Shown here: positions 1-64,000 of the stretch, in pieces
Position numbering within the stretch: the stretch's first letter is position 1
Layout of the letters: each line of letters starts with the position of its first letter
From: an uncultured Pseudobdellovibrionaceae bacterium
GTDB lineage: Bacteria; Bdellovibrionota; FAC87; UBA2466
Length of the DNA stretch: 64,000 bases
NCBI GenBank assembly: GCA_964604555.1
Contig: CAZRZK010000009.1
Location: 11,261 to 75,260 of the forward strand
Reading direction: 5' to 3'
Translations under genes and position numbers: made by a program
The notes under the pieces: generated by a model
Told to the model about the DNA's origin: nothing
The model's input: only the letters and a program-made list of their open reading frames with translations
Databases searched by the model: none

Positions 1-2
1 TC

Positions 3-467
3 ATGAAGAGCAACGCCGATGCAGCGAAAGAGATCACTGCACGTCAAGCTCAGATCACCGCTCTTGAAGCCAAGTTGGTGCAAGTTGCTAAGGTAGATGC
101 AGAAGCGGCAAAGAAGCTCAATGCTGAGATCACTCAGCTGAAAGCTGAACTTGTTAAGGTCATGAAGAGCAGCGCCGAGACAGCGACTACTCTCCAAGCT
201 CAAATCAATCAGCTCGACCAAGAACGCGCCACTTCTTACAGCGTGACTGGAAAGCTTTTTGAAGTCGAAACCGATATCAAGAAATTGATTGCTTCGACCC
301 TGCTTGTTGGAAAGCCTGCTAAAGCAACCGTGGAAGCGATTGAAAAACGGATCGTAGAAATCGAAACTTCTCTCAAGACGATTACATCTAAGGAATCGGA
401 AGAGATGAAGAAAGGGATCCAAAACAAAATCGTAACCTTACGCAATCAACTTCAAGGGTTAAAATAA
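3..467 (+). CDS. Coiled-coil protein, C-terminal fragment (5' end outside the window)
   Basis: The ORF runs to the window edge. Composition is Ala/Lys/Glu/Gln-rich with a heptad-like pattern; no catalytic motif recognised. Confidence 0.45.
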   Translation: MKSNADAAKEITARQAQITALEAKLVQVAKVDAEAAKKLNAEITQLKAELVKVMKSSAETATTLQAQINQLDQERATSYSVTGKLFEVETDIKKLIASTLLVGKPAKATVEAIEKRIVEIETSLKTITSKESEEMKKGIQNKIVTLRNQLQGLK

Positions 468-504
468 CCTTCGAGTTCTAGGTTATAAGATAAAAAATTC
501 AACG

Positions 505-538
505 GTCTCGAGTCGAAAGACTCGGGGCCGTTTTTTTT
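505..538. terminator. Bidirectional rho-independent terminator between convergent genes
   Basis: Hairpin cgagtc-gaaa-gactcg(ggg) is followed by TTTTTTTT on the plus strand and preceded by an A-run (a T-run on the minus strand). It lies between the stop of the 3..467 ORF and the stop of rnhA. Confidence 0.5.
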
Positions 539-1055
539 ATATAAGTGGAATAGAGTAGCCGCCCCAATCACCGCGATACAATTCAATCCCCTTCTTCTGA
601 GAATAGGCGACCGCAATGCGATCCACCCTTTCGTTGGGGGCAATTCCGGAATGGGCGGCGACATGATTCCAGGTAATCTCCCGTCCCTGGGCCACTTCAT
701 CCAGCCGCTGCCAGAGATCGGGATTGGCAATCGCCTTCTTCTCCTTATTCATCCAGCCATTCCGTTTCCAGCCATGGATCCAGCTCTTCATTCCTTGAAT
801 GACGTAATTGGAATCGGAGTGAAATTCGATTTTGCCGGGGATTTTTTCAATGAGCTCCAAAGCGGAGATTGCGGCTAGGAGTTCCATGCGGTTATTGGTA
901 GTGTGCTCCTCCCCTCCCCCAATCTCCCAAACTTCCTTATTCACGACAGCGATAATGGCTCCCCACCCTCCGGGACCGGGATTTCCCGAGCAGGCCCCGT
1001 CACAAAAAATGATGATCCGATCTTTTTTGTCCATGAGGGACATGCTATCACACAC
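537..1055 (-). CDS. rnhA: Ribonuclease HI
   Basis: Matches RNase HI across the protein: IIFCDGACSGNPGPGGWGAI, TNNRMELLAAI, HSDSNYV, WNHVAAHSGIAPNERVDRIA. The true start is probably the internal Met at 1034 or 1043 (MDKKDRIIIF). Confidence 0.85.
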   Translation of the reverse strand: MCDSMSLMDKKDRIIIFCDGACSGNPGPGGWGAIIAVVNKEVWEIGGGEEHTTNNRMELLAAISALELIEKIPGKIEFHSDSNYVIQGMKSWIHGWKRNGWMNKEKKAIANPDLWQRLDEVAQGREITWNHVAAHSGIAPNERVDRIAVAYSQKKGIELYRGDWGGYSIPLI

Positions 1056-1057
1056 TT

Positions 1058-1291
1058 ATGCCTTTAAAACCGGATTCGATCGACCTGCATGGATATACGT
1101 TAGCGGCGGCAGAGAAGGTGTTTGATAAATACCTGGACCGTGCACGAATGGAGAAGAAGTTGATCGAGGTCCATTTCATTACTGGGACAGGTAAGATTCA
1201 AGTTCGCTTTAAGGAGTTGGCGGAATCGCTCGAGCTTTATCACTACTATCCGCTGAATAATCGCGGGGTGATTGTGATTGAGTTTGAGTGA
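1058..1291 (+). CDS. Smr-domain protein (small MutS-related)
   Basis: Smr signature IDLHG near the N-terminus and a size of about 77 aa. The gene is divergent from rnhA with an almost null spacer. Confidence 0.5.
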   Translation: MPLKPDSIDLHGYTLAAAEKVFDKYLDRARMEKKLIEVHFITGTGKIQVRFKELAESLELYHYYPLNNRGVIVIEFE

Positions 1292-2234
1292 GGCGTCGAT
1301 AGTAGAGAGAGACCCCTTCTTCTAATGCAGTAAATGGGGTGCGATAGCCAGCCTTTTTTAGTTTTTCCATTTTGGCTTCGGTAAAGTTTTGATAGCGTTC
1401 GCTTAATCCTGGAGGCATGTCGATAAATTCAATTTGCTTTGGACGATGGAGGGCGGCAAAACAGCTCTCCGAAAGATCGATAAAACTTCTTGATTGGCCG
1501 GAGCCTAAATTATAAATGCCTCGCGAAATATTTTGGCAGGCATAGGTCAATACTCTCACCACATCTTCAACATAAATAAAATCACGCCGTTGATCACCAT
1601 CGGCGAGATCGGGACGGTTGCTTTTAAAAAGTTTGAGTTTGCCGGTCTGTTGGATCTGGTGGAAGGCTTGGTAGACGACACTCGACATGCGCTCTTTATG
1701 GGCCTCCCCAAATCCATACACATTAAAAAATTTAAAGCCAGCCCAGGAAGAGGGGGTCAGTCCCTTTTTCTCCTGTTCTAAAACCCAGAGATCAAATTGG
1801 TGTTTCGATTCTCCATACGGATTCAAGGGTTTGAGTTGTGTCAGCTTCGATTCGTCATCGTCATAGCCAACACTTCCATCCCCATAAGTGGCGGCGCTGC
1901 TGGCATAAATAAAAGGAATTTTCTTACGGGTGGCGTGCTCCCAAAGGGCTTTGGAATAGTTGAGATTCCATTGAGTGAGATAAGAGGTGTCCAAACAGGT
2001 GGTGTCGGTGCAGGCTCCAAGGTGGATGATCCCTCCAATTTCCGGGCTAGTTTGCAGGAACTGCGCAGGGGAAAGAGGCTGCCCAAAATCGAGGGTTTGG
2101 TGCTCAGGACGAGAGAAATGGGGGAGATGGTCTATTGCAACGAACGGCCATCCTAGGGCCTGGTAGTGCTCCACCATCCGCGCGCCGATAAAGCCGGCCG
2201 CCCCCGTGAGGGCTATCTTAGTGTTGACATTCAT
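1209..2234 (-). CDS. hldD: ADP-L-glycero-D-manno-heptose-6-epimerase (NAD-dependent epimerase/dehydratase)
   Basis: N-terminal TGAAGFIG Rossmann motif and YASSAATYG active-site block typical of HldD/RfaD, plus FKFFNVYG. A ~30-aa C-terminal extension overlaps the Smr ORF convergently. Confidence 0.7.
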   Translation of the reverse strand: MNVNTKIALTGAAGFIGARMVEHYQALGWPFVAIDHLPHFSRPEHQTLDFGQPLSPAQFLQTSPEIGGIIHLGACTDTTCLDTSYLTQWNLNYSKALWEHATRKKIPFIYASSAATYGDGSVGYDDDESKLTQLKPLNPYGESKHQFDLWVLEQEKKGLTPSSWAGFKFFNVYGFGEAHKERMSSVVYQAFHQIQQTGKLKLFKSNRPDLADGDQRRDFIYVEDVVRVLTYACQNISRGIYNLGSGQSRSFIDLSESCFAALHRPKQIEFIDMPPGLSERYQNFTEAKMEKLKKAGYRTPFTALEEGVSLYYRRLTQTQSQSPRDYSADSSDKARAIPPTP

Positions 2235-2259
2235 CGACTAACTCGGTGCATTATACCCC

Positions 2260-4065
2260 ATGAAAAATGGTAAGGCCGCATCTTTTCTTATTCTAATAAC
2301 ATTACTCTGTCTTGAATGTCAGGGGGCTCTCAAATGTGATGATATCCTCCGTGATAGAAGCTTGGAAATGGTTGGATTGGCCGAAGAACTGGCGGTCTTG
2401 CGGGCCGGAAAACAGGTTAGCGACCTTTCTGGGACTAACCACAATGGTCTGACATCAGAATTAATGGCTATTACCCACCAGGTGGAATCGGAATTGGCAG
2501 TGGGGGCAGAGGCGGTCGTGAATGCATTCAAAGCTACTCTATTTGCATTTGATGTGGCCGCGGCACGGGCCGAACAAACGGAACAGCTCATTAAAACATT
2601 ACCGAAGCAACTCGGGGAGAATGGATACCATCTCGAATTGGAGGCAGAATTGGCGTCCCTGAGACAGGAGATGGCGAAGTTGGGATGGACGACATCGCAG
2701 GTTAGAAAGGTTCTCGATCACTGGACCTATGAAGGGAAAGAGGAGGATTTGATTTCAAGTTTTGCTCGTCAACAGCCGGTTGGATTCGAAGCATCCCTTG
2801 CCGCGGCCCCAGCTCCAAAGTCGCCAAAAGATCTCCTGCTCGAAAAGTTAAAGGAACGAAAGGAAAAGATCCAAGATCGAATTAAAGATTTGGAGGAGAA
2901 GGCGAAGCAGGCGGAAGATCTCATCGAAGATCTGGGAGCCGATAAGTGGGCCTCCTTAACCAAGGCCCGTGACCTGCTCAAACTAAAGGGGGATGTTCCA
3001 TTATCAGTGCTGATGCTCACCGGAAAAGCTCAATTAAAAGCGGAAGAGGTGGAGCTCATCACCAAGGAACTGGATGAATTGAGGGCCTTCTGCCTCAAAT
3101 CGGCCAAGATGGTCCGCAATGCTCGAAAGGCGCAAGCTGCCTTAGGCATCTTTATTGAAACCCATGAGGCTTATCCAAACCTCTTAGGAGAGCCTCGCAT
3201 GCGGATGACATGGCGGGAGATCGAAGATTTTCTACGGCTCGATCCCATCGCGAAAAAAGCTCAACGGCCTGCCTTCTGGCGACGATTCCTAGGAGTCGTC
3301 TGGAGAGTCATCGACTCCCCCGGAAAAGGAACGATCAAAATGGCAGATAAGTTTCTCAAGGCGATCAGTGGAAAAACGATGGCTCATACTTGGGTTACGC
3401 GCACCTTCTTATCTCTCTTTAAGGATATGTCGGGCAGACACCTGCGGGACAAATATGCGCTCGATATCATGCGGATCTATCGGGGAAAATACCGGGATGT
3501 GCGGGAGCTCATCCAAACCGTGCGGACCTACTTACCTGGAAGCCACGATGAACTCTTAGTGACGATGGCAGCCTGGCAAGAGCTGAAGAGTAGCCATTGG
3601 GAGCCGATGATGAAATTCATGAAGAAAAAAGCGGAGGACAATGAGGATTACGACAAGTTCTATGATCGAATGAAGGCAGCACAAGATACGGTGAATGCTT
3701 ATGGTTGGGCATTTAGTTTTCGAAACCGGGATGGGAAGGGTTACTATATTGTAAAAGCACTCACCAATCTTTCTCTCTATGGAGCCATCGGTGGAGGGGC
3801 TGCCTATTTAAACTTCACCCCAACCCAAGCCCCGGCTCCAGTGACCGAACCGGAGGATCCGGATGAAAAGGAAAAACGGAAGAAAAAACAGCAAAAACAA
3901 GATGAAGAGAAGACGGCGATGATCGAAGAAAAATTATTGCGGGAATTGGGAGTGGTGTCGATTGCAGTCGCTGAACCTACACTGATCACTGATGAACGGC
4001 TCGCAGCAGCGATGGAGACATTGGTAAAGGTGGAACAGGAGCTTTCGACGGCTACAAATCTTTGA
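2260..4065 (+). CDS. Hypothetical secreted coiled-coil protein
   Basis: N-terminal signal peptide (LILITLLCLECQGA), long charged coiled-coil regions and a Lys-rich segment near the C-terminus. No known domain recognised. Confidence 0.5.
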   Translation: MKNGKAASFLILITLLCLECQGALKCDDILRDRSLEMVGLAEELAVLRAGKQVSDLSGTNHNGLTSELMAITHQVESELAVGAEAVVNAFKATLFAFDVAAARAEQTEQLIKTLPKQLGENGYHLELEAELASLRQEMAKLGWTTSQVRKVLDHWTYEGKEEDLISSFARQQPVGFEASLAAAPAPKSPKDLLLEKLKERKEKIQDRIKDLEEKAKQAEDLIEDLGADKWASLTKARDLLKLKGDVPLSVLMLTGKAQLKAEEVELITKELDELRAFCLKSAKMVRNARKAQAALGIFIETHEAYPNLLGEPRMRMTWREIEDFLRLDPIAKKAQRPAFWRRFLGVVWRVIDSPGKGTIKMADKFLKAISGKTMAHTWVTRTFLSLFKDMSGRHLRDKYALDIMRIYRGKYRDVRELIQTVRTYLPGSHDELLVTMAAWQELKSSHWEPMMKFMKKKAEDNEDYDKFYDRMKAAQDTVNAYGWAFSFRNRDGKGYYIVKALTNLSLYGAIGGGAAYLNFTPTQAPAPVTEPEDPDEKEKRKKKQQKQDEEKTAMIEEKLLRELGVVSIAVAEPTLITDERLAAAMETLVKVEQELSTATNL

Positions 4066-4113
4066 CCAAATTGCCCCCTAATCTTTTGCGACGGTTCTTC
4101 CGATAGGCACGGT

Positions 4114-4407
4114 ATGCAAGACGCCAAGGCGAAACGGAAATGGACCCGCTTTGAAACCGATCCCGGTTCAGCAGCAGGGATTCAGGTCGGGGATTTTAAC
4201 CATCCCTATAAACCCACCCATAATGCGCTCTGCGTAAACGAATCATTTAGAGGCTCTTGTCTGCTCGTCACTCATATCTCCGGAATGAATATCGGCGAAC
4301 TTGTTTGGGCTAAAGTGGGAGATATGGAACCTCTCAAAGGGGAAATCCGTTGGATAGAAAAGCTGGAAGATCATATCTTTAAGATCGGTCTCTTCTGGGT
4401 CGATTGA
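4114..4407 (+). CDS. PilZ-domain protein (putative c-di-GMP receptor)
   Basis: RxxxR motif (RKWTR) followed by a (D/N)xSxxG motif (NESFRG), in a 97-aa single-domain protein. Confidence 0.55.
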   Translation: MQDAKAKRKWTRFETDPGSAAGIQVGDFNHPYKPTHNALCVNESFRGSCLLVTHISGMNIGELVWAKVGDMEPLKGEIRWIEKLEDHIFKIGLFWVD

Positions 4408-4554
4408 ACTCTCCTAAAGAATTGTGTGGACTGGAATTGGAAGGTCTCCACACTAGCGCTTGATACAAAGCGGCTGTTAACAAATAAAAACATTTTGTGA
4501 ATCAAAATAATTCACTGCGTTGAATTGTTACCCCCGGCGTGTGCAGATAGAAGC

Positions 4555-5292
4555 ATGCGTCGGGGGTTTATTATTTTGATGATACTAGGATTTGGAATCA
4601 CCCATTCGATTCCGGCGGAAGGGTTGAGCGAATCCCGCACTACGGTGTGTTGGAAAATGTTGGTAAAGGTGGCGACGGTAAAGATCCCTCGCCGCATTTA
4701 CCTCCCGCTTCTAGGAGGATTGGTTTTATTTCCAGCAGGTACCGGTTTTGTTTATCTCAGCTATCATCATGATGTAGCGGCAGTCTTTGGAGATGAAGAG
4801 CATATCGGTTACGGCATCTATTTGGATAAGGATGGAATCCTGGCCACCTTTTCCGAAGACGAGAAAGAGCTACTTAAAAATCCACTAGAAAATGCAGAAA
4901 CTGTGATCCGGTTTCTCACCGAAAAACTTTCAGGTGATGAAGATCTTTCGATGTTAAGAAATGAGGATGGGGGAACAGAAGAGAGTCGGCATTGGTATTC
5001 CCACGACTATTTCAGAGGGATCAAAGCGAGCCGCTTTTTTATTCATGATGGCCAACCACGCGGGGTTTGCCGACACAAAGCTAAAATTTTAGCGGCCGTG
5101 CTGAATTGGTTGGAAATCCCGGCCCGTTATGAAGAGGCGATGGTGGATGGTGAAAGCCCATTTTCGAGTCATGCCTTTGTCTACGTTCCGCATTTGGATC
5201 TTGTCGCCGATCCAATGAATAATGTGGTCTGGCCCAGAGCCAAATACCAACAGGTCTTTTTAGATCCGCCTTCGAAATCCACTCGAAAATAA
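4555..5292 (+). CDS. Transglutaminase-like cysteine peptidase-fold protein, secreted/membrane
   Basis: Signal peptide/TM after the Met at 4555. Core GVCRHKAKILAAVLNWLEIPARY with downstream H..D (HAFVYVPHLDLVADP) fits the Cys-His-Asp transglutaminase-like core. Confidence 0.5.
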   Translation: MRRGFIILMILGFGITHSIPAEGLSESRTTVCWKMLVKVATVKIPRRIYLPLLGGLVLFPAGTGFVYLSYHHDVAAVFGDEEHIGYGIYLDKDGILATFSEDEKELLKNPLENAETVIRFLTEKLSGDEDLSMLRNEDGGTEESRHWYSHDYFRGIKASRFFIHDGQPRGVCRHKAKILAAVLNWLEIPARYEEAMVDGESPFSSHAFVYVPHLDLVADPMNNVVWPRAKYQQVFLDPPSKSTRK

Positions 5293-5466
5293 CCTAAATC
5301 AGAAACGAAGTCCTTCTCCCCTCCAGAGCCGCGCGGAATGCATCTTTGCTTCTAGTAAACTTCCGACCGCTTGGCTCAAATGTTGGGAAAGAATATTTTG
5401 GAACAGCCGACTTAATTGCTCCTCCCAATAATCGAGCCAAGCGGCTCCGGAGGGGAGGAGATCATC

Positions 5467-7032
5467 TTAGGAGTTGTTTGAGCGTCGAGTGAGTCGCCCC
5501 ATAAACTCTTGGGCTTGGGCGTTTTTAGTTAAAAGTAGGAGCGCAATGTAAATTAATCCATAGAGAGCAAGTAAACAAATCCCCCGCAGTGACACCTGAA
5601 ACATTGGGATCTGTTTTTTCAAAAAATAGACGAACAAACCGGATAAAAGAGCCGCTCCCCAACAACTCAACAGCGAATGCCAACCCAATCCAAATTTCCC
5701 AACTCTTTTCTTGAGGAGCTTCTGCAAGAGAAGGTATTCGGCCGTGGCGACAATGGAAGCCAACGCGGTCAAGAGATAGGAGCTGGTCATGAGGTCCCAT
5801 TGGTATTTTTCACGCAGGTAAAAGATCAGGAGTGCACTGAGTCCAGCAGATAAGGCCACTCGGATGCTGGCAATCCACATGGGAGTTTTTACATTACCTA
5901 AGGCCCAGTAGGTCGAGACACAGAGACGGGATTGGGTAGAAGGCAAAAGCCCGATCGCGCTGCCCGCCAAAATAAACCAAACATAATGGGCATCCCCCAA
6001 TCCAAATCGCCCGGTTTGGAATAGCGTCGAGGTAACGATATCTCCTAACAAAATAAAGGCTACCGTTGAGGGGACGACATAAAAAGCAAGCCTTCTCAAG
6101 CCCGCCACCAATCGAGCATTCAGCGCGGTCTTAATCTCCGCCTCCGTCCCCAAAGTTTTTGCCATGGCTGGGAGTTCAGAGGCAGAGATTGCCATCCCGA
6201 AAAGGGATACCGGTAACGTATAAAGGGTCTGCGCGTAGGCAAAGGCAGAGACGGCGGCGGGACCTAGAAAACTGGCAAAGATCTGATCGAGATAGGCGGA
6301 GATCTGGATGATTCCTCGGGTCATGACGGCCGGGATAAAATGGAGGGTCACCTTTTTGACCGATTCCAAAGAAAAATTAAATTCCGGTTTAAGTCCATTA
6401 TTTAAACGAATGGCGAACGGAAGCTGAACCAAAAATTGAAGGGCAGATCCCAATCCCGCAGCGATTGCCACCCATACGACCAAATTCTCTTCGCCTCGAA
6501 AGCCACCCACAATTAAAGCGACGATGATCGCGCCATTCCACAGCACCGGTGCGAAATAGGATAGAAAAAATTTATGGTGGCTATTGAGAACTCCCAAACA
6601 CCAAGCGGAGAGAACAAGCAACCCCACCCCAGGAAAAAGCAGGCGGACCAATTGAATCGTGAGCGTCCTCACCTCCCCCTGGAATCCAGGAGCAAGAATG
6701 CCAATCAAAGCATCGGAAAAAAAGATGCCCACCGCAACCAAGATGGTGATCCCTGCGGTCAGCAGAGAAAAAAGAATCGAAGCGAGACGAGAGGCTTCAG
6801 CCTCTTTGCCTTCGGCAAGGAGTTTAGAATAGACCGGAATAAAGGAGGCGGAGAGAACCCCTTCGCCAAAAAGGTTTTGAAGGAGATTGGGAATTCGCAA
6901 CGCTGCTCGAAAAGCACCGGCCGCGTCGCTATTACCGAGGTAGTAGGCAAAGATCCGTTCGCGCAGAAGGCCAAAAAGACGGGAGAGCAAGATTCCGGAG
7001 GCAACTGCCAGCGCCGCGGGAGTTTTTTTCAT
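5467..7032 (-). CDS. murJ: Lipid II flippase MurJ (MviN)
   Basis: N-terminus LSRLFGLLRERIFAYYLG..AFRAALRIPNLLQNLFGEGVLSASFIPV is the MurJ signature. The protein is 521 aa with about 14 TM segments. Confidence 0.85.
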   Translation of the reverse strand: MKKTPAALAVASGILLSRLFGLLRERIFAYYLGNSDAAGAFRAALRIPNLLQNLFGEGVLSASFIPVYSKLLAEGKEAEASRLASILFSLLTAGITILVAVGIFFSDALIGILAPGFQGEVRTLTIQLVRLLFPGVGLLVLSAWCLGVLNSHHKFFLSYFAPVLWNGAIIVALIVGGFRGEENLVVWVAIAAGLGSALQFLVQLPFAIRLNNGLKPEFNFSLESVKKVTLHFIPAVMTRGIIQISAYLDQIFASFLGPAAVSAFAYAQTLYTLPVSLFGMAISASELPAMAKTLGTEAEIKTALNARLVAGLRRLAFYVVPSTVAFILLGDIVTSTLFQTGRFGLGDAHYVWFILAGSAIGLLPSTQSRLCVSTYWALGNVKTPMWIASIRVALSAGLSALLIFYLREKYQWDLMTSSYLLTALASIVATAEYLLLQKLLKKRVGKFGLGWHSLLSCWGAALLSGLFVYFLKKQIPMFQVSLRGICLLALYGLIYIALLLLTKNAQAQEFMGRLTRRSNNS

Positions 7033-7037
7033 TGTGG

Positions 7038-9650
7038 TTACTGATACCCTTCTCTTAGATAACTTCCGGTATCTTCAACATCTGCAGGAGGAATGGGATT
7101 GGAATTTTCTCCGGTAGCCGTAGCACGAATGCCTCCCGGCTCTCCCACTCGTCGGATATTCTCTCCCGTGGGAGAAGGGACGGTGCCGGTCTTGAAGGCC
7201 ACTCTCACTCGACGGGCCGCCGAAGCGTTGGCCAATCTTCCGCTTTCTCTGTCAATGAAGGCAAAGGAAACATCATCAGGGATCTCAAACTCACTCTTCG
7301 GAAAAAGTGGAACCGCTTTTAACATATAATCGGCCCAGATGGGAGCGGCCGCCTTTCCTCCCGTTTCTGCGGGATCGAGCGGTTTATCTTTCTCGTAGCC
7401 AATCCACACCCCGGTCATCAGCTCGGGAGTGTACCCGATGAACCAGGCATCTCGATGGTCATTAGAAGTTCCCGTTTTCCCGGCGATATTAGCGGGGACT
7501 ACCGATGCCGCCGTTCCCGTCCCTTCCCTCACCACTCCCCGCAACATTTCAGTCATGACATAGGCGGTCTGCGGAGAAATCACAAGTCCCTGCTCCACCA
7601 ACTTGGGATCCAAGGTTTCATTTTTTAGGGTAGCGGCGGGAACGGGATCTTGGGCATGGTCTTCTAATAGTTTTCCATCGGCATCCTCAACCCGTCGGAT
7701 ATAGACGAGTTGTACCGGTTTTCCGAGGCGCGGAAAAACGGCATAAGCGCGCGAAAGCTCTTCGAGACTGCTCGACCACGATCCCAATGCAATGCTGAGA
7801 TCCCGGTTCATATCGCTGGTAATTCCTAACATCCGGGCATATTGAATGACATAATCGATCGTCAGCTCATTGGTCAGTTTCACTGTCGGAATGTTCATGG
7901 AACGGATCAAAGCGAGCCGCAAGGGAATATCCCCTTCAAATTTCCCTGAGTAATTGTGGGGCCGCCAGGTCTCCCCTTGGTTATCGGCGTCAAGTTGTCC
8001 TTCAAATTTAAAAACGATGGGAGAGTCGGAAACGATGGAGGAGGGAGAAAAACCTTTGTCCAATGCAGCCGCGTAGATAACCGGCTTGAAGGTCGATCCC
8101 ACCTGACGCCTCGCCTGGAGAGCGATGTTGAATTTACTGCGATTGAAATCGGTCCCTCCCACCATAGCCCGAACATGGCCATTGGATAATTCATAGGAGA
8201 GCAAAGCTCCTTGGATCTCGGGATCCTGTTCGAGTGAAGCAATCACTCGATTCTGCCGCCGGTCTATCTTATCGAGTTTAACGGTGATGATATCCCCGTT
8301 CTTTAAAAGTTTAGATGGGATAAGTGCGGACTCCTTTAAGGAAGCCCATTCAAGGGTAGAAAAAGGGATTAAGATCGCTGTTTTTCCGATCGTAGCCGCC
8401 ACCTCTTTGGCGGTGGGATCCACCTTTTCAACCACGGCGGTGTAAAACTCTCCTTCGGTGACCGGCGTCTCCCCAAAATAGAGATCTCGATTGATTGCCG
8501 AAAGATCAAATTCGAGCCGTTTTTTTCCTGACTCTACATTGACCGGTAAAATGCGGGCCTTGGTCAGCTTTTGGACAATTTCTTGATGGTATTCCTCGAG
8601 GAACTTTTGCCGCTCTTCTCCCTCGGCAATATTTTTCTGTACACCTCGCCAACCTAACCGCTTATCCACTACTCTGAGCCCTTTTCCCACCGCTTGTTCC
8701 GCACTCTTCTGAAGATCGAAGTTTAAGGTGGTATAAACCCGATAGCCTTCGGAAAGGACCTTCTCCGATCCATATTTATTCATCAGGTATTGCCGGACAT
8801 ATTCGGTAAAAAATGGAGCGGAGGAAAGATTAAAATCTTCTAGGGCGTAAACTCGAAGTGGCGTTTCATAAGCGGCCTTGGCTTCCGCTTCGGTGATGTA
8901 TTTATCATCCACCATTCTTTTTAAAACATAGGCCTGCCGACGTTTCGAGATGGCTGGGTTATGAAAGGGATCCCAGTCATAAGGGCGTTGAGGTAGACCC
9001 GCTAGGATGGCCGCCTCTGCCAGCGTTAATTCCCCCACCGTTTTTTTAAAATAATTGCGGGCTCCTGCCCCGATTCCATAAGAGCCATGGCCCAAATAGA
9101 TGTCACTTAAATAGAGTGCTAAGATCTCATTCTTCGTGAGTTCCCGTTCAATTCTTTTTGCCAGGACGATCTCTCGCAGTTTACGGATCAGTTTCTTTTC
9201 CCGGCTGGAAAGGACCACGCCCCTGGCCACCTGTTGTGTGATGGTACTGGCCCCCTGAGCAAATTTTCCGCGGTTAAAGTTGGAGATCAACGCCCGCAAC
9301 ATCCCAAGGTAGTCAATCCCACCATGGCGATAGAAACTCGCATCCTCAGCCGAAATAAAGGCCTGTACGACATGTTTTGGAATGGAGTCGAAGGTCACTG
9401 GATAACGGCGTTCCGTGGTGAATTCACCGATCTTCTTGCCTCCTTGTGCAAAAACCTCGGTGGCATGGGAGTGACGAAAGACTTTCAGCTTCTTCACATC
9501 GGGAAGGCCTTCGGTTACCTGCTGAAACAAGAAGAATACAAGGAAGAGGAAACCTGCCGCTCCTAATAAAAGGGCAATGGAGAGGGTCCTTAACCCGCCG
9601 CGAAAAAAGAAGGGGAGCTTTTCGAAGTAACTTAGCAACTTGTCTCTCAT
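7038..9650 (-). CDS. mrcA: Penicillin-binding protein 1A (bifunctional glycosyltransferase/transpeptidase)
   Basis: GT51 motifs (EDASFYRHGGID, RGASTITQQ) and transpeptidase motifs (STFKP, SxN, KTGT) in an 870-aa protein with an N-terminal TM anchor. Confidence 0.85.
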   Translation of the reverse strand: MRDKLLSYFEKLPFFFRGGLRTLSIALLLGAAGFLFLVFFLFQQVTEGLPDVKKLKVFRHSHATEVFAQGGKKIGEFTTERRYPVTFDSIPKHVVQAFISAEDASFYRHGGIDYLGMLRALISNFNRGKFAQGASTITQQVARGVVLSSREKKLIRKLREIVLAKRIERELTKNEILALYLSDIYLGHGSYGIGAGARNYFKKTVGELTLAEAAILAGLPQRPYDWDPFHNPAISKRRQAYVLKRMVDDKYITEAEAKAAYETPLRVYALEDFNLSSAPFFTEYVRQYLMNKYGSEKVLSEGYRVYTTLNFDLQKSAEQAVGKGLRVVDKRLGWRGVQKNIAEGEERQKFLEEYHQEIVQKLTKARILPVNVESGKKRLEFDLSAINRDLYFGETPVTEGEFYTAVVEKVDPTAKEVAATIGKTAILIPFSTLEWASLKESALIPSKLLKNGDIITVKLDKIDRRQNRVIASLEQDPEIQGALLSYELSNGHVRAMVGGTDFNRSKFNIALQARRQVGSTFKPVIYAAALDKGFSPSSIVSDSPIVFKFEGQLDADNQGETWRPHNYSGKFEGDIPLRLALIRSMNIPTVKLTNELTIDYVIQYARMLGITSDMNRDLSIALGSWSSSLEELSRAYAVFPRLGKPVQLVYIRRVEDADGKLLEDHAQDPVPAATLKNETLDPKLVEQGLVISPQTAYVMTEMLRGVVREGTGTAASVVPANIAGKTGTSNDHRDAWFIGYTPELMTGVWIGYEKDKPLDPAETGGKAAAPIWADYMLKAVPLFPKSEFEIPDDVSFAFIDRESGRLANASAARRVRVAFKTGTVPSPTGENIRRVGEPGGIRATATGENSNPIPPADVEDTGSYLREGYQ

Positions 9651-9677
9651 CGATTCCTGCTCTATCCTTTAATTCTT

Positions 9678-9881
9678 ATGGCAAAGAAAGAAACTAACGC
9701 CCAGGGCTTAACCCAGGATTTAGCATTGGCCGACTTCACGGTAAAGTTGCCTTTGCATATCATCAACGATTTAAAGCAGATGGAGACCTTTTCGAAACAC
9801 TCCATAGAAGAATTGGTTTCTACAGCTCTGCTGATGTTCATAGCTACTCATAGCGATTATCTAGGCAAGTCCAATCGGTAA
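9678..9881 (+). CDS. Small hypothetical protein, possibly ribbon-helix-helix-like
   Basis: 67 aa. The pattern of a beta-strand (FTVKLP) followed by two helices resembles an RHH/CopG fold. There is no clear Shine-Dalgarno sequence, so this is speculative. Confidence 0.25.
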   Translation: MAKKETNAQGLTQDLALADFTVKLPLHIINDLKQMETFSKHSIEELVSTALLMFIATHSDYLGKSNR

Positions 9882-10261
9882 GAACCCGCCGACATACGCT
9901 GCCAACGTACTCTGATAGAATATCAAACAGACCCTTCACAATCATCACAATTCTCTAACCCCTTAAAATCAATGACCTCTTAGACTGAATACGTTTGTCT
10001 TCGTCTGGGCATACAACAGTCTTCACCTTCAAATGGATAATAAATTAGGCTGACGATTTATGGCACATCGCGTGCAAAGTATAGAATCCGTGGCTTGGCA
10101 AACTAGAGCGAAAGCAAAATCCAGTACGTTGGTTTAACGCTGTATCGTTGTAGTTGAGTGGTACGTTGAGAGAGTACGAGTAGAGTTTTGGTTTGCCTCG
10201 TCCCCTACCCCCCCAATAGCTTCGAGAGAAGCTGGACAGAAATTCTGGTGAGGGGGCGCTA

Positions 10262-11227
10262 TTAAGGCGTCACCTCGCCAGGAACTGTTCCTCTAGAAAT
10301 CCTTTTGGAATAAAAATTCATAAAGAGACCAATCCCAATAAAATAGAGGATCCAACCCACATGATTATGGAAGGCACCAATAAAATACTTGTGCGCGAGG
10401 GCTCGTCCCCAATATTTCACAGCGAGAGTTGCGGCAGCGAAGAAAAGGGAGATTCGAAATATATTCAATAAAAACATCATGAGGACCCCTAAAAGATAAT
10501 ACTTGAGCATTCGAAAGGGGCGGGGTGTCCCTTTTTCAAACATGAGTAGAATTGAAAAGGTGAAGAGAAAAAAGAAAATGCCCTCCATGCCGCTACAAGG
10601 CTCAGAAATGAGAGCGGAGAATTGAGGGTGATTAATTCCAAAATGTTTTCCGATTGTGCACTTCACGCCCATACCTATCCCCGAAAGGATAAAACAAACA
10701 GCAGGACCGGTAATTGCTACAATGGGTTGCCATAAGTAATAAACAAGATGGACATATCCCGTCAGCAGCCATAGACAAAACAGAAAGGCCAAAAAAAGTT
10801 GGGGGGAATTCCGCATCAACGAGGAAAAGGGTTGAAAGGGTATGTAGACCGACCAACATGAAAATAAAATCGAGAAGGAAAGAGTGCAGAGCATGAAAGC
10901 ATACGAAACATAACCGATTTTCCCAATCGAACTATGGTTAATTGAAAGGAGGCTTAAAAGGAGGCATAAAAAAACCAGATTTAAAATGAGGTTCGGGACT
11001 CTTAAGGCATATTGAAAAGATTGGTTCTCAGTCAGTAGCCAGATAAAAAGGCAGGTGCCCAAAACACCCGGCACCACCAAATCTACCGCCTCCGATCCCA
11101 AAGAAACATTCCCAGGCCCTAATTGAGCTCGAAATGCGGCTCGCAGGATGAAGATCTCGACTGAAGGGATCCCCACCAAAAGGAGAATATCCCTCGCGAA
11201 AAATTTGATTCGATCCGACGTATTCAT
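10262..11227 (-). CDS. Polytopic membrane protein, exosortase/archaeosortase-family-like
   Basis: About 8 TM helices in 321 aa. Conserved-looking Cys in EPCSGMEG, Arg in LLNIFRISLFF and later His/Asn (HNHVGW) resemble the exosortase catalytic motifs. It lies immediately downstream of the pilin genes. Confidence 0.4.
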   Translation of the reverse strand: MNTSDRIKFFARDILLLVGIPSVEIFILRAAFRAQLGPGNVSLGSEAVDLVVPGVLGTCLFIWLLTENQSFQYALRVPNLILNLVFLCLLLSLLSINHSSIGKIGYVSYAFMLCTLSFSILFSCWSVYIPFQPFSSLMRNSPQLFLAFLFCLWLLTGYVHLVYYLWQPIVAITGPAVCFILSGIGMGVKCTIGKHFGINHPQFSALISEPCSGMEGIFFFLFTFSILLMFEKGTPRPFRMLKYYLLGVLMMFLLNIFRISLFFAAATLAVKYWGRALAHKYFIGAFHNHVGWILYFIGIGLFMNFYSKRISRGTVPGEVTP

Positions 11228-11245
11228 TTTTTATAAAATGCAAGC

Positions 11246-11368
11246 GGGATGATGGTTTTCACAAAGGTACGGCCTACCTTTGTGAAGACAGCGTCATTCA
11301 CAAAGGTAGGCCGTACCTTTGTGAAAACCATCCGATGACGAAACAGATGGCACTTTTTCAACAAAGCC
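11246..11368. repeat. MITE/REP-like nested palindromic element, copy 1
   Basis: A 36-bp perfect inverted repeat (GATGGTTTTCACAAAGGTACGGCCTACCTTTGTGAA ... reverse complement) around a 10-bp loop, with each arm itself palindromic. It is followed by the conserved tail CCGATGACGAAACAGATGGCACTTTTTCAACAAAGCC. A second copy is at 33481-33599. Confidence 0.7.
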
Positions 11369-11370
11369 CA

Positions 11371-11928
11371 CTAATACTGGATGACGATGTCATCCCCTCC
11401 CCCATCAGCCTTATTAGGACCATAACTCTCTACTTCACGAGGAGAGGTGGAAAAAACATAATCGGTACCCCAGGCATCCTTCTGGTAACTGCTTATAGCA
11501 GCGCTATCGAGGTAGGGTCCTCTCCAACCCAATCGGGTAATAGCATCATAAGTGGCCACCATCGCCGGCTGCACTACTAAATCGGTCAGACCTGAGGGCA
11601 AAGCTCCGACATCCGACTCGTACCCAGGGAAAACATAAGTGCCGGCAGCGACCACCCTATTATCCCCGGTGATAGCACGTTTAATCGCTGCCATTTCGTC
11701 CTTCGTAATGGCCGTTTTTGCATCATCTCTGAGATCGAAAAAATTGGGAATAGATATCGTGGCAAGAATCGCCAATAGCAGAATCACCATCACAATTTCG
11801 ATGATGGTAAATCCAGACAAAGAATTAATATTCGTTTTCAGAATTTCCGGAGGTACCGGAGTTCTTTGCGGAGTTGGCCCAAATCTGACCTGTGGTTGCA
11901 TTGTAACACCACCCGATGTGTTGTTCAT
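11371..11928 (-). CDS. Type IV pilin / pseudopilin-like protein (prepilin N-terminal cleavage-methylation domain)
   Basis: G|FTIIEIVMVILLLAILATISIPNF has Glu5 and the hydrophobic N-terminal helix. The ATG at 11928 would give a 39-aa leader and overlap the upstream pilin; a non-ATG start near 11841 (CTG) giving a 10-aa leader is more plausible. Confidence 0.7.
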   Translation of the reverse strand: MNNTSGGVTMQPQVRFGPTPQRTPVPPEILKTNINSLSGFTIIEIVMVILLLAILATISIPNFFDLRDDAKTAITKDEMAAIKRAITGDNRVVAAGTYVFPGYESDVGALPSGLTDLVVQPAMVATYDAITRLGWRGPYLDSAAISSYQKDAWGTDYVFSTSPREVESYGPNKADGGGDDIVIQY

Positions 11929-12364
11929 CTGCTCCTGAACGAATAAAAGATTTGCTTAAAGAGGAGCAGTTCCAAATGGACCGCCATTGAGCTGAGGGGA
12001 CCGTAGTGAGAGTCCAAGGATTACTGGGAACCCCTTGCGCTTCGTCTAATATCTTCTTGTTCTGAGCTGCGTAAGCGGTCAAGACTGGATGGGAACCATC
12101 ATAGGCATTCCCTTGCATCTCCAAAACCGTTGGATACTTCGGAGTGTAGTTCGCCGGATCTTCCTTTAACGCGATTGATGCGGTCGCCACTGCCACCGCC
12201 GCCCTGAGCGCCCCCAGAGCTCCGTAGGTCGCTCCGTTTTTCGCCTCTACTCGGAAGTCGATGAAGTTCGGTATCGCGATTGCGGCCAATATCGCCAGCA
12301 ACAAAATCACCATTACCAATTCGATTAAGGTAAATCCACGGAGATTGCGGAGTTTTTTTATCAT
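11825..12364 (-). CDS. Type IV pilin (PilA-like), tandem copy 2
   Basis: Leader MIKKLRNLRG|FTLIELVMV with Glu5, and a C-terminal disulfide loop C-x19-C. Over 90% identical to the adjacent copy. Confidence 0.8.
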   Translation of the reverse strand: MIKKLRNLRGFTLIELVMVILLLAILAAIAIPNFIDFRVEAKNGATYGALGALRAAVAVATASIALKEDPANYTPKYPTVLEMQGNAYDGSHPVLTAYAAQNKKILDEAQGVPSNPWTLTTVPSAQWRSIWNCSSLSKSFIRSGADEQHIGWCYNATTGQIWANSAKNSGTSGNSENEY

Positions 12365-12373
12365 TCCTTACTC

Positions 12374-12913
12374 TTAGTATTGGTTCTCTGTATTTCCAGC
12401 CGAACCCGCGTTTTTAGCAGAGTTCGCCCAGATCTGACCTGTGGTTGCATTGTAACACCACCCGAGGTGTTGTTCATCTGCTCCTGAACGAATAAAAGAT
12501 TTGCTCAAAGCGGAGCAGTTCCAAATCGATCGCCATTGAGCTGTGGGGACCGTAGTGAGAGTCCAAGGATTACTGGGAACCCCTTGCGCTTCGTCTAATA
12601 TCTTCTTGTTCTGAGCTGCGTAAGCGGTCAAGACTGGATGGGAACCATCATAGGCATTCCCTTGCATCTCCAAAACCGTTGGATACTTCGGAGTGTAGTT
12701 CGCCGGATCTTCCTTTAACGCGATTGATGCGGTCGCCACTGCCACCGCCGCCCTGAGCGCCCCCAGAGCTCCGTAGGTCGCTCCGTTTTTCGCCTCTACT
12801 CGGAAGTCGATGAAGTTCGGTATCGCGATTGCGGCCAATATCGCCAGCAACAAAATCACCATTACCAATTCGATTAAGGTAAATCCACGAGCCAATCTTT
12901 GTTTAAGCGTCAT
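12374..12913 (-). CDS. Type IV pilin (PilA-like), tandem copy 1
   Basis: Leader MTLKQRLARG|FTLIELVMV with Glu5, and the same C-terminal Cys loop. A near-identical direct duplication of about 490 bp shared with copy 2. Confidence 0.8.
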   Translation of the reverse strand: MTLKQRLARGFTLIELVMVILLLAILAAIAIPNFIDFRVEAKNGATYGALGALRAAVAVATASIALKEDPANYTPKYPTVLEMQGNAYDGSHPVLTAYAAQNKKILDEAQGVPSNPWTLTTVPTAQWRSIWNCSALSKSFIRSGADEQHLGWCYNATTGQIWANSAKNAGSAGNTENQY

Positions 12914-13153
12914 GACTGTTGCCTTCCTCCGACTATCGAACTGACGATTTTTAAATTGATGACGTTAAGCTGCAGCAAATACCCGATAAAATTATTATAT
13001 CGTGAAGATCTTTGAACAGCAACTGTGCTGAGTTTCATCTCATTTAATTGTATAGGGATTTCGCCCAGATCACAAACGGCTCACAAACTCCCTATACGCA
13101 ACGAGTCAATAACGGCAGTTGAAAAGATCCCTATTTCGGATGATTCTGCTCGC

Positions 13154-14791
13154 ATGCCAACCTCCATTTTATTCCTACTCATCCTGGTTTTTAACGACGT
13201 ATTTGCAGCTCCTGCTCAAATCACTTTGAATCAATTCAAAATGGGATGGGAAGACGGTCCAAGCCACCCTCTTCATTATTTGAGTTTCAATGAATATGCA
13301 TTAACCCTGACTCGTCTGACACACGACCCCTTGATCGAAATGGGTCCTGATTCTCTCATTCCTATTCCTCGACTCGCTAAAAAATGGGAATGGAATGCGA
13401 AAAAAAAGGGATGGATTTTAGAACTTGACTCGAGTGCTCGCTTCTCTGATGGAGCTCCAATAACAAGCAACGACATCCTTTTCACTTGGAACTGCCTTCA
13501 AGAGCCCTTGGCCGAGCTGACCCCAATCAAAGGACGTTTTCGGGATTGGCAAGGGATAAAAAAAATCGATTCCCATCATTTCATCATACTGACCGCCTCC
13601 AAAAATCTGAGCCATCTCTATCGAATGGCCCAATTCTTTGTTTTACCTCAACACCTTTTCAACTCACCTCAAGAGTGGAGTGCCAAGCGAGGACTCCCTC
13701 TGATGGGGTCCGGTCCCTATACTCTAGAGGAGAGTAAGATCGGACAGCATTTCATCCTCAAACGCACCCCCCTTTATTGGGGATCAGCACTCCCACAAAA
13801 TAAAGGACGTTATAATTTTGAAAAATTGATCTTCCCGATCATCCCAGAAGGGAATGCACGCATGGAACTATTGAAGCGGGGAGAGATCGATGCTCTCTAC
13901 GTGAATGTCACCAAAACCTGGATGACCCAAACTGGAAGTCCGGAATTCGAAAAAGGTTATATTCAAAAGCTCCTCATTGAAAATAAACACCCCCACCCCC
14001 TTTTTACTTTTATTTGGAATTTACGACGTCCACAGTTTCAAGACATTCGGGTGCGAAAAGCCTTGGCGCACTTGATGAATCGAGAATCTTGGCTCACCCT
14101 CTACTTTTATAATCAATACAAATTGGCTAATACCCTCTTCCCTCACCTACTCGATCCTTCAAAGTTTAGAAATCGGGAAGTCATGGACTTCGATCCGGCA
14201 AAGGCCAAAACTTTACTCAAAGAAGCGGGCTGGACGTTGAACTCTCAAGGACAACTCCAAAAAGAAGGAAAGGCCTTTCAGTTTGAAATATTAAGCGACA
14301 CTCCGGCACTGAATACCATTTTAACGGCTTACCAAGAGGATCTGGCAAAAGCTGGAATTCAGATGAAGATCCGAAATGTCGATTGGACCACGGAAGAGAA
14401 GCTTCTTTCCCAACATGATTTCGATGCTGTCCCACAAAGCAATGCACCCGCCTTTTTCCCGACCGCTGGAACCATCCATGGAGAATTGGAATTAAGCGGT
14501 TATCAGAATCCTGCGCTGGAAACTCTGCTTCAAAAGCTGGAACATCCCCAGAGTGAAAAGCAACGCCTCTCTTTGCTCACCGAGATTGATGCCTTAATTG
14601 CGGAGGCCCAACCGATGGCCATGGGATGGCAACCCAAATATGCTCGGATCGCAGTCTGGAACCGTTTTACCTATTCTCGCCCCTATCTGGATTTTTCCAC
14701 CTGGAACAACTTTTTTGATTACTGGGAATGGCAACCTGAAAAGGATAAAAAATTGAGAAAGGCCCAGGAACAAGGGATACCATTTGGTTAA
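13154..14791 (+). CDS. ABC transporter substrate-binding protein, family 5 (oligopeptide/dipeptide-type)
   Basis: Signal peptide follows the Met at 13154. Size (~545 aa) and pattern fit family 5 SBPs, and two peptide-type permease genes follow. The ORF could alternatively start at 13025. Confidence 0.6.
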   Translation: MPTSILFLLILVFNDVFAAPAQITLNQFKMGWEDGPSHPLHYLSFNEYALTLTRLTHDPLIEMGPDSLIPIPRLAKKWEWNAKKKGWILELDSSARFSDGAPITSNDILFTWNCLQEPLAELTPIKGRFRDWQGIKKIDSHHFIILTASKNLSHLYRMAQFFVLPQHLFNSPQEWSAKRGLPLMGSGPYTLEESKIGQHFILKRTPLYWGSALPQNKGRYNFEKLIFPIIPEGNARMELLKRGEIDALYVNVTKTWMTQTGSPEFEKGYIQKLLIENKHPHPLFTFIWNLRRPQFQDIRVRKALAHLMNRESWLTLYFYNQYKLANTLFPHLLDPSKFRNREVMDFDPAKAKTLLKEAGWTLNSQGQLQKEGKAFQFEILSDTPALNTILTAYQEDLAKAGIQMKIRNVDWTTEEKLLSQHDFDAVPQSNAPAFFPTAGTIHGELELSGYQNPALETLLQKLEHPQSEKQRLSLLTEIDALIAEAQPMAMGWQPKYARIAVWNRFTYSRPYLDFSTWNNFFDYWEWQPEKDKKLRKAQEQGIPFG

Positions 14792-15662
14792 ATTCTTCTT
14801 TCTATCCCTTTTCTGTTTTTACCTCTTTCATTTCCTTCCGGACGACCACCAATTCTACCAACGAGCCGAGTGGAGGAAGCAGGGGGGGCACCCCCCTTCG
14901 CAACCCATCCCTGTTCAAGACCCTTTCCACACTTATTTAAATTGGATGGGAAACATCCTAAGACTGGACTTTGGAACCTCTCTTGTGACCCATCAACCGA
15001 TTCAGTGCCTTATCCTTAAACCCCTTGCCGTTACGGGATTATTGGGAGCAATGGCATTCATTAGTGGTGTATTGATGGGAAACCTGCTTGCTTTGCTCCA
15101 CTGGCTTTCCCCTCTCCTCATCAAGAGCTGCTTGGAAATCGGCTCCATGCTCCTTTTCTCTGTTCCCAGTTTTTTTATTGCATTGCTCTCACTCCGTCTT
15201 TTTTCTGGTACAACTTTTAATCCCGTTTATAACTCGATCGATTCCTTCCCTTTCGGGGGAATTTTCCTCGCGGGAGCTATTCTCGGATTAGGGTTGATCG
15301 ATTTTATTTTCCGAATTTCCAGCAGCTCCTTGAAACAAATAAAAGACTCTTCCTACTACCGCTACCTCTCCACTCTGCAGCTCCCGCTCTCCTTTCAACT
15401 CAATACCCTCTTCCCCGTCTTCATGATCCCTCAACTCACCTTTTTTTCCCTCTATTTCGCCCCTATTTTACTGGGCGCTGTAGTGATGGAATCGATCTTT
15501 AATCTTCCAGGCATTGGAAATTTAATCCTCCGTTCAACCTTAGCGCGGGATTATCCCGTATTAGCTGCTATTTTGCTGCTGGTGGGTGGAATTCATCTCC
15601 TCACTTCCAATTGCGCGAAGTTGTTTTCACATTGGACGAATCCACTTTTGTTGAATCCATGA
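14784..15662 (+). CDS. ABC transporter permease (OppB/DppB-like)
   Basis: Multiple TM segments and the binding-protein-dependent inner-membrane component pattern. Overlaps the SBP stop. The start codon (TTG) is uncertain. Confidence 0.6.
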   Translation: MVKFFFLSLFCFYLFHFLPDDHQFYQRAEWRKQGGHPPSQPIPVQDPFHTYLNWMGNILRLDFGTSLVTHQPIQCLILKPLAVTGLLGAMAFISGVLMGNLLALLHWLSPLLIKSCLEIGSMLLFSVPSFFIALLSLRLFSGTTFNPVYNSIDSFPFGGIFLAGAILGLGLIDFIFRISSSSLKQIKDSSYYRYLSTLQLPLSFQLNTLFPVFMIPQLTFFSLYFAPILLGAVVMESIFNLPGIGNLILRSTLARDYPVLAAILLLVGGIHLLTSNCAKLFSHWTNPLLLNP

Positions 15663-16414
15663 AACCCTTTCTTCTCCTGATTTCACTCTGGTTTTTTATC
15701 ACTGTGATCCCCCTTCCTCCGGAAAACAGCACCATCCCGGGACTTTCCATGCCCCCTCCCCTCTCTCCGACTCTCCAGCACTGGTGGGGAACCGACAGTC
15801 GGGGACGGGATCTCTTGGTTAGAACGCTCTATGCAGTCCGTAATGGATTGGGGTTTACCCTAGGGATTGGAGTCGTTTCGCTTCTGATCGGGATCCTGCT
15901 TGGAATTTCACAGGCCTACTGGCATCAACGGCTGGATCCCATTCTCTCATTTATCGAAGATGTGATTTACATCATCCCACTGGCAATTCTCATCATTGCC
16001 GTTTCGAGCCTCATTCCCATCACTTCATTTTATTTATCGACGATTTGGATCCTGATGACTGCTATCCAGATTACTAAATGGGTGCGGGATGAAGCGATGC
16101 AGGTGATTCAACAAGGATTTCTCAAAAGCGCCGTGACCATGGGAAATTCGCCTCTCCGCATTTTATTCGTTCACCTTCTTCCCCATGCGCTGCGAAGCAC
16201 GCTGGCGATTCTCCCCCTGCTGGGAATTGGGATCCTTCTTTCCCTGGCTTCACTCGATTTTTTAGGATTTGGTTTCCCGCCTCCCATGGCCACCTTTGGG
16301 AGTCTTTTTCGGGATGCTTATGAAAACAATGAGGCGTGGTGGTTGATCTTCTACCCCAGCTTAACGATTGCCGGGATTCTTTTTCTTTTTCAACGGCTTT
16401 TGAAATCTAGTTGA
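15659..16414 (+). CDS. ABC transporter permease (OppC/DppC-like)
   Basis: EAA-like loop region (ITKWVRDEAMQVIQQGFLKSAVTMGNSPLRILFVHLLPHAL). ATGA overlap with the preceding permease indicates translational coupling. Confidence 0.65.
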   Translation: MKPFLLLISLWFFITVIPLPPENSTIPGLSMPPPLSPTLQHWWGTDSRGRDLLVRTLYAVRNGLGFTLGIGVVSLLIGILLGISQAYWHQRLDPILSFIEDVIYIIPLAILIIAVSSLIPITSFYLSTIWILMTAIQITKWVRDEAMQVIQQGFLKSAVTMGNSPLRILFVHLLPHALRSTLAILPLLGIGILLSLASLDFLGFGFPPPMATFGSLFRDAYENNEAWWLIFYPSLTIAGILFLFQRLLKSS

Positions 16415-16464
16415 AATAAGGTTGATTCCTCGCGTTCGGTGCATTTTTATATTATACCACTCCC

Positions 16465-17034
16465 ATGGATCTCCTTTACCAGACTCCGGAGGAATGGGCC
16501 GATGTAGCCTTAAGGGACTTTGGCTCATTTCTGCTCGATCATGCTTCTTGCGAACGGAAAGCCAGCAGCGTGGGAATGTCCTTCGTGGTGCGCTACCCCG
16601 ATCGCCCCAAACTCCTGGAACCGATGATCCATTTTGCTCGAGAAGAACTGGAACATTTTCACCAGGTCTTTAAAAGGATCCAGGAGCGGGGATTATTGCT
16701 TCCTCCCGACGAGGAGGATCCTTACGTCACTCAACTGATGAAATCGGTCCGCTTCGGACGGGAAGAGCGTTTTCTCGATCGGCTCTTGGTTTCCTCTTTG
16801 ATTGAAGCTCGGGGATTTGAACGCTTGCAATTGGTAGCCAATCGATTGACTGAACCGCTGCTGCAAGATTTTTACAGCCGATTGGCGAGGGCGGAACGGC
16901 AGCACCGCGACCTCTTTTTGGAGATGGCCCACCTCTTTTTCAAGAAAGAGATCGTGGAGACACGATTGCATGAACTGCTCATCGCCGAGGCAAAGGCGAT
17001 CCAATCGATCCCCTTCAGCCACCACTTGCATTAA
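16465..17034 (+). CDS. MiaE-like ferritin-fold di-iron protein (tRNA ms2io6A hydroxylase family)
   Basis: LDHASCERKASSVGMSFVVRY and REELEHFHQV resemble the MiaE di-iron ligand helices (E..K, ExxH). Confidence 0.5.
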   Translation: MDLLYQTPEEWADVALRDFGSFLLDHASCERKASSVGMSFVVRYPDRPKLLEPMIHFAREELEHFHQVFKRIQERGLLLPPDEEDPYVTQLMKSVRFGREERFLDRLLVSSLIEARGFERLQLVANRLTEPLLQDFYSRLARAERQHRDLFLEMAHLFFKKEIVETRLHELLIAEAKAIQSIPFSHHLH

Positions 17035-17052
17035 CTCGAGAAGATATGAAGC

Positions 17053-18120
17053 CTATTTTATGACTTCGGTATCGATACGTGTTTTCAGAATGTACTTATC
17101 TTTGAAGGTCATCACGATAGAGGCGACTAATCGGCCATTTCCCTCAGCATCTGGAACCTGATCAAATACAATTTCTGTCTTCTCAAGATCAGAGGAACTA
17201 TAACTTTTTCCATCTATAAAGAAATCAACCAACAATTTATTCTCCCCCTCTTGGTAGAAGGGATAACCATAAGTACCATTCCATTGGTTAGTAACGTAGG
17301 TCACGCCAATAGCAGGAATAAAGTTCATTTCGAAGGATAAAGAATGCGAGTATCGAAGCAAAGAGTACTCGGATGGATCAGCGAATTCATATTTTTGGAT
17401 CGAAAACCGAAAGACCGGGCCGTAGGATTCGGAATCGGCTTGAATCGCCGGGAAGTAGTTGGCAGAGACCGCATTGGGAATCAATTCGACAATTTCTTCG
17501 ACTGGTTCGGGAGGAGGAGTGTACACATAGACTTCAGCTTCCGCGTCCAGTGTAAACTTTAAACTAATATCCCCCTTGAGGAAGAGATTTACGATTACCG
17601 ATAGGGTTCGCTCTCCTTCGGCGCTGGGTAGTTTGATGAAGGTAATTTCTGCCTTTTCAATATCCTCCTCAAAAAACAATTCATTGCTCTCAGGATCGTG
17701 CCACAAAAAGCCATCGATTCTGAGCCATTTTTCATCCGTATTGTAGTAGAGTTGCGTGGAGGAAAATTCTGAATGCTGCTGAAGGGAATAGGAAGTTCCC
17801 GGTTCAGGGACAAAGTTCAAATCTAATACGAGCGAATGAGATAAGCCACTTGCTTCATAGGTATAGGCTCCAATTGCGAGATAATCGGAGTAGCTACCCC
17901 ATGCATTCTGATATGCGGGTTGAAAGTACGCTTGAACTGAATCCGATATTAATTCTACCGTTCTGGGTTCACTGGTTTTCTGCTCCTCGCTTTGGTTTGT
18001 CGAACTGCTTTGAGACTTGTCCTCCGATTTTTTTTCCGGAGCCTTGCCCGTTCCTCGGTCGACGCCGCAGCTGGTAGCTAAAAACACACATAAAATCAAT
18101 GGGTTAAGGCGCTTAATCAC
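17053..18120 (-). CDS. Lipoprotein with internal two-domain duplication
   Basis: Signal peptide with lipobox (FLATSC). Two ~95-aa repeats have parallel motifs (NFVPEPGTSY...AEITFIKLPSAEGERTL / NFIPAIGVTY...TEIVFDQVPDAEGNGRL). Confidence 0.5.
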   Translation of the reverse strand: MIKRLNPLILCVFLATSCGVDRGTGKAPEKKSEDKSQSSSTNQSEEQKTSEPRTVELISDSVQAYFQPAYQNAWGSYSDYLAIGAYTYEASGLSHSLVLDLNFVPEPGTSYSLQQHSEFSSTQLYYNTDEKWLRIDGFLWHDPESNELFFEEDIEKAEITFIKLPSAEGERTLSVIVNLFLKGDISLKFTLDAEAEVYVYTPPPEPVEEIVELIPNAVSANYFPAIQADSESYGPVFRFSIQKYEFADPSEYSLLRYSHSLSFEMNFIPAIGVTYVTNQWNGTYGYPFYQEGENKLLVDFFIDGKSYSSSDLEKTEIVFDQVPDAEGNGRLVASIVMTFKDKYILKTRIDTEVIK

Positions 18121-18228
18121 AGAGGTTACTCCTGGTTGACTTCCAGTATACGATGGGTCGATCTCCTAAATCCTTTCAACGGTGTTTTTAATTGTAAGAA
18201 TCCCTATCAATGGATAGGAGGTATAAGA

Positions 18229-19359
18229 ATGGATTACTCACATTTCATGGAGCCTGAAAGTGCGTTGGCTGGAAAAATGCCGACAAAGATTTGGGGAAAT
18301 GTGGTGGTGATCCCTTTAATGGGGGAATCGGATGCGATCCTCAATTCATTCATTCAACAGATCCGAAACTGTCTGGTAATCGCGGTCATCAATCACCACG
18401 CAGAAACACCCCTCGAACAGATCCTTTTGAATAAAAAAATATGGGATCGACATGCGCCCCCAAGCACGGATTTCTATTTTTGCCCACAATTGAACGGAGT
18501 GGATATTCTTTTCATTAGAAAAGAGGTCCCGAAAAAAGAGGGGGTTGGGTTAGCTCGCAAATTAGGCTGTGATATCGCTTACCAATTAAAGAAGCTGAAT
18601 CGAATCGAATCGGCCTATATTCACACCACCGATGGGGATGCGACAATCGGTCCCGATTATTTTGAACTTCGCGACTCCTCAGCCTCGGCTTGGGTTCATC
18701 CTTTCGAACATGTTCCCTGTTCAACTGAAGCGACCCCAGAAGTGAATCGAGCGACCGAAATTTATGATCGATTTTTGCGCTATTACGTGGCGGGACTCGC
18801 CTATGCCGAATCTCCCTATGCCTTCCAAACGATTGGAAGCGCGATCGCCGTGCGAGCCGATAGCTACGCGGCAGTCAGGGGCTTCCCCAAAAAGAACGCG
18901 GGAGAGGATTTTTACCTTTTGAATAAAGTGGCAAAACTGGGAAAAGTGAAAGAAGGGGGAGGAAAGATCCAGCTCCGTTCCCGGATCTCCGATCGGGTTC
19001 CCTTCGGCACCGGAGCTTCCGTCAAAAAAATTACCGCCCAGCTTCTACAAGATGAAACCCCTCACTTCTATTCTCCCAGGATATTTCAATCGCTGCATAC
19101 TTTACTCAAGGAATGGGAATCTTTTCTTGATCACCAGTCGATCGATAAGATAAGTCGAATCGAGACCGAGTTTTTCGCTCCCTACGACCTCGAAAATATC
19201 TGGAGTACATTCTTAAAAGGCTCAAAGAGCCGGGAAACCCTGAAACGGAAAATTGAAGGTTGGTTTGATGCCTTCCGTACTCTTAAATATGTCCATTATC
19301 TAGACGAACATCGACACCCAGAGGTGCCCTATTACGAAGCTTTTGAAAGTTTTCGTTGA
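18229..19359 (+). CDS. Hypothetical protein, possibly glycosyltransferase family 2-like
   Basis: Strong RBS (AGGAGG) before the ATG at 18229. VVVIPLMGE and TDGDATIGPDYFE (DxD-like) motifs are suggestive, but the similarity is weak. Confidence 0.3.
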   Translation: MDYSHFMEPESALAGKMPTKIWGNVVVIPLMGESDAILNSFIQQIRNCLVIAVINHHAETPLEQILLNKKIWDRHAPPSTDFYFCPQLNGVDILFIRKEVPKKEGVGLARKLGCDIAYQLKKLNRIESAYIHTTDGDATIGPDYFELRDSSASAWVHPFEHVPCSTEATPEVNRATEIYDRFLRYYVAGLAYAESPYAFQTIGSAIAVRADSYAAVRGFPKKNAGEDFYLLNKVAKLGKVKEGGGKIQLRSRISDRVPFGTGASVKKITAQLLQDETPHFYSPRIFQSLHTLLKEWESFLDHQSIDKISRIETEFFAPYDLENIWSTFLKGSKSRETLKRKIEGWFDAFRTLKYVHYLDEHRHPEVPYYEAFESFR

Positions 19360-21260
19360 ATTGGTAGGATTAAGGTAAAACGACTTCCCTTCCCCACTTC
19401 ACTGACGACGGTGATGTCGCCCCCATGCTGTTGCATGAGGTTATAGGCGATGCTAAGGCCAAGACCGGTCCCCTTCCCAATCTCTTTGGTGGTGAAAAAA
19501 GGATCAAAGATCTTATTTTGGATATCGGGAGGGATGCCGGTCCCATTATCCTCAATTTCTATTTTCACTTTCTCTTCATTGGCGGAGGTTCGGATCCAGA
19601 TTTCGCCCTTGTCCCGAATCGCCTGGCAGGCATTGGACAGAATATTCACCAGCACCTGGTTAATCTGAGAAAGGTTGCATTCCACTTTTGGTAACAAACC
19701 AAAATCCTCATGCACGTGGATCCTTCCTTTAATTTCCGATTGCAGGAGTTTCAATGTGCTCTTAATCCCCTCATGGACATCGCAAGGGGCATATCCCGAT
19801 CCATCGGTACGGGAAAAGGTCCGAAGTCCCAAGACGATATCTTTGGTTCGATTGGCCCCTTCAAGCGAACTTTTTGCCAAGTCCTGCATATCATTTAAGA
19901 CAAAATCGATCTCCAATTCCCTTTCGATCTGTTCAATCGCTTTGCGGTCGGCCTCTGAAAGTTGCGGATACAGGCGCCGGAAGTTTTCGATCAGCTTTTT
20001 CACCTTCTGCACATATTCCTGCAGATGGTGCATATTACTGTAAATAAAAGCGATTGGATTATTGAGTTCATGGGCAACACCCGCCACAATCTCCCCCAAG
20101 GAGATCATCTTAGCCGATTGCACCAAACGAGTTTGGGTCTGTCGAATCTCTTGGTTGGCACTTCTCAACTCATCCAACTTCATTTCAAGGGTGCGTTTGG
20201 CCGCATTCACCTTCGACGCCATTTCATTAAAGCTTTGCAGCAAGAATTCGACTTCATAGGTAGAATCAACGGTGGGGATCTGATCTACAACCCCGGTCTT
20301 CATCCGCTGCATGCCATTCACTAAGGTTCTCAAGGGATTCACGATCCGATTTGAAACTAAAAAAATTACCAGACTCGTCACAAACACCAAAAAAATAGTG
20401 AGTGAGAAGACGGCCCATTTCACCTGTTCAAAAGCACGATCGGAAAAAGCGGTCGACATAAAGATACACAGACTCCCCCAATCAGGATTCCGGGAAAGAT
20501 TGGAGGGAAGAGAAAAAATAAAACCGGCATAGTTCGATTCCCCCAATGCAATCGAGTGGGGGCCTGGTTTTCCAAATTGCTTGAGTGGAAGGGCATCGAT
20601 CACGAACTTCCCAACCACATCCCGGGAAAGGGCAAAGCTGGCGGCCCGAGCGGTATATTCTTTATCTAAAATGGCTACCTCAATGCCACGACGGTTCTTA
20701 ATGGCGATCAGATCGGCGCCCCCAAAACCATTCTCCTCTTCTAAGATCCCTAAGACCCGATCCCCTCGCTTTACCAAAAGCCGCACCACGGTGATAAATC
20801 CATCCTCAATGAAATAGCGATCGATCGTCTCTCCACGCTCCTTGACCCGTTTCATTCCCAATTTCGAGAGATAAGGAATCCGACGCTCGGCCATCAGTCC
20901 GAATCGTCCATTCAAATACTGACCACTTGGATCATAGAGACGAATCTGGTGGAGAGGGCCGCGTAACCCGCCAATAGAGAGTCCTTTTTTTCCACGGAAC
21001 CCATCTAGAACCGCCTCTTGCCCACTATGAAGTCGCGCGGTGGAAAGGAGTTCCGCATCAAAATTATCGATTAACGAAAGGATGGCATCCCGTTCGGAAT
21101 GGGCCCGATGTTCCAGCGCCTCCCGATTGCCTTTTTCATAGAGGTGCATGCAATAAAAGCCGACAAAAATGGCAGGCAGAATCGCGATGGGAATGAAATA
21201 AACCGATAGGACCGTCTTGAGTGACAGGGTTCCGGGGGCGATGGAGATCGGTTTTTTCAT
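19332..21260 (-). CDS. Sensor histidine kinase (periplasmic sensor, HAMP, HisKA, HATPase)
   Basis: Two TM segments flank a ~250-aa periplasmic domain. H-box [10 protein letters not shown], then N, G1 (DNGTGI) and G2 (GTGLGLSI) boxes. Confidence 0.8.
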
Positions 21261-21265
21261 CTATT

Positions 21266-21805
21266 TTAGAAATACCAGTGCATGCCTAGTCCTGCATATG
21301 TGCCGTTGGAGAGATTGAAGAAACGGAAAAGGTATTGGGCTTCAGCAAAAAATGAAAAACCCAGGGCATGCATGAACTGGACTCCTACAGCGGGGTAGAA
21401 CATCCACACATTGAAGCCTTTATTGTAATCGGTATCCCCGCCCAAAAATTTATTCGTCAACACCGATGGACCAATCTTTTGTGCCGAAGTGCCAGATGTC
21501 CACCACCGTGCAATCCCAAAGGCGGCATAAGGACTCACCCATTCTCCTGTCAGAAAAAATCGGGCCTTCACCATAAAGGTGGAATAGTCCATGCCCGTTC
21601 CCAATCCCATGGAAAGGCTTATGTCAGGAGTGAGATTAGCGTCGGCCTCGAGCCCTAAAATTGAAAGCGGTCCGCCGCCGCTGGCCCCAATTCCAAACCG
21701 CCGCTTCGATTTCAATTCCTCTACATTCTGAAAAGACGACGTTTGGGATTCTTGAGTTGCCGCAAATACCCAACTGCTGATTAAGAAAAAGATAAGGTAT
21801 CTCAT
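21266..21805 (-). CDS. Outer-membrane beta-barrel protein (small OMP)
   Basis: Strong RBS precedes the start at 21805. Signal peptide MRYLIFFLISSWVFAAT, alternating amphipathic strands and a C-terminal aromatic (..MHWYF). It is the last gene of the Mla-like operon. Confidence 0.5.
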   Translation of the reverse strand: MRYLIFFLISSWVFAATQESQTSSFQNVEELKSKRRFGIGASGGGPLSILGLEADANLTPDISLSMGLGTGMDYSTFMVKARFFLTGEWVSPYAAFGIARWWTSGTSAQKIGPSVLTNKFLGGDTDYNKGFNVWMFYPAVGVQFMHALGFSFFAEAQYLFRFFNLSNGTYAGLGMHWYF

Positions 21806-21875
21806 GATATTTCTCCTTATATTAGACGAGATTGCCGCGTCACTCGCTGCGCTCGTTCCTCGCAATGACAGAGTG

Positions 21876-22664
21876 CTAAAAAATCTTGGCCCGAATTCCT
21901 TCTTCCTGCAGAAACTGTTTCAACGTGGGCTTATCAATCTGATATCCCCGTCGGATCATCTCCCTCAACTGCTGGATCGTTGCCTGGCCCTCTTGTCCTG
22001 TTAGGCCATGGCTCAACTGCCTTAAATCATCGGTTAACGCTGCCAGATTTTCGACCAAATGGAAAAGTCGTTTTTTCTCCGCCCCTTTTAAGAGGCTATT
22101 GGCTTGGGTCAACAACTGTGAAGTGTTGGTTAAAAACTCCGTCAGTACCTTTTCATTTTGATCCAAGAAATCCTGGATGCGGCCAAAAACTCCGTAACCT
22201 TGTGAAAGGAGCTGGTCTATTCGAGGAGGATCCACTCCCCTCACCTCCGCACCGGGTTTTAATAATGGCGATTGGGCGGAACCGGGACTGATCTCCACAT
22301 ACCGTTCCCCGATGATTCCAGCGATGTTGATAAAAAATCGGGAATCTTCCCGAATCGTGTGAAGGGCTCGACGTGCAACCGAGATCCCAACCTTGACGGT
22401 AGCCCCCTCTTTTCCAATCCCGACTTCAGGGGACAAAAATTCGATCGCATCGACCTTTCCAACTTTTACGCCCGAAACCCTCACCGGCGCGCCGACTTCT
22501 ACGCCTCCCGCGAAACTATATAAAACATGAAAGCGCTCCTGATCGATCCACCGTCCAATCCATCCCAATAGGGTGGCAAAAACACCTAATAAAAGAAGGG
22601 ATACAATAAAGAGAAGGCCTACCCAAATATTTTTAGCCTTATTTCCTTTAGATTGGATTTCCAT
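21876..22664 (-). CDS. MlaD/Mce-family substrate-binding protein
   Basis: N-terminal TM followed by an MCE domain (VLYSFAGGVEVGAPVRVSGVKVGKVDAIEF). Confidence 0.7.
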   Translation of the reverse strand: MEIQSKGNKAKNIWVGLLFIVSLLLLGVFATLLGWIGRWIDQERFHVLYSFAGGVEVGAPVRVSGVKVGKVDAIEFLSPEVGIGKEGATVKVGISVARRALHTIREDSRFFINIAGIIGERYVEISPGSAQSPLLKPGAEVRGVDPPRIDQLLSQGYGVFGRIQDFLDQNEKVLTEFLTNTSQLLTQANSLLKGAEKKRLFHLVENLAALTDDLRQLSHGLTGQEGQATIQQLREMIRRGYQIDKPTLKQFLQEEGIRAKIF

Positions 22665-22732
22665 GCTATGCGTTATACCGAATGGTGTGGGAATTGGTAA
22701 GGGGATTGGGGAACAGCTTTATTATACCCTTT

Positions 22733-23410
22733 TTATACGGTGTATAGAAGGTAGGTCAGAAGAAAATCGCTGAGAATGATTAAAACGGAGCTCCGCACCA
22801 CCGATTGAGTGGCACTTTCTCCTACCCCCGCACTGCCGGAGCTGCTCCTAAGGCCTGTAACGCATGACACCACCGCTAAAATTACCCCAAAAACGGCGCT
22901 TTTAATGAGGCATCCCACCAGATCGCTCATGTGGGTGAAGGTAAACATCGTGTTCATGAACTCACCCGGTTGGAGATCGATTTGCCAGCTCGCTATCCAG
23001 GCCCCTGAAAAAATCGCGACGGCAAGGGCCACCAGGACCAACATCGGAGCTCCCAATAGGCAGGCCAAAGTTCGAGGGACCAGCAAATAGATCCTGGGGT
23101 CGATGCGAAGCAATCTCAGGGCATCCAATTGTTCGGTTATTTTCATGGTGGCGATCTCCGCCCCCATCCCGGCCCCTACCCGTGAAGCCATCAGCAGGCA
23201 GGTGACCACCGGCCCCAGTTCCCGCACCATTAACAGGGTTGAAAAGGAAGGAACCAGAGAGTTCTGTTTCAGGACCATTTTTAAGTGAAATGAAAATTCG
23301 ACAATCGTAATTAGGGTAATCACCGTGAGTGAAAGGAGAATAACGGGAACACTTTCGACAGCAACCTCATAAAGCTGGTGCAGAGTTTCTTCAATTAAAA
23401 GTCGAATCAT
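22733..23410 (-). CDS. MlaE/YrbE-family ABC permease (paralogue B)
   Basis: MlaE-like pattern (ITEQLDALRLLRIDPRIYLLVPRTLA) in a 225-aa protein. ATGA coupling with the upstream permease. Confidence 0.65.
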   Translation of the reverse strand: MIRLLIEETLHQLYEVAVESVPVILLSLTVITLITIVEFSFHLKMVLKQNSLVPSFSTLLMVRELGPVVTCLLMASRVGAGMGAEIATMKITEQLDALRLLRIDPRIYLLVPRTLACLLGAPMLVLVALAVAIFSGAWIASWQIDLQPGEFMNTMFTFTHMSDLVGCLIKSAVFGVILAVVSCVTGLRSSSGSAGVGESATQSVVRSSVLIILSDFLLTYLLYTV

Positions 23411-24147
23411 GCGAACACACTCGAAAACAAAAAGGATAAAAGTGAATCAATGCCGATAATCACCACCAAACATTCTACCGCCGCACTCCGGACAGTCCGT
23501 CCCACTCCAGCCGATCCTCCTTCAGCATAGTAACCATGGAAACAGGCAATGAGACTAATCAACACGCCAAAACAAAAACTTTTCAATAACCCCAACATCA
23601 CACTCGTCGCTGTCACAATCTGGGGCATTTCATGAATATAGCGCGCCGGATCAACCCCTAATTGCACCATTGAGATGAAAATACCACCGCCGATCGCACA
23701 CATCATCCCGATCACCAGCAAAAGAAAACTGGAGAGAGTGACTGCAATCACTCTGGGGACAATTAAATAGCGGATAGGATTGATTCCCAAACAACGGATT
23801 GCATTGAGCTGATCGGTCACCTGCATCGTTCCCAATTCCGCGGCGGTATAGGCACCCACTTTTCCGGAAAGAATGAAAGCGATGAGTACAGGCCCCACAT
23901 TCCGAATCGTCACGGAAGCGGAGAGCCCTCCTAAAAAGATCTGCGCTCCAAAATCCCTCACCTGGAGATAGATCTGGATAGCAATAATCGCCCCCACAAA
24001 AAGCCCAGTGACCAAAGTCGTCAGGATCGAATGGACCCCCACTCGATAGATCTGATCAATCACCGCAGTCAGGTTAAATCCCGAATGGAACAACTCCGAT
24101 AAAGTCTCTCCACTAAACCGTACCCGTCTTCCTAAAGCACTTAACAT
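23407..24147 (-). CDS. MlaE/YrbE-family ABC permease (paralogue A)
   Basis: MlaE signature region (VTDQLNAIRCLGINPIRYLIVPRVIAV) and 5-6 TM segments. Confidence 0.7.
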   Translation of the reverse strand: MLSALGRRVRFSGETLSELFHSGFNLTAVIDQIYRVGVHSILTTLVTGLFVGAIIAIQIYLQVRDFGAQIFLGGLSASVTIRNVGPVLIAFILSGKVGAYTAAELGTMQVTDQLNAIRCLGINPIRYLIVPRVIAVTLSSFLLLVIGMMCAIGGGIFISMVQLGVDPARYIHEMPQIVTATSVMLGLLKSFCFGVLISLIACFHGYYAEGGSAGVGRTVRSAAVECLVVIIGIDSLLSFLFSSVFA

Positions 24148-24212
24148 CTAACCTGCCCTTCTTGCCCGGCCCTCTTGAAGGAAGGCCTGCATCAGAGGGT
24201 CATCTGAAACGG

Positions 24213-24857
24213 TTAGTTCTTCAGGTGTTCCTTGGACCAAAATCCCCCCCCCTCAATCAAGGAAACCCTATCAGCAATCTCTAAAGCACATTGCATATCG
24301 TGTGAAACAACAATCGCTCCGACCCCTAAATGTTGCACCAATCGTTGGATAAGATGATTCATCGATCGTGTGGCGACGGGATCCAAACCGGTCGTCGGTT
24401 CATCAAATAAAAGATAGTTTGGCTTCAAGAGCATCGCCCGCAAAACACTCACCCTTTTCTGTGTTCCTTGGCTTAATTCATAAGGAAATTTCGGTAATAT
24501 CTCTTCACCTAACCCTAGCCATTCTAACCCTTGTGAGATCCCATCGCTTCCTGCCAATAATAGATTTTCCTGAATAGAGAGAGAATCCAACAATGCAGGA
24601 AATTGAAAAATCAGCGCACACTTCCGACGGATACGGAACCAATCGTTTTCGGTGAAAACCTCAGTTTTTTCCCCATCAATCGTTATTTTTCCGGAATCGG
24701 GGAGAAGCAACCCCACCAAATGTTTCAACAGGACCGATTTCCCCGTGCCCGATCGCCCCATCACGAAATGGATCTGACCCGGCACAAACTGGATCGAAAA
24801 ATCCTTAAATACGGTCAAATTCCCAAAACTTTTTGAAAGAGACTCGACCGAAATCAT
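24213..24857 (-). CDS. ABC ATPase (Mla-type), subunit with degenerate signature motif
   Basis: Walker A GRSGTGKS, Walker B LLFDEPTTGLD and H-loop VVSHD are intact. The signature is LSQGTQKR, degenerate relative to LSGGQ. Confidence 0.75.
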   Translation of the reverse strand: MISVESLSKSFGNLTVFKDFSIQFVPGQIHFVMGRSGTGKSVLLKHLVGLLLPDSGKITIDGEKTEVFTENDWFRIRRKCALIFQFPALLDSLSIQENLLLAGSDGISQGLEWLGLGEEILPKFPYELSQGTQKRVSVLRAMLLKPNYLLFDEPTTGLDPVATRSMNHLIQRLVQHLGVGAIVVSHDMQCALEIADRVSLIEGGGFWSKEHLKN

Positions 24858-25546
24858 TGGACTCCCCTTAAAAAGCGAACCACTCTGGAATTGGAAGTGT
24901 TTTTGAAACTTTCCAAAACACCATCAAAGGCTAACTTTCCTTGATCCAAAAAGAGAACACGTGTCGCAATCGCCTGAATAATTCCCAGATCCCCAGAGGC
25001 TAGAACCAAGGTAAACTGGAGTCGTTTCCAATGCTCTAAAATCAAATCCACAATCGAGCGAGCGGTGACAGGATCGAGCCCAGCGGTCGGCTCATCCATC
25101 AACAAGAGTTGCGGTTCCTGCAAAAGGGCACGGGCAATCCCCAAGCGTTTTTGCATCCCTCCGCTCAAAGCGCTTACCGGCATTGCACCCACCTTAGACA
25201 ACCCCACCGCCTGAAGCATGTTCTCCACTCGTTGGCGGCGTTCTATCCCCTTCAGTTTCAGGTGGGCCTTGAGATAAAGCTCGAGATTCTCCCCGCACGT
25301 CATTTTATCGAGCAAACCGCCGCGCTGGAAGGTCATCGCGCAATCCATCCCCTCCACTTGTATTTGCCCTGAAATCGGCGACAACAAACCGGCAATGGTT
25401 TTCAGAAGAAGGCTTTTCCCAACCCCGCCTTCACCAATCACCCCCACCGCCTCCCCTTCAGGAATGGAGAATTGAAGATCGGAGAGAATAGGAAGCGTGT
25501 AACCGCAAGTCAGGTTTTCACATTGGAGAGGCACTTCATTCATCAT
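24854..25546 (-). CDS. ABC ATPase (Mla-type), subunit lacking the H-loop His
   Basis: Walker A GEGGVGKS, canonical signature LSGGMQKR and Walker B LLLMDEPTAGLD. The H-loop position reads LASGDLG, with no His. Confidence 0.75.
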   Translation of the reverse strand: MMNEVPLQCENLTCGYTLPILSDLQFSIPEGEAVGVIGEGGVGKSLLLKTIAGLLSPISGQIQVEGMDCAMTFQRGGLLDKMTCGENLELYLKAHLKLKGIERRQRVENMLQAVGLSKVGAMPVSALSGGMQKRLGIARALLQEPQLLLMDEPTAGLDPVTARSIVDLILEHWKRLQFTLVLASGDLGIIQAIATRVLFLDQGKLAFDGVLESFKNTSNSRVVRFLRGVQ

Positions 25547-25766
25547 AGAAAGGGGTTAGCCTACTTTCAATGAAAAGCTGACCGGAACTTCTGTTCCGGA
25601 TCAAAGAACGGAAATCGATAGGTTTTCACCGCCCTGAGTTTGTTATGGGCCGAACAAAGCAGCTGAATATTGCTCTCATCATGGGAGCTCCCTACTTTTC
25701 AAGCCCCACCCCCAATCTGACAACTTTGCGTCGACTGCCCCCGTCAGATGCGGTAGCCTTCCCAAC

Positions 25767-27215
25767 GTGTTAAAGATAGACTTTCAGGGTATTTCAAAGC
25801 GATTTGGTGCGGTTCAAGCCAATTCTGAAGTTACCTTTACCGTCCAACCGGGAACTATCCACGCTCTGGTCGGGGAAAATGGGGCCGGCAAGTCGACCCT
25901 GATGAAGATCCTGGTAGGGCTCATTCCTCCCGATAGCGGTGCTTTTCTCTTAGACGGATCACCCGCCCATTTCCGTTCAACCCTTGATTCAATGGCTATC
26001 GGAATCGGAATGGTTTACCAGCATTTTATGTTGGTGCCCACGCTCAATGCCTGGCAAAACATCACCCTCGGCCATGAACCTTTTTGGATAGACACTCAAA
26101 AAATCAAGGAGAGATTAAAACCACTCCTCGAAACGCTTCATTGTTCTCTCGACCTTGAAATGCCAGTGGGCGAGATGAGCATCGGTCAGCAGCAGCAGGT
26201 GGAGATTTTGCGAGCCCTATTTTACGATTCCAAAGTCCTTATTTTTGACGAACCCACCGCCGTCCTGACCCCACAGGAAGCGGAAAAGCTCTTCCATCAA
26301 ATCCGGGCATTGAAAGCCAAAGGTAAAACGATTCTCATCATTACCCATAAACTCAAAGAGGTCTTGTCCCTTTCCGATTCAATTACCGTATTGCGCAACG
26401 GGAAAAGCGTGGGAACTTTTCCTACCCATGAGATGGATGAAATCACCCTTTCGGAAAAGATGATCGGGCAGCGCCGCATCCCCCTTTCGATTCAATCCAG
26501 TGAAGGGCCAAAGAGAGAAGAATGCCTGCTTGAGATCCAAACTCTCTCCACTCCCCATTGTCTGCGAGAACCCTTGAGAGAGCTTTCACTCGAAGTTCAT
26601 AGCCATGAAATCGTTGGTATAGCGGGGGTGGAAGGAAATGGACAGAAACGGCTCCTCGAATGTCTGGCAGGAATCGAAAAAAATTTTACGGGAGAACTCC
26701 GGATCACTGGCAAGGGAATGGGCATTCTCCCCTCCGATCGATTGAATGAGGCGGTGATTCCCGAATTCGATTTGGCGGAAAACCTGATTTTAGGACATCA
26801 AAAAAAATATGGTCCGGTGTTTGACTGGAAAAACCTCCATCAAAAAACGGAAGGATTGGCCAAGGATTATCATGTCACTCCTCCCGATTCGCATCTGCAA
26901 ATGCGCCAGCTTTCGGGAGGCAACCAACAAAAATTTGTGGTGGCCCGAGAACTTTCCGAACCGATTCAATTGGTCATCGCGGCCCACCCCACCCGTGGGG
27001 TTGATATAGGGGCGTGCGATTTCATTCACCAGAACCTTTTAAAACTGAAAACCGAAGGAGCGGGGATTTTACTCATCTCTTCAGATCTGGATGAACTGCT
27101 GCTCCTATCGGATCGCCTCCTCATTATTTTCGATGGCAAGATCGTTTCTAATACTCCTCGAGGAAAATTGACCGCCAATGAAATCGGGCTTTGGATGACC
27201 GGAGGGGGCAAATGA
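25767..27215 (+). CDS. ABC transporter ATP-binding protein with two NBDs (CUT2 / nucleoside-sugar type)
   Basis: N-terminal NBD has GENGAGKST and LIFDEPTAVL. C-terminal NBD has LSGGNQQK with a degenerate Walker B (AAHPTRGVD), typical of RbsA/NupA-like proteins. Confidence 0.8.
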   Translation: MLKIDFQGISKRFGAVQANSEVTFTVQPGTIHALVGENGAGKSTLMKILVGLIPPDSGAFLLDGSPAHFRSTLDSMAIGIGMVYQHFMLVPTLNAWQNITLGHEPFWIDTQKIKERLKPLLETLHCSLDLEMPVGEMSIGQQQQVEILRALFYDSKVLIFDEPTAVLTPQEAEKLFHQIRALKAKGKTILIITHKLKEVLSLSDSITVLRNGKSVGTFPTHEMDEITLSEKMIGQRRIPLSIQSSEGPKREECLLEIQTLSTPHCLREPLRELSLEVHSHEIVGIAGVEGNGQKRLLECLAGIEKNFTGELRITGKGMGILPSDRLNEAVIPEFDLAENLILGHQKKYGPVFDWKNLHQKTEGLAKDYHVTPPDSHLQMRQLSGGNQQKFVVARELSEPIQLVIAAHPTRGVDIGACDFIHQNLLKLKTEGAGILLISSDLDELLLLSDRLLIIFDGKIVSNTPRGKLTANEIGLWMTGGGK

Positions 27216-28237
27216 ATCGATTTCGATCTCTGTTACTCCTTTTGATGGGTTTTCTCATCGCCGTTATTTTTTTATTGATTGTGGGCGAAAGCCCGATCGT
27301 TTTCCTAACCGCTGTCAAAAACACCCTTACGACTGGTTTTGGTTGGGGATACACCCTTTACTTCGCCACTCCTCTTATTTTTACCGGACTTTCAGTGGCA
27401 TTGGCATTTCATGCCGGACTTTTTAACCTGGGAGCAGAAGGGCAACTCCATCTTGGCGCTCTGGGGACGGTGCTAGCCGCATTTTTTCTTCCACAACTCC
27501 CTTGGCCACTGGCCTGGGCACTCGGAATCTTCGGAGCCATTCTTCTGGGCGGAGGTTGGGGAGCTGTTGCGGGATGGTTAAAGGCCAAGCGCTCGGCTCA
27601 TGAAGTGATCATCACCATCCTCATGAACTTTATTGCGATCGCGATCGTTGATTATGCCCTACTTACATTCTTAAGAAATCCAGAACAGCAGCAGGCCGAA
27701 TCGATTCCTACTCCAGCGAATTATTGGCTCCCTCTGTTTTCAAAATGGATTCCTGCACTTGAGAATACTCCGGTGAATGGAAGCTTCATTCTTGGAATTT
27801 TGGCCTGCCTTCTTGTCTATTTTATTTTGCATCGCACTCCATTTGGATTTTCCCTACGCGTTGTCGGTAAAAATAAGAGGGTTGCCCAATTTGCGGGAAT
27901 TGCCCCAGACAATGCGATTGTAATCAGCTTCTTCCTATCCGGAGCTCTGGCCGGAATGGTAGGAGTGAATGAGTTGATGGGATATGAACACCGCTTGATG
28001 AGTGGATTTTCCCCGGGCTATGGATTCACCGGGATCGCAGTCGCTCTTCTAGCGAACAATCATCCGATTGGAATCTTCTTCTCCGCTTTCCTCTTCGCCG
28101 TTTTGCAGAATAGCGCCCGGGAAATGGAATTTTTGAGCGATCATGCCACCAAAGAGATCTCGCTGGTGATCCAAGGTGTGCTCGTGGCAGTGTTAATCTG
28201 TGATCGTTGGTTCCAATTTCGAAAGGAGAGGCGATGA
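27212..28237 (+). CDS. ABC transporter permease (CUT2 family, NupB/RbsC-like)
   Basis: 8-10 TM segments. ATGA overlap with the ATPase stop. Confidence 0.7.
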   Translation: MNRFRSLLLLLMGFLIAVIFLLIVGESPIVFLTAVKNTLTTGFGWGYTLYFATPLIFTGLSVALAFHAGLFNLGAEGQLHLGALGTVLAAFFLPQLPWPLAWALGIFGAILLGGGWGAVAGWLKAKRSAHEVIITILMNFIAIAIVDYALLTFLRNPEQQQAESIPTPANYWLPLFSKWIPALENTPVNGSFILGILACLLVYFILHRTPFGFSLRVVGKNKRVAQFAGIAPDNAIVISFFLSGALAGMVGVNELMGYEHRLMSGFSPGYGFTGIAVALLANNHPIGIFFSAFLFAVLQNSAREMEFLSDHATKEISLVIQGVLVAVLICDRWFQFRKERR

Positions 28238-29091
28238 GCGATTGGCTAGCCAGTGCTTTAAGATTAGCAACTCCCCTTCTCTTTGCGGCGATGGGCGGAT
28301 TACTGAGTGAGCGGAGTGGAATTGCAACAGTTTGCTTAGAGGGAGTGATGCTGATTGCTGCCTTTGCGGCGGCGACGATTGCCGCCCTCACCCAAAACCT
28401 TGCCCTTGCTATTCTAGGAGCCCTCTTTGCGGGAACCCTTGCGATGATGTTGCATGCCTATTTATCGCTCTACCAGAAAGCGGATCAAGTGGTGAGCAGC
28501 ATGGCGATCAACCTACTCGCGATCGGGATCACCCCTTTTCTCTGCAACCACTATTTTGGAAGCCCGACCAATACTCCTAGCCTTCCTTTAGACCTTCGAG
28601 TCCCTTCAACCTTGTTAACCTGTTTGGCGCTCGTCATTGCGGCAGGAGAATATTTTGCTTTTCGATATACGCGATGGGGAATCTGGATACCAGCGGTAGG
28701 AGATCACCCAGACGCTTCGAAATCTTGTGGAATATCCCCGAAAAGAGTAAGGCGATGGACTCTGCTAGTGGCAGGACTGTTTACCTCAATGGGAGGAATA
28801 TACCTCTCTATTTCCCATGGCAGTCAATTCACCCGTGAAATGACTGCAGGCCGAGGCTTTATCGCTCTTGCTGCCATTATCTTTGGAAAATGGAAACCAG
28901 GCCCTACTATTTTTGCCTGCCTCTTTTTTGGCGGTGCCGATGCCCTTCAGATCGTTCTTCAGAATCAACCCTGGCTTCCCATTCCAGTGCAATTCCTTCA
29001 GATCATTCCCTATGCAGCCACCTTATTTATACTGATAGGCGTCATGGGAAAATGCCAAGCCCCACTATCGATTGGAAAAGTACAGGATTAA
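28234..29091 (+). CDS. ABC transporter permease (CUT2 family, NupC-like)
   Basis: Multi-TM protein. ATGA overlap with the preceding permease, and an RBS (AAAGGAGAGG). Confidence 0.7.
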   Translation: MSDWLASALRLATPLLFAAMGGLLSERSGIATVCLEGVMLIAAFAAATIAALTQNLALAILGALFAGTLAMMLHAYLSLYQKADQVVSSMAINLLAIGITPFLCNHYFGSPTNTPSLPLDLRVPSTLLTCLALVIAAGEYFAFRYTRWGIWIPAVGDHPDASKSCGISPKRVRRWTLLVAGLFTSMGGIYLSISHGSQFTREMTAGRGFIALAAIIFGKWKPGPTIFACLFFGGADALQIVLQNQPWLPIPVQFLQIIPYAATLFILIGVMGKCQAPLSIGKVQD

Positions 29092-29267
29092 GGAGGCAAC
29101 ATTTTCTTGCCTGTTATCAGATTTATCACAAAACTAATCACAGCAAGAACGACAAAAACCCCTAACAAGAGTCTCCCGGCCTCAATTGAAACCCCTGCGA
29201 CGCCGTAAGCACCAAATAACATCGCTAATAAACCCAAAACAAAAAAAGTAATTGCGGCTCTAATCAT
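29088..29267 (-). CDS. DUF1328-family small membrane protein (YtjA-like), 58 aa
   Basis: Absent from the ORF table because it is under 60 aa. GGGAGG RBS before the ATG at 29267. The sequence MIRAAITFFVLGLLAMLFGAYGVAGVSIEAGRLLLGVFVVLAVISFVINLITGKK fits the DUF1328 pattern. Its stop overlaps the BON gene. Confidence 0.5.
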   Translation of the reverse strand: MIRAAITFFVLGLLAMLFGAYGVAGVSIEAGRLLLGVFVVLAVISFVINLITGKKMLPP

Positions 29268-29773
29268 TGTGTCCTCCCGATTCTCAAATGGTTACTGATA
29301 TCTTTCACTCCTGAAACTCCTTCAATACAATCCTCTGCTAGTCTTTTTTCCTGACGAGTTTCCACCGTTCCCCTTAGGATTACCTCTCCATTGTCCACAC
29401 TCACTTCAATGTTAGAGGCATCAATATCATCGTGACGATAGAGAGCCTCATTCACATCTTCTTGAACGCGAGCATCGGAGCGGATGTAATTCTTAGGACC
29501 TTTTCCAAAATGGCTGCCGGCTCGTGGCGCGCCGCCTCTCCATCCCCACTGCTGTCGAGGTTCATAAGAATGCATCCGGCTTGGACCGAAGTTTACTTCA
29601 TTATGATCTTCACTCATCTCGTCTCCGGCATCCTCCCAAGATAATCCTATCGAGGGGGGAAGTTCCTCTTGACCACTATTGGGTGCCCAAACATGTTCAC
29701 GCCGATGAAGGCGATGGGTTGGATTTCGCGCCCACCGGTATTCATCCTGACCTGGATAATAATGGTGTTTCAT
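29264..29773 (-). CDS. BON-domain protein (OsmY-like)
   Basis: C-terminal BON domain (VSVDNGEVILRGTVETRQEKRLAEDCIEGVSGVKDISNHLRI). The start is placed at the Met at 29773, which has an AAGGAG RBS. Confidence 0.7.
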   Translation of the reverse strand: MKHHYYPGQDEYRWARNPTHRLHRREHVWAPNSGQEELPPSIGLSWEDAGDEMSEDHNEVNFGPSRMHSYEPRQQWGWRGGAPRAGSHFGKGPKNYIRSDARVQEDVNEALYRHDDIDASNIEVSVDNGEVILRGTVETRQEKRLAEDCIEGVSGVKDISNHLRIGRTQ

Positions 29774-29801
29774 TTGCACGCTCCTTGATAGAATTTGGTT
29801 C

Positions 29802-29817
29802 TGCAGGTTTGATGCCA
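29802..29817 (-). promoter_or_regulatory. Putative sigma-54 -24/-12 promoter upstream of the BON/DUF1328 genes
   Basis: Minus-strand reading is TGGCAT-caaac-CTGCA, with the GG-N10-GC spacing correct. It lies about 25 nt upstream of the BON start. Confidence 0.45.
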
Positions 29818-29921
29818 AAGAAACACAAGCACTAGCACCAGTGAGAATCGGGAAATTTTCCCGGTTCCCGTCGTTGCGAGGCCCCATCGGGGCCGAAGCA
29901 ACCCTTTTTTATTCTTTTGAG

Positions 29922-30395
29922 TTAAGCCAAGCGAGAGAGGATGGATTTCTCGACTTCGCTGATTTGAGTTTCGTATTGCGGCTTTTTAGACCGAAGAAAA
30001 TTGGCGACCCAATGGGTAACCCCACTCAATGCGGAACGACGGAGCATATTTAATTCTGGCTGGAACTCTTTGATCGCCATCTTCCCTTTTTCCTCAAACC
30101 AAGAGTTTTTCTTAGGAAGATAGGAGGCGTGGATGAATTCATGGCGTATCGGCTCACTCGCCCCATTAACGGCTTTCCCCACCACCATTCCTCCGACCAC
30201 ACCCACACCAAAAGCGACGCCCACACTTGCCCAGGGATGTTTATCGACTTGATTCTTAAGGGAAAGATCTTCAACTTTGGCCTTCACCTTCTCTTTAAAA
30301 TCATAAACCCTGGCTTCCATTTCATGGACTTTTTCTCCCAGGTTTTCACTCGCCCGACTCAACTCCATTTTTAACACCTCTTTTTGGTTATACAT
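29922..30395 (-). CDS. DUF883/ElaB-like membrane-anchored stress protein
   Basis: The hallmark HPWASVGVAFGVGVVGGMVVG (HPW + Gly-rich TM) follows an N-terminal coiled-coil region. Confidence 0.55.
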   Translation of the reverse strand: MYNQKEVLKMELSRASENLGEKVHEMEARVYDFKEKVKAKVEDLSLKNQVDKHPWASVGVAFGVGVVGGMVVGKAVNGASEPIRHEFIHASYLPKKNSWFEEKGKMAIKEFQPELNMLRRSALSGVTHWVANFLRSKKPQYETQISEVEKSILSRLA

Positions 30396-30799
30396 GTGAT
30401 TGTCTCCTTGAAGTTATCGATTAAATGTTGGGGGCCCCAGATTATTTTTGAAAACCGGAGCCAATTGACCCAAATCACAGGAATTGCAACTGCCAGAAAA
30501 GCCAACGCGATCAGTGCAAAGCTGCTCGAAAGGTTCATCCCTGCTTTATCCACGAGCAATACCACAAGAAAGCCGGCCACCAACTGCACACCGACTAATA
30601 GAAGGAGCATTCCAGCAAAAACATTCTTCAAACTATGCTGGGCTGATTCATAACGCTCTTTCAACTCCACTTGGAAAAGCGCCAACTGTAGGTGCACCAC
30701 CTCAGTTAGGCTTTTCCAAGCCTCTTTACTGATATTGAGAAAAGGCTCCTTCGTAGGCTCTTCAATCTGCTCTGATCTTAATAAAGTTACTGTACTCAT
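30371..30799 (-). CDS. YqjE-like (DUF1469 / holin-X-like) membrane protein
   Basis: Amphipathic helix HLQLALFQVELKE followed by two TM segments, and gene order upstream of the ElaB-like gene as in E. coli yqjD-yqjE. Overlaps the downstream gene. Confidence 0.5.
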   Translation of the reverse strand: MSTVTLLRSEQIEEPTKEPFLNISKEAWKSLTEVVHLQLALFQVELKERYESAQHSLKNVFAGMLLLLVGVQLVAGFLVVLLVDKAGMNLSSSFALIALAFLAVAIPVIWVNWLRFSKIIWGPQHLIDNFKETITCITKKRC

Positions 30800-30811
30800 A
30801 ATAATCTAAAA

Positions 30812-30830
30812 CCATGCAAAGCATGTGCCT
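30812..30830 (-). promoter_or_regulatory. Putative sigma-54 -24/-12 promoter for the yqjE-like/ElaB-like operon
   Basis: Minus-strand reading is AGGCAC-atgct-TTGCA, ending 16 nt before the ATG at 30799. Confidence 0.45.
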
Positions 30831-30904
30831 ATCCTTTTTTCTTGATGTGTATCTTTTTGGAACAAATAACTTTCATCTACGTAACAAACCCCTTAATAGG
30901 CAAT

Positions 30905-30920
30905 TGGCATCGGGGTTGCA
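30905..30920 (+). promoter_or_regulatory. Putative sigma-54 -24/-12 promoter for the small secreted protein gene
   Basis: TGGCAT-cgggg-TTGCA is a perfect match to the consensus core, and an AGGAGGG RBS follows before the ATG at 30957. Divergent from the promoter at 30812-30830. Confidence 0.5.
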
Positions 30921-30956
30921 TTCTCTTAACTCAGCACTCAAACAACAGGAGGGTTC

Positions 30957-31223
30957 ATGTCAAAAGTTGCCATTATTTTCCTCACATTCATGTTTATGCA
31001 TCCACATCCCTGGAGTTACGGAGATGAAACACCGGTCGAAAAACTGGAAAATGAATACGATAAAACTAAAACTGAAGCGAAAAAAACGGCCCGTCGGATG
31101 AAGCGGAACCTCCGCAATGATACCGGTCAAGGGAGCGTCAAGAAGGACGTTGAGGACAAAGCCAAAGACTTTAAAGAAGATGCCGAAACACAGGCGAATA
31201 AACTGAAAAGAAAGGTCGACTAA
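30957..31223 (+). CDS. Small secreted Lys/Glu-rich protein
   Basis: Signal peptide followed by a charged low-complexity mature part. Good RBS. Confidence 0.45.
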   Translation: MSKVAIIFLTFMFMHPHPWSYGDETPVEKLENEYDKTKTEAKKTARRMKRNLRNDTGQGSVKKDVEDKAKDFKEDAETQANKLKRKVD

Positions 31224-31432
31224 TGAAACAGGATAAATCAAATGTTGTTCATAATTTTAGGGAGTTGGGTACACTGTTTAATGCTACTCAGCCGAATGCA
31301 GGACAAATCCTGACTAATCAACTCCTGGATCCCTCTGAAAATCAAACTTTGCTCGGGAAAATAGACTCTAAATCCAATCGAAATGCTCCGGAAAAGAGAC
31401 CCGATTTACGACTCATTCACGGATCTATTTTT

Positions 31433-31468
31433 TAGATTTTTTCCCCAGCCATCTCAATTGAGATGGCT
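31433..31468. terminator. Bidirectional terminator hairpin
   Basis: Perfect 13-bp stem CCCCAGCCATCTC-aatt-GAGATGGCTGGGG, flanked by a T-run on one side and an A-run on the other. It lies between convergent genes. Confidence 0.6.
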
Positions 31469-31480
31469 GGGGAAACCTCA

Positions 31481-31780
31481 TTACGCCGCTCGACGGAATC
31501 CTTGGAATAACAAACCCACTAGAACCCCGACGCCCACCCCAATCAAAAGAGTCTGCATGGGATGACTCTTGATCCTCTCTTCGGTGCTCTCCACGGCTCC
31601 TTCAACCGCTTTTTCCACATTGCCATAGGTTTTTTTGGCGATTGAACTGACATTGCTGAGAAACTGGCCAGCAGCATCAGGAGAAATTCCCTCCGATTTT
31701 TCCCCTCTATTTCCAGAGGCTCCCGGCTGCATCCCTTTTTCTTCCGCAGCAAGATCTTTTTTGTATGTTTCCTGTGCCAT
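31481..31780 (-). CDS. DUF883/ElaB-like membrane-anchored stress protein, second paralogue
   Basis: C-terminal HPMQTLLIGVGVGVLVGLLFQGFRRAA. Start placed at the Met at 31780, which has an AAGGAGAG RBS. Confidence 0.55.
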   Translation of the reverse strand: MAQETYKKDLAAEEKGMQPGASGNRGEKSEGISPDAAGQFLSNVSSIAKKTYGNVEKAVEGAVESTEERIKSHPMQTLLIGVGVGVLVGLLFQGFRRAA

Positions 31781-31844
31781 TGTTCTCTCCTTCATTCTTA
31801 AGTTAGTGGCGCTCTTAATTACGCCTGTGTTTGTCGTTAAACTG

Positions 31845-31860
31845 TGCAACATCAATGCCA
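31845..31860 (-). promoter_or_regulatory. Putative sigma-54 -24/-12 promoter for the second ElaB-like gene
   Basis: Minus-strand reading is TGGCAT-tgatg-TTGCA, a consensus match. Confidence 0.5.
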
Positions 31861-31882
31861 TACCTTCCGGACTTTAAGTTTC

Positions 31883-31898
31883 TGGCATGGAATTCGCA
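31883..31898 (+). promoter_or_regulatory. Putative sigma-54 -24/-12 promoter for the FAD/Rieske oxidoreductase gene
   Basis: TGGCAT-ggaat-TCGCA, one mismatch in the -12 element. A GGAGG RBS precedes the ATG at 31924. Confidence 0.4.
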
Positions 31899-31923
31899 GC
31901 CTACAAGATATGGAGGAAATTCT

Positions 31924-33480
31924 ATGAACAAACAACGGAGCATCCCTCTTTGGATCAACCAATCCTTACCCATCGGGAGAAAAATAGATGCAAACTTTCA
32001 TACAGAAGTTTGCGTCATTGGTGCAGGCATCGCGGGGGCTACAACCGCCTATCTGCTCCGACGCGAAGGAAAGCAGGTTACCTTACTGGACAAGGACATT
32101 TTAGGGAACGGCCAAACCTGTCGCACGACTGCGCATCTTTCCAACGCCATTGATAGCCGATATTACGAAATAGAAAGAATTCATGGACAGGAAGGGGCCA
32201 GACTGACCGCTGAAAGTCATAGTTCAGCAATCGATCTCATTGAAAATATCTGTAAGGCGGAATCGATCCATTGTGATTTCACGCGACTCGATGGCTTTCT
32301 ATATGCCCCCGATTCCGATGCCCATCACCATCTGGAACGAGAACTTGCAGCTTGCCATGCGGCGGGATTAACCGATGTTACATTACTCGATAACTTCCCA
32401 CTCCCTTATTTTAAGGCAACGGCCTGCTTGCGCTTCCCCAATCAAGGGCAATTTCATCCCGTTAAATATTTGACAGGATTGGTCAATGCCTTCACTCAAC
32501 AGGGCGGAAACTTTTATTCCCATGCCGAAGTGATTGAAGTGAAAGAAGAGGAGCCGATTAAGATCTTCATACACTCCGGACATCAGATCACCGCCGACGC
32601 GATAGTACTAGCAACCCATACTCCCATATTAAATCGATTTGTGCTCCACACAAAACAGGCGGCCTATCGTACTTATGTTTTGGGATTTAGAGTTCCCACC
32701 TATTCTGTTCCGATGGCCCTGTACTGGGATACTTTACATCCCTATCATTACATTCGCCTTCATCGGGATAAAGACGCCGACATTTTAATCGTCGGAGGGA
32801 AAGACCACAGAACGGGACAGGTAGAAGATGAACGCCACTGCCTGGAAAAACTGGAGCTTTGGGCTCGAGCCCGTTTTCCAAAAGCTGGACCCACACTCTT
32901 TGAATGGTCGGGGCAGATCGAGGAATCGTTAGATGGGCTCGCTTTCATCGGCCACAACCCACTCCACAACAAAAATGTTTATGTGGTCACCGGAGATTCG
33001 GGGATGGGAATGACCCACGGAACGATCGCTGGCAAATTGATCCGCGATCTCATTGCGGGAAGACCCAATTCCTGGAAAGAGCTCTATGATCCCGGCCGCA
33101 AAACACTGGGCTCGGTGAAACGATGGCTGCAGGAGAATATGAATACCGCCATTCAGTATGGAGATTATTTTAAATCCGGCAAAGTGAAATCCTCCAGCGA
33201 GCTCATGCGCGGCCAAGGAGCTATCTTAAACCAAGGTACGCATAAAGTTGCCTTGTATCGTGAAGAGAATGGAACCCTTCACTCCCTTTCTGCGAAATGC
33301 CCTCATTTAGGAGGCATCGTGAAGTGGAATAGCGAGGAAAAAACCTGGGATTGCCCGTGTCATGGCTCGCGCTTCTCCTCAACTGGGAGCGTGATCAATG
33401 GACCCGCGGCTTGCGATCTCACTCCAGTGCCACTGAAGGAAGAGGAGAGCCATCCCGAGACCTTCAAAAAGGCTAGCTAG
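31924..33480 (+). CDS. FAD-dependent oxidoreductase fused to a C-terminal Rieske [2Fe-2S] domain
   Basis: N-terminal dinucleotide-binding motif VCVIGAGIAGATTA and C-terminal Rieske boxes CPHLGG...CPCHGS. Start taken at the internal Met at 31924. Confidence 0.7.
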   Translation: MNKQRSIPLWINQSLPIGRKIDANFHTEVCVIGAGIAGATTAYLLRREGKQVTLLDKDILGNGQTCRTTAHLSNAIDSRYYEIERIHGQEGARLTAESHSSAIDLIENICKAESIHCDFTRLDGFLYAPDSDAHHHLERELAACHAAGLTDVTLLDNFPLPYFKATACLRFPNQGQFHPVKYLTGLVNAFTQQGGNFYSHAEVIEVKEEEPIKIFIHSGHQITADAIVLATHTPILNRFVLHTKQAAYRTYVLGFRVPTYSVPMALYWDTLHPYHYIRLHRDKDADILIVGGKDHRTGQVEDERHCLEKLELWARARFPKAGPTLFEWSGQIEESLDGLAFIGHNPLHNKNVYVVTGDSGMGMTHGTIAGKLIRDLIAGRPNSWKELYDPGRKTLGSVKRWLQENMNTAIQYGDYFKSGKVKSSSELMRGQGAILNQGTHKVALYREENGTLHSLSAKCPHLGGIVKWNSEEKTWDCPCHGSRFSSTGSVINGPAACDLTPVPLKEEESHPETFKKAS

Positions 33481-33599
33481 GAATTTTCACAAAGGTACGG
33501 CCTACCTTTGTGAAGACCTCTTTGCATCTTCACAAAGGTAGGCCGTACCTTTGTGAAAATTCCCGATGACAAAGCAGATGGCACTTTTTCAACAAAGCC
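33481..33599. repeat. MITE/REP-like nested palindromic element, copy 2
   Basis: Same 29-bp palindromic core (TTCACAAAGGTACGGCCTACCTTTGTGAA) in inverted orientation around a 14-bp loop, plus the conserved tail CCGATGACAAAGCAGATGGCACTTTTTCAACAAAGCC. The outer stem bases differ from copy 1 but remain complementary. Confidence 0.7.
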
Positions 33600-33648
33600 A
33601 AAAAAGAAAAGGGTCCGGAACCGAAGCCCCAGACCCCTTGAGGTAGGA

Positions 33649-33903
33649 TTAGCCCCCCATAGTTTCTTCGGATGAATCGACTACAGGTTGCTCGTGTGAA
33701 ACTTTTTCATCGCTATAGGGATCATTAGGGGTGCGCCTGTGCACCTCACGTGCCTCTTCACTCGCTTCGATCGCCTCTCTCGGAATAAAACTCTGGGTGT
33801 TTCCTTTCACAGGTTTAACCACCACTCCTTGGTTCGAGGGAAACACATCTCTCTTATACTCTTCAATTTTTCGAGCTTCTCTTGCTGTTACTGTCATAAA
33901 CAC
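33649..33903 (-). CDS. Small hypothetical acidic protein
   Basis: 84-aa ORF starting 1 nt after the dps stop, so probably co-transcribed. No recognised domain. Confidence 0.35.
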   Translation of the reverse strand: MFMTVTAREARKIEEYKRDVFPSNQGVVVKPVKGNTQSFIPREAIEASEEAREVHRRTPNDPYSDEKVSHEQPVVDSSEETMGG

Positions 33904-33904
33904 C

Positions 33905-34348
33905 TCATTCTAAATGGCTGTGCAACATCCACGCCGCCTTTTCATGGGTCCCTATCCGTTGAACCAACATGTCGTGACTGTAGCTATCGCCCAATTTCTG
34001 CAACTCTTCAGCCGCTTTGGAATATTGTTCAGCTAATTTTTGATTGCTTACGACAAGATCCACCAAGATATCATCCTGATTTCGACTCATCGAAGTAAAT
34101 TCCTTGATGGTCGTATCTTCCAAGATATGGGCGAGCGAAATAGGAGCTTCGCCACCCAACGCCCGGATCCGTTCAGCTATCATATCTACCGCTTCGGCCT
34201 GATCGCCGTATTGCTCTTCAGTCAGTTTATGAACTGAAAAAAACTTAGGGCCATGGTAATTCCAATGCACAGCATAGGTTTTCACATATACGACAAATGC
34301 ATTAGAAACGACCGATTGCAGGACCTGAACCCGTTTTGAACGTTCCAT
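33905..34348 (-). CDS. dps: Dps (DNA-binding ferritin-like protein from starved cells)
   Basis: Ferritin-like ferroxidase-centre region VYVKTYAVHWNYHGPKFFSVHKLTEEQY and DMIAERIRALGG, in a 147-aa protein. Confidence 0.8.
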   Translation of the reverse strand: MERSKRVQVLQSVVSNAFVVYVKTYAVHWNYHGPKFFSVHKLTEEQYGDQAEAVDMIAERIRALGGEAPISLAHILEDTTIKEFTSMSRNQDDILVDLVVSNQKLAEQYSKAAEELQKLGDSYSHDMLVQRIGTHEKAAWMLHSHLE

Positions 34349-34371
34349 AGTTGATTCTCCTTTGTTTCGAT

Positions 34372-34569
34372 CTATTTCTCATCGAGCATATTATCGACGT
34401 TACGTTTCACCACCTGCTTCAGATCGCCAATCCCTTTTTGGATCTTTCCTTTGACGCGATCAAAAAGCCCTTTGCTGGCCAGGTTATCGTTGCCTAAACG
34501 ATACCCGATATTTTCCTTTGCTTTTCCTTTTGCCTCGTTAATGGCTCCCTTAACATGGTGACTATTCAT
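34372..34569 (-). CDS. CsbD-family general stress protein
   Basis: 65 aa with repeated KGK/G-rich CsbD motifs (GAINEAKGKAKENIG...KGKIQKGIGDLK). Confidence 0.65.
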   Translation of the reverse strand: MNSHHVKGAINEAKGKAKENIGYRLGNDNLASKGLFDRVKGKIQKGIGDLKQVVKRNVDNMLDEK

Positions 34570-34610
34570 TGTGTTCTCCTTTAATGGTTGATTGCTTATG
34601 ATTTTAATAT

Positions 34611-34626
34611 TGCAAGGACAAGGCCA
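34611..34626 (-). promoter_or_regulatory. Putative sigma-54 -24/-12 promoter for the csbD-dps operon
   Basis: Minus-strand reading is TGGCCT-tgtcc-TTGCA, about 40 nt upstream of the csbD ATG, with an AAGGAG RBS between. Confidence 0.45.
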
Positions 34627-34694
34627 AGTGATCTGAGCCCGGAGAGGAAGCGATTTTTTCCTGACGCGGGGAATTTTTCCCGGCGAGCCGGAAT

Positions 34695-34710
34695 CGGCAC
34701 ATCTATTGCT
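34695..34710 (+). promoter_or_regulatory. Putative sigma-54 -24/-12 promoter for the small ORF at 34738
   Basis: CGGCAC-atcta-TTGCT with correct GG-N10-GC spacing. Divergent from the csbD promoter. Confidence 0.4.
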
Positions 34711-34737
34711 TCATACTCAATTAAGGAGAGCAATCAT

Positions 34738-34950
34738 ATGAGAAAACTATTGGAATGGCTTCACCTGGTCCCTAAATCAAAAAATTTCGATCCCGAATTT
34801 ACCGGTTCCTATCCACGGAATGAGGGGGCGAAGAATGCGGTGATTGGAGGGGCTCCTGAAGATATGAATGCGATGCCCGCGACCGGAGATCCGGAACATC
34901 CGATTTATGATGGTTCCGACTTGCCTAAACCGTCACAGGCCATTCATTGA
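34738..34950 (+). CDS. Small hypothetical protein (70 aa)
   Basis: Internal Met with a strong AGGAG RBS. The longer ORF from 34588 lacks signals. Confidence 0.4.
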   Translation: MRKLLEWLHLVPKSKNFDPEFTGSYPRNEGAKNAVIGGAPEDMNAMPATGDPEHPIYDGSDLPKPSQAIH

Positions 34951-35408
34951 TTCGAACGGCTTAGGGAATAATTACGGTAAGCGACAACCCACCACTTCCC
35001 ATTCTTCTTGGTGAGAACAGCAGTCAAATGCTGGCGGATCGGCTCTTTATCTTCATCCTTATTTTTGATATCGACCAATTCCAGTTCCTGATCATAAAGG
35101 GCCACATTCCTGGAAAGGAATTTAACATCGGAATTATCGGCCTTTACATTTAGATTCTTGAACTCTTTGCCGAATGATTCGGCAAGATAGCTCTCAATAT
35201 CCCCCTTCCCCACCGCCAACTTCCCCACATGGTTCATGTAGGAGCAGTCCTCGGAAAAGGAAGTGAGGAGTGTTTTCATGTCCTTTTTATTCCAGGATTC
35301 CCAATAGCTATTAAAGAGATCCCGAATGAATTGATCATCTTTAAATTTAGTTTTTGCCCCGAAGCTGATACTGGAAATGATCGTTAAAAACAGCACTATT
35401 TTTTTCAT
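34944..35408 (-). CDS. SnoaL-like/NTF2-fold secreted protein (DUF4440-like)
   Basis: Signal peptide and an NTF2-like pattern (LFNSYWESWNKKD...KWWVVAYRNY). Confidence 0.45.
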   Translation of the reverse strand: MKKIVLFLTIISSISFGAKTKFKDDQFIRDLFNSYWESWNKKDMKTLLTSFSEDCSYMNHVGKLAVGKGDIESYLAESFGKEFKNLNVKADNSDVKFLSRNVALYDQELELVDIKNKDEDKEPIRQHLTAVLTKKNGKWWVVAYRNYSLSRSNQ

Positions 35409-36091
35409 CGAATAGGACTCCTATCGAAGTTCACCACAAATCGGTGGAAAAGTTCCTCAAGATGGTTCAGGACATATTGCTTCCTCTCGAAATCAGATCG
35501 CTCTAGTTTTTCCCGTAAAGTAAGATAGGTTAATTTCTCTTCATATTGAGTCGCGATGGGCAAGTAACTGATATGCCACCACTCCGGAGAAATTCCGCTG
35601 CGATCCGTCTGATAAGGCCTGAAAAAATAATGGGGAAGGAGAGCCACCTGGAACCAACTCTCCAGGCGCTGAAAATATTTTTCCAGCTCCTGTGTCTCCA
35701 GCTTTACCTGATAACCCGGCGGAATGGCCGCGGCATCGTAAACATCAAGATCGGTTCCCCAATGGTGACGGCTTGCCCCCGGTAAAGCCGACCAACGTAA
35801 AATCGCCGGGACCAACTCCTCATCTTTCATTTTGTCCACCACGAACGGTTGCCCTTGTTCATCCAATACAGGCCGTTTCCCCAAGCATTTTTCATTCCAA
35901 ATTTGCACCTGGCGATCAAAACTTCGGTATCCACTCGCCACCGCAAGATTGATCCCCTCTGTTTTGGCTGAAGCAATCAATCGGTTTAAAGGGGCCTGCA
36001 GATCGGTATGGATCCGCACCTGCCCATTGCATTCCCCCTTCCACTCAACCGTATGGTAATCCTTTTCCCCAAAGATATTTTCGATCATCAT
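35405..36091 (-). CDS. Peptidase M15 (VanY-like D-Ala-D-Ala carboxypeptidase)
   Basis: Zinc-site motifs SGYRSFDRQ, SRHHWGTDLDV and EWWHISY (ExxH). Confidence 0.6.
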   Translation of the reverse strand: MMIENIFGEKDYHTVEWKGECNGQVRIHTDLQAPLNRLIASAKTEGINLAVASGYRSFDRQVQIWNEKCLGKRPVLDEQGQPFVVDKMKDEELVPAILRWSALPGASRHHWGTDLDVYDAAAIPPGYQVKLETQELEKYFQRLESWFQVALLPHYFFRPYQTDRSGISPEWWHISYLPIATQYEEKLTYLTLREKLERSDFERKQYVLNHLEELFHRFVVNFDRSPIR

Positions 36092-37305
36092 TTTGAATAG
36101 AACTTTTCCAAGAAGGAGGCGGCAACAAAGGCCGATTTCACCCTCCAGAAGTTTTCATTGATAGTTAAGGCTGAAACCGCAATCTTCTTCCCATTTAAAT
36201 TTCCATACCCTACAAACCAATCATAACGCCCTTTGGGCTCATCCCCATCTAAATGGCCAGTCTTTCCTCCGACCTCCATTTTTTGGAAACCATTTTTTCT
36301 CAAAAGCCTGCCAAAACTTCGCCGCGCGGTTCCCTTTTTCACCGTCTCCCGCATCATTTCCTGGATTTGCAGAGCGGTGGTGGGATCAATCGCCACCGAT
36401 TCGATCCGGGGTTGGTTTTCATAAATGAGAGTTAAACCATCTTTCGTGGTTACCTTGTCCAACAAACGGGGTTTCATCATGATTCCGTCATTGGCAATCG
36501 TGGCGGCCAGCATCGCCCCATGGATTGGGCTGATCTTGGCATATTGACTGAAACCGCTCGCCGCCTCCGCTAAAGTCCACTTCTCTTCGCTCGGCAATTC
36601 AAACAGGGAGAAATAATCCCGATTCTCCGAAAACAAAGGCTGATTGAACCCAAAACGTAAAGCATAAGACTTTAAATCTTCGGGCGACAGAAGATACATC
36701 CCGATCTTTCCAAAGATGGGATTCACCGATTTCGCAAAAGCCTCCCTGAGAGACATCCGGCGTATCCACCGCCCACCTTCATCCAATTGGGCAAGATTTC
36801 TTCGATACAGGGTGTGTGGATTTCCCTTAAAAGGGATTACACTCTCTCCCGTCATTTTCTTTAAATCGATGGCCGCGGCAGCTGTGATGATCTTGAAAAC
36901 TGAAGCGGCGGGAAAACTGGCGCGCACCGCTAAGTTTCCAATACTCCCATTCCGGGTATAGGAATTCATCGCCAAGAGCTTTCCAGTGTCGGCCTCCATG
37001 GCCACGAAGGCCCCGTAATCGGGTTTGTAACTTTGAAATAATTTTTGGATATAGGCCTGGTGTTCGGGAACCAGGGAATAAGAGGCTTTTCTCAATTCCC
37101 CATCACTGTCGATAAATTCAAAAGGCAGTCCCTGCTGGATTAATTTGTCGATGACATAGGGGGCAATCTTGCTATCGGCTCGGTTCCCCCCGACCGCGGG
37201 CGCAGAAGGGTAAAAACCACCTAAAAAAGGCAGCGCTATTGCTAAAATAGCAAGGATTCCATAGAGATAGTGTTTCACTCTCTCTATTTTAACGGGATCC
37301 TGCAA
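36088..37305 (-). CDS. Penicillin-binding transpeptidase-domain protein
   Basis: N-terminal TM, then SxxK (ASVFK), SxN (SVN) and KTG (GGKTGH) motifs in PBP transpeptidase order. Confidence 0.6.
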   Translation of the reverse strand: MQDPVKIERVKHYLYGILAILAIALPFLGGFYPSAPAVGGNRADSKIAPYVIDKLIQQGLPFEFIDSDGELRKASYSLVPEHQAYIQKLFQSYKPDYGAFVAMEADTGKLLAMNSYTRNGSIGNLAVRASFPAASVFKIITAAAAIDLKKMTGESVIPFKGNPHTLYRRNLAQLDEGGRWIRRMSLREAFAKSVNPIFGKIGMYLLSPEDLKSYALRFGFNQPLFSENRDYFSLFELPSEEKWTLAEAASGFSQYAKISPIHGAMLAATIANDGIMMKPRLLDKVTTKDGLTLIYENQPRIESVAIDPTTALQIQEMMRETVKKGTARRSFGRLLRKNGFQKMEVGGKTGHLDGDEPKGRYDWFVGYGNLNGKKIAVSALTINENFWRVKSAFVAASFLEKFYSK

Positions 37306-37342
37306 AAAGCGCTACCATAACGCATCAAGCAATTTGTGTTTT

Positions 37343-37948
37343 TTATTGGGGCAGTACCCGATGACAATAGGTTAACTCGGTTTGAATGCCACATTTCCCT
37401 TCATTTACCGAATATTTAGGTGATTGAGTCCGTTCTACCAATCTCTGGATCGCCTCATTTTGAGTGGACCCGTAATCGGCCAGATAGAACTTAGAGACAC
37501 CCTCCGGCCTTTGACAATGATAACGGACACTACACCTGAACCAAAATGCGGGGACACTCATGCAGATGGTATTCGCCTGAAACTCATGGGGATCTTTTAA
37601 CTCTACCGTATGATAAGTCTTCCCATTTTTTCGAAACGAGATAAGAACGGAAAATTGCAATCCTTCATCTGCCGACTGCCAAAGAAAATTAAGAGAACCA
37701 GTAGATTTTTCTTCCCAGTGAAGCGCATCCAATTCCGAGGACCGTAAAAAGCGGAGTCGCTCACCATCGGTTAAGAACCGCAAATCGGAGGGGACCATGC
37801 CCTGCTCCAGACATTTTTTTTCATTGTCACTCCAGCTGCCGCGAGAACTGAGCAAGAGATACTCACGACCGCTTTCCGTATCTTGCCATTTTCGATCCAT
37901 CGAGAATGCTGTCAATTGTCCTAAAATTAACCCCAAAATGAAGATCAT
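37343..37948 (-). CDS. Hypothetical secreted Cys-containing protein
   Basis: Signal peptide; no recognised domain. Confidence 0.35.
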   Translation of the reverse strand: MIFILGLILGQLTAFSMDRKWQDTESGREYLLLSSRGSWSDNEKKCLEQGMVPSDLRFLTDGERLRFLRSSELDALHWEEKSTGSLNFLWQSADEGLQFSVLISFRKNGKTYHTVELKDPHEFQANTICMSVPAFWFRCSVRYHCQRPEGVSKFYLADYGSTQNEAIQRLVERTQSPKYSVNEGKCGIQTELTYCHRVLPQ

Positions 37949-38058
37949 ATTCCCCCCCTTGTGCTGGGAAAACTAAAAACCTTCTGGAGAATCGTCAACC
38001 GATGAGAGTGATCCTGACTATATTTCAAAGGCCAGTATCTCATTCAACTGAACAAGGT

Positions 38059-39591
38059 TTACCAAATACGGCCGAACCAAGAGGCCCCGTTTTCGTAGGC
38101 ACCCATTACGAGTGTCTTTCCTGAAATCAGTTGCGATACCCCATAGAGGTGCTCTCCACCTGAAACCAGATCATAATCGACTTGGCCATTCTCTCCGAAG
38201 AGAAGATCCCGTTCCAAAAGCGAAGTCAATCGTACAAGACTGATTCCGCCCGCTCTCTCTCCGCCTACCTCAACACTTCCATCAATCGATAGAGAAAGCG
38301 CGGTCGCTACAAAGCCGGGGATCGCTTCATTCCAATCGACAATCGTCCCTCCAATTGGAAATTTGCGGACCCAAAGCTTGTCATTCACATCACCGACCAT
38401 CCAGACTTCGTTTGCATTGCGGGAATGGGCCGCCCTTAATCGATCTTGCGACCCTCCTTCTAAATCATAGATAAAGGTGGCCGCAGGATCGAAAAGACCA
38501 TTTCCATCAAAAGCAATAATCGCCCAATCCTGTTGAGGAATGGTGCCAATGGTGGCCGCTAAAAACACTTTGCTCTGGATCATCCAGAAAGAATCGATTG
38601 AAGAAATGATGCGACCATCCCAATCGATTGCTAACACACCTTGAGTTCCGAAGGCGGTATCGGTCTCACCCCGAGCATTAAATCCCCAAACCTTTCCTTG
38701 TCCCCCGTGCTCGCCCGCCACCAACATTCGGCGATCATAAAGCTGGACGACTCCTCCTAAGTGAATATCCCCAGAGTTAGAAGAGATCTCTAAAATCCCA
38801 CTGCTTCCAAAACTTCGATCGATCACCCCTTCCTTATCAAAGCGCAATAGTCTAAGAGAGTGGCTCTCGATCGCAACCAACACCTGCTCATCCAATTGGA
38901 GAATCCCTTTTACTTGTCCTAAGTGATCGGTATTGAGTGCGACCCGCGTTCTTTTCTCTAACATTCCTTCATTCGATCTCTTTTCAAACAAAACACCCAG
39001 TTCACTTCCCAGGTTATACTTTCCAAAAAATGCCCACTTCCCATCGACGTAATTAATCTGCCCCCAAAAACTAGAAGAGTCGCCCACAAATTGACTCGTG
39101 TGACCACTCTCTAGCAACGTTGTGTCCCAAGATCCTGGTGCCCCCCAATTTCCACGTCCGGTGAGCTGTACGCCATTGGATTGCCTGAATTGCGTTCCAT
39201 CAAAATAACCGACATAGAGAGATTCATTGATGGGACCGACCTCCTGAGGAGAGAGACAAACCTGTACGGTACACGACAGATTTGGGGCCAAGGTTTGCCC
39301 GCAACTCCCTTCGGTTCCTGGAAAGCTCCCCCCACAAAAGGTGAAATTTTGGCTAAGGGCAAAATCGCCTGTGAGTTGCGTGGCTGTGCCTTGTCCATAG
39401 TTCGTGAGAGTAAAGACCGACTTAGCAGTCCCTTCGATAAAAACGGTTCCCATCTCGACCCGATTTAACGGCGTCAGCTGGACACTTGCTTTCGGAATGG
39501 AGCCCGACTGAGTAGTATGGTTTTCACTCGAACAACTGGCTAAAAAGAGGATATAGAGCAAAGCGATGATGAAAATCTTTAGGTTCAACAT
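38059..39591 (-). CDS. Delta-60-repeat lipoprotein (beta-propeller-like)
   Basis: Lipobox LFLASCS. Repeated D.(S/T)FG..G.(L/V) units (IDRSFGSSGIL, TDTAFGTQGVL, RDLLFGENGQV), as in the delta-60 repeat family. Confidence 0.5.
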   Translation of the reverse strand: MLNLKIFIIALLYILFLASCSSENHTTQSGSIPKASVQLTPLNRVEMGTVFIEGTAKSVFTLTNYGQGTATQLTGDFALSQNFTFCGGSFPGTEGSCGQTLAPNLSCTVQVCLSPQEVGPINESLYVGYFDGTQFRQSNGVQLTGRGNWGAPGSWDTTLLESGHTSQFVGDSSSFWGQINYVDGKWAFFGKYNLGSELGVLFEKRSNEGMLEKRTRVALNTDHLGQVKGILQLDEQVLVAIESHSLRLLRFDKEGVIDRSFGSSGILEISSNSGDIHLGGVVQLYDRRMLVAGEHGGQGKVWGFNARGETDTAFGTQGVLAIDWDGRIISSIDSFWMIQSKVFLAATIGTIPQQDWAIIAFDGNGLFDPAATFIYDLEGGSQDRLRAAHSRNANEVWMVGDVNDKLWVRKFPIGGTIVDWNEAIPGFVATALSLSIDGSVEVGGERAGGISLVRLTSLLERDLLFGENGQVDYDLVSGGEHLYGVSQLISGKTLVMGAYENGASWFGRIW

Positions 39592-39797
39592 TTGGATTCC
39601 TTCCTGGAACTTACCTTCATGCTATTCCTAAAGTGTGGATCAATTTTTGAAAGATCGTGCTCAGCTGAGCATATTTCAAACCAGCTGTATTCAGCCTATC
39701 TATAGGCAAATCTTGGTACCGACATTGCAATTTTAAAGAGCGGAGTGGTGTGCTGGTGTAGCACGAAACGGATGCGAGTCGGAAAATTGTTAAACAG

Positions 39798-41312
39798 ATG
39801 TCAAAACAGTCGTTAATATGTTTACTGGCCTTCGTCATTTTAGGCAGTTCAACGCCCTCTCCTGCCCTCCCTCGCTGCACAAATTTACTCGATGCCTTGA
39901 TTCGAACGGCGGCAAACAGAGGGGCGGAAATGGGTGTCCCGATCCCCGTCGGAGAGCGTATTCTCAAGGATGAAAAGAATCGTCAGACCTATTTGGATTT
40001 GGTGCGGGCCTTTTCAAGAATTCATTCCCTTCCTCATTCGTTCTTTCAAGGGATTATCGACCGGATCGATCACCCTCTCTATTTCTTCGATACCAGAACT
40101 CCTTTTCAAAAGGCGCGTGATAAGTTTTTTTCCCTCTTTACGGGCCGCAAGCATGATCCAGTCTTGGCCGGACGTTACCGATTAGTTGAAGATGTTTTAA
40201 AAGAACTTCAACTCCCCTTTCCCCTTCCGCTCAAAGCATTCATTTCCAAGGCTCTTCTTTCCCATCCCGTGCCAAAGCCTCGCTCAACCGAGAAAGCTGC
40301 TGTCTTTAAACAGATCGATAAAACGATCGACAAAATCATCACGCATCGGGAGCACTTCTCGCTGGCAGCCGCTCTATCAGAACTCGATTTCGTTAAAATG
40401 GTCGACCTCAATGGAAACCCAATCAAATTAGGCCAATTGAACCGTCAAGGACGGAGATTCATTCAAGACAAGATTACTCTTGAGAGCATAAAAGAGACCA
40501 TAAAAAGCTTCTTAAAGGATTTTTATTTGCGCCACGCACCGGTGATGATCGGTCAGTTGCAATCTCCTTCCGAACGCACACCTCAGCAGATCCTACATTC
40601 AAACGTAGAGCATTGGCTGAACGAAAGGAAATTCAGGAACTCTCGATTAAGGAAAATCCTTACCCAGATCATTGAAGAAACCACCTTAGGCGAACCCATT
40701 CCAGAAATCCGGCCTTCGGAAGTCAAACGGAACATTGAAACCCATCTTCAGAAAACGCTCCAACAATTCGCTCAATCTTATCAACAGCTCAATCCGCAAA
40801 TGGAAGCTCCGATTGTCATCAAGACTGATACTCCCTCCATTTCTCCAGTGACCGGAACCACTGTTCCTGCGCCTCGGCTTCCCCATATTCGGAAAAAGAA
40901 AAAAAGAGGCTCATCAAATGACGAAAAGAAGCCTGAGTCGCCTGAAGCTCAAACCTCTCCGTCACCTACGCTGGTCCATGAAAAAGCGACGGGTGTTTTC
41001 CCGATCGAAAACCCGCTCGGCATGACTTTTTCAGATCCCCAGGTTGAAGCGTTTTTTAAGACCGGGAATGCAAGGAATGCGCCGTGGGTCGGCTTAAAAA
41101 CACAGGCAGAACGAAAGCTGAGAACTCTTGCTAAAATCACCGATTTTGCAAGTTTAAAATTATTCCCTAACTTTAAAGAGTATAAAACCAAAGGAGAAAA
41201 ATACTTTGGCTACTATTCCATTCGCATCGATAGACAGTTCAGATTAATATTCAAATGGCGCGACAATCATGTTGTTGAGGTATTGATAGACGATTATCAT
41301 ACTCCTGAATGA
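39798..41312 (+). CDS. Secreted protein with C-terminal HigB/RelE-type toxin domain
   Basis: N-terminal signal peptide, about 400 aa without a known domain, and a Lys-rich linker. The last ~95 aa (from an internal Met at 41022) align along their length with HigB killer proteins (FSDPQVEAFFKTG...KLFPNFKEYKTKGEKYFGYYSIRIDRQFRLIFKWRDNHVVEVLIDDYH). Confidence 0.6.
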   Translation: MSKQSLICLLAFVILGSSTPSPALPRCTNLLDALIRTAANRGAEMGVPIPVGERILKDEKNRQTYLDLVRAFSRIHSLPHSFFQGIIDRIDHPLYFFDTRTPFQKARDKFFSLFTGRKHDPVLAGRYRLVEDVLKELQLPFPLPLKAFISKALLSHPVPKPRSTEKAAVFKQIDKTIDKIITHREHFSLAAALSELDFVKMVDLNGNPIKLGQLNRQGRRFIQDKITLESIKETIKSFLKDFYLRHAPVMIGQLQSPSERTPQQILHSNVEHWLNERKFRNSRLRKILTQIIEETTLGEPIPEIRPSEVKRNIETHLQKTLQQFAQSYQQLNPQMEAPIVIKTDTPSISPVTGTTVPAPRLPHIRKKKKRGSSNDEKKPESPEAQTSPSPTLVHEKATGVFPIENPLGMTFSDPQVEAFFKTGNARNAPWVGLKTQAERKLRTLAKITDFASLKLFPNFKEYKTKGEKYFGYYSIRIDRQFRLIFKWRDNHVVEVLIDDYHTPE

Positions 41313-41968
41313 TACCTCAGCCTAAGATCAAGAACTACCTTTTGTTTATTCTTCTTCTTTACACTCCGGGCTCATGCATCGGTGCCATTGTTTTTCACGG
41401 GAACAAGGGAACTATCTGCAAAAAAGTGGTGGGCATGCTACTTAATCCATGGGCCCATCGAAGCCTCGAAACATTGGTTGAAACACCTCGTTATTATTTA
41501 GTGAAACTCAAAAAAAGCGAATCGATTCATGTATTCGACAAAGTGAGTGGAACGCAATTGGATGACACGATCGAGATCATTGATCTCAATAATACTACTA
41601 TCGAAGGCCCTGGCCATCCCGAACCGACCGCTCACATACCGATTTATCTGAAAAAAGAGGCTCGTTTGATTGGAGGGACCGGTACAGAGGTGAAATATGC
41701 ACTGCTTCGATATAGTTTTGAGCAACTTGGTTTCAAAAAAGTCATGGCCTATATCAGGCCGAACAACACCGCTTCGATCCGCTTGCATGAAAAACTCGGG
41801 TTTAAAATCCTTTCAAGAACATCCAAAGAAATCACTTTAGAATTAAGCCGCGAGGATTTTGAAGCGATTAAAAGCCGCTTTCAACCCGAAGAGACGGGCA
41901 ATTTTCTGCCTCAACGCAAACCTTCCCAACCCAATGGTCAGGAAAAGCCATCCGATGAAAAGAATTAG
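41309..41968 (+). CDS. GNAT-family N-acetyltransferase
   Basis: GNAT motifs A/B (YALLRYSFEQLGFKKVMAYIRPNNTASIRLHEKLGFK). ATGA overlap with the HigB-domain gene. The start could instead be the internal Met at 41435. Confidence 0.6.
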   Translation: MIPQPKIKNYLLFILLLYTPGSCIGAIVFHGNKGTICKKVVGMLLNPWAHRSLETLVETPRYYLVKLKKSESIHVFDKVSGTQLDDTIEIIDLNNTTIEGPGHPEPTAHIPIYLKKEARLIGGTGTEVKYALLRYSFEQLGFKKVMAYIRPNNTASIRLHEKLGFKILSRTSKEITLELSREDFEAIKSRFQPEETGNFLPQRKPSQPNGQEKPSDEKN

Positions 41969-42643
41969 ACCTGCAATAGGCACTTGTGTGGTTGGTTGAT
42001 GAATCGCCCCGCACGATGCCCCCATCGGCTCCCGATTGAAATCATTTTTGGGATATAAAAAGGCAAGGCCGTCCATATCATCTTCTGTCAGCACGGCAGC
42101 GGTTTTATCGGAGATGCTGTAATACATCAGCGCCGACCTATCGCTACTGTGTCCAAGCCCCAACGCATGTCCCATTTCATGGGTCAGAGTGATCGCCAAT
42201 TGCCCTAATTCCAATTGGGAGATCTCCGCTCCACTTCCTTCCTCCGCATTCAAGTAGATCGCACTATAGTCGATATGGCCACCATTCCCCGGACTCACCC
42301 TGGTCGCCGCCGGCACATATTCGGTGTCGACCGAATTGTGGGCACCGATGAGGGGATCACACAAGATGAGCGGAACCTGTGTTGCATTTCCATTACTATA
42401 TTCGGTGTGCCCATCGGTCGCGTCTTCAGAAGCGAGCTCCAATTTCAAACCAGCCCCCGGTGAGCTATTCCAAGTATCGACTCCGTCTTGGATTACCCCC
42501 CTTAAGACCGACTCCTCCACGGTACAGTTACTCGGATTAAAATGGACTCTGAGTCGCATCGACTCCCATCCCTTGATCCCATCGCCAATCAGAGTCCATC
42601 CGAAGGCCATTCCACTCATCCATTGAAATAAAATAAGAATCAT
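41843..42643 (-). CDS. Secreted metzincin zinc metalloprotease (matrixin/M10-like) with C-terminal TM-basic tail
   Basis: HEMGHALGLGHSSD (HExxHxxGxxH) with a downstream Met-turn region, and a signal peptide. ATGA coupling with the upstream OMP-like gene. The C-terminus reads VPIAG + TM + RFALRQK. Confidence 0.7.
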   Translation of the reverse strand: MILILFQWMSGMAFGWTLIGDGIKGWESMRLRVHFNPSNCTVEESVLRGVIQDGVDTWNSSPGAGLKLELASEDATDGHTEYSNGNATQVPLILCDPLIGAHNSVDTEYVPAATRVSPGNGGHIDYSAIYLNAEEGSGAEISQLELGQLAITLTHEMGHALGLGHSSDRSALMYYSISDKTAAVLTEDDMDGLAFLYPKNDFNREPMGASCGAIHQPTTQVPIAGLILFIGWLFLTIGLGRFALRQKIARLFGLKAAFNRFKILAA

Positions 42644-43206
42644 AATTGCACCTCCAACCCAAAATGGGCATTCCATTGTCGACGAGGAGAATAAAAAAGC
42701 GAGACCGTCGAAAGATCGGCGACCAATCGCCAGTTTTGTGAAACAGGAAGTAAAAACCCGAAATGGAGCAGCACTTGGTAGGTAAAGGCGGTTCCACCTG
42801 GAGAATAAAAGGTAGCGCGATCGGTACCATTGTTCAGCACTACTGCCTTATGGGAATAGAGGGCGTAATCGATCTGAAGCCCCGGTCCGATCCGCATCCA
42901 CAAAAAAGAAAGGGACTTCCACAGGAGATCGAGATCCCATTCCCCCCTAAACAGCTTTCCATCGGAATCGGTGGTGCTGCGCCACGGAACCAAAAGCAAA
43001 AATGCGGGAGCAAAGGAAACCTTGGGAGAGAGGGGAAATCCCACCCCTAACTTGAGATAGGGGCTCGTAAAGGCGATATCACTTTGATAATGCGGCTGTG
43101 CGGCAATCCGTTTTTGCACACTGGCAAAATAGGCGCCTCCTTCGACGAAGAGCTGTCCCGCGAACAAATTTGACGCAAAGCATACGGTAAATAGAAGCCA
43201 ACCCAC
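42640..43206 (-). CDS. Putative outer-membrane beta-barrel protein
   Basis: Signal peptide and alternating amphipathic strands with a C-terminal aromatic-rich segment. Confidence 0.4.
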   Translation of the reverse strand: MGWLLFTVCFASNLFAGQLFVEGGAYFASVQKRIAAQPHYQSDIAFTSPYLKLGVGFPLSPKVSFAPAFLLLVPWRSTTDSDGKLFRGEWDLDLLWKSLSFLWMRIGPGLQIDYALYSHKAVVLNNGTDRATFYSPGGTAFTYQVLLHFGFLLPVSQNWRLVADLSTVSLFYSPRRQWNAHFGLEVQL

Positions 43207-43295
43207 TACTTTTCCCCCCGAACCTACCCGTATTAAACGTCTCAGATGGGGGAAGGTAAACTTCTTTTCACAGCCCAGTATGATAAAATAATTCT

Positions 43296-43997
43296 ATGCG
43301 CATCTTGATATTTCTTTTTCTGTCGGCATTTTTTATTTCTAACTCCTTACGAGCGGAGAGCTCTTCCCAAGTCACGGAAAGTACTCGACGCACTGAATAC
43401 TCTCGATCGGAATCGGGCACTCAGTCCAATATTGAAGAGACCGAGACGCTGAAAACCAAAAAGAAAAAGAATCGCCGTCTCTTTGTCACCGAGGATCAGG
43501 AACCGCGCTCCGATGCCGGCATCTTTCATGCCGGTTTTGCACTAGGCGGAAATTTTTATGTTGAACCCAAAGTATCGAAAACGACCCGTGAACCAACGGG
43601 CGATTACTACAAAGATTTTGGTTTCCAAGCCGGTGTCTATTTCGATTATGACTATTCCGAATTGGAAGAGAACATCCCTTTAGGACTGCGCGGAATGGTT
43701 GGATATAAATATATTTTAAATTCGGTCCATGTCTTCGCCTTCGATGGCGCAGTCAGAAGAATGTTCCGCATGGCTGAGAACACCTCTTTTGGATTGGGCA
43801 TTGGGGGTAGTGCCGCGGTTTGGTATCGAGTGGGAAGTGACACGGCCGACGAAGAGGTCTTATTCCTCCCGTCCTTCCTTATCACCGCCGGGTTCGAGTT
43901 CAACCCCTTCATGGTTGACATCAAGTGGCTCATCAACCGTTTCGGACAGGACAGCACCATCACCGGTGTCGAGCTCTCGGTTGGCGTTCGTATTTAA
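43296..43997 (+). CDS. Putative outer-membrane beta-barrel protein
   Basis: Signal peptide MRILIFLFLSAFFISNSLRA, beta-strand periodicity and a terminal ...LSVGVRI. Confidence 0.45.
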   Translation: MRILIFLFLSAFFISNSLRAESSSQVTESTRRTEYSRSESGTQSNIEETETLKTKKKKNRRLFVTEDQEPRSDAGIFHAGFALGGNFYVEPKVSKTTREPTGDYYKDFGFQAGVYFDYDYSELEENIPLGLRGMVGYKYILNSVHVFAFDGAVRRMFRMAENTSFGLGIGGSAAVWYRVGSDTADEEVLFLPSFLITAGFEFNPFMVDIKWLINRFGQDSTITGVELSVGVRI

Positions 43998-44354
43998 GAG
44001 CCCAGAGAGCACTCCTCGAAGCCACTCCCCTGTAAAGGGACGAATCAGGTAATCATCGGCTCCAAGCTGGAACACGCCTCTGCGCATTCCTTCTTCTTTA
44101 ACCCCGCTAATCACCACTTTTTTAGCCTCGGAACCTAAATTTAATAAGGCCTTCAATAAGGTAGGCCCCCCCACCCGATCGGACATCAAGTCGATCAGAA
44201 TGAGCGCCGGCTTCATCTTCGCGCAGGCTTGAAACACCTCATTCACCGCTCCCCCTTCCGCCACCACATTGAATTCCGATTCGAGGGTTTTACGGAGGAA
44301 ATCCCGCTCACTTGCATTGTCATGAAAGAGAATAATTGCCGGTTTTTGTTCCAT
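43860..44354 (-). CDS. Response-regulator receiver-domain protein (stand-alone, atypical)
   Basis: Receiver-like LILIDLMSD and GADDYLIRPF motifs. It is divergent from the CHASE2 kinase. A C-terminal tail overlaps the convergent OMP gene. Confidence 0.5.
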   Translation of the reverse strand: MEQKPAIILFHDNASERDFLRKTLESEFNVVAEGGAVNEVFQACAKMKPALILIDLMSDRVGGPTLLKALLNLGSEAKKVVISGVKEEGMRRGVFQLGADDYLIRPFTGEWLRGVLSGLLNTNANRELDTGDGAVLSETVDEPLDVNHEGVELEPGGDKEGREE

Positions 44355-44396
44355 TATTTTTCCCCCATTTCGCCCATCTTTTGGTAAATAACGCCC

Positions 44397-46088
44397 ATGC
44401 CTAGGCTCAATTATCCTTTAAGACTGCTCCTCTGTTTTTTGAGCATCTTCCTGCCCCTTTCCTCATTAGACCTCTGGTTTTACGATCACCTTTTCCAGAT
44501 TCGCGGGCAGTTAGATAATGCTACCTCGATTATACTGGTCAGGGTCAATGAAAACCAACTCAATTACCCTTCCCTCATCCAATCGATCCAGCTCGATCAT
44601 CCAGAACTGATCGTCTTCTGTTCCTTTTTTGATGCCCATGAAGCCTTCGACACCTCGGGACTTCCATATGACAACATCCTCTACTCCGCCTCGATCAATG
44701 AGGAAAATAAATTAATTCTTCCGGAACCTAGCCTTACCCAACGGGCCGATCGCTTTGGTTTCAACAACCTTTTCCCTGATAGCGACAACACCATCCGCAA
44801 AGGCCCCTTGGTTTATAACTCAACTCCTTCGCTTGCCCTTCGCACCTTCTTCTTCAAGAACCCTTCTTCATTGAGTCGAAACCTCATGGAACCGATTCAG
44901 ATCGATTTTCGTGGCCCCAGCGGAAGCTACCGACTCTATGATGCCACCCGGATCATCAATCAGATGACCCCGCCTCGAACCTTTAAAGACAAGATCGTGC
45001 TCATCGCCAAGGAATCGACCCTCAACCAGGATGTGGAGACCCCTCTGGGACGCCTCTCACGCGTGGAGGTGCAGGCCAATTTTATCGATACATTCTTGCA
45101 AGGCAGAGAGATCCGAAACGCTCCGCACTCCGTGGTGCTCGCCATCGCCGCCCTTTCTGTGCTGATATCGGCGGTCCTCATCCATCTTTTTCCCCTCACT
45201 TTGGCCTGGTTATTCCTGGTTCTCTTTTCTCTGATCCTAGTTTTATTTGCACTTCTTCTTTTATCGACGGCAAAATGGTGGATTGGTCTCGCCAACCCCA
45301 TCTGCGGAATCTTTGTGACCCACTTGATCATGCTCGGCTACAAACTGCGCAAACAGGAACAGCTCCAATGGAAATGGGAGCAGGAATCGGTCTATCTCAA
45401 AGAAATGGATCAATTTAAAAACAATTTTATTTCCCTCTTCAGCCACGATCTCAAAACCCCCATTGCCAAAATTCGTGCGATTACGGAACGTCTCCTCAGC
45501 TCCCACGCCGAACTCCCGGCCACCATCAAGGAAGATCTCAAAACCCTCGATCGCACCAACGACGAACTCTCCCGGTTGATCAGTGACATCCTCAAAGTGA
45601 CCAAGATGGAAACCCTCTCTTTGGAACCGCAAAAAGGGGTGATCGATCTGAATCGATTGGTTGAATTAGCGCTCCAGAGGCTCCAATTCAATGCCGAGGA
45701 GAAAAAGATCCAGATTGTGACCGATCTCGAACCGCTCTTTTCGATGGAAGGAGATCCTCAGTGGATTGAAGAGGTGATCGCCAACCTCGTCGAAAATGCG
45801 ATTAAATATAGCCCCCCGAGCTCCACCATCACCATCAAGACACAGGAATTGAAGGATCGAGTCCTTCTAACCGTCATCGATCAGGGAATGGGCATTGATC
45901 TGAATGAACTTCCCAAAATCACCGGCAAGTTTTTCCGGGGAAAGCGCGCCAGCGAAACGACCAAAGGGACCGGCCTTGGTCTTTACCTCTCCAAATACTT
46001 CATTGAACTCCATAACGGAGGATTAGAGGTCAAGAGCGAAACCGGCAAAGGCACAGAGGTTGGATTCTGGCTGCCTTTATCGGTCTAA
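44397..46088 (+). CDS. Sensor histidine kinase with CHASE2-like extracytoplasmic domain
   Basis: TM1, a ~200-aa periplasmic domain and three clustered TM helices. HisKA (FSHDLKTPIAKI) and HATPase (GLGLYLSKYF) motifs. Confidence 0.7.
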   Translation: MPRLNYPLRLLLCFLSIFLPLSSLDLWFYDHLFQIRGQLDNATSIILVRVNENQLNYPSLIQSIQLDHPELIVFCSFFDAHEAFDTSGLPYDNILYSASINEENKLILPEPSLTQRADRFGFNNLFPDSDNTIRKGPLVYNSTPSLALRTFFFKNPSSLSRNLMEPIQIDFRGPSGSYRLYDATRIINQMTPPRTFKDKIVLIAKESTLNQDVETPLGRLSRVEVQANFIDTFLQGREIRNAPHSVVLAIAALSVLISAVLIHLFPLTLAWLFLVLFSLILVLFALLLLSTAKWWIGLANPICGIFVTHLIMLGYKLRKQEQLQWKWEQESVYLKEMDQFKNNFISLFSHDLKTPIAKIRAITERLLSSHAELPATIKEDLKTLDRTNDELSRLISDILKVTKMETLSLEPQKGVIDLNRLVELALQRLQFNAEEKKIQIVTDLEPLFSMEGDPQWIEEVIANLVENAIKYSPPSSTITIKTQELKDRVLLTVIDQGMGIDLNELPKITGKFFRGKRASETTKGTGLGLYLSKYFIELHNGGLEVKSETGKGTEVGFWLPLSV

Positions 46089-47201
46089 AGAATCTAGATT
46101 CCAGAAATGGAGCAGGGTTGGCCTGATCTTGGTGCCTTCAATAGAAGCTCCTGACGTTACCCCTAAGAGGCGTTTGCTATCCGGAGAAAAGGCTATCTCA
46201 AAAAAAGTGGCTGATGGATCGGGCAAAGACAAAACCTTCAAAACCTTGCCCGTTTCTGCATCCAACAACTCAAACCTTTGCCTCTCAACGCTTCCAAACT
46301 TCGAGTAGGCTAAATACTTCCCATTGGGGGAAAGCTTCAGTTTCGTATAATTTGTATAGGAGGATTCATTTTTATGATGCCAAACCAATTTTGGCCGCCC
46401 CTCTTCGTCCATTTGGGTCAGATCTAATAAAGCGATCGAACGATCATTATAAAGATAGATTCCCCTTCCGTTTTTGGTGAAGGTGATTTCAGCCCTCTTG
46501 ATCGGAAGCTTTATCTGACGAATTTTCTGGGGTGGATCTTTTCGGAAATCCCACTCATCCAATTGATAGGCCTCGAGCTCATTGGCATTCATCCAGCCAA
46601 CATACGTATAAAGAGAACGACTATCAGCCGAAAATTTCACTTCAACAAAAAAATCGGTTTTTGACTTCAGTCTTTTGTAAGGCTCCCATTTATTCAAGAG
46701 AGAATCTCTTTCATATTTGAGACTCGTTTCAAAGTCATAAAGGCTCACCTCCCCCTTATCATCACTGGAGGCCAGTTTTTTACCATCGGAACTAAAAGCC
46801 AATCGAACCCCTTGTGAATCCAGAAAAAAGAGTCGCTTCTTTGTTTCCAGATCCCAAACCCCAATGGGATCCAATCGGTCATAAACGACATCTCGCACCA
46901 GGTAGCGGCCATTCGGAGAGATAGCACTAGGATAGGTAAATCGAAAATATTCCCGTTGCTTACCAAAAACATCCTCAATCATCTCGCCGTTATCTTTTTT
47001 ATATTTCACCACCTTCAGTTGACTCTCTCCTCCCATTTCAAAAGAGATCAAAATAAAGTTTCCATCGGGGAGATAGGAAAGCTCGATTCTATTTTTATGC
47101 GCGTCGAGATCTTGAAGAGTGGCACTCAGAAAAGGGGAAGAGTCTCCGAAGTGCGGATTAGAAACAACAAAAAGGGCTAAGATGCAAAATGGGACTGGCA
47201 C
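46077..47201 (-). CDS. Secreted beta-propeller (WD40/PD40-like repeat) protein
   Basis: Signal peptide and repeated ...SPNGRYL/ SSDGKKLAS / SPNGKYLAY units typical of TolB/PD40 blades. Confidence 0.5.
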   Translation of the reverse strand: MPVPFCILALFVVSNPHFGDSSPFLSATLQDLDAHKNRIELSYLPDGNFILISFEMGGESQLKVVKYKKDNGEMIEDVFGKQREYFRFTYPSAISPNGRYLVRDVVYDRLDPIGVWDLETKKRLFFLDSQGVRLAFSSDGKKLASSDDKGEVSLYDFETSLKYERDSLLNKWEPYKRLKSKTDFFVEVKFSADSRSLYTYVGWMNANELEAYQLDEWDFRKDPPQKIRQIKLPIKRAEITFTKNGRGIYLYNDRSIALLDLTQMDEEGRPKLVWHHKNESSYTNYTKLKLSPNGKYLAYSKFGSVERQRFELLDAETGKVLKVLSLPDPSATFFEIAFSPDSKRLLGVTSGASIEGTKIRPTLLHFWNLDSLDR

Positions 47202-47299
47202 GGAAAAACCTCCTGATTAACGCTGCATATAGCACAAGGAGGAGAACTCAATTAGAGCCTGGTGAGGAAAAGCCGTTATGCAGTGTTTAGAGAGGTAGG

Positions 47300-47773
47300 C
47301 TATTTTTGAATAAACGGTTCAATCGCATCAGCGAGGTAATCCATGATGCTCCTCATGGAGAGGACCCGTTCGGCATTGGAATAGCTATCGGTTACCACTA
47401 AATGACGGAACTGCCCTTTGCGCATCGCCAAGAGGGCTTGCCCCATCGTTTCCTGCCGTTGCATAGTCTTGGGGTTGGGGGTCATGAAGCTGGAAACTTT
47501 CTGCCCTTGAACATCCTTCAGGGAGAGGTTTTTAAAGGCAATCTTCTTGAGATAATCCCGCTCCGTAATAATTCCTATCGGCTTGCCCCCCTCGGCTATG
47601 AGAACACTCCCCACATTGGCCGATTGGAAGATGGCCATCACCTTTTCGATAGGGGTGTCAGGAGCACATTTCTGGAGGGTGCCAGAGTTTGGCAGGTCTC
47701 CAATCGGACGATCCAGCACTTCCCTGAGCATCAGTTTCATATCGGGGTTAATCTTAAGTGCAGCGTTAGCCAT
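47300..47773 (-). CDS. CBS-domain pair protein
   Basis: Two CBS motifs (VGSVLIAEGGKPIGIITERD; FRHLVVTDS). Confidence 0.65.
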   Translation of the reverse strand: MANAALKINPDMKLMLREVLDRPIGDLPNSGTLQKCAPDTPIEKVMAIFQSANVGSVLIAEGGKPIGIITERDYLKKIAFKNLSLKDVQGQKVSSFMTPNPKTMQRQETMGQALLAMRKGQFRHLVVTDSYSNAERVLSMRSIMDYLADAIEPFIQK

Positions 47774-47832
47774 AAATATATTTTAGCATGAATTGAATTG
47801 ATGCTATGTGTTGGTTTTGGTAAAAACACGTC

Positions 47833-49257
47833 GTGTATTCCATATTAGTCGTAGATGATGAGGTTGAGCTTCGCCGCCAAATTATGGCAATCCTTAAGGA
47901 AAAGGGATACCAGGTGGATGAAGCGGCCGATGGGATGGAGGCTCTCAAGAAGCTTGCCCAGAAACCCTACCCCTTGATTTTATGTGACGTCATGATGCCC
48001 AACCTGGATGGGCTGGAGCTGCTCAAACAGGTCCAGGGACAGGAATACCAAACAGCCATTGTATTGCTTACCGCCCATGGAAATATTCGGGACGCTATCT
48101 CCGCCATTCGGGAAGGGGCCTTCGACTACATCGAAAAACCAATTACCGAAGCCGCTATCCTAAACATCGTGGAAAAGGCTGAGAATGCTTATCAGATGAT
48201 CCATCGGATCGCCTATTCAGCCCCCCTCCTCCCAGGTGAAGGACGGGAATGTGTCGGTTCAAGCCGGAGCATGAAGCGGGTTTTCCAATTGGTCGATCGG
48301 TTGATCAAGGTCAACACCTCAGTTTTGATTCGCGGAGAGAATGGAACGGGAAAAGAGCTGGTGGCCCGTGCGATCCACTATAATAGTCCTCGAAAGAATG
48401 GCCCCTTCGTAGCCGTGAACTGCGCTGCCATTCCAGAAAACTTGATTGAGAGCGAACTGTTTGGACATGAAAAAGGTGCTTTTACCGGGGCCACCGAAAG
48501 AAAGATTGGAAAATTCCAATTCGCCGCCCAGGGGACTCTCTTCCTCGATGAAATTGGCGACACCAGTTCCGCAACCCAAGTAAAGTTATTACGGGCCTTG
48601 CAAGAGCACACCTTTACGCCGGTGGGAAGCAATCGCGAAGTAAAAGCCGATGTCCGAATCATTGCCGCCACCAACCAAGATCTGGAAAAACTGATCCGCG
48701 AAGGAAAATTCAGAGAGGATCTCTATTACCGATTGAGTGTCATGCCTCTCTTTTTGCCCCCCTTGCGCGAACGCAAAGAAGACATCCCCTCACTGGTTCA
48801 CCACTTTGTGGAAAAATTCAACCTCGAACACGATCGTAAAATCACAGCAATCGCTCCCGAAGCCTTGGAAGCGCTCCAGGCGTTCCACTGGCCCGGCAAC
48901 ATCCGTGAACTTGAAAATGCGATTGAGCATGCCTTTGTAGTTGAAAATGACGAGGTCATTTCATTTTTCAGCCTTCCTGAATATGTGCGACGGAATGTTC
49001 GCAAACCGGTTCATGTCGGTGCCGAAGCAGAAGAGGGTGGCAACTTACAATGGTTGCCTTATATGGATTGGGAAAAGGGGAAAGAGGCCTTCGAGAAGGA
49101 ATTCATCATCCATGCCCTTAAAACCAATCGTGGACGCATCAATTTAACGGCCGAGCAATCGAACATTCCCAAAAATACATTATTGAGAAAAATTAAGAAA
49201 TATCAAATCAACCCCAAGGAGTATGGGGCGACCGACAGCGAGCTGACAGAGATCTAA
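47833..49257 (+). CDS. Sigma-54-dependent response regulator (NtrC family enhancer-binding protein)
   Basis: Receiver domain (VVDDE...D54 in LCDVMMPNLDG), AAA+ domain with Walker A GENGTGKE and the GAFTGA motif, and a C-terminal Fis-type HTH. Confidence 0.85.
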   Translation: MYSILVVDDEVELRRQIMAILKEKGYQVDEAADGMEALKKLAQKPYPLILCDVMMPNLDGLELLKQVQGQEYQTAIVLLTAHGNIRDAISAIREGAFDYIEKPITEAAILNIVEKAENAYQMIHRIAYSAPLLPGEGRECVGSSRSMKRVFQLVDRLIKVNTSVLIRGENGTGKELVARAIHYNSPRKNGPFVAVNCAAIPENLIESELFGHEKGAFTGATERKIGKFQFAAQGTLFLDEIGDTSSATQVKLLRALQEHTFTPVGSNREVKADVRIIAATNQDLEKLIREGKFREDLYYRLSVMPLFLPPLRERKEDIPSLVHHFVEKFNLEHDRKITAIAPEALEALQAFHWPGNIRELENAIEHAFVVENDEVISFFSLPEYVRRNVRKPVHVGAEAEEGGNLQWLPYMDWEKGKEAFEKEFIIHALKTNRGRINLTAEQSNIPKNTLLRKIKKYQINPKEYGATDSELTEI

Positions 49258-49423
49258 AGCCGCGCTATACTTAAGCTTAAGTGAAACAAGTAGGAAACAG
49301 AAAACCTTCCAAAGGGCTTGAAAGCGCGAGTGATCTTTTTCACACCGTTATCGCTTTGAGGAAGGGTAAACCCTTTATTCCGAAGGGAGTTTACCGATTT
49401 ACAACCTTTGAGGAAGCTCAGAA

Positions 49424-49918
49424 ATGGTCCCTCGAAATGATGACCCGCAAGAGTCCAGGCCACCGACGCTAGAAGACCTAATTCAGCTTTGTCGACGGCT
49501 CAACGAAAAAAATGCCAAATATATTGTTATCGGTGGATGGGCGATGGTGCAACATGGCTTCACGAGAGCTACCGAAGATATCGATCTCTTAGTTGAGACC
49601 TCCCTCGCGAATGAAAAAATTGTGTTAGATACCCTAGCCGAACTTCCTGACGGAGCTTCTAAGGAGCTTAAACCCGGAGAGATTTCCCAGTTCGAAGTGA
49701 TCAAAGTTGCCGATGAAATTGTTATCGATCTCATGAAGGTTGCCTGCAACATCGATTATGCTGCCGCATCGAAATCGATCCAGTGGATCACCCTGGAAGG
49801 AGTAAAGATCCCATTTGCAAATGTGGATCTCATGATCCAACTTAAAGGCAGCGTTCGACCCAAAGATAAAATGGATCTTGAGTTCTTGAAGGGCCTCAAG
49901 CAAAGCGGCCGTGGCTAG
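49424..49918 (+). CDS. Minimal nucleotidyltransferase-fold protein
   Basis: hG[GS]-x12-DxD pattern (IGGWAMVQHGFTRATEDIDLLVE). The small upstream ORF 49281..49472 overlaps it in another frame. Confidence 0.4.
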   Translation: MVPRNDDPQESRPPTLEDLIQLCRRLNEKNAKYIVIGGWAMVQHGFTRATEDIDLLVETSLANEKIVLDTLAELPDGASKELKPGEISQFEVIKVADEIVIDLMKVACNIDYAAASKSIQWITLEGVKIPFANVDLMIQLKGSVRPKDKMDLEFLKGLKQSGRG

Positions 49919-51270
49919 ATTTGTGCGAACTGCGCCGTGAAATGCCTCAGGGCAGGTGGTTCGTAGATGATCTTCAGTCCGCGAATCTGCCCCTTCTCCT
50001 TCATCAACTCCTCGGCACATTCTAGGACATAATCGATATGGCTTTGAGTATAGACGCGTCGAGGAATTGCAAGACGCACCAAATCCATTTTCGGCGGAGG
50101 ATCTTTTTTTCCAAACATCACGGTTCCAATTTCACAACCGCGTATTCCTCCAATTTCATAAAGGGCACAGGCCAAAGCTTGGCCCGGTAACTGTTCCCGT
50201 TTGAGATGAGCAAGAGTCGGACCGGCATCAATATAGATCGCATGCCCTCCTGGCGGCTCAATAATCGGAATGCCCCGTTCTAAAAGACCTTTTCCAAGAT
50301 AGGCGGTCGAGGCGATCCGATATTTAAGATATTCTTCATCCACCACCTCTTTCAATCCTACAGCCATGGCATCAAGATCTCTTCCGGCAAGACCTCCGTA
50401 AGTAGGAAAGCCTTCGGTTAAAATCAAAAGCCCCCGCAAACTTTGATCCAGTTTTGGGTCCCGCATTCCGATCCAGCCGCCAATATTGACGAGGGCATCT
50501 TTCTTAGCGCTCATCGTGCAACCATCGGCGTAGGAAAAAATCTCCTGGGCTATCTTCTCGGGAGTGTGGTTTTCATACCCCTTTTCCCTTAGCTTGATGA
50601 AATAAGCATTCTCCGCAAAACGACAAGCATCGATGAAAAAGGGAATGCCATATTTTTTACATAGCTGCGAAGTCTCGCGGATATTTTGCATCGAGACCGG
50701 TTGCCCGCCGACCGAATTATTGGTGATGGTGATCATGCAAAGCGGGATTTTTTCCTTTGGATGTGTTCGGAAAAGCTCTTCTAGACGATTGAGATCCATG
50801 TTCCCTTTAAAGGGATGGTGAGACTTCGCATCCTGCCCCTCTTCGATCAACAGATCCACCCCGACTCCCCCGACTGCCTCCAAATTGGCGCGAGTGGTAT
50901 CGAAATGGGAGTTATTGGGAATAATATCTCCTTTTTTAACGAGGGTAGTGAACAGGATCTTTTCGGCCGCCCGCCCCTGATGCACCGGAAGAATATGTTG
51001 AAAACCGGTAATGTGCTTTACTGCCTCATCGAACCGGAACCAGCTTTTAGCACCGGCATAGGATTCATCCCCGATCATCAAGGCTCCCCATTGATCGGCA
51101 CTCATCGCGCTCGTGCCACTATCGGTGAGGAGATCGATCATCACATCTTCGGCAGGGATCGAAAAAAGGTTGTATCCCACATTCTCCAAGGCACGTTTGC
51201 GATAGGCACGGTCGGTGATTTTTATGGGTTCTAGACTCTTAATTCGAAAGGGTTCGATGATGGTTTTCAC
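49915..51270 (-). CDS. Tyrosine phenol-lyase / tryptophanase family beta-eliminating lyase (PLP-dependent)
   Basis: Full-length match. EPFRIKS, FSYADGCTMSAKKDALVNIGG (PLP-Lys region) and VRLAIPRRVYT are closest to Tpl-type sequences. Confidence 0.8.
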   Translation of the reverse strand: MKTIIEPFRIKSLEPIKITDRAYRKRALENVGYNLFSIPAEDVMIDLLTDSGTSAMSADQWGALMIGDESYAGAKSWFRFDEAVKHITGFQHILPVHQGRAAEKILFTTLVKKGDIIPNNSHFDTTRANLEAVGGVGVDLLIEEGQDAKSHHPFKGNMDLNRLEELFRTHPKEKIPLCMITITNNSVGGQPVSMQNIRETSQLCKKYGIPFFIDACRFAENAYFIKLREKGYENHTPEKIAQEIFSYADGCTMSAKKDALVNIGGWIGMRDPKLDQSLRGLLILTEGFPTYGGLAGRDLDAMAVGLKEVVDEEYLKYRIASTAYLGKGLLERGIPIIEPPGGHAIYIDAGPTLAHLKREQLPGQALACALYEIGGIRGCEIGTVMFGKKDPPPKMDLVRLAIPRRVYTQSHIDYVLECAEELMKEKGQIRGLKIIYEPPALRHFTAQFAQI

Positions 51271-51419
51271 AGCTGGTATTTTGGACGATATGGGCTGTCA
51301 GTCAATCAAGAACTGAACTAGACCTTACACTGAGCAATGCGTCACTAACCAACAAAATTGACCCTGCGAATGGTTCATAATATTTAACTACTGACTCATA
51401 CATGGGGGGATAAACTTCA

Positions 51420-52652
51420 ATGAAAACCTTTTTTCTATCGGCCATTCTTTCAGCTAGTCTCTTATCTTCGGCCGGATCTGCATCCAAACTCGATTTAGAT
51501 TTCGGTCAGAAAGGAAAATTAGAAGTCCAATTCTATCCTGACTGGAAAAAAATCGCACCAACAACGACACGAATTTCGGCCAATCGTTCAGAAGATGCCT
51601 TTTTTGTCGTCGGAACAACCTTTCAAGAATCGACCACCGAGAAAGGGAAATATGGAGCGGCAAAATACAGCTCATCCGGCCAACAACTCTCCTCTTTCTC
51701 CCTGGATCCAAGATTGATTCGCCCGACGGTTCCTGTCGGCATCTGGACCCATCATTTCCCACTCCTTGAACGCAGCGACCGACGCCTCTATTTTATGGAT
51801 GAAGAGTGCAACTTAGAGGACGGGAAATGCCATTATGATGACACCTCAGAACGTCGCTTGCGGATCTGTTTATTAAACGAAAATGGGACACAAAATGCAT
51901 TTGGGTGTATGTCCTATCCTGGGCTGAATTATCACGACCGTCTGGCATCGATACACCTCGATGCGCAGGATCGCCTGATTCTTTTCCAAGATGGAAAACT
52001 TTCCCGGCTCACTTCGGCAGGATTACCCGATCTGACCTTTGGAACCGATGGAAGCATCGAACTGACCGTTAAAAACATGTATGCCACTTCACGACTCATA
52101 TCGGTTCAAGGAAATGATATTTATGTCATGGGAGCCTTAGATCATAATGGAAGTTTCGCAACCGAGCTCGGCATTGAAAAAATTATCGATAATGGAATCC
52201 ACGATTCCAGTTTCGGAGAAAAGGGAATCGCGAGCTATAGAAGCCAAAATGAATCGCTTAACCCCACGGGACTTCATATTGGCAATAATGGAAATTGCTT
52301 CCTTTCTTTTATTGAGCTGGGCCCTCAAGGAACCCATACCATGATCGCCTTCAATTCGAAAGGAAAGTTGATTCCAAAGTTGAAGCACAGCGCCGCTTTA
52401 TCGAATGTAAATGCCAGTTGGGGACCCATATTCGATTTTGCTGATAAAGGGGTCCTTTTCGCGGGGCTTACAAAAAAGAGTCTGGAAAGTGATGATATTT
52501 ACTACTTTTCAGTTCTCTTAGATGAAAATGGGAAGGTAGTGGGGGACTTCTCTGAGCAAGCCATCCCCACCCTTAAATTGGGGAATTCATTCCTCCATGA
52601 AAATTTAGGGTGGTTAGATACCTTTTTAACTTTACAAAAATTTGATCTCTAA
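51420..52652 (+). CDS. Secreted delta-60-repeat protein (paralogue family of the 38059..39591 gene)
   Basis: Signal peptide and repeated D(L/S)(T/S)FG..G units (KLDLDFGQKGKL, PDLTFGTDGSI, HDSSFGEKGIA). Confidence 0.5.
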   Translation: MKTFFLSAILSASLLSSAGSASKLDLDFGQKGKLEVQFYPDWKKIAPTTTRISANRSEDAFFVVGTTFQESTTEKGKYGAAKYSSSGQQLSSFSLDPRLIRPTVPVGIWTHHFPLLERSDRRLYFMDEECNLEDGKCHYDDTSERRLRICLLNENGTQNAFGCMSYPGLNYHDRLASIHLDAQDRLILFQDGKLSRLTSAGLPDLTFGTDGSIELTVKNMYATSRLISVQGNDIYVMGALDHNGSFATELGIEKIIDNGIHDSSFGEKGIASYRSQNESLNPTGLHIGNNGNCFLSFIELGPQGTHTMIAFNSKGKLIPKLKHSAALSNVNASWGPIFDFADKGVLFAGLTKKSLESDDIYYFSVLLDENGKVVGDFSEQAIPTLKLGNSFLHENLGWLDTFLTLQKFDL

Positions 52653-52693
52653 AAGCGTGACCGCCCAGAATTAAGAAGTTGCAAAGATACTGT

Positions 52694-53407
52694 TTAGTCT
52701 TGTTTCACCGGTAGATCGAGCCAAGCACTGGCATTATGATGCAGGAGTTGATCGCGTAGCTGCGGCTTCAATCCCCGCAACGCTTCAATGAGATCTCCAG
52801 GCCCCTCTTCCCCGCCTGGAATGGGCCACTGACTTCCTAACACGACCCGATCGATTCCCAACCGGTCTATGACAAAAAGGAGTGAGAGCGGGTCTTTCAC
52901 GAAACTATCGATCCAAAACTGGGGAAGCGGTTCTTCAATTTCGGTGAGACCTAAAATAGAAGCTAAGACACTACTGCCATGAGCAAATAGGACTCGCAGT
53001 TTGGGGTGGTTCTCAAAATTTTTATTTTCCAACCAGCGGATTGCCGCCATCGCCCCTTCCACGGCCGCTTCGATCTCATCCTCTGCCTCAGGATGGATCA
53101 CAATGGGAAGGTTCACCCCTTCAAGTGCCGATAACAATTCTTCCGAGACTTCATGTTGAGCAGAGAGCTGGATTCCGGGAAGGTTCAGCACTCTTTGAAC
53201 ATGGAGGAGTTCCTTGAGCGCTTCCTTGTTTTCTTTGGGCAGGATACCAAACCCTGGAGATAAAAGTTGCGCCATCGCTTCATTGATTTGCCGGCAATCT
53301 TTTACCTCTCCATGGTGGAGCGTGATCTGCCGGGTGGTATTCGATTCAAAACAGATCGCTTTCTGCTTCTCAGCGTCGGCAAAATGGGTATGACAGTCTA
53401 TTTTCAT
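52694..53407 (-). CDS. Amidohydrolase-2 / TIM-barrel metal-dependent hydrolase family protein
   Basis: N-terminal IDCHTH metal-binding motif and C-terminal GSQWP (GSDyP-like). Confidence 0.5.
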   Translation of the reverse strand: MKIDCHTHFADAEKQKAICFESNTTRQITLHHGEVKDCRQINEAMAQLLSPGFGILPKENKEALKELLHVQRVLNLPGIQLSAQHEVSEELLSALEGVNLPIVIHPEAEDEIEAAVEGAMAAIRWLENKNFENHPKLRVLFAHGSSVLASILGLTEIEEPLPQFWIDSFVKDPLSLLFVIDRLGIDRVVLGSQWPIPGGEEGPGDLIEALRGLKPQLRDQLLHHNASAWLDLPVKQD

Positions 53408-53413
53408 TACTGT

Positions 53414-54940
53414 TTATTCCCACTCAATGGTAGCAGGGGGTTTTGATGAAACATCATAGACGACGCGGTTGATGCCACGGACTTCGTTAATAATGCGGTT
53501 GGAAACACGGGCCAAAAAGTTTTTCTCGAAATCATACCAATCGGCGGTCATGCCATCGCGACTGGTCACCGCTCTCAATGCGATGCAGTTCTCATAGGTA
53601 CGGGCATCTCCCATCACCCCGACCGATTGGATTGGGAGCAGTACGGCAAAGGCCTGCCAGATTTCTCGATAGAGATTCGCCTTTTTCAATTCCTCGACGT
53701 AAATGACATCGGCCGCCCGCAGGAGATCTAAACGCTTCGGAGTAACCTCTCCCAATACCCGGATCAAAAGGCCAGGTCCGGGGAAAGGGTGACGATAGAT
53801 AATCTCTTCGGGAATTCCAAGCGACAGCCCGAGAGCGCGGACCTCATCTTTAAAGAGTTCACGGAAAGGTTCGATGAGCCCCAGCTTCATTCCTTTCGGA
53901 AGTCCGCCAACATTGTGGTGGGTTTTGATCGTATGGCTGGGCCCTTTGACCGAAACGCTCTCGATAACATCAGGATAAAGCGTTCCTTGGGCCAAAAAAT
54001 CGGCCCCTTTTCTTTTTTTACATTCCTTTTCAAAAAGCTCAATAAAAGTGTGGCCGGCCAGTTTCCGTTTTTTTTCAGGATCGATAACGCCTTTTACTTT
54101 TTTCAGAAAAAGATTCTGCCCTTGAACGACATTCAAGTTCACACCCACCTGCTTCAAGAACTCCTTCACCTCTTTGGCCTCATTCTGCCGTAAGAAACCA
54201 TTATCGATCAGGATCGGATGGAACCGTTTCCCTAAAATCTTCCCTAAGAAAACAGCCAGCACGGTAGAGTCGACACCCCCGCTAATACCGCCGATGACCT
54301 GCGCATCGCCCACCTTTTCCAAGATCTCTTTCGATTTGGCCTCGAAAAAGTGCTCCATCTTCCAATCTGATTTCACTTTGGCGATCTCAAAGAGGAAATT
54401 CCCAAGGATCTTTTTTCCCTCTAAAGTGTGGGCGACTTCGGGATGGAATTGCACTCCGTAAAATCGTTTCAATTGAATGGCCGCGACGGGACATCCGGCC
54501 GTCTTTGCCAGGAGAGTTGAACCGGGTGGTGGCGCCTCAACGCTATCACCATGGCTCATCCAGACCTGACTGCGATTTGAAATCCCTTTGAAGAGCGGTG
54601 ATCCATTTAAGAGTTCCAGCTCCGAAAATCCATATTCACGATATTGGCTGCTTTTTAATTTCCCTTTTTTTGCGTGGGAAAGAAGTTGCATTCCATAGCA
54701 GATCCCCAAAATCGGAAGATCAAGATCCAAAACCGCTTGCACCAATTTCGGCGCCCCTTTGTCGGTCACACTCGCAGGACCACCAGAGAAGATTAAACAA
54801 CGGGGGGATTTGGCCTGCATCTCCTTGAGGGAGATCGAAAAGGGTTCGATTTCGCAATAAACTCCGAGCTCGCGAACGGCACGGGCAATGAGTTGGGTAA
54901 ACTGAGAACCAAAATCGAGAATCAGGACCGGTGTTTTCAT
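53414..54940 (-). CDS. guaA: GMP synthase (glutamine-hydrolysing)
   Basis: GATase1 region (ILGICYGMQLL) and ATP-PPase SGGVDS motif. Full length 508 aa, immediately downstream of guaB. Confidence 0.9.
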   Translation of the reverse strand: MKTPVLILDFGSQFTQLIARAVRELGVYCEIEPFSISLKEMQAKSPRCLIFSGGPASVTDKGAPKLVQAVLDLDLPILGICYGMQLLSHAKKGKLKSSQYREYGFSELELLNGSPLFKGISNRSQVWMSHGDSVEAPPPGSTLLAKTAGCPVAAIQLKRFYGVQFHPEVAHTLEGKKILGNFLFEIAKVKSDWKMEHFFEAKSKEILEKVGDAQVIGGISGGVDSTVLAVFLGKILGKRFHPILIDNGFLRQNEAKEVKEFLKQVGVNLNVVQGQNLFLKKVKGVIDPEKKRKLAGHTFIELFEKECKKRKGADFLAQGTLYPDVIESVSVKGPSHTIKTHHNVGGLPKGMKLGLIEPFRELFKDEVRALGLSLGIPEEIIYRHPFPGPGLLIRVLGEVTPKRLDLLRAADVIYVEELKKANLYREIWQAFAVLLPIQSVGVMGDARTYENCIALRAVTSRDGMTADWYDFEKNFLARVSNRIINEVRGINRVVYDVSSKPPATIEWE

Positions 54941-56413
54941 TTAAGTAGTAGGCCGGTAATTAGGGGCTTCTTTCGTCACGAAAACATCATGGACATGCGA
55001 TTCCTTCAGCCCCTGATTGGTAATCCGCACAAAGGTCGCTCCTTCCCGAAGTTGCTTTAAGCTCTTGCAGCCGAGGTATCCTAATCCCGCTCGAACTCCT
55101 CCGACTAATTGAAGGAGTACGTTTTTCAATTCGCCACGGTAAGGGACCATGCCTTCAATGCCTTCCGGCACCAACTCATCGGGATCGACCCCTGATTGGC
55201 CGTAACGATCGCGGCTCCCTTCACGCATTGCTTCGATCGATCCCATCCCACGGTAAGATTTATAGGTGCGGCCTTGATAGAAAACGATGTCTCCGGGGGA
55301 TTCGTCTGTCCCTGCAAAGAGGCTGCCAATCATCACTACATCAGCGCCGGCCGCTAAGGCCTTTACGATATCGCCCGAATATTTAATCCCGCCATCAGCG
55401 ATAAGAGTCTTCTTAAACTTCTTTGCGATAGGAGCGCAGTTTTGAATCGCGGTAAACTGGGGGAGCCCTACTCCCGCCACAATGCGGGTGGTGCAGATCG
55501 ATCCCGACCCCATTCCCACCTTAATCGCATCGGCCCCCGCTTCATAAAGATGAGTCGCTCCTTCAGCCGTTGCCACATTACCTGCAATCAAAGTGACATC
55601 AGAATATTTACTCCGAATCCACCGGACCACATCGAGAACATTTTTAGAATCACCGTGGGCCGTATCCACGACAATAAAATCGACATTGGCATCGATCAGC
55701 GCTTCGGCGCGCATCTGAGCATCTTTTCCAGTTCCTACCGCTGCTCCGACTCGCAATCTTCCTTTAGAATCGCGATTGGCCAGTGGATAGTTGATGCTCT
55801 TCTCCATGTCCTTAATGGTAATCAAGCCTTTAAGGAGTTTTCCTCCATCCACAATCGGCAATTTTTCGATCCGGTGCTTTTGCATCAGCCGCTTCGCCTC
55901 TTCCATCGAAACATCGACCGAACCGGTTACCAGCTTTTCAATGGGGGTCATCACTTCCGAAATAGGCCGGGAGAGATTCTCCTCAAATCGCAGATCCCGA
56001 TTAGTGGCTATCCCAACCAATCTTCCTTCCCTAATAATGGGCAATCCCGAAATTCCATATTTTTTCTTGAGGGCTAAGGCATCCCCAACTGTTTGTTCTG
56101 GTCCTAGGGTTACCGGCTCCAGAATCATGCCACTTTCACTCTTTTTAACCTTTTCCACCTCTAGCGCCTGCCGCTCAATCGGAAGGTTACGGTGGATCAC
56201 CCCCGCCCCTCCAGCCCGGGCCATCGCGATAGCCGTTGAGGACTCGGTCACCTTGTCCATCGCGGCGGAAATAATGGGAATCTTTACCGGAATCGTTGGG
56301 GTTAAAAGGGAATCCAGTATCACTTCAGGAGGGGTTACCTCAGAATATTTGGGGACGAGTGATACGTCATCGAAGGTTAGAGCGTCTTGTAAAAGGTCAG
56401 TTGTTTGGGCCAT
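54941..56413 (-). CDS. guaB: IMP dehydrogenase
   Basis: [17 protein letters not shown] pair and catalytic GSGSICTTR loop. 490 aa. Confidence 0.9.
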
Positions 56414-56473
56414 TGGGACTTATATTATTTTTTTTAAATAGCGTCAAATATCAGGGCGGGCTATACCCACCCC

Positions 56474-58039
56474 ATGCGGTGGCTATGGCTGTTCCTATTG
56501 ATGCTGCAAGGCTTTTCGGCCTTGGGAAAGATCCGGGTTTTCCTTCCGTTATATCAAGGCAAGAAAGAGGTCCGCTTTATTCAATATGAATGGAGCCATT
56601 TTACCGGGGACCAGACCGTGGACGTCAATTTCTTTCCCCTGGCTTCCGAGCTCGTCCTCAACCATCAAGAGACCATTAGAAGAGTCTATTCTCAATCCTT
56701 AGGAATTGAAGAAAATGAATTTCAAGAATTGATGGCAGAGGAACAAAAACTGGATCCCTTGACCCTCGCGTATATCCAGATCCTCGATCCCTTGACCGGA
56801 AAGATCCTAGGGGCGGCACGCATTATCAGCGCCCGTGGTGAGATCCCCTTTAACCATCCCGATACCAACATGTGCAATATTCGGATCGATCCTAATCGCC
56901 CTCTGCTGGCCATTGAAATGAAAGAGGGCTATGAAAAGGTTGCAAAAACCATCTTAGAAAAATACCCGCGTCGGGTTGAACTGGGTCGCTTTATTGCCAG
57001 TGACAAGCTTTCCTCCCAATCGAAATTAAATGCCGCGCTCGATATCCAACGGATCAGCTTTTACCTCACCGCTTTCCATGGCAAAGAGGTTCGCTTGAAT
57101 AGAGAACTTTACTACTTCCTGAGCACGCTTTGGGGGGAGAAGAAAGGAAACTACAAACTCTATACCAGTTTTGGCTATCCCGATCTGAAAACGAATAAAA
57201 ACTTTCGTGAAGCCTACCCCTTGCCCAAAGATCATAACTTGCTCATGCTCACGGCACGCGAAGCAGACCAGCTCCTTGCCGGTCCAATTCCCTTTATCCG
57301 TTATGGTTTTGTTCATCCCGATCGTTTCTCCCCGGAAGCAGCAAACGAGATGCTTAAAAAACTAGCCGATGCCCATGTCGATCATCCTCAAAAGGAATGG
57401 GTCTGGAATCTCTTTGGTGAACGGCTCTATCTGGAAGTGGCTCTTCGATTCGAAGCCCGCCAGTTCAGAGCAGCATGGGAACATCTGGCTCGTCTGCAAT
57501 TTTTCTACCCCCATGAAAGAGAAGTACTCGAATTAGAGCTCTGGTTGGGAATCTTGCGACATTTCGATCTCTATCAAGGCACCGGAGATTGGAAGAAGGC
57601 CCTTCTATTCCTAGATGATTTCGAGAAAAAATATGGGAAGGACCTTCCCCAATTAATTCACAGGAATAATAGTCAGGAAGGCGACCCCATCAAATACCTG
57701 CGGGCTCTAATTGGACTCCTCGCTGGAGAAGAGGTTCAAGGATATCAACATTATCAATATTTCATGAACCATTATTACGATGCTAACGAAGCTCGGCGTG
57801 CCCCCCACCTCTTTTATTCCCGAGCCATCCTTGAGAGAGCCATTGCAGATTTGAAAGATTATCCATTCAAACCGAATCTCCTTATGAGTGACTACTTTCT
57901 TTATCCCCCGTTTGGATTAACACCCATTTTCCATGAGCAGGTCGAATCCAGTTTCCCCTCTGAGGTGAACAAACGTTGCCGAGAGCTCTTATTAAGGTGG
58001 GAAGAAAAAAGAAAAGCGGCTACCTCAACAGCTCTTTGA
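56474..58039 (+). CDS. Hypothetical secreted protein
   Basis: Signal peptide. 521 aa with helical repeat-like composition and no recognised domain. Confidence 0.4.
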   Translation: MRWLWLFLLMLQGFSALGKIRVFLPLYQGKKEVRFIQYEWSHFTGDQTVDVNFFPLASELVLNHQETIRRVYSQSLGIEENEFQELMAEEQKLDPLTLAYIQILDPLTGKILGAARIISARGEIPFNHPDTNMCNIRIDPNRPLLAIEMKEGYEKVAKTILEKYPRRVELGRFIASDKLSSQSKLNAALDIQRISFYLTAFHGKEVRLNRELYYFLSTLWGEKKGNYKLYTSFGYPDLKTNKNFREAYPLPKDHNLLMLTAREADQLLAGPIPFIRYGFVHPDRFSPEAANEMLKKLADAHVDHPQKEWVWNLFGERLYLEVALRFEARQFRAAWEHLARLQFFYPHEREVLELELWLGILRHFDLYQGTGDWKKALLFLDDFEKKYGKDLPQLIHRNNSQEGDPIKYLRALIGLLAGEEVQGYQHYQYFMNHYYDANEARRAPHLFYSRAILERAIADLKDYPFKPNLLMSDYFLYPPFGLTPIFHEQVESSFPSEVNKRCRELLLRWEEKRKAATSTAL

Positions 58040-58661
58040 TCGTTTCGATCGTCTGCAGCTTGAAAGTATTGTAGGCAACGGTCGGTTCGGTGGTGTAGTA
58101 ATTAAGAAGATTCCCTGTCAGGAGATTGCGAACCTGCTCCGCATGATCCCGCGCCCAACTTGCATTCACTTTCTTTTTACGAACCTGCTGCATCCACATC
58201 ACCACAATTCCTTGGATCCTGTCGACGGAACGAAGGCGCAATTCGCTCAGCCACTTTTTATGAGCAACACTCGTCACCGCCTGATGGCAGAGCAAAAGAA
58301 AAATGGGGACATGCTGCGGATGAAGGTGAAACCAAAGGAAAGTAGCCTCAATATAACCCACGAGAAATTCCTCTGCCGATTTTGCATTGGCCAAATAACC
58401 CACTGTCACCTCCTGACCCGTTGCGATCACCAGGTGCATGACATCATCAACTAAAGGTTCGATGGAGGGGTAGTAATAGACGACGTGGGATCGTTGCATC
58501 TTGAGTTTTTTTGCGATCCCTTGAATGGAGAGTTGCGAGATCCCTTTTGTCGAAATAATGCGCATCGCCTCCTCCAGGATCGCAATTTTGCGCGCATCCG
58601 ATTTGGAGGGCTTGAATTCACGAGAACGGTAGTAGAGGGTCTCCAGGGAAATTTGATTCAC
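58020..58661 (-). CDS. TetR/AcrR-family transcriptional regulator
   Basis: N-terminal HTH (ILEEAMRIISTKGISQLSIQGIAKKLKMQRSHVVYYY) and C-terminal ligand-binding helices. Confidence 0.75.
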   Translation of the reverse strand: MNQISLETLYYRSREFKPSKSDARKIAILEEAMRIISTKGISQLSIQGIAKKLKMQRSHVVYYYPSIEPLVDDVMHLVIATGQEVTVGYLANAKSAEEFLVGYIEATFLWFHLHPQHVPIFLLLCHQAVTSVAHKKWLSELRLRSVDRIQGIVVMWMQQVRKKKVNASWARDHAEQVRNLLTGNLLNYYTTEPTVAYNTFKLQTIETIKELLR

Positions 58662-58747
58662 CCACTGACTTTACTCTGTTTGAGATGAAAAATCCAATGA
58701 GGGAAACCTTGACGCGATTGCCGTGCTCTATTGAAAACATTGTTTTT

Positions 58748-59011
58748 TGTCATTGCTGTAAGTGTTACGTAATTCGGTGACTGAATTGGAATTTAATGGG
58801 TTTAGTCCCGCCTACCGTATTCAGGAGAATTGGGGCTTTTTTGCGGGGCTAGTCGTTTTGAAGCTTTGAGATGCCTTTGTCCCTTGCCGTCTGAAGGCTA
58901 TCCACCTTTGTTCTATAGAAGATTTTTTAAATACTGGTGTCTGTTGCATAGAACAATACCCATTAAATTCCAATTCTGTCACCGAATTACGCAACACTTA
59001 CAGCAATGACA
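58748..59011. repeat. Long inverted repeat with 54-bp arms (52/54 match) and a ~156-bp spacer
   Basis: Left arm TGTCATTGCTGTAAGTGTTACGTAATTCGGTGACTGAATTGGAATTTAATGGGT. The right arm is its reverse complement with 2 mismatches. The element abuts the stop of the 759-aa gene and lies upstream of the TetR gene. Confidence 0.7.
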
Positions 59012-59014
59012 GGC

Positions 59015-61294
59015 TTATCTGAGGGCTCTGAGGAAAGGAATGCTGAATTTAGTCGGGTCGCTCAACACCCGACTCCAACGACGATTGATCTTATCTCGAT
59101 ACTTCTCAATCGCCATCTGCGACGTCACCTTATCTACATCTCCAGAATCGATGATCCACCATTTTCCATTGGAATAGATGGCGTCTTCGGGATCCCACTT
59201 TCCTACATAGGCCTTTTTACGGGCCGATTCCTCCAAGATATCGATCAAGGCGGTAAACTCCGCAACAAACGGATTGGCCCCATCCGCTTCCCACTTCTTC
59301 AACCACTCATCTCCCCGAATGCCCTCTATCCATTCCCGGACCAGAATTTTTCCATCGAAATAAAGTACTCTCGGCGCCGGAAGGCCCAGAGCCAATATCT
59401 CACTGGCCCTTTCCTGATCGTGCTTCACTTTACTGATGAATTGATGCTCATGTGTAGCCGGCAATTTAAGGACAAACTTTGTTCCCGACTGCTCCTCGCT
59501 CACTTGGTAGACATAACGATCCCATCCCGCTTCGGTGAACATTTTATCTATTTTAAGGGTGCCTAGCGGAGGCAAAGTCCATCGGGAACCGATTCTCAAA
59601 TAGCTGTAAGGAAAGGAGACCAGAGGACGAGATGCATCGGGAACCCGTTTCTTGTCGATAGAGTTCTCAAAATCAACATAGGTCGCAAAATAGGGAACAG
59701 TTCTAGGTTTTGCGGTTGCAAATTGACTCGACGATTTTCCCAGCTCCGCTTTGATCTCCGCAATAATCGGAGGGAGATCGGTGGAGGCACAATCGACATA
59801 ATGGATTCGCCTTTGCAAATCGGCAGGAAGACCGGCCTTCAATTGCTCGACCATTTTTTGATAGTAGGCTCGACTGGTAAAAATCAGATGGATCGGCTCG
59901 TTTGGGTTCTGTCCCATGACAAAGAATGCATACCCCACTTCCCGGAGCGTGCCGTTGCCTCCGGGAAGAATATCGATCAGATTTTTTCGGTGAGTAATGA
60001 GTGGAATTCGCGCCCCATAATCACTGACAGCCAGAATATGGGTGTGAACTCCGGACGGAGTAAACCTTTCCCGGGCAACATCGTGATTCCCAATATTTAC
60101 GCCAATGGAATAGCCCCCCGAAAACTTTGCCGCAGCATTCACCACCTGCATATAACCGCCCGCCCCTCCTGAGCTAACCGGTACCCCGTTCCGGGCAAAG
60201 ACAAAGCCGGTTTCAAACACCAATTCGGTAAAGGCTCCGTGATTAGTCCCCGAACCATACACCGCCACCCCTCCGGGAATCGGCTCGCCATTTGAATTAA
60301 CTGCCAAATATGCCTCGGCCTCTACCATTTCCGTCGCCCGTTGCATCCAGGCCGGAATTTTATATTCGTTCCCCTTCACAAATCCTTCGATGGAACCTAA
60401 TTGAGGAGGCGAAATTGCGATCCCTCCCCCAACACCAAATCCTCTTAATGTTCCCGAAAAAATCGATTGGGGGTTTTGGATAGAGGCCCCCAGGTTATAG
60501 CGACTCCGAGTATCCTGGGTCCATTCACTCAACTCTCCTAATTTGATCTTTCCTGAAGGATCGATCAATCCTCCCTTTAATTGAGAATAGGCAATCAATC
60601 CGGAAGTCAGCGGGGAATCGGGGGTGCCATAGGTTTTGATTCGGGAAAAAATCTCCAAACGATAATAGCCGTTGCGGATTACCATTACATTCGGCTGTTG
60701 TGACTTAGCTGGCTCGCTCGAGATCCCCACCCCTCTCTCTCCTAAATATTTGGAGAGAATGGGGGCGGTTAAAGCATCGGCATCATAAAAAACAAGAGAA
60801 TGGGGAGAATGTTGAAGATTTTGCCCGATCTCCGTCGTCACATTTTCGGTGATGGGATTCAGTTCAAAGGTGTTTCCGATCACCACCCCGATTGCATCAG
60901 GGTGTCGAGCTACCAGTTGCCAAACTCTGTCCACTTGGATGGCGTCCTGAAGGTGCACGCCCAGGGGAGATCCTTTTTCGACCTCGGTCATCACTTTTCC
61001 GAAGGGGGTCTTCTCATCCAAACGAGACGGCGGCTTAACGACGACCTCTTCTTTTTCCTTCTTAGGCGGGTTTACCGGGTCCTTTTTCTTCTTACGTCCT
61101 CCAGTCAACAATCGCCCAACCGCCCCACCCCTCTCTGCTGCCAGTTCCGCGAGTCGCTGACAGGTGCGAGTCCAGAAATTGGAATTCTTCCCCGCCGCCC
61201 ATCCATTGTTTCCGACCATCAATATCAACAGGATAATGAAACTGATCCACGCTGAACACGGCTTCCGACTCTGCAACTTGAACTCCTTTTTCAT
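59015..61294 (-). CDS. Secreted multidomain protein: N-terminal region + LOG/TIGR00730-like Rossmann domain + C-terminal RIO/Kdo-kinase-like domain
   Basis: Signal peptide. LOG-family motifs VAVYGSGTNHG..SSGGAGGYMQVVNAAA..GGYSIGVNI and PGGNGTLRE. The C-terminus has the kinase-like ILVREWIEG ... WWIIDSGD but no canonical HGD catalytic loop. Confidence 0.5.
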   Translation of the reverse strand: MKKEFKLQSRKPCSAWISFIILLILMVGNNGWAAGKNSNFWTRTCQRLAELAAERGGAVGRLLTGGRKKKKDPVNPPKKEKEEVVVKPPSRLDEKTPFGKVMTEVEKGSPLGVHLQDAIQVDRVWQLVARHPDAIGVVIGNTFELNPITENVTTEIGQNLQHSPHSLVFYDADALTAPILSKYLGERGVGISSEPAKSQQPNVMVIRNGYYRLEIFSRIKTYGTPDSPLTSGLIAYSQLKGGLIDPSGKIKLGELSEWTQDTRSRYNLGASIQNPQSIFSGTLRGFGVGGGIAISPPQLGSIEGFVKGNEYKIPAWMQRATEMVEAEAYLAVNSNGEPIPGGVAVYGSGTNHGAFTELVFETGFVFARNGVPVSSGGAGGYMQVVNAAAKFSGGYSIGVNIGNHDVARERFTPSGVHTHILAVSDYGARIPLITHRKNLIDILPGGNGTLREVGYAFFVMGQNPNEPIHLIFTSRAYYQKMVEQLKAGLPADLQRRIHYVDCASTDLPPIIAEIKAELGKSSSQFATAKPRTVPYFATYVDFENSIDKKRVPDASRPLVSFPYSYLRIGSRWTLPPLGTLKIDKMFTEAGWDRYVYQVSEEQSGTKFVLKLPATHEHQFISKVKHDQERASEILALGLPAPRVLYFDGKILVREWIEGIRGDEWLKKWEADGANPFVAEFTALIDILEESARKKAYVGKWDPEDAIYSNGKWWIIDSGDVDKVTSQMAIEKYRDKINRRWSRVLSDPTKFSIPFLRALR

Positions 61295-61450
61295 GCAACG
61301 CCAGGGATAATGCTTTGCATTATTTAAATGTCAATATTTTTTTATTTTAAATAAATTGCTTTTATCTTTTGACAAAACTAATTAATTAATAGGAAAAAAA
61401 GTCGGGTGGCATTGGGGCAGGTAGGCAGAGGGAGTAATTGAGGCTGTGAG

Positions 61451-62770
61451 ATGAATAGAAGCTGTATCCGATCCATTCTGGTTCTTGTCGTAACCCTTTA
61501 TTCCTTTGCGACTCACGCCAAAGAGCCGACGACAATCCAAGAGTTGTTGGATCACCCCTTGCGCCCGACTCTCGCTCAACTCCAAAAAGCATTGGTGCCT
61601 TGGCCTGACAAGAATCCATTTCAGATGGAGAAGTACACCCACCCTCTCTACATTTCTAATGCCCACAACCTCGCGGTCATTATGATTGCATTGACAGAAA
61701 TGAAGTTTCCCGGCGCCACCCATGCCTTTATGGGACGGGACAGTTCCTGGGCCCACGATCTCTTTTTTGCCTTTTACTCTTATATCGGCCAACCCCATCG
61801 AGTGAAGCACCTGCCGATTAGCAGTGGGTCATTAGCGGTGGATAAGGCTGATATTGCCCAGATGATGGAAGGATTTAGCCTCGATTTGAGCAAGGCAGAC
61901 AACCATCCTCGTTACGTCATCTATGATCGAACCAGTTATAGTTCGACCTCCCAGAGCCATCTTTTAATGAAGGCTTTGTTTGGGCAATATGCAGCCTTAC
62001 ATGGAAGCGCGGCCCCGCTCTTCGAGAAACTCTTTTTTGTTGATATCGATGGCAATAACCATATTCAATTAGAAACGGCCGATATTGCTAAATATGTGCA
62101 ATCGGAATCCCGATCCGCTTATCCTAGCCATATTTTTACAATTGAAACCGGACAGGGACAACACGACCTTAATCAAGAGACCGTGTGGCACGATTCTTTT
62201 AAAGTTTTAAAAAAAATGGGAGTGCAAGTAGTCGGGATGCCTGGAGCCCTTTCGGATAAAACATCACGGCAGCAGATTTTAGGCGAACTTTATCAAACCC
62301 AGGGAAAGATCCAAACTCCCGAATTTTTAGAGGCGGTGAAAAATCAAGCCCGCCAACTGGGCTATCAATTTCCAATCGCCGATAATCCCCAACCTAAAGA
62401 TCTAAATGGTCAGATCGTCGAGGAACCTCACCCGCCTCTCCCCCCGGCAAAGGTATTGGCAGTTCCCTACACTAAAGAGGCGGCGCGTGAGCGCTTTGAA
62501 TGGATTCGAAAGGGGGATGATGGCCCTCCCAAGGAACAGGCCAAAACAGAGATGCTGGAATGGTTACAAGATCCAGCGTCAAAAGCACATTTGTGGAAGG
62601 ATTGGGTAGATTCCAAACGCCTTGCGGAGACCATTGCTCTCCTACAGGACAAACTCGATCCGACTATCCTCCGGGAATGGCACGATCTCGTGGAAAAAAT
62701 TGCAGATGGGGATCGGAAACCCGAACACACCACCACCCTCGGCATATGCAAGCGCATTTTAGGCCTATGA
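61451..62770 (+). CDS. Hypothetical secreted protein
   Basis: Signal peptide (LVLVVTLYSFATHA). 439 aa with no recognised domain, divergent from the LOG gene across an AT-rich spacer. Confidence 0.4.
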   Translation: MNRSCIRSILVLVVTLYSFATHAKEPTTIQELLDHPLRPTLAQLQKALVPWPDKNPFQMEKYTHPLYISNAHNLAVIMIALTEMKFPGATHAFMGRDSSWAHDLFFAFYSYIGQPHRVKHLPISSGSLAVDKADIAQMMEGFSLDLSKADNHPRYVIYDRTSYSSTSQSHLLMKALFGQYAALHGSAAPLFEKLFFVDIDGNNHIQLETADIAKYVQSESRSAYPSHIFTIETGQGQHDLNQETVWHDSFKVLKKMGVQVVGMPGALSDKTSRQQILGELYQTQGKIQTPEFLEAVKNQARQLGYQFPIADNPQPKDLNGQIVEEPHPPLPPAKVLAVPYTKEAARERFEWIRKGDDGPPKEQAKTEMLEWLQDPASKAHLWKDWVDSKRLAETIALLQDKLDPTILREWHDLVEKIADGDRKPEHTTTLGICKRILGL

Positions 62771-64000
62771 AATTGCTTTTCCTTCTCCTATTCACTACTC
62801 ATGCTTTTGCGCACCTTGATTTCACGCTCCCATATCCTACCGAAGCTGAACCCTATTACTCCACACTTGAACACAATCTTGCCCGCTTGAGAGCTGCTTC
62901 CGATTTGCCGGCACTTCAAAAGGAAGGGCACCATTTAGCCCAGCTCTATTTGCGCTTCCGCCATTACCAACAGGCGATCTGGACGTTGCGCCAGACCGGA
63001 AATGAAGTCGAGGCGGAGCTCTATCAACAGGACCTTATGGATCATATTTCACAGGCGCCTCTTTTGAATGAAGTCACTAACCGCGATGGCGGAGTGAGCC
63101 AACACCGGCGTTTTCGAGTGGAGGGAGATGTTATTTTAGTGTGCAAAGAGGAACGGCGTCAGGGAGAGGTTCCTGACATCCGCTTTGAAGGAGTCGCCTT
63201 TTTGCTCGATCGGTTGTTGGGGCTCAATCTCGTTCCCACTACCGTTTTTCGTCAAATAGAGGGCAAACTCAATTCTGTTCAGGTTTTTATCTTCCATGCA
63301 TCGAGATCCAACAGGGATCAAAGATCTTCGCTCCAACCCCATGGAACAAAGATCCATGTGCTCGATATGATTATCGGCAATTGGGATCGGCATGAAGCCA
63401 ATTGGCTTTTACGAACGGGAAGTTTCCCTGTCGCTCTCGATCACAGCCATGCCAGCCCCAGTCGTCGAATTGATAATCTTCTCTCCATGAGAGCCGACAA
63501 AACCGAACTCAAAGAACTTGCCACAACCCTAGAAAATACTCCCGATAAAAATGTGGAAGAGGTGTTGTCGCCCATCCTAAAAACAGACGAAATTCAATCG
63601 ATTCTCCTCAATATTCAGCGTGTCAAGGATTGGTTGATTCAGAATGGATACCCCATTGCTCCCGTACCCGTATTAGCGAAGCCTCTAGTGGTTAATCCCT
63701 CCCCCCCGAAAGTAGTCTCGATAGGAGTTCCCCTCGAAAAGATCGAACAGAGATTAAAAACCGCAAGGCGATCGGAGAGCGATCAGGATCGCGAAGTAGC
63801 CTCCCTTCAAGTGATCGCATGGATGGAGCAAATTGAAACACAGGAATTGATCCTAAAAGAACTGATTGCCTCCAAACGGCTAGCCCATTTTATTGAAGAC
63901 AATAGGATTCGAATTCCGCTCCCCTTTTTAATTGCCTACCAACAGGCACTGACCCAATTTCCAAACCCAGAATCGGCACACCTCAGGACCAAAGGATTGT
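62767..64000 (+). CDS. Secreted PI3/PI4-kinase-like (DRHxxN catalytic loop) protein, 3' end outside the window
   Basis: Open frame to the window edge (not in the ORF table) and ATGA-coupled to the previous gene. Signal peptide, and MIIGNWDRHEANWLL resembles the GxGDRHxxN catalytic loop of PI3K/PI4K-type atypical kinases. Confidence 0.45.
   Translation, partial: MKLLFLLLFTTHAFAHLDFTLPYPTEAEPYYSTLEHNLARLRAASDLPALQKEGHHLAQLYLRFRHYQQAIWTLRQTGNEVEAELYQQDLMDHISQAPLLNEVTNRDGGVSQHRRFRVEGDVILVCKEERRQGEVPDIRFEGVAFLLDRLLGLNLVPTTVFRQIEGKLNSVQVFIFHASRSNRDQRSSLQPHGTKIHVLDMIIGNWDRHEANWLLRTGSFPVALDHSHASPSRRIDNLLSMRADKTELKELATTLENTPDKNVEEVLSPILKTDEIQSILLNIQRVKDWLIQNGYPIAPVPVLAKPLVVNPSPPKVVSIGVPLEKIEQRLKTARRSESDQDREVASLQVIAWMEQIETQELILKELIASKRLAHFIEDNRIRIPLPFLIAYQQALTQFPNPESAHLRTKGL

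What the first reader, a model, noticed from the sequence alone, without database searches (positions are those of the whole stretch)
21266..25546. Mla/Mce-type transporter with two different ATPases forming one consensus and one degenerate ATP site, plus two different MlaE permeases
The operon encodes ATPase-ATPase-MlaE-MlaE-MlaD-OMP, with ATGA coupling between successive genes. ATPase A (24213-24857) has intact Walker A/B and H-loop but a degenerate signature (LSQGTQKR). ATPase B (24854-25546) has a canonical signature (LSGGMQKR) and Walker A/B but no H-loop His (LASGDLG). In a head-to-tail heterodimer this gives exactly one canonical composite site (A's Walker/H-loop with B's signature) and one doubly degenerate site. 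That asymmetry is known from heterodimeric exporters but is not the textbook MlaF2E2 arrangement. The two distinct permeases recall actinobacterial YrbEA/YrbEB pairs in Mce systems, here in a diderm with its own small beta-barrel OMP.
Basis: seen in the sequence. Interest (0 to 1): 0.6.

Follow-up and report, generated by a model that had tools for sequence, protein, structure and literature searches.

The report
Lopsided two-ATPase Mla lipid transporter operon
This operon encodes an Mla/MCE-type lipid transporter that uses two different ATPases and two different permeases, so that only one of its two ATP sites looks catalytic; the design is conserved across Bdellovibrio-like and myxobacterial genomes but I found no published description of it.

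Summary
On the minus strand lie ATPase B, ATPase A, MlaE1, MlaE2, MlaD and a small outer-membrane beta-barrel. A sensor histidine kinase starts 5 nt after the barrel gene.

ATPase A keeps Walker A, Walker B and the H-loop His but has signature LSQG. ATPase B keeps signature LSGG but has Gly in place of the H-loop His. This is a family trait, not a quirk:
- 117 of 120 B-type homologues lack the His.
- 0 of 121 A-type sequences keep the signature Gly, and all keep the His.
- Single-copy MlaF neighbours are fully canonical.

The order B-A-E1-E2-MlaD recurs in at least 11 other loci, mostly labelled Bdellovibrionota. A variant order B-E1-E2-A occurs in Myxococcota.

- ATGA overlaps occur at only two of five junctions.
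- The ATPase A ORF is cut short by a frameshift in a 9-G run. One extra G restores a conserved C-terminus whose stop abuts the MlaE1 start.
- The barrel (AlphaFold pLDDT 92.6, 8 strands) starts at 21805.

Best reading: an A·B·E1·E2 core with one catalytic and one degenerate ATP site, a MlaD ring and a dedicated outer-membrane partner. It is a new variant of a known kind. No complex or activity was tested here.

The parts
24854..25546 (-). ATPase B: an ABC nucleotide-binding subunit with consensus signature LSGGMQKR, Walker A GEGGVGKS and Walker B/D-loop LLLMDEPTAGLD, but Gly in place of the H-loop His (LASGDLG).
   Evidence: Pfam ABC_tran E=1.8e-29. H-loop position fixed by alignment to ABCA4 and to canonical MlaF. 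Among 120 homologues the H-loop residue is N90, S25, G1, T1, H3.
24148..24857 (-). ATPase A: an ABC subunit with intact Walker A (GRSGTGKS), Q-loop, Walker B (DEPTTGLD) and H-loop (VSHD), but degenerate signature LSQGTQKR. As an ORF it stops at 24213. The conserved C-terminus lies in another frame, 24243..24148.
   Evidence: Pfam ABC_tran E=2.3e-28. Signature aligned. In the A family, signature position 3 is Y96/F19/Q2/other and never G, and the H-loop His is present in 121/121. C-terminal continuation shown.
24244..24252 (-). Run of nine G (C on the + strand) at which the ATPase A frame breaks. Ten G would restore the full 236-aa protein.
   Evidence: It is the only G/C run of 8 or more in the 64 kb. 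It is absent from orthologues, which use mixed codons there. No other homopolymer-linked frameshift was seen in the window.
23407..24147 (-). MlaE1 permease, 246 aa.
   Evidence: PF02405 E=2.1e-66. TIGR00056 scores 207 bits against a cut-off of 212. It is 31% identical to MlaE2.
22733..23410 (-). MlaE2 permease, 225 aa. Its ATG overlaps the MlaE1 stop (ATGA).
   Evidence: PF02405 E=5.2e-62. The E1 and E2 clades are each recovered in other genomes.
21876..22664 (-). MlaD-like MCE protein, 262 aa: an N-terminal membrane helix, an MCE domain, then a helical C-terminal region of about 110 residues ending in the conserved FLQEEGIRAKIF.
   Evidence: PF02470 E=7.7e-16. Orthologue alignment. The secondary structure comes only from a low-confidence model (pLDDT 44.8).
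21266..21805 (-). Small outer-membrane beta-barrel, 179 aa, with signal peptide MRYLIFFLISSWVFA and a C-terminal ...HWYF.
   Evidence: AlphaFold2 with a 38-sequence alignment gives pLDDT 92.6 and 8 strands. Foldseek matches OprF N-domain, Ail, OmpA and OmpX. The family has 69 members; the 37 homologues aligned are 46-77% identical to it. It follows MlaD in L003, L085, L086, L006, L011 and L032.
19332..21260 (-). Sensor histidine kinase, 642 aa (two membrane segments, HAMP, HisKA, HATPase_c). It starts 5 nt after the barrel's stop and is probably co-transcribed.
   Evidence: Pfam. The same position in L003, L085 and L086.

Best explanation
The six genes most likely encode one envelope lipid transporter of the Mla/MCE type. 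Its inner-membrane engine would be a hetero-tetramer: MlaE1·MlaE2 in the membrane, and ATPase A·ATPase B in the cytoplasm.

ABC ATP sites are composite, formed by Walker A/B, Q-loop and H-loop of one subunit and the signature of the other. The A·B pair would therefore have one fully consensus site (A's catalytic half with B's LSGG). The other site would lack the H-loop His on B's side and the signature Gly on A's side. That second site probably still binds ATP, because B keeps the Walker A Lys, the aromatic A-loop residue and the Q-loop. It would hydrolyse ATP slowly or not at all, acting as a structural or regulatory site as in heterodimeric ABC exporters.

Two unlike permeases would fix which ATPase sits under which half of the membrane domain, making the whole motor asymmetric. 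A MlaD hexamer with a helical C-terminal extension would receive or deliver the lipid. The co-encoded 8-stranded barrel is the likely outer-membrane end of the route. Substrate and direction are unknown.

What is shown: gene families, motif states, their conservation and complementarity, gene linkage, and the barrel fold. What is inferred: the A·B and E1·E2 heterodimers, one-site catalysis, and MlaD-barrel contact.

In this particular assembly ATPase A carries a 1-nt frameshift. This is either an assembly error or a recent or phase-variable lesion.
For: - Families: ABC_tran twice, MlaE twice, MlaD once.
- Motif positions are fixed by alignment to solved ABC proteins and to canonical MlaF.
- Complementary degeneracy is conserved. 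For B-type, 117/120 lack the H-loop His, while 120/120 keep SGG, the Walker A Lys and the Q-loop Gln.
- For A-type, 0/121 keep the first signature Gly and 121/121 keep the His.
- Among the loci, six B subunits also carry Walker B Asp-Asp. That is the same Glu-to-Asp plus H-loop combination reviewed for degenerate sites of ABC exporters (PMC7756269).
- All 12 single-copy MlaF genes tabulated are canonical at every motif.
- Linkage: B-A-E1-E2-MlaD occurs in L001, L003, L006, L009, L011, L016, L032, L085 and L086. L002 and L004 repeat the arrangement of L001 and L003 until their contigs end, and in L007 the contig ends after A.
- B/A and E1/E2 overlap by ATGA, and the repaired A stop abuts the E1 start.
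- The E1 and E2 clades each contain Bdellovibrionota-type and Myxococcota members.
- A homodimer of A or of B would have two defective sites. Only A·B yields a perfect one (logic from the motif table).
- The barrel is confident and conserved next to MlaD.
Against: - No complex was modelled or measured. The tools fold single chains only.
- The NJ trees are weakly supported for the deep nodes: B clade 18%, all-A 27%, E1 44%, E2 72%. A single origin is therefore not proven.
- In this window B keeps the catalytic Glu, so its site may retain some activity.
- A's signature differs from consensus at one residue only (G to Q).
- ATPase A is frameshifted here, so the system may be inactive in this organism.
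- The MlaD model is poor (pLDDT 44.8). MlaD-barrel contact rests on gene linkage alone.
- The barrel is absent after MlaD in L001 and L016.
Confidence: 0.7

Rival explanations
1. Two separate homodimeric transporters are encoded side by side (for example B2·E1 2 and A2·E2 2) and share or compete for one MlaD. The motif changes are unrelated drift.
For: Homodimeric MlaF2E2 is the textbook arrangement (PMC7790496). In Myxococcota the order is B-E1-E2-A, so the ATPase genes need not be adjacent.
Against: - Each homodimer would carry two defective sites, whereas the heterodimer has one perfect site.
- The defects are strictly partner-specific in about 120 members of each family.
- The four genes were always found together, with only one MlaD in the operon.
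- Bdellovibrionaceae genomes keep a separate canonical E-F-D locus (L027, L029).
Confidence: 0.07
2. In this genome the locus is a decaying or switched-off copy. The frameshift in the 9-G run truncates ATPase A, so no functional heterodimer is made unless slippage restores the frame.
For: - The deposited protein is the truncated 214-aa form (P0190).
- The tract is the only long G/C run in the window, and other homopolymers sit in intact genes. The assembly is therefore not generally error-prone at homopolymers.
- The tract is absent in orthologues.
Against: - All other genes of the operon are intact and well conserved.
- The out-of-frame C-terminus is still perfectly readable and ends exactly at the MlaE1 start. 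The lesion is therefore very recent or an artefact.
- A single missing G in a 10-G run is a common sequencing or assembly error (general knowledge).
Confidence: 0.2
3. Both ATP sites are catalytically competent and the substitutions are tolerated neutral variants. The system works like ordinary MlaFEDB apart from having paralogous subunits.
For: Window B keeps Walker A, Walker B Asp-Glu, the Q-loop and the D-loop. A's signature keeps Ser and the second Gly.
Against: - Neutral drift would not remove the same two positions in about 120 clusters of each family while leaving the partner's equivalent positions invariant.
- The loss co-occurs with Walker B Glu-to-Asp in six B subunits from the loci.
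- H-loop His and signature Gly substitutions are the recognised marks of degenerate sites (PMC7756269).
Confidence: 0.08

Closest known systems
MlaFEDB of Escherichia coli, Acinetobacter and Pseudomonas (PDB 6XBD, 7CH8, 7D06 and others)
   Same: It has MlaE-family permeases, a membrane-anchored MCE protein and an MlaF-like ABC ATPase. MlaF chains are among the PDB sequence matches of both A and B.
   Different: - The known system is MlaF2·MlaE2, with two identical consensus ATP sites, a STAS partner MlaB and a C-terminal MlaF 'handshake' (PMC7790496).
- Here there are two ATPase paralogues (31% identical) and two permease paralogues (31% identical).
- There is no long MlaF C-terminal extension, and no MlaA/B/C Pfam hit among the ~49 window ORFs scanned.
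- MlaD is longer (262 aa) and a barrel gene follows it.
Three-gene MlaEFD 'bridge' systems with long MlaD (Veillonella parvula; Grasekamp et al. 2023, PMC10665443)
   Same: It has no MlaABC, and a MlaD with a helical C-terminal extension. An outer-membrane beta-barrel is associated with the system.
   Different: In Veillonella the barrel is fused to MlaD, and there is one MlaE and one MlaF. Here the barrel is a separate 179-aa protein, and both the ATPase and the permease are duplicated. That paper reports duplications of MlaDE in Gracilicutes but, in the text I searched and the phylogenomics section I read, mentions no ATPase pair.
Actinobacterial Mce systems (YrbEA/YrbEB, MceA-F, MceG; PDB 8FED)
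   Same: It has two different MlaE-family permeases forming one membrane domain.
   Different: Mce uses one ATPase (MceG) as a homodimer and six different MCE proteins. Here there are two ATPases and one MCE protein. In my tree the E1/E2 pair groups apart from the single-copy MlaE sequences sampled. No actinobacterial YrbE was included.
Heterodimeric ABC exporters with one degenerate site (TM287/288, LmrCD, BmrCD, PatAB, TAP1/2, ABCC proteins including CFTR)
   Same: The logic is the same. One subunit loses the H-loop His, often together with Walker B Glu-to-Asp. The other loses the consensus signature, and both changes fall in the same composite site (PMC7756269). From memory, CFTR NBD2 carries LSHGH and SUR1 carries FSQGQ, the same position as LSQG, LSHG and LSYG here.
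   Different: Those are type IV/V exporters with fused transmembrane and nucleotide-binding domains. Here the ATPases are separate subunits of an Mla-type transporter with an unrelated membrane fold. The resemblance is convergent, not homologous beyond the ABC domain.

Membership tests
Mla/MCE-type ABC transporter (MlaE + MlaD + MlaF-like core) | MlaE-family permease (PF02405) | tested here: met
   Two copies, E=2.1e-66 and 5.2e-62.
Mla/MCE-type ABC transporter (MlaE + MlaD + MlaF-like core) | Membrane-anchored MCE-domain protein (PF02470) in the same operon | tested here: met
   E=7.7e-16. A hydrophobic N-terminal segment WVGLLFIVSLLLLGVFATLLGWIG is visible.
Mla/MCE-type ABC transporter (MlaE + MlaD + MlaF-like core) | ABC ATPase encoded with the permease | tested here: met
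   Two ABC_tran genes. MlaF chains are among the PDB hits.
Proteobacterial six-component Mla (MlaA-F), equivalog level | MlaF equivalog score (NF008809, cut-off 441 bits) | tested here: not met
   A scores 112.7 bits and B scores 105.6 bits.
Proteobacterial six-component Mla (MlaA-F), equivalog level | MlaB (STAS), MlaC and MlaA present | tested here: not met
   No such Pfam hit among the ~49 window ORFs scanned. Four ORFs of 120 aa or more (34588-34950, 59015-61294, 61382-61810, 61451-62770) were not scanned. The rest of the genome was not available.
Proteobacterial six-component Mla (MlaA-F), equivalog level | Homodimeric MlaF2 and MlaE2 | tested here: not met
   Two paralogues of each, 31% identical, conserved as pairs. 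Actual stoichiometry was not measured.
Actinobacterial Mce system | Two different YrbE/MlaE permeases | tested here: met
   E1 and E2.
Actinobacterial Mce system | Six different MCE proteins and a single MceG ATPase | tested here: not met
   One MlaD gene and two ATPase genes.
ABC transporters with one degenerate nucleotide-binding site (functional class) | Non-consensus catalytic residues (H-loop and/or Walker B Glu) in one NBD, and a non-consensus signature in the other, mapping to the same composite site | tested here: met
   B has H-loop Gly (Asn/Ser in the family). A has signature LSQG (LSYG/LSFG in the family).
ABC transporters with one degenerate nucleotide-binding site (functional class) | Asymmetric ATP hydrolysis or occlusion shown biochemically | not testable with these tools
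   This needs purified complex and site-specific mutants.
Small 8-stranded outer-membrane beta-barrels (OmpA-TM / OmpX / Ail-like; Pfam OMP_b-brl PF13505) | Signal peptide, an even number of antiparallel strands closing a barrel, and a C-terminal aromatic residue | tested here: met
   AlphaFold pLDDT 92.6 with 8 strands. Foldseek matches OprF-N at E=3e-6, plus Ail, OmpA and OmpX. The protein ends in HWYF.
Small 8-stranded outer-membrane beta-barrels (OmpA-TM / OmpX / Ail-like; Pfam OMP_b-brl PF13505) | Pfam PF13505 match | tested here: inconclusive
   The window protein has no Pfam hit at E<=0.01 (scanned as the 199-aa ORF starting at the upstream TTG). Nine of 69 homologues carry a precomputed PF13505 hit.

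The most novel reading that the evidence does not exclude
The B-A-E1-E2-MlaD-barrel module may be a distinct, so far undescribed class of MCE machine. It would be a trans-envelope lipid conduit whose motor is intrinsically asymmetric, with one catalytic and one regulatory ATP site and unlike permease halves. Its outer-membrane end would be a dedicated integral beta-barrel rather than MlaA, PqiC or a MlaD-fused barrel. It would be old enough to be shared by Bdellovibrionota and Myxococcota. In one subclade it would be wired to its own sensor kinase. The asymmetry could be what sets transport direction.
Probability: 0.3. Interest if true: 0.7.

Novelty: new variant of a known kind. Interest (0 to 1): 0.55.

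Why it matters
How Mla-type transporters couple ATP to lipid movement, and in which direction they move lipid, is still debated. All studied examples have symmetric motors.

A naturally asymmetric version, with one site already disabled by evolution and the two permease halves distinguishable, gives a built-in handle for experiments. One could ask which half does what, whether one ATP per cycle suffices, and whether the degenerate site regulates the cycle.

It also extends the degenerate-site principle from exporters to a different ABC architecture with separate ATPase subunits. It adds a separate small barrel as a candidate outer-membrane partner of MCE proteins. Related loci carry labels of culturable taxa (Bacteriovorax stolpii, Bdellovibrio sp.), so tractable hosts may be available.

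Tried and rejected
- The exhaustive representative search with ATPase B was swamped by tandem-ABC proteins with summed scores. It said nothing about the B subfamily.
- The single-sequence AlphaFold model of MlaD was poor (pLDDT 44.8). I used only its rough secondary structure.
- The promoter and terminator scan of 18800-26000 gave fewer sites than shuffles. The one good promoter-like site overlaps the start codon of B, so operon limits rest on spacing and synteny.
- In one search my barrel query was one base out of frame, so the absence of barrel hits there is meaningless. I redid this with a profile.
- The first NJ run timed out.
It gives examples, not a census, and did not recover the window's own genome.
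- The exact-protein look-up of the window's B found no contig record and the cluster look-up gave no names. The organism is therefore inferred only from labels of homologues.
- I considered PagL- or PagP-like enzymatic barrels and rejected them. The barrel family has no invariant His to pair with Ser.
- I considered programmed frameshifting at the G run and judged it unlikely, because orthologues lack the tract.


Full report
**What is in the sequence**

Between 25546 and 21266 on the minus strand there are six genes.
- ATPase B: 25546..24854, 230 aa.
- ATPase A: 24857..24213 as an open reading frame.
- MlaE1: 24147..23407.
- MlaE2: 23410..22733.
- A MlaD-like MCE protein: 22664..21876.
- A small secreted protein: 21805..21266.

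Pfam assigns ABC_tran to the first two (E=1.8e-29 and 2.3e-28). It assigns MlaE to the next two (2.1e-66 and 5.2e-62) and MlaD to the fifth (7.7e-16). It assigns nothing to the sixth.

A 642-aa sensor histidine kinase (HAMP, HisKA, HATPase_c) starts 5 nt after the sixth gene on the same strand.

ATGA overlaps join B to A and E1 to E2 only. The E2-to-MlaD gap is 68 nt and the MlaD-to-sixth-gene gap is 70 nt.

The ATPase A reading frame ends 9 codons after a run of nine G (24244-24252). In the neighbouring frame the DNA continues ILVQGTPEELTVSDDPLMQAFLQEGRARRAG. Its TAG lies directly against the MlaE1 ATG.

Adding one G gives a 236-aa protein. Their C-termini align with the restored segment, for example LLDGGKVAVDGSPTALLKSEHPVARAFLQEARARGG. 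The public record holds the truncated 214-aa form (P0190).

Several observations bear on whether this is an error or a real lesion.
- The tract is the only G/C run of 8 or more in 64 kb.
- Orthologues use mixed codons at this spot.
- No other homopolymer in the window breaks a gene.

I cannot tell an assembly error from a recent or phase-variable lesion. Conserved programmed recoding is unlikely because the tract itself is not conserved.

**The motifs**

Alignment to solved ABC proteins and to canonical MlaF places every motif without gaps.
- A carries GRSGTGKS, a Q-loop Gln, LSQGTQKR, DEPTTGLD and VSHD.
- B carries GEGGVGKS, a Q-loop Gln, LSGGMQKR, DEPTAGLD and ASGD.

So A deviates only at the first Gly of the signature. 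B deviates only at the H-loop His.

**Is it more than chance?**

Yes. The evidence comes from three comparisons.
- Among the 120 best B-type homologues, the H-loop residue is Asn in 90, Ser in 25, Gly in 1, Thr in 1 and His in 3. All 120 keep SGG, the Walker A Lys and the Q-loop Gln. Eight also have Asp for the catalytic Glu.
- Among 121 A-type sequences, the signature position is Tyr in 96, Phe in 19 and Gln in 2, and it is never Gly. All 121 keep the H-loop His.
- The 12 single-copy MlaF genes tabulated, each next to one MlaE in other genomes, are canonical at every motif.

The two defects therefore sit on opposite partners and fall in the same composite ATP site. A homodimer of either protein would have two defective sites. 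The A·B pair has one perfect site.

Walker B Glu-to-Asp together with H-loop loss in one domain, plus a non-consensus signature in the other, is the pattern reviewed for degenerate sites of ABC exporters (PMC7756269). From memory, CFTR (LSHGH) and SUR1 (FSQGQ) deviate at the same signature position.

**Conservation of the module**

The order B-A-E1-E2-MlaD recurs in the following loci.
- L001 and L003.
- L006 (Pseudobdellovibrionaceae).
- L009 (Bdellovibrionales).
- L011 (Bdellovibrionaceae).
- L016 (Bacteriovorax stolpii).
- L032 (Bdellovibrionales), where the contig cuts B.
- L085 and L086.
- L002 and L004, which repeat the arrangement of L001 and L003 until their contigs end.
- L007 (Bdellovibrionota), where the contig ends after A.

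Other points on distribution:
- L003, L085 and L086 also carry the barrel and the kinase in the same positions. L003 and L086 share the divergent Bmp-type ABC transporter seen at 25767-29091.
- A barrel homologue follows MlaD in L006, L011 and L032 too (E=1e-23 to 1e-31). It does not in L001 or L016.
- Two Myxococcota loci (L038, L049) have the order B-E1-E2-A with the same motif pattern. MCE genes lie outside that operon.
- Bdellovibrionaceae-labelled loci L027 and L029 carry a separate canonical E-F-D locus.

Rough NJ trees recover the Bdellovibrionota-type A, E1 and E2 groups strongly (98-100%). Deeper groupings that include Myxococcota are only weakly supported (18-72%). A single ancient duplication is therefore plausible but not shown.

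The window's own proteins are only 42-58% identical to their nearest relatives. Its organism is inferred from homologue labels only.

**The sixth gene**

With a 38-sequence alignment, AlphaFold gives a confident model (pLDDT 92.6). It shows eight strands, a short conserved N-terminal helix, and a helix-bearing loop between strands 5 and 6.

Foldseek finds the OprF N-domain, Ail, the OmpA transmembrane domain and OmpX.

The protein has a signal peptide and ends in HWYF. The family has 69 members. The 37 aligned homologues are 46-77% identical to it, which is higher than the identities seen for the ATPases. The family has no invariant His, which argues against a PagL-like enzyme.

**MlaD**

Orthologues share a helical C-terminal region and a strongly conserved end, FLQEEG(I/V)(R/K)A(R/K)(I/L)F.

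Published work on long MlaD proteins describes helical extensions. In some of those predictions a single terminal strand per monomer forms a small barrel (PMC10665443). I could not model this MlaD reliably, so any bridge to the barrel is inference from gene linkage.

**What it most likely is**

It is most likely an Mla/MCE-type lipid transporter with an A·B·E1·E2 core and one catalytic and one degenerate ATP site. It would also have a MlaD ring and a dedicated outer-membrane barrel. In one subclade it is linked to a sensor kinase.

It is not a member of the proteobacterial MlaA-F system at equivalog level.
- The MlaF model scores 106-113 bits against a cut-off of 441.
- No MlaA, MlaB or MlaC hit appears among the ~49 window ORFs scanned.

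It is also not an actinobacterial Mce system, because it has one MCE gene and two ATPases.

**Novelty**

I searched the held literature for MlaF with heterodimer or degenerate, for MlaE/MlaF/MlaD with Bdellovibrio, and for MCE with two ATPases. None of these searches found a description.

The broad phylogenomic survey of Mla notes duplications of MlaDE in Gracilicutes. It set MlaF aside because of annotation uncertainty. That library lacks many subscription papers, so prior mention elsewhere cannot be excluded.

I rate it a new variant of a known kind, of moderate interest.

Noticed in passing
window 19332-21260 (-); L003 10533-12491, L085 7519-9471, L086 7523-9469: A 642-aa sensor histidine kinase with a large periplasmic region follows the barrel gene by 2-22 nt in four genomes. 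No response regulator lies next to it. Its best NCBIfam match is the 'T2SS_HK' subfamily, at 277 bits against a cut-off of 450.
   Followed up: partly
window 25767-29091 (+): A divergently transcribed Bmp-type ABC transporter: a tandem-ABC ATPase of 482 aa and two BPD_transp_2 permeases. The same neighbour lies next to the Mla-like operon in L003 and L086, so the synteny extends beyond the operon.
   Followed up: partly
L038 3920-7099 and L049 7360-10529, 11304-13422: Myxococcota loci carry the same four core genes in the order B-E1-E2-A. Their Walker A motifs are unusual (GSAATGKS / GPAAAGKS in B). In L049 two tandem MCE genes lie convergently downstream rather than in the operon.
   Followed up: partly
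window 11371-12913 (-): Three tandem pseudopilin-like genes of about 180 aa each. Two have N-terminal methylation motifs and one has a T2SS protein G domain. The first two ORFs overlap by about 100 nt.
   Followed up: no
window 39798-41312 (+): A 504-aa protein with a HigB/RelE-like toxin domain at its C-terminus (residues 411-498). This domain is fused to a long N-terminal region that has only a faint Dna2-like hit. That is an unusual size and architecture for this toxin family.
   Followed up: no
window 17053-18120 (-): A 355-aa probable lipoprotein (LATSCG near the N-terminus) with no Pfam match. It appears to be an internal duplication of a unit of about 150 residues; compare ...AEITFIKLPSAEGERTLSVIVNLFLKGD... 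with ...TEIVFDQVPDAEGNGRLVASIVMTFKDK....
   Followed up: no
window 29264-30799 (-): A trio of small envelope or stress-type genes: a BON-domain protein, a DUF883 (ElaB/YqjD-like) protein and a holin-superfamily-III-like membrane protein.
   Followed up: no
L027 6629-8199 and L029 6668-8945: Bdellovibrionaceae- and Bdellovibrionales-labelled loci carry a conventional single MlaE-MlaF(-MlaD) locus with fully canonical ATPase motifs. Other loci with the same labels carry the two-ATPase system, so the clade appears to hold both types.
   Followed up: partly

What the first reader, a model, noticed from the sequence alone, without database searches (positions are those of the whole stretch)
29088..34950. 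General-stress-type gene island in which seven transcription units carry sigma-54 -24/-12 promoters
Reading the upstream regions directly, seven elements match TGGCAC-N5-TTGCA with the invariant GG-N10-GC spacing. They sit upstream of BON+DUF1328 (TGGCATcaaacCTGCA), yqjE-like+ElaB-like (AGGCACatgctTTGCA), the small secreted protein (TGGCATcggggTTGCA), ElaB-like 2 (TGGCATtgatgTTGCA), the FAD/Rieske oxidoreductase (TGGCATggaatTCGCA), csbD-dps-84aa (TGGCCTtgtccTTGCA) and the small ORF at 34738 (CGGCACatctaTTGCT), and are followed by good RBSs at sensible distances. Three pairs are divergent back-to-back promoters. The encoded proteins (BON/OsmY, DUF883/ElaB x2, YqjE, DUF1328, CsbD, Dps) are classic sigmaS/sigmaB/EcfG-regulon members in model organisms. 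A compact sigma-54 regulon of them would therefore be an unusual regulatory architecture for envelope/oxidative stress. The NtrC-type EBP at 47833-49257 is a candidate activator. I saw no comparable motifs upstream of the other operons I checked.
Basis: partly seen in the sequence, partly recalled or inferred. Interest (0 to 1): 0.8.

Follow-up and report, generated by a model that had tools for sequence, protein, structure and literature searches.

The report
Sigma-54 promoters drive stress-gene island
In an uncultured Bdellovibrionota bacterium, every transcription unit of a 6-kb cluster of classic "general stress" genes (Dps, CsbD, OsmY-like BON, ElaB/YqjE-like and others) sits behind a textbook sigma-54 promoter. 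Relatives keep these promoters, so this lineage probably switches its stress proteins on through an ATP-driven activator rather than a stress sigma factor.

Summary
Seven TGGCAY-N5-TTGCW elements with exact GG-N10-GC spacing lie at the stated places. Each is intergenic and points at its gene, 15-64 nt from the start codon. The window holds 14 matches with at most 1 mismatch, against 3.7 ± 2.0 expected. Seven of them fall within 4.9 kb and cover 7 of 7 island transcription units, against about 1 of 31 elsewhere. Pfam confirms the gene identities.

The organism is an uncultured Bdellovibrionota. Related contigs carry equivalent elements before dps or csbD-dps (9 of 20 Bdellovibrionota loci, 0 of 22 proteobacterial loci). 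They also carry them before the elaB/yqjE operon, DUF1328, the sec88 and orf70 homologues and the FAD/Rieske orthologue, again often as back-to-back pairs.

The best reading is a conserved, enhancer-binding-protein (EBP)-gated sigma-54 stress regulon. The activator is not identified. The NtrC-type EBP at 47833-49257 pairs with the CHASE2 kinase at 44397-46088 and is highly conserved, but nothing links it to the island. No upstream activator sequence (UAS) is shared by all promoters. One promoter (yqjE-like) lacks an RBS.

I found no publication describing this. I rate it a new variant of a known kind, of moderate-to-high interest.

The parts
29088..29267 (-). DUF1328 small membrane protein (59 aa), second gene of the BON unit
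   Evidence: Pfam PF07043, E = 3e-7. It is 61% identical to 60-aa proteins in L017 and L018, each of which has its own sigma-54-like site.
29264..29773 (-). BON-domain (OsmY-like) protein, 169 aa
   Evidence: Pfam PF04972, E = 2e-19. Weak NCBIfam match to OsmY.
29802..29817 (-). Sigma-54 -24/-12 element TGGCATCAAACCTGCA, 28 nt before the BON ATG; the RBS AAGGAG lies between
29849..29863 (.). Perfect 15-bp palindrome CGGGAAATTTTCCCG, about 65 bp upstream of the inferred BON start site; a candidate activator or regulator site
   Evidence: The only exact match in the window. The only near match (1-2 mismatches) is at 34667-34682. Weak evidence.
29922..30395 (-). ElaB/YqjD-like (DUF883 C-terminal glycine zipper) protein, 157 aa
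   Evidence: Pfam PF19029, E = 3.5e-5, below the gathering score.
30371..30799 (-). YqjE-like (Phage_holin_3_6) membrane protein, 142 aa, first gene of the unit
   Evidence: Pfam PF07332, E = 8e-10.
30815..30830 (-). Sigma-54 element AGGCACATGCTTTGCA, only 15 nt before the ATG, with no Shine-Dalgarno sequence (near-leaderless transcript)
30905..30920 (+). Sigma-54 element TGGCATCGGGGTTGCA (perfect consensus), 36 nt before the sec88 ATG; RBS AGGAGG
30957..31435 (+). Small protein sec88 (88 aa, hydrophobic N-terminus), followed by an overlapping 70-aa ORF (31223-31435)
   Evidence: No Pfam match. Homologue in L043 at 11164-11442 (33% over 58 aa, E = 2e-9), which has its own sigma-54-like site.
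31440..31475 (.). 36-nt palindrome between the convergent sec88 and ElaB2 units; likely a bidirectional terminator
   Evidence: repeat I2.
31481..31783 (-). Second ElaB-like (DUF883_C) protein, 100 aa
   Evidence: Pfam PF19029, E = 3e-3, weak. Similar to the first gene of the elaB/yqjE operons in L042 and L043.
31845..31860 (-). Sigma-54 element TGGCATTGATGTTGCA (perfect consensus), 61 nt before the ElaB2 ATG
31883..31898 (+). Sigma-54 element TGGCATGGAATTCGCA, 25 nt before the FAD/Rieske ATG; back to back with the previous element, 22 bp apart
   Evidence: The orthologue in L002 has CGGCACGCTTTTCGCA 31 nt before its ATG, the same TTCGCA variant.
31924..33480 (+). FAD-dependent oxidoreductase with a C-terminal Rieske domain, 518 aa
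   Evidence: Pfam DAO 3e-51 and Rieske 7e-13. It is a member of similar stress clusters in a Nitrospiraceae MAG.
33608..33639 (-). Intrinsic terminator (14-bp stem plus T run) ending the csbD-dps-84aa unit
33649..34569 (-). Operon csbD (34372-34569), dps (33905-34348) and an 84-aa ORF (33649-33903)
   Evidence: Pfam CsbD 9e-12 and Ferritin/Dps 1e-24.
34611..34626 (-). Sigma-54 element TGGCCTTGTCCTTGCA, 41 nt before the csbD ATG
   Evidence: The TGGCC variant is shared by the dps promoters of L042 and L043.
34667..34682 (.). Near-palindrome CGGGGAATTTTTCCCG between the csbD and orf70 promoters
34695..34710 (+). Sigma-54 element CGGCACATCTATTGCT, 27 nt before the orf70 ATG; RBS AAGGAG
34738..34950 (+). 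orf70, a 70-aa protein of unknown family
   Evidence: No Pfam or NCBIfam match. Short similarity (GG.PED.N.MP) to an 85-aa ORF in L005 that also has a sigma-54-like site.
44397..46088 (+). CHASE2 sensor histidine kinase, probable partner of the EBP; a candidate only, not shown to act on the island
   Evidence: Pfam CHASE2+HisKA+HATPase_c. It sits directly upstream of the EBP orthologue in L067.
47833..49257 (+). NtrC-type enhancer-binding protein (REC + sigma-54 AAA+ with GAFTGA + HTH_8); a candidate activator, unproven
   Evidence: Pfam. GAFTGA motif and the only EBP in the window. It does not reach the cut-off of any named NCBIfam equivalog. Orthologues are 65-86% identical in more than 100 clusters.

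Best explanation
The 5.9-kb island of an uncultured Bdellovibrionota genome consists of seven transcription units:
- BON-DUF1328
- yqjE-like plus elaB-like
- sec88 (plus a 70-aa ORF)
- elaB-like 2
- the FAD/Rieske oxidoreductase
- csbD-dps-84aa
- orf70

Each unit is transcribed from its own sigma-54 (RpoN) promoter.

The mechanism is inferred from established sigma-54 biology. RNA polymerase carrying sigma-54 sits on the -24 GG and -12 GC elements as a closed, silent complex. A stress-activated AAA+ enhancer-binding protein hydrolyses ATP to open it. This gives tight repression without stress and co-ordinated induction of membrane-, ribosome- and DNA-protective proteins under stress.

The wiring is ancestral to this lineage. 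The same promoter type precedes the orthologous genes in related Bdellovibrionota, often as divergent back-to-back pairs.

What is shown: motif presence, placement, enrichment, conservation and gene identities. What is inferred: use by sigma-54, EBP dependence, induction by stress and control in common. The activator is unknown. The conserved CHASE2-kinase/NtrC-type pair in the window is one candidate, at about 0.2.
For: Motif statistics. There are 14 hits against 3.7 expected and 11 against 2.0 under the stricter rule. Seven cluster within 4.9 kb. Nine of the 11 strict hits are intergenic, although only 9% of the window is intergenic.

Placement. All seven elements point at a start codon 15-64 nt downstream, six of them with a Shine-Dalgarno sequence. 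Sigma-70-type hexamer pairs number 3 in the island against 8.9 expected.

Conservation.
- dps or csbD-dps carries a site scoring at least 5 in 9 of 20 Bdellovibrionota loci and in 0 of 22 proteobacterial loci. The binomial probability is about 2e-9.
- In L042 and L043 (Dps 70% and 67% identical), dps and the divergent elaB/yqjE operon both have sites. The dps -24/-12 block is the best-conserved stretch of an otherwise diverged spacer.
- Further sites precede the sec88 homologue and a lipoprotein gene as a divergent pair in L043, DUF1328 in L017 and L018, the orf70 homologue in L005, and the FAD/Rieske orthologue plus a DUF3309 gene in L002.
- The position matrix of 28 such sites reproduces TGGCAY-N5-TTGCW.

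Sigma-54 in the organism. The window encodes an EBP with the GAFTGA motif. RpoN is annotated in cultured Bdellovibrionota (PMC3464611, PMC13147790).
Against: - There is no experimental start-site or expression data.
- rpoN itself is not in the window.
- No upstream activator sequence is common to the four promoter regions. The palindrome is shared by only two of them and is absent from the relatives' loci.
- In the 22-bp back-to-back pair, the usual enhancer position (-80 to -150) falls inside the partner's transcribed or coding region.
- The yqjE-like unit would give a 4-8 nt leader with no RBS.
- Bacteriovoracaceae loci lack the site before dps, so conservation is lineage-restricted.
- Homology of some small proteins between loci is weak.
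Confidence: 0.8

Rival explanations
1. The seven elements are genuine sigma-54 promoters, but they do not form one regulon. Several different enhancer-binding proteins, responding to different signals, each control one or a few units. The island is then a physical cluster rather than a regulatory one.
For: No motif other than -24/-12 is shared by all four promoter regions. The palindrome occurs in only two regions. In relatives the genes are scattered, each with its own promoter.
Against: The tight clustering, the shared divergent architecture and the coherent stress-type gene content argue for co-regulation. The same gene families carry the sites again in relatives.
Confidence: 0.3
2. The CHASE2 kinase (44397-46088) and the NtrC-type EBP (47833-49257) are the dedicated activator pair for the island.
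For: It is the only EBP in 64 kb. The kinase and EBP are an adjacent pair in relative L067. The EBP is highly conserved across the lineage, at 65-86% identity. No sigma-54 sites lie next to the EBP here or in two relatives, so its targets must be remote. It is not an equivalog of any named EBP.
Against: It lies 13 kb from the island, with unrelated genes between. No EBP lies near the stress genes in any relative's locus. Genomes of this kind usually encode several EBPs. No binding site can be assigned to it.
Confidence: 0.2
3. The matches are fortuitous or serve another DNA-binding protein, and the genes are transcribed from sigma-70-family promoters.
For: Only sequence evidence exists. At 2 mismatches the pattern is not enriched, with 66 hits against 50 expected.
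Against: Strong enrichment at stringent thresholds. Strict orientation and spacing relative to start codons. Conservation in diverged relatives where the flanking DNA does not align. Absence from proteobacterial dps loci. A shortage of sigma-70-like sites.
Confidence: 0.04

Closest known systems
E. coli/Salmonella ZraSR-ZraP envelope stress system (sigma-54; established knowledge, not tested here)
   Same: A two-component kinase and an NtrC-type EBP activate sigma-54 promoters arranged divergently (zraP and zraSR), driving a small envelope stress protein. This matches the divergent sigma-54 pairs and the stress and envelope proteins seen here.
   Different: ZraSR controls essentially one divergent pair next to its own genes. 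Here there are seven units, no EBP in or beside the island, and different gene families. The window's EBP scores far below the ZraR equivalog cut-off (362 against 760 bits).
Phage-shock (Psp) response, PspF/sigma-54 (established knowledge)
   Same: A sigma-54-dependent response to membrane stress that induces small membrane-associated effectors.
   Different: PspF has no receiver domain and is controlled by PspA. No PspA or PspF is present here. The window's EBP is below the PspF cut-offs. The gene content is unrelated.
General stress regulons of sigma-S (E. coli), sigma-B (Bacillus) and EcfG (Alphaproteobacteria)
   Same: Near-identical effector families: OsmY/BON, ElaB/YqjD (DUF883), YqjE, YtjA (DUF1328), Dps, CsbD, and in relatives YflT.
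   Different: Those regulons use sigma-70-family factors with -35/-10 promoters, and induction works by changing sigma availability. Here the promoters are of the -24/-12 type and would need an ATPase activator.
Borrelia Rrp2-RpoN-RpoS cascade and Myxococcus sigma-54/EBP starvation networks (cited in PMC3162934; otherwise established knowledge)
   Same: Sigma-54 plus an NtrC-type EBP sits at the top of a stress or adaptation programme.
   Different: In Borrelia sigma-54 acts indirectly, through a single promoter at rpoS. Here sigma-54 elements lie directly on every effector unit. The Myxococcus EBP targets are developmental genes rather than this gene set.

Membership tests
Sigma-54 (RpoN)-dependent promoter | Invariant GG at -24 and GC at -12, separated by exactly 10 nt | tested here: met
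   All seven sites and 28 of 28 sites including relatives.
Sigma-54 (RpoN)-dependent promoter | Extended consensus TGGCAC-N5-TTGCW, found more often than chance | tested here: met
   Each site has 0-1 mismatch. 14 hits against 3.7 expected and 11 against 2.0 under the stricter rule.
Sigma-54 (RpoN)-dependent promoter | Intergenic, oriented toward a gene, at a distance compatible with a start site about 12 nt downstream of the GC | tested here: met
   Gaps of 15-64 nt to the start codons. One unit (yqjE-like) would be near-leaderless.
Sigma-54 (RpoN)-dependent promoter | rpoN present in the genome | not testable with these tools
   rpoN is not in the 64-kb window. Its presence is inferred from the GAFTGA-containing EBP and from RpoN in cultured Bdellovibrionota (PMC3464611, PMC13147790).
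Sigma-54 (RpoN)-dependent promoter | Upstream activator sequence (enhancer) for an EBP | tested here: inconclusive
   A 15-bp palindrome lies at 29849-29863, with a near copy at 34667-34682 only. No motif is shared by all four regions beyond chance. It is absent from relatives.
Sigma-54 (RpoN)-dependent promoter | Transcription depends on sigma-54 and on ATP hydrolysis by an EBP | not testable with these tools
   Needs expression or in vitro transcription experiments.
Sigma-54 (RpoN)-dependent promoter | Conservation of the element before orthologous genes | tested here: met
   Sites precede dps/csbD, the elaB/yqjE operon, sec88, orf70, DUF1328 and FAD/Rieske in relatives. Not examined for BON itself.
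General-stress-type effector set (as in the sigma-S, sigma-B and EcfG regulons) | Presence of the hallmark families BON/OsmY, DUF883, YqjE-type, DUF1328, CsbD and Dps | tested here: met
   Pfam. The two DUF883_C hits are below the gathering score.
General-stress-type effector set (as in the sigma-S, sigma-B and EcfG regulons) | Induction by multiple stresses or stationary phase | not testable with these tools
   No expression data exist for this uncultured organism.
NtrC-family response-regulator EBP (47833-49257) | REC + sigma-54 AAA+ domain with GAFTGA + HTH_8 | tested here: met
   Pfam. GAFTGA at nucleotide 48475.
Named EBP equivalogs (NtrC, AtoC, ZraR, PspF, NorR, GlrR, etc.) | Score above the NCBIfam equivalog cut-off | tested here: not met
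   The best match, AtoC, scores 451 bits against a cut-off of 714. All others are also below their cut-offs.

The most novel reading that the evidence does not exclude
In a large, mostly uncultured Bdellovibrionota lineage, and possibly in some Nitrospirota, the general stress response is not run by a stress sigma factor of the sigma-70 family. Instead it is a direct sigma-54 regulon gated by one conserved two-component EBP, perhaps the CHASE2-kinase/NtrC-type pair. The EBP would act on compact divergent promoter pairs that leave no room for a conventional upstream enhancer.
Probability: 0.25. Interest if true: 0.75.

Novelty: new variant of a known kind. Interest (0 to 1): 0.62.

Why it matters
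General stress regulons are textbook examples of control by sigma-factor replacement (sigma-S, sigma-B, EcfG). Sigma-54 works differently: promoters are fully silent until an ATPase activator fires.

Finding the hallmark general-stress proteins wired directly to sigma-54, and conserved across a phylum-level lineage, would add a third regulatory solution to the same physiological problem. It would also give the first predicted content for the uncharacterised sigma-54 regulon of Bdellovibrionota. That group includes predators considered as living antibiotics.

The finding defines concrete targets for rpoN and EBP genetics in cultivable relatives, namely the dps, csbD and DUF1328 promoters. The back-to-back pairs 22-74 bp apart also raise the question of where, or whether, the activator binds DNA.

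Tried and rejected
- **Common enhancer.** I compared every 13-mer across the four promoter regions. The best shared motif is no better than with random regions. A palindrome scan of 18 promoter upstream regions found nothing recurrent. GGAAAAWWTCC occurs in two island regions and in one L042 promoter region only. This is too weak to call.
- **EBP adjacency.** No EBP lies in any of the relatives' stress loci. No sigma-54 site lies near the EBP orthologues in L066 and L067.
- **REC-only regulator.** One sits beside dps in L005 and L069, but it has no orthologue in the window.
- **Sigma-54 control of the FAD/Rieske gene across phyla.** Absent in a Blastocatellia MAG and in a 6.3-Mb genome. Weak in a Gemmataceae MAG. 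One site heads the whole cluster in a Nitrospiraceae MAG. The control is therefore not universal.
- **Foreign origin of the island.** GC is 44-49% against a window mean of 47.7%, so there is no anomaly.
- **Known RNAs.** No Rfam or tRNA hits in the window.
- **Metagenome scan with the Dps alignment.** It gave only 18 loci, none closer than 54%.
- **Literature.** Searches for sigma-54/RpoN with CsbD, DUF883, Dps, OsmY or Bdellovibrio found no description of such a regulon. The Bdellovibrio start-site study reports only the FliA motif.

Full report
**1. What is in the sequence**

The region 29088-34950 holds seven transcription units.
- DUF1328 (29088-29267, minus strand)
- BON (29264-29773, minus)
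- an ElaB-like DUF883_C protein (29922-30395, minus)
- a YqjE-type Phage_holin_3_6 protein (30371-30799, minus)
- a second DUF883_C protein (31481-31783, minus)
- a DAO+Rieske oxidoreductase (31924-33480, plus; the start is 31924, not 31925)
- Dps/ferritin (33905-34348, minus)
- CsbD (34372-34569, minus)

The 88-aa, 84-aa and 70-aa ORFs have no family.

All seven quoted -24/-12 elements are present. Each is intergenic and points at its gene. The gaps from the motif's 3' end to the start codon are 28, 15, 36, 61, 25, 41 and 27 nt. Six units have a Shine-Dalgarno sequence in that gap. The yqjE-like unit has a 15-nt gap and no Shine-Dalgarno sequence.

The three divergent pairs are real, with 74, 22 and 68 bp between the motifs.

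**2. Is it more than chance?**

TGGCAYN5TTGCW with at most 1 mismatch gives 14 hits, against 3.69 ± 1.99 expected. None of 100 shuffles reached 14. At 2 mismatches the signal disappears, with 66 hits against 50, as expected for a loose pattern.

Requiring GG-N10-GC plus at least 6 of 7 further consensus positions gives 11 hits, against 2.0 ± 1.4 expected. The maximum in 300 simulations was 6. Seven of the 11 lie between 29802 and 34710. Nine of the 11 are intergenic, although only 9% of the window is intergenic. That script's greedy gene model hid two island sites under a spurious ORF.

Per transcription unit, the automatic model gives 5 of 6 island units against 1 of 31 outside (Fisher p = 8e-5). 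With the curated model the island count is 7 of 7.

Sigma-70-type hexamer pairs number 3 in the island against 8.9 expected. Island GC is unremarkable.

The four strict hits outside the island are:
- 22374 and 55313, both inside genes
- 39714(+), 68 nt before ORF 39798-41312, with no Shine-Dalgarno sequence
- 10061(+), with no downstream ORF and no notable RNA fold

**3. Whose genome is it?**

The exact proteins occur on one NCBI contig of 90.5 kb, without a name. The nearest named Dps relatives are Bdellovibrionota, Bdellovibrionales, Pseudobdellovibrionaceae and Bacteriovoracaceae MAGs. The EBP's relatives are named Bdellovibrionota, 'Deltaproteobacteria' and Oligoflexia. The window therefore comes from an uncultured Bdellovibrionota lineage.

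For the model species B. bacteriovorus HD100, the literature lists RpoD, FliA, an RpoN-like factor (bd0843), RpoE-like factors and one further sigma-70 homologue. No RpoS is named (PMC3464611, PMC11209729). Peredibacter also has sigma-54 (PMC13147790).

**4. Comparative evidence**

*Closest relatives found, L042 and L043 (Dps 70% and 67% identical).* Here dps is divergent from an elaB-like/yqjE-like/third-gene operon. Both directions carry sigma-54-type elements back to back:
- L042: TGGCACGCACTCTGCA (minus) and TGGCCCATGTTTTGCT (plus)
- L043: TGGCACGTTCCCTGCA (minus) and TGGCCGCCATTTTGCT (plus)

The spacer is otherwise too diverged to align, yet the dps TGGCC...TTTTGCT block is conserved. The window's csbD-dps element has the same unusual TGGCC.

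L043 also has a divergent pair before a sec88 homologue (33% over 58 aa, E = 2e-9) and a lipoprotein gene.

*Further sites:*
- csbD-dps in L004
- dps and an orf70-like ORF in L005
- dps in L007, L008, L013 and L068
- dps-sodA in L069
- DUF1328 in L017 and L018 (61% identical to the window's protein)
- the FAD/Rieske orthologue in L002 (57% identity), with the same TTCGCA -12 variant, plus a DUF3309 gene

A site scoring at least 5 precedes dps or its operon in 9 of 20 Bdellovibrionota loci and in 0 of 22 proteobacterial loci. The binomial probability against the window's background rate is about 2e-9.

Bacteriovoracaceae loci lack the site, so the wiring is lineage-restricted.

The frequency matrix of 28 sites is TGGCA(C/T)-N5-(T)TGC(A/T).

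*Outside the phylum.* A Nitrospiraceae MAG has a csbD-DUF3309-FAD/Rieske-BON-YflT-hemerythrin-catalase cluster. A single TGGCACACATTCTGCT lies 93 nt before csbD. A Blastocatellia MAG and a 6.3-Mb genome have no site before the FAD/Rieske gene.

**5. The activator question**

The window has one EBP, at 47833-49257. It has REC, a sigma-54 AAA+ domain with GAFTGA, and HTH_8. It reaches no named equivalog cut-off.

Its orthologues are 65-86% identical in more than 100 clusters. In L067 the EBP gene directly follows a CHASE2 histidine kinase gene. The CHASE2 kinase at 44397-46088 is therefore its probable partner. In the window the two are separated by WD40 and CBS genes on the other strand.

No sigma-54 site lies near the EBP here or in L066 and L067, so its targets are remote. 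That is compatible with the island being a target but is no evidence for it.

No EBP lies in any relative's stress locus.

A perfect palindrome, CGGGAAATTTTCCCG, sits about 65 bp upstream of the inferred BON start. A near copy lies between the csbD and orf70 promoters. These are the only two such sites in 64 kb. The other two promoter regions lack the palindrome, the relatives lack it, and no other motif is shared beyond chance.

In the 22-bp pair, the conventional enhancer zone falls inside the partner's transcribed region.

**6. Interpretation**

The most economical reading is a conserved sigma-54-dependent, EBP-gated set of stress-protection genes. The holoenzyme would wait in closed complexes, and an activated AAA+ EBP would open them. 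I put the confidence that these are functional sigma-54 promoters at about 0.8.

Whether one EBP controls all seven units is open, at roughly even odds. The window's EBP is a candidate at about 0.2.

Chance, or a different protein binding these elements, is very unlikely (about 0.04).

**7. Comparison with known systems and novelty**

Sigma-54 control of individual stress systems is well known (Psp, ZraSR-ZraP, Rtc, NorR). Sigma-54 has also been proposed as a controller of the cell exterior (PMC3162934). That survey does not mention Bdellovibrio or Dps. The Geobacter RpoN study found no RpoN elements at stress genes, and that organism has RpoS.

The effector families here are those of the sigma-S, sigma-B and EcfG regulons.

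I found no paper linking sigma-54 to CsbD, Dps, DUF883 or OsmY-type genes, and none describing a sigma-54 regulon in Bdellovibrionota. The library is incomplete, so this is absence of evidence.

I rate the finding a new variant of a known kind: a sigma-54 regulon with unusual, general-stress-type content and a compact divergent promoter architecture.

Noticed in passing
window 33480-33563 and 11258-11325: A repeated palindromic (REP/MITE-like) element. It consists of two copies of a 29-nt palindrome, TTCACAAAGGTA..TACCTTTGTGAA, in inverted orientation, forming a 37-nt perfect inverted repeat. The RNA fold is -81.8 kcal/mol with z = -9.2. One copy lies immediately after the FAD/Rieske stop codon. 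A second pair lies at 11258-11325.
   Followed up: partly
window 10061-10076 (+): An orphan sigma-54-like element, TGGCACATCGCGTGCA, in a gap of about 600 nt. No ORF longer than 25 aa lies downstream on that strand. The 180-nt downstream stretch has no unusual fold (z = -0.9) and no Rfam hit.
   Followed up: partly
window 39714-39729 (+): A sigma-54-like element, TGGTACCGACATTGCA, 68 nt before ORF 39798-41312 (504 aa with a HigB-like C-terminal domain). There is no Shine-Dalgarno sequence. It is possibly an eighth sigma-54 promoter in the window.
   Followed up: no
window 44397-49257; L067 8090-11416: The CHASE2 histidine kinase and the NtrC-type EBP are adjacent genes in a relative. In the window they are split by WD40 (46077-47201) and CBS (47300-47773) genes on the opposite strand. 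The guaB-guaA synteny downstream is kept.
   Followed up: partly
L005 3441-3926; L069 2624-3088: A REC-only response regulator (154-161 aa, 66% identical between the two loci) lies next to the sigma-54-preceded dps gene in two relatives. No orthologue is in the window.
   Followed up: partly
L062 4341-9065 (Nitrospiraceae MAG GCA_003599275.1): A co-directional stress cluster, csbD-DUF3309-FAD/Rieske-BON-YflT-hemerythrin-catalase, with one sigma-54-like element 93 nt before csbD. This hints that the sigma-54/stress link may extend beyond Bdellovibrionota.
   Followed up: partly
L066 3103-11905; L067 11422-12228; window 49915-53407: Tryptophan 2,3-dioxygenase and kynurenine-pathway genes lie immediately downstream of the EBP orthologues in relatives. 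In the window, a beta-eliminating lyase and an Amidohydro_2 gene lie in the corresponding region. No sigma-54 sites were found there.
   Followed up: no

What the first reader, a model, noticed from the sequence alone, without database searches (positions are those of the whole stretch)
39798..41968. Signal-peptide protein with a C-terminal HigB/RelE toxin domain, translationally coupled to a GNAT acetyltransferase instead of HigA
The last ~95 residues of the 504-aa ORF are an unmistakable HigB killer-protein sequence (YYSIRIDRQFRLIFKWRDNHVVEVLIDDYH and the upstream FxDxxxExFF region). They are fused in frame to a ~400-aa region that begins with a secretion signal and ends in a Lys-rich linker; the upstream part has no stop. 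An internal ATG at 41022 could also give a stand-alone 95-aa HigB. No HTH-type HigA antitoxin follows. Instead a GNAT gene overlaps the stop by ATGA. Possible readings are: (i) a polymorphic-toxin-like secreted effector carrying a ribosome-dependent mRNase domain, with the GNAT as an immunity or neutralising partner; (ii) a new HigB-GNAT toxin-antitoxin-like pair; (iii) HigB expressed internally from the M at 41022.
Basis: partly seen in the sequence, partly recalled or inferred. Interest (0 to 1): 0.75.

Follow-up and report, generated by a model that had tools for sequence, protein, structure and literature searches.

The report
Exported protein ending in HigB toxin
A 504-residue protein with a secretion leader ends in a well-preserved HigB-type ribosome-dependent RNase domain and has no antitoxin. 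It belongs to a rare group of exported HigB-like proteins, and the acetyltransferase-like gene after it is another exported protein with no sign of being its antidote.

Summary

The fusion is not an artefact. A 456-aa relative aligns over residues 1-501 and is intact in three separate sample assemblies.

An exhaustive search of 1.84 billion proteins found a small clade of HigB-like proteins. Seven of its eight members, counting the window protein, have a leader followed by a conserved Cys, and all eight share clade-specific residues (W430, D478, a 2-aa insertion).

None has a HigA neighbour, whereas 6 of 6 canonical controls do. None of the relatives with readable downstream sequence has a GNAT neighbour.

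The downstream 219-aa gene overlaps the stop by ATGA. It is a divergent GNAT-like protein from a small family whose four members all carry their own leader, and its relatives lie away from any HigB.

Best reading: a Sec-exported HigB-type RNase effector protected by export rather than by an antitoxin. The GNAT as immunity, a HigB-GNAT toxin-antitoxin pair, and an internal start are all unsupported. It is a new variant of a known kind (Tox-RelE-like secreted toxins).

The parts
39798..41312 (+). Whole gene for the 504-aa exported HigB-type fusion protein (stop codon at 41310-41312).
   Evidence: ORF list and sequence. It is the first ATG after the in-frame stop at 39759. It aligns over aa 1-501 with P0006.
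39798..39866 (+). Predicted Sec-type signal peptide, aa 1-23 (MSKQS / LICLLAFVILG / SSTPSPA, cleavage inferred after Ala23).
   Evidence: Kyte-Doolittle 11-residue maximum of 3.19 at residue 6. Seven of the eight clade members, this protein included, have a comparable leader, and I read a small-x-small site in each. No signal-peptide predictor was run.
39876..39878 (+). Cys27. It lies a few residues after the inferred cleavage site and would be the only Cys of the mature protein (motif C-x-x-hydrophobic).
   Evidence: Cys positions. An equivalent Cys follows the leader in all 7 leader-bearing clade members.
39879..40790 (+). N-terminal all-helical region, aa 28-331, of unknown fold. It may be a delivery, targeting or pro-region.
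40809..40991 (+). Disordered linker rich in Pro/Ser/Thr, aa 338-398. It contains the polybasic stretch RKKKKR (aa 365-370, nt 40890-40907), a possible processing site.
   Evidence: pLDDT below 50. P+S+T fraction 0.39 and net charge +4, computed on aa 338-404. P0006 has a comparable basic cluster, PRAPKRKG.
40998..41015 (+). Junction motif F-P-I-E-N-P (aa 401-406), just upstream of the canonical HigB domain start.
   Evidence: Conserved as FPIENP in P0006 and FPIPNI in P0007. Canonical HigBs start after this point.
41016..41300 (+). HigB-type RelE-fold RNase domain, aa 407-501. It includes R482 (equivalent to HigB R73) and the catalytic D499-Y500-H501 (nt 41292-41300).
41022..41024 (+). Not supported.
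   Evidence: The residue is not conserved and no SD-like sequence lies upstream.
41309..41312 (+). ATGA overlap between the stop of the HigB-fusion gene and the start of the GNAT-like gene. This places them in one operon and suggests translational coupling.
   Evidence: Sequence. The same junction appears in an independent Logan assembly, L003, which has 1 mismatch over 1131 nt.
41309..41968 (+). Gene for a 219-aa exported, divergent GNAT-like protein. It has a leader (about aa 1-27), an invariant Cys37 (nt 41417-41419), an E-T-P-R motif (aa 58-61, nt 41480-41491) and a GNAT core (aa ~106-190, nt 41624-41878).
   Evidence: PF13302 at 43.8 bits, covering profile positions 79-138 only. Family alignment A5. 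AlphaFold2 model at pLDDT 60. Foldseek matches generic GNATs.
41843..42676 (-). Convergent gene for an M10-type zinc metallopeptidase. Its 3' end overlaps the GNAT-like gene by 126 nt. It is context only, and there is no evidence it belongs to the system.
   Evidence: ORF list. PF00413 at E 1.8e-12. Weak match to a myxosortase-dependent metalloprotease family.

Best explanation
The 504-aa product is a Sec-exported, multi-domain toxin or effector whose active part is a HigB-type, ribosome-dependent mRNA endonuclease.

Shown:
- The domain order is leader, ~300-aa helical region, disordered polybasic linker, HigB domain.
- The HigB domain is intact: it has the fold, a basic surface charge, R482 and the D-Y-H catalytic end.
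- The whole architecture is conserved in a distant relative.
- The protein belongs to a distinct, rare HigB clade in which a leader plus one conserved Cys is the rule. No member has an adjacent HigA, and none of those with readable flanks has any other conserved partner gene.

Inferred:
- Export through Sec in an unfolded state, rather than an antitoxin, keeps the RNase away from the producer's own ribosomes.
- The N-terminal region and linker serve delivery, targeting or processing. Release of the ~100-aa domain at the basic linker or the FPIENP junction is a guess.
- The target is the translation machinery of another cell (prey, competitor or host), where the domain would cleave A-site mRNA as HigB does.

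The downstream GNAT-like gene is co-transcribed and probably translationally coupled. It is best read as a second, independently exported protein of the same lineage-specific set of secreted proteins, not as an antidote.
For: HigB identity:
- Pfam above the gathering cut-off.
- PDB sequence match to GraT and HigB.
- D499/Y500/H501 and R482 are conserved. These correspond to D90/Y91/H92 and R73 of HigB (PMC5027501).
- The domain has net charge +6 and pI 9.7, like canonical HigBs.

Real fusion:
- P0006 (456 aa) aligns over aa 1-501.
- P0006 is an intact ORF in three separate sample assemblies.

Clade:
- An exhaustive phmmer search of 1.84 billion representatives found eight clade members counting the window protein. 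Seven have leaders (Kyte-Doolittle 2.35-3.19) and a post-leader Cys.
- Clade-specific signatures: W430 in 8/8, D478 in 8/8 against Asn in 31/32 canonical HigBs, a 2-aa insertion, and loss of the canonical P-P-x-N motif.

No antitoxin:
- HigA probes hit directly downstream of HigB in 6/6 canonical loci, but nothing in the window or in L001-L018.
- There is no conserved neighbour among the clade loci.
- Very short members (N-extensions of 37 and 58 aa including the leader) still lack partners, so a pro-domain cannot be the general safeguard.

Precedent: Zhang et al. 2012 describe Tox-RelE at the C-terminus of signal-peptide ('T2SS') polymorphic toxins.
Against: - No signal-peptide predictor, export assay or activity assay was available, so secretion and RNase activity are both inferred.
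- The His54-equivalent position of HigB is not conserved. It is not conserved in the active toxin GraT either.
- No entry mechanism into a target cell can be named. The N-region has no recognisable translocation or receptor-binding fold and is modelled at low confidence.
- A Sec leader alone takes the protein only to the periplasm of a Gram-negative cell.
- No immunity gene was found, which is unusual for antibacterial secreted toxins.
- The organism is unidentified. The hints of a Myxococcota/Bdellovibrionota-like lineage are all sub-threshold matches.
- Only one relative shares the N-region, so its conservation is thinly sampled.
Confidence: 0.5

Rival explanations
1. The exported HigB-fold domain has been put to a use other than intoxication. 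It might be a periplasmic or extracellular RNA-binding or RNase module, for example for scavenging nucleic acids, or a structural or adhesive protein. The toxin-like sequence would then be an evolutionary relic.
For: There is no immunity or antitoxin gene next to any clade member. The clade has changed residues that are nearly invariant in canonical HigBs: N478D and loss of P-P-x-N and L464. A Sec leader alone does not explain entry into another cell.
Against: The residues needed for HigB catalysis (D-Y-H, R482) and the basic charge are retained under clear constraint across the clade. HigB-family enzymes are known to need the ribosome for efficient cleavage (PMC5027501, PMC6393540), and ribosomes are absent outside cells.
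Confidence: 0.2
2. The hydrophobic N-terminus is an uncleaved membrane anchor and the protein faces the cytoplasm. It would be a membrane-tethered, self-restrained HigB-type toxin, with the long N-region acting as an intramolecular inhibitor that is released under some stress.
For: No cleavage or export was demonstrated. The long helical N-region and linker could mask the domain or hold it away from ribosomes.
Against: The hydrophobic cores are short (about 10-12 residues) and, as I read the N-termini, are followed by small-x-small sites in 7 members. That is typical of cleaved signal peptides, not of transmembrane anchors. Members with only ~15-35 residues between leader and domain have no room for an inhibitory region.
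Confidence: 0.12
3. HigB domain plus GNAT form a functional pair, either toxin with immunity or a new toxin-antitoxin-like module. The GNAT-like protein would neutralise the RNase, by binding or by acetylation.
For: The ATGA overlap implies co-expression in fixed order at the position where higA normally sits. The junction is reproduced in an independent assembly. Both proteins have leaders, so they would end up in the same compartment.
Against: There is no co-occurrence anywhere else:
- The five HigB-clade relatives with readable downstream sequence lack any GNAT relative.
- GNAT-family loci L001 and L002 lack HigB.
- 80 generic GNAT loci lack HigB.
- Neither protein matches a PADLOC model.
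- Acetyl-CoA is not available outside the cytoplasm (established biochemistry).
- The contigs of P0006, the closest relative, end 27 nt or less after the stop codon and start no GNAT-like ORF there.
Confidence: 0.08
4. A free-standing ~95-aa HigB is made from the internal ATG at 41022, and the upstream 400 codons are a separate or fortuitous reading frame. A related possibility is that the fusion is a frameshift or assembly artefact.
For: An in-frame ATG (Met409) lies exactly where canonical HigBs start.
Against: Met409 is not conserved in relatives, and no SD-like sequence precedes it. The upstream region is conserved as protein in P0006, and the FPIENP junction is also kept in P0007. P0006 is an uninterrupted ORF in three assemblies. 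A free cytoplasmic HigB with no HigA would be self-toxic.
Confidence: 0.05

Closest known systems
HigB toxins of type II HigBA modules (P. vulgaris HigB, P. putida GraT; Pfam PF05015)
   Different: It is not a ~92-aa cytoplasmic protein. Here the domain is the last fifth of a 504-aa protein with a secretion leader. No HigA or other antitoxin is adjacent, whereas 6/6 canonical controls have one. There are clade-specific substitutions (W430, N478D, a 2-aa insertion, loss of P-P-x-N).
Tox-RelE domains of polymorphic toxin systems (Zhang et al. 2012, PMC3482391)
   Same: A RelE-superfamily (BECR-fold) RNase domain sits at the C-terminus of a larger protein exported through an N-terminal signal peptide.
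   Different: The window protein has none of the recognisable parts of those systems: no RHS or other repeats, no HINT releasing peptidase and no Imm54-type immunity gene. There is no evidence that its N-region is combined with alternative toxin tips. The domain is of the HigB type, not classical RelE.
Nuclease bacteriocins with BECR-fold RNase tips (colicins E5 and D)
   Same: The overall logic is similar: a long N-terminal region for delivery, a flexible linker and a small C-terminal RNase aimed at the target's translation apparatus. This comparison is from established knowledge and was not tested here.
   Different: Colicins have no signal peptide, are released by a lysis protein and always have an immunity gene directly downstream. 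They cleave tRNA without needing the ribosome. No structural similarity of the N-region to colicin domains was found.
S8-peptidase-associated polymorphic toxins (BetaH toxins; PMC9424270)
   Same: They are signal-peptide toxins in which a basic [R/K]-Xn-[R/K] site between an N-terminal delivery domain and a small C-terminal toxin, often BECR fold, is cut to release the toxin. The window protein has an RKKKKR stretch in the corresponding linker.
   Different: Those systems are from Gram-positive bacteria, with a BetaH N-domain, an operon-encoded S8 peptidase and an immunity gene. None of these is present at this locus.
RimJ/RimL-type GNAT acetyltransferases (Pfam PF13302), for the downstream gene
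   Same: The downstream protein matches the acetyl-CoA-binding half of the fold (alpha3-beta5-alpha4-beta6), including G-x-G-T/S-E and N-x-A-S-x-x-L-H-E-K-L-G-F.
   Different: It has a secretion leader, an invariant Cys and an E-T-P-R motif. Its N-terminal half is beta-rich and does not match the GNAT profile; no alpha1-alpha2 helices appear in a low-confidence model. It is unrelated to the GNAT toxins of TacAT/AtaRT-type modules as far as these searches show.

Membership tests
HigB toxin family (PF05015, RelE/ParE superfamily): domain level | Significant sequence match to the family model | tested here: met
   PF05015 at 32.5 bits (cut-off 27), E 1.2e-7; domain alone 36.4 bits. GraT at E 1.3e-7. 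A profile of the clade against HigB 4mct gives E 2.5e-4.
HigB toxin family (PF05015, RelE/ParE superfamily): domain level | RelE-type alpha/beta fold that is closest to HigB | tested here: met
HigB toxin family (PF05015, RelE/ParE superfamily): domain level | Catalytic residues His54, Asp90, Tyr91 and His92 of P. vulgaris HigB (PMC5027501) | tested here: inconclusive
   The Asp-Tyr-His equivalents D499-Y500-H501 are present and conserved across the clade, and R482 (equivalent to R73) is invariant. The His54-equivalent position lies in a variable loop and is not His. The active toxin GraT also lacks it.
HigB toxin family (PF05015, RelE/ParE superfamily): domain level | Ribosome-dependent cleavage of A-site mRNA | not testable with these tools
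   Needs toxicity assays, primer extension and in-vitro ribosome cleavage assays.
Type II HigBA toxin-antitoxin module: system level | Small (~90-100 aa) stand-alone cytoplasmic toxin | tested here: not met
   The protein is 504 aa with an N-terminal leader, and the fusion is conserved in P0006.
Type II HigBA toxin-antitoxin module: system level | Adjacent HTH-type HigA antitoxin gene | tested here: not met
   HigA probes find nothing in the window or in the subfamily loci, but find HigA downstream of HigB in 6/6 canonical controls. No HTH domain was found in nearby ORFs.
Polymorphic toxin systems with Tox-RelE (Zhang et al. 2012) | N-terminal secretion signal plus a C-terminal RelE-fold toxin domain | tested here: met
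   Leader features and their conservation. C-terminal HigB domain. Export itself is inferred.
Polymorphic toxin systems with Tox-RelE (Zhang et al. 2012) | Repeat or filament region (RHS etc.) and/or a releasing peptidase (HINT etc.) in the toxin | tested here: not met
   No Pfam domain other than PF05015 in any of the 8 clade members. The N-region is predicted to be helical.
Polymorphic toxin systems with Tox-RelE (Zhang et al. 2012) | Cognate immunity gene immediately downstream (Imm54 for Tox-RelE) | tested here: not met
   The downstream gene is a leader-bearing GNAT-like protein that does not co-occur with the toxin elsewhere. Other clade members have unrelated or convergent neighbours.
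Polymorphic toxin systems with Tox-RelE (Zhang et al. 2012) | Polymorphism: the same N-terminal region joined to alternative toxin tips or spare cassettes | tested here: inconclusive
   The exhaustive search found only one other protein with this N-region, P0006, and it has the same HigB tip. That is too few relatives to judge.
GNAT acetyltransferase superfamily (downstream gene) | Sequence match to a GNAT model above threshold | tested here: met
   PF13302 at 43.8 bits (cut-off 25.4) and PF00583 at 28 bits (cut-off 20.7), but only the C-terminal half of the profiles is matched.
GNAT acetyltransferase superfamily (downstream gene) | Complete GNAT fold including the alpha1-alpha2 acceptor-site helices | tested here: inconclusive
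   The model has mean pLDDT 60. Its N-half is beta-rich with no alpha1-alpha2, and its core is canonical. Foldseek TM to GNATs is 0.35-0.5.
GNAT acetyltransferase superfamily (downstream gene) | Acetyl-CoA pyrophosphate-binding loop Q/R-x-x-G-x-G/A | tested here: inconclusive
   G123, G125 and E127 are invariant in the family. Q/R at position 1 is seen in 2 of 4 members, and the window copy reads R-L-I-G-G-T-G.
   None of the five HigB-clade relatives with readable downstream sequence has a GNAT relative. None of 2 GNAT-family loci and none of 80 generic GNAT loci has a HigB. P0006 and P0008 sit on contigs too short to inform.

The most novel reading that the evidence does not exclude
The two overlapping genes could encode a co-secreted pair of enzymes aimed at the translation machinery of another cell: a HigB-type A-site mRNase and a GNAT-type acetyltransferase. 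Acetyl-CoA is present only inside a target cell, so the GNAT could act only there. They would be made by a bacterium of a predatory or antagonistic lineage and delivered without any immunity protein. The single conserved Cys just after each leader might serve as a shared sorting or disulfide-tethering handle. This would be a delivery class for toxin-antitoxin-type toxins that has not been described.
Probability: 0.07. Interest if true: 0.8.

Novelty: new variant of a known kind. Interest (0 to 1): 0.5.

Why it matters
RelE/HigB-type RNases are treated as the standard intracellular toxins of toxin-antitoxin modules. A recent survey of the BECR fold states that RelE-like proteins, unlike colicin-like or EndoU-like ones, are predominantly intracellular.

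A conserved clade of HigB domains that carry secretion leaders and have no antitoxin would show that this ribosome-dependent enzyme has also been recruited as an exported weapon. Export would stand in for the antitoxin.

It would also raise a concrete, testable question: how does a ribosome-dependent toxin reach foreign ribosomes?

In practical terms, automated annotation that labels such genes 'type II toxin-antitoxin system RelE/ParE family toxin' would be misleading.

Tried and rejected
Searches that gave nothing useful:
- Word-indexed homology searches with the 504-aa protein and with the clade alignment returned only the query itself. The second was effectively wasted, probably because low-complexity words swamped the candidates.
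- Two genome-contig scans and one metagenome scan with the HigB-domain alignment found no relative.
- The exact-sequence look-up of the 504-aa protein found no contig.
- Cluster look-up gave no names or accessions, so the source organism remains unidentified.
- Rfam found no RNA genes in the window.
- The AlphaFold database fold library was unavailable.

Ideas tested and rejected:
- The 99-aa gene upstream of the GNAT relatives in L001 is not a HigB. It is the broken N-terminus of a tandem GNAT-like paralogue.
- The 266-aa gene after P0034 is not related to the GNAT-like protein (BLASTP E 1.2).
- PADLOC has no model matching either protein.
- The window has no paralogues of either gene.
- The gene is not flanked by repeats in the window.
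- Promoter and terminator scans were no better than shuffled sequence.
- The small ORF upstream of leaderless P0008 reminded me of an HTH antitoxin, but Pfam gave no hit, so I make no such claim.
- Fold searches for the N-terminal region returned only generic helical matches with large rmsd, and I disregard them.
- The polybasic linker as a furin-like site or nuclear localisation signal was considered and left as speculation.
- Lineage hints (delta-60 repeat, choice-of-anchor D, myxosortase-type protease, TIGR02147) are all below the family cut-offs.
Full report
**What is there**

The window has two overlapping genes on the + strand. The first runs 39798..41312 and encodes 504 aa. The second runs 41309..41968 and encodes 219 aa. 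The stop of the first and the start of the second share the bases ATGA. ATG 39798 is the first start codon after an in-frame stop at 39759. An independent Logan assembly from another read set (L003, 1131 nt, 1 mismatch) reproduces the junction and the whole second gene. GC content is ordinary for the window and dips slightly over 41000-41750. No repeats flank the gene.

**The C-terminal domain is HigB**

- Pfam PF05015 matches aa 411-498 at 32.5 bits (cut-off 27). The domain scanned alone scores 36.4 bits.
- phmmer against PDB sequences finds GraT, the P. putida HigB-family toxin, at E 1.3e-7 over aa 410-501.
- A profile of the closest relatives also reaches P. vulgaris HigB, at E 2.5e-4.
- An AlphaFold2 model built on 40 sequences gives pLDDT ~95 for aa 405-500, with RelE-type topology.
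- Foldseek places it on P. vulgaris HigB, free and ribosome-bound, with target-normalised TM 0.78-0.83.
- Schureck et al. 2016 identified His54, Asp90, Tyr91 and His92 as critical in HigB (PMC5027501). The Asp-Tyr-His end is present here as D499-Y500-H501 and is conserved in relatives. R482, which aligns with HigB R73, is invariant.
- The His54-equivalent position lies in a variable loop and is not conserved. The active toxin GraT also lacks it.
- The domain is basic (net +6, pI 9.7), like canonical HigBs (mean +4.1, pI 9.26).

**The rest of the protein**

- Residues 1-23 look like a Sec signal peptide: a basic start, an 11-residue hydrophobic core and S-P-A.
- Cys27 follows, and would be the only Cys of the mature protein.
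- Residues 28-331 are predicted to be entirely helical, at low to moderate confidence.
- The segment aa 338-398 is predicted to be disordered. Over aa 338-404 it is 39% Pro/Ser/Thr, and it contains RKKKKR at aa 365-370.
- No Pfam, NCBIfam or PADLOC family, and no solved structure, matches the N-region.

**The fusion is real and recurrent**

The word-indexed search found only the protein itself. The exhaustive phmmer search of 1.84 billion cluster representatives returned 74 hits.

One of them, P0006 (456 aa), shares the complete architecture. tblastn aligns residues 1-501 at 27% identity, and the N-region alone gives E about 1e-6 to 1e-9 in small databases. P0006 is an uninterrupted ORF in three separate sample assemblies. 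This excludes a local frameshift or assembly artefact.

Six further hits form a clade with the window protein and P0006:
- P0007, 161 aa
- P0009, 253 aa
- P0034, 306 aa
- P0041, 234 aa
- P0012, 138 aa
- P0008, 112 aa

Seven of the eight clade members start with a hydrophobic leader (Kyte-Doolittle 11-residue maximum 2.35-3.19) in which I read a small-x-small site. A Cys in a C-x-x-hydrophobic motif lies a few residues beyond it.

Compared with 32 canonical HigBs in the same alignment, the clade has:
- an invariant Trp430
- a two-residue insertion at 469-470
- Asp instead of the nearly invariant Asn at 478
- no canonical P-P-x-N motif

It keeps S474, R476, Q480, R482, F485, W487 and D-Y-H. The remaining hits are ordinary ~93-aa HigBs.

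On plasmids and viral contigs, only such canonical toxins match, and only over the C-terminal domain.

**No antitoxin**

Two canonical relatives on plasmids are annotated with a HigA gene directly downstream. I used those two HigA proteins as tblastn probes. A HigA homologue turned up immediately after HigB in all six canonical loci (E 1e-9 to 1e-27). Nothing better than E 0.18 turned up in the 64-kb window or in loci L001-L018.

ORFs on the opposite strand inside the genes have no Pfam domain.

Neighbours of the clade members differ in every case:
- an unannotated 266-aa gene
- a convergent VKOR-DsbA gene
- a 51-aa lipoprotein-like ORF
- a DUF4423 gene
- a 637-aa unknown protein beside flagellar genes

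Members whose N-extension is only 37 or 58 residues, leader included, also lack partners. Whatever protects the producer therefore cannot generally be a pro-domain. Export is the common denominator.

**The downstream gene**

It matches GNAT models above threshold, but only over the acetyl-CoA-binding half (PF13302 profile positions 79-138 of 138, aa 106-166).

It belongs to a small family (P0003, P0004, P0005). All four members have a leader, an invariant Cys, an E-T-P-R motif and the N-x-A-S-x-x-L-H-E-K-L-G-F core.

The model is of moderate quality (pLDDT 60). It has a beta-rich N-half and a canonical alpha3-beta5-alpha4-beta6 core, and it resembles generic GNATs such as SpeG, RimJ and PseH at TM 0.35-0.5.

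Its relatives lie in loci without any HigB. In L001 there are two tandem copies, one of them disrupted. None of the other HigB-clade loci has a GNAT relative, and none of 80 generic GNAT loci from metagenomes has a HigB. For P0006 and P0008 that absence says little, because their contigs are too short to show a neighbour. The linkage seen in the window is therefore unique in the available data. The ATGA overlap shows co-expression, not partnership.

**Internal start**

Met409 sits where canonical HigBs begin, but relatives have L/A/G/S/I/S/Y at that position. No SD-like sequence precedes 41022, whereas about half the genes in the window have G-rich SD-like sequences. Conservation also continues upstream of it: FPIENP in the window protein and P0006, FPIPNI in P0007.

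**Interpretation**

The most economical reading is a Sec-exported protein whose business end is a HigB-type ribosome-dependent mRNase. Export in the unfolded state would replace the antitoxin. The N-region and linker would serve delivery, targeting or processing. The target would be the ribosomes of another cell.

Three steps are inferred, not shown: export, processing and entry into a target.

The main rival is that the exported domain no longer acts as a toxin. Against this, the catalytic residues are retained, and HigB-family enzymes need ribosomes.

Weak hints place the organism among the former Deltaproteobacteria, which include predators: a delta-60 repeat, choice-of-anchor D, a myxosortase-type metalloprotease and a TIGR02147 protein in a related locus. 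All of these are sub-threshold. Linking these families to that lineage rests on my own recollection, not on a tool result. The organism was not identified.

**Relation to what is known**

Zhang et al. 2012 list Tox-RelE among the C-terminal toxin domains of signal-peptide ('T2SS') polymorphic toxins, together with RHS repeats, HINT peptidases and Imm54 immunity proteins. The principle of a secreted RelE-fold toxin is therefore known.

The present protein differs from those in several ways:
- It lacks the accessory features listed above.
- Its domain is of the HigB type.
- It has no immunity gene.
- It belongs to a compact, leader-bearing clade.

A 2026 survey of the BECR fold still describes RelE-like proteins as predominantly intracellular. 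I therefore class this as a new variant of a known kind. Interest is moderate, 0.5. It is unusual for the toxin-antitoxin field and readily testable, but the headline idea of a GNAT standing in for HigA is not supported.

Noticed in passing
L004 1-91 and 1544-1572; L005 4-30 and 1483-1509: The gene for P0006, the only full-architecture relative, is bounded by copies of a ~91-nt palindromic element with 43-nt arms that are 91% complementary. The first 29 nt recur right after the stop codon, 1543 nt downstream. This is either a circular unitig or a gene cassette between REP/attC-like palindromes. The window gene has nothing comparable.
   Followed up: partly
window 41843-41968: The 3' end of the GNAT-like gene and the 3' end of the convergent M10 metallopeptidase gene overlap by 126 nt. 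That is unusually long for convergent genes, so one of the two C-terminal tails may be a read-through extension.
   Followed up: no
window 41843-42000 (- strand; C-terminus of the M10 peptidase): The peptidase ends with S-C-G, a hydrophobic segment (IAGLILFIGWLFLTIGLG) and a basic patch. To me this resembles a C-terminal sorting signal of the MYXO-CTERM type. The only tool support is a weak match (28 bits, cut-off 250) to a myxosortase-dependent metalloprotease family.
   Followed up: partly
window 39876-39878 and 41417-41419; alignments A2 and A5: The HigB-like clade and the unrelated GNAT-like family share the same N-terminal layout: a leader, then a conserved Cys in a C-x-x-hydrophobic motif. 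In the window copies that Cys would be the only one left in each mature protein. This may be a lineage-specific sorting or disulfide-tethering feature, but it remains unexplained.
   Followed up: partly
L001 6897-8891: There are two tandem copies of the leader-bearing GNAT-like gene. The first is split into 99-aa and 228-aa pieces, so it is probably a frameshifted pseudogene. The intact copy has a ~110-aa helical C-terminal extension that the window protein lacks.
   Followed up: partly
L001 1-2230 and L010 6485-8856: The locus of a GNAT-family relative (L001) and the locus of a HigB-clade relative (L010) share neighbours: a VKOR-DsbA fusion gene and a LOG/lysine-decarboxylase-like gene. P0041 (HigB clade) and P0003 (GNAT family) also come from the same sample, SRR25375730. 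The two families therefore seem to coexist in related organisms without being adjacent.
   Followed up: partly
L018 303-467 (- strand): P0008 is the only clade member without a leader. On its 1-kb contig a divergently oriented 54-aa ORF lies upstream, with a sequence (..SRAALDHLLDPENISVTLQTLGKAAKVL..) that reminded me of HTH-type antitoxins. Pfam gave no hit, so this is unverified.
   Followed up: partly
window 37343-39591 and 42640-43997: The locus is surrounded by genes for leader-bearing proteins. One is a 510-aa lipoprotein with sub-threshold matches to an Ig-like choice-of-anchor D domain and to delta-60 repeats. The others (201, 188 and 233 aa) have no recognisable family. The region looks like a cluster of lineage-specific secreted proteins.
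   Followed up: partly
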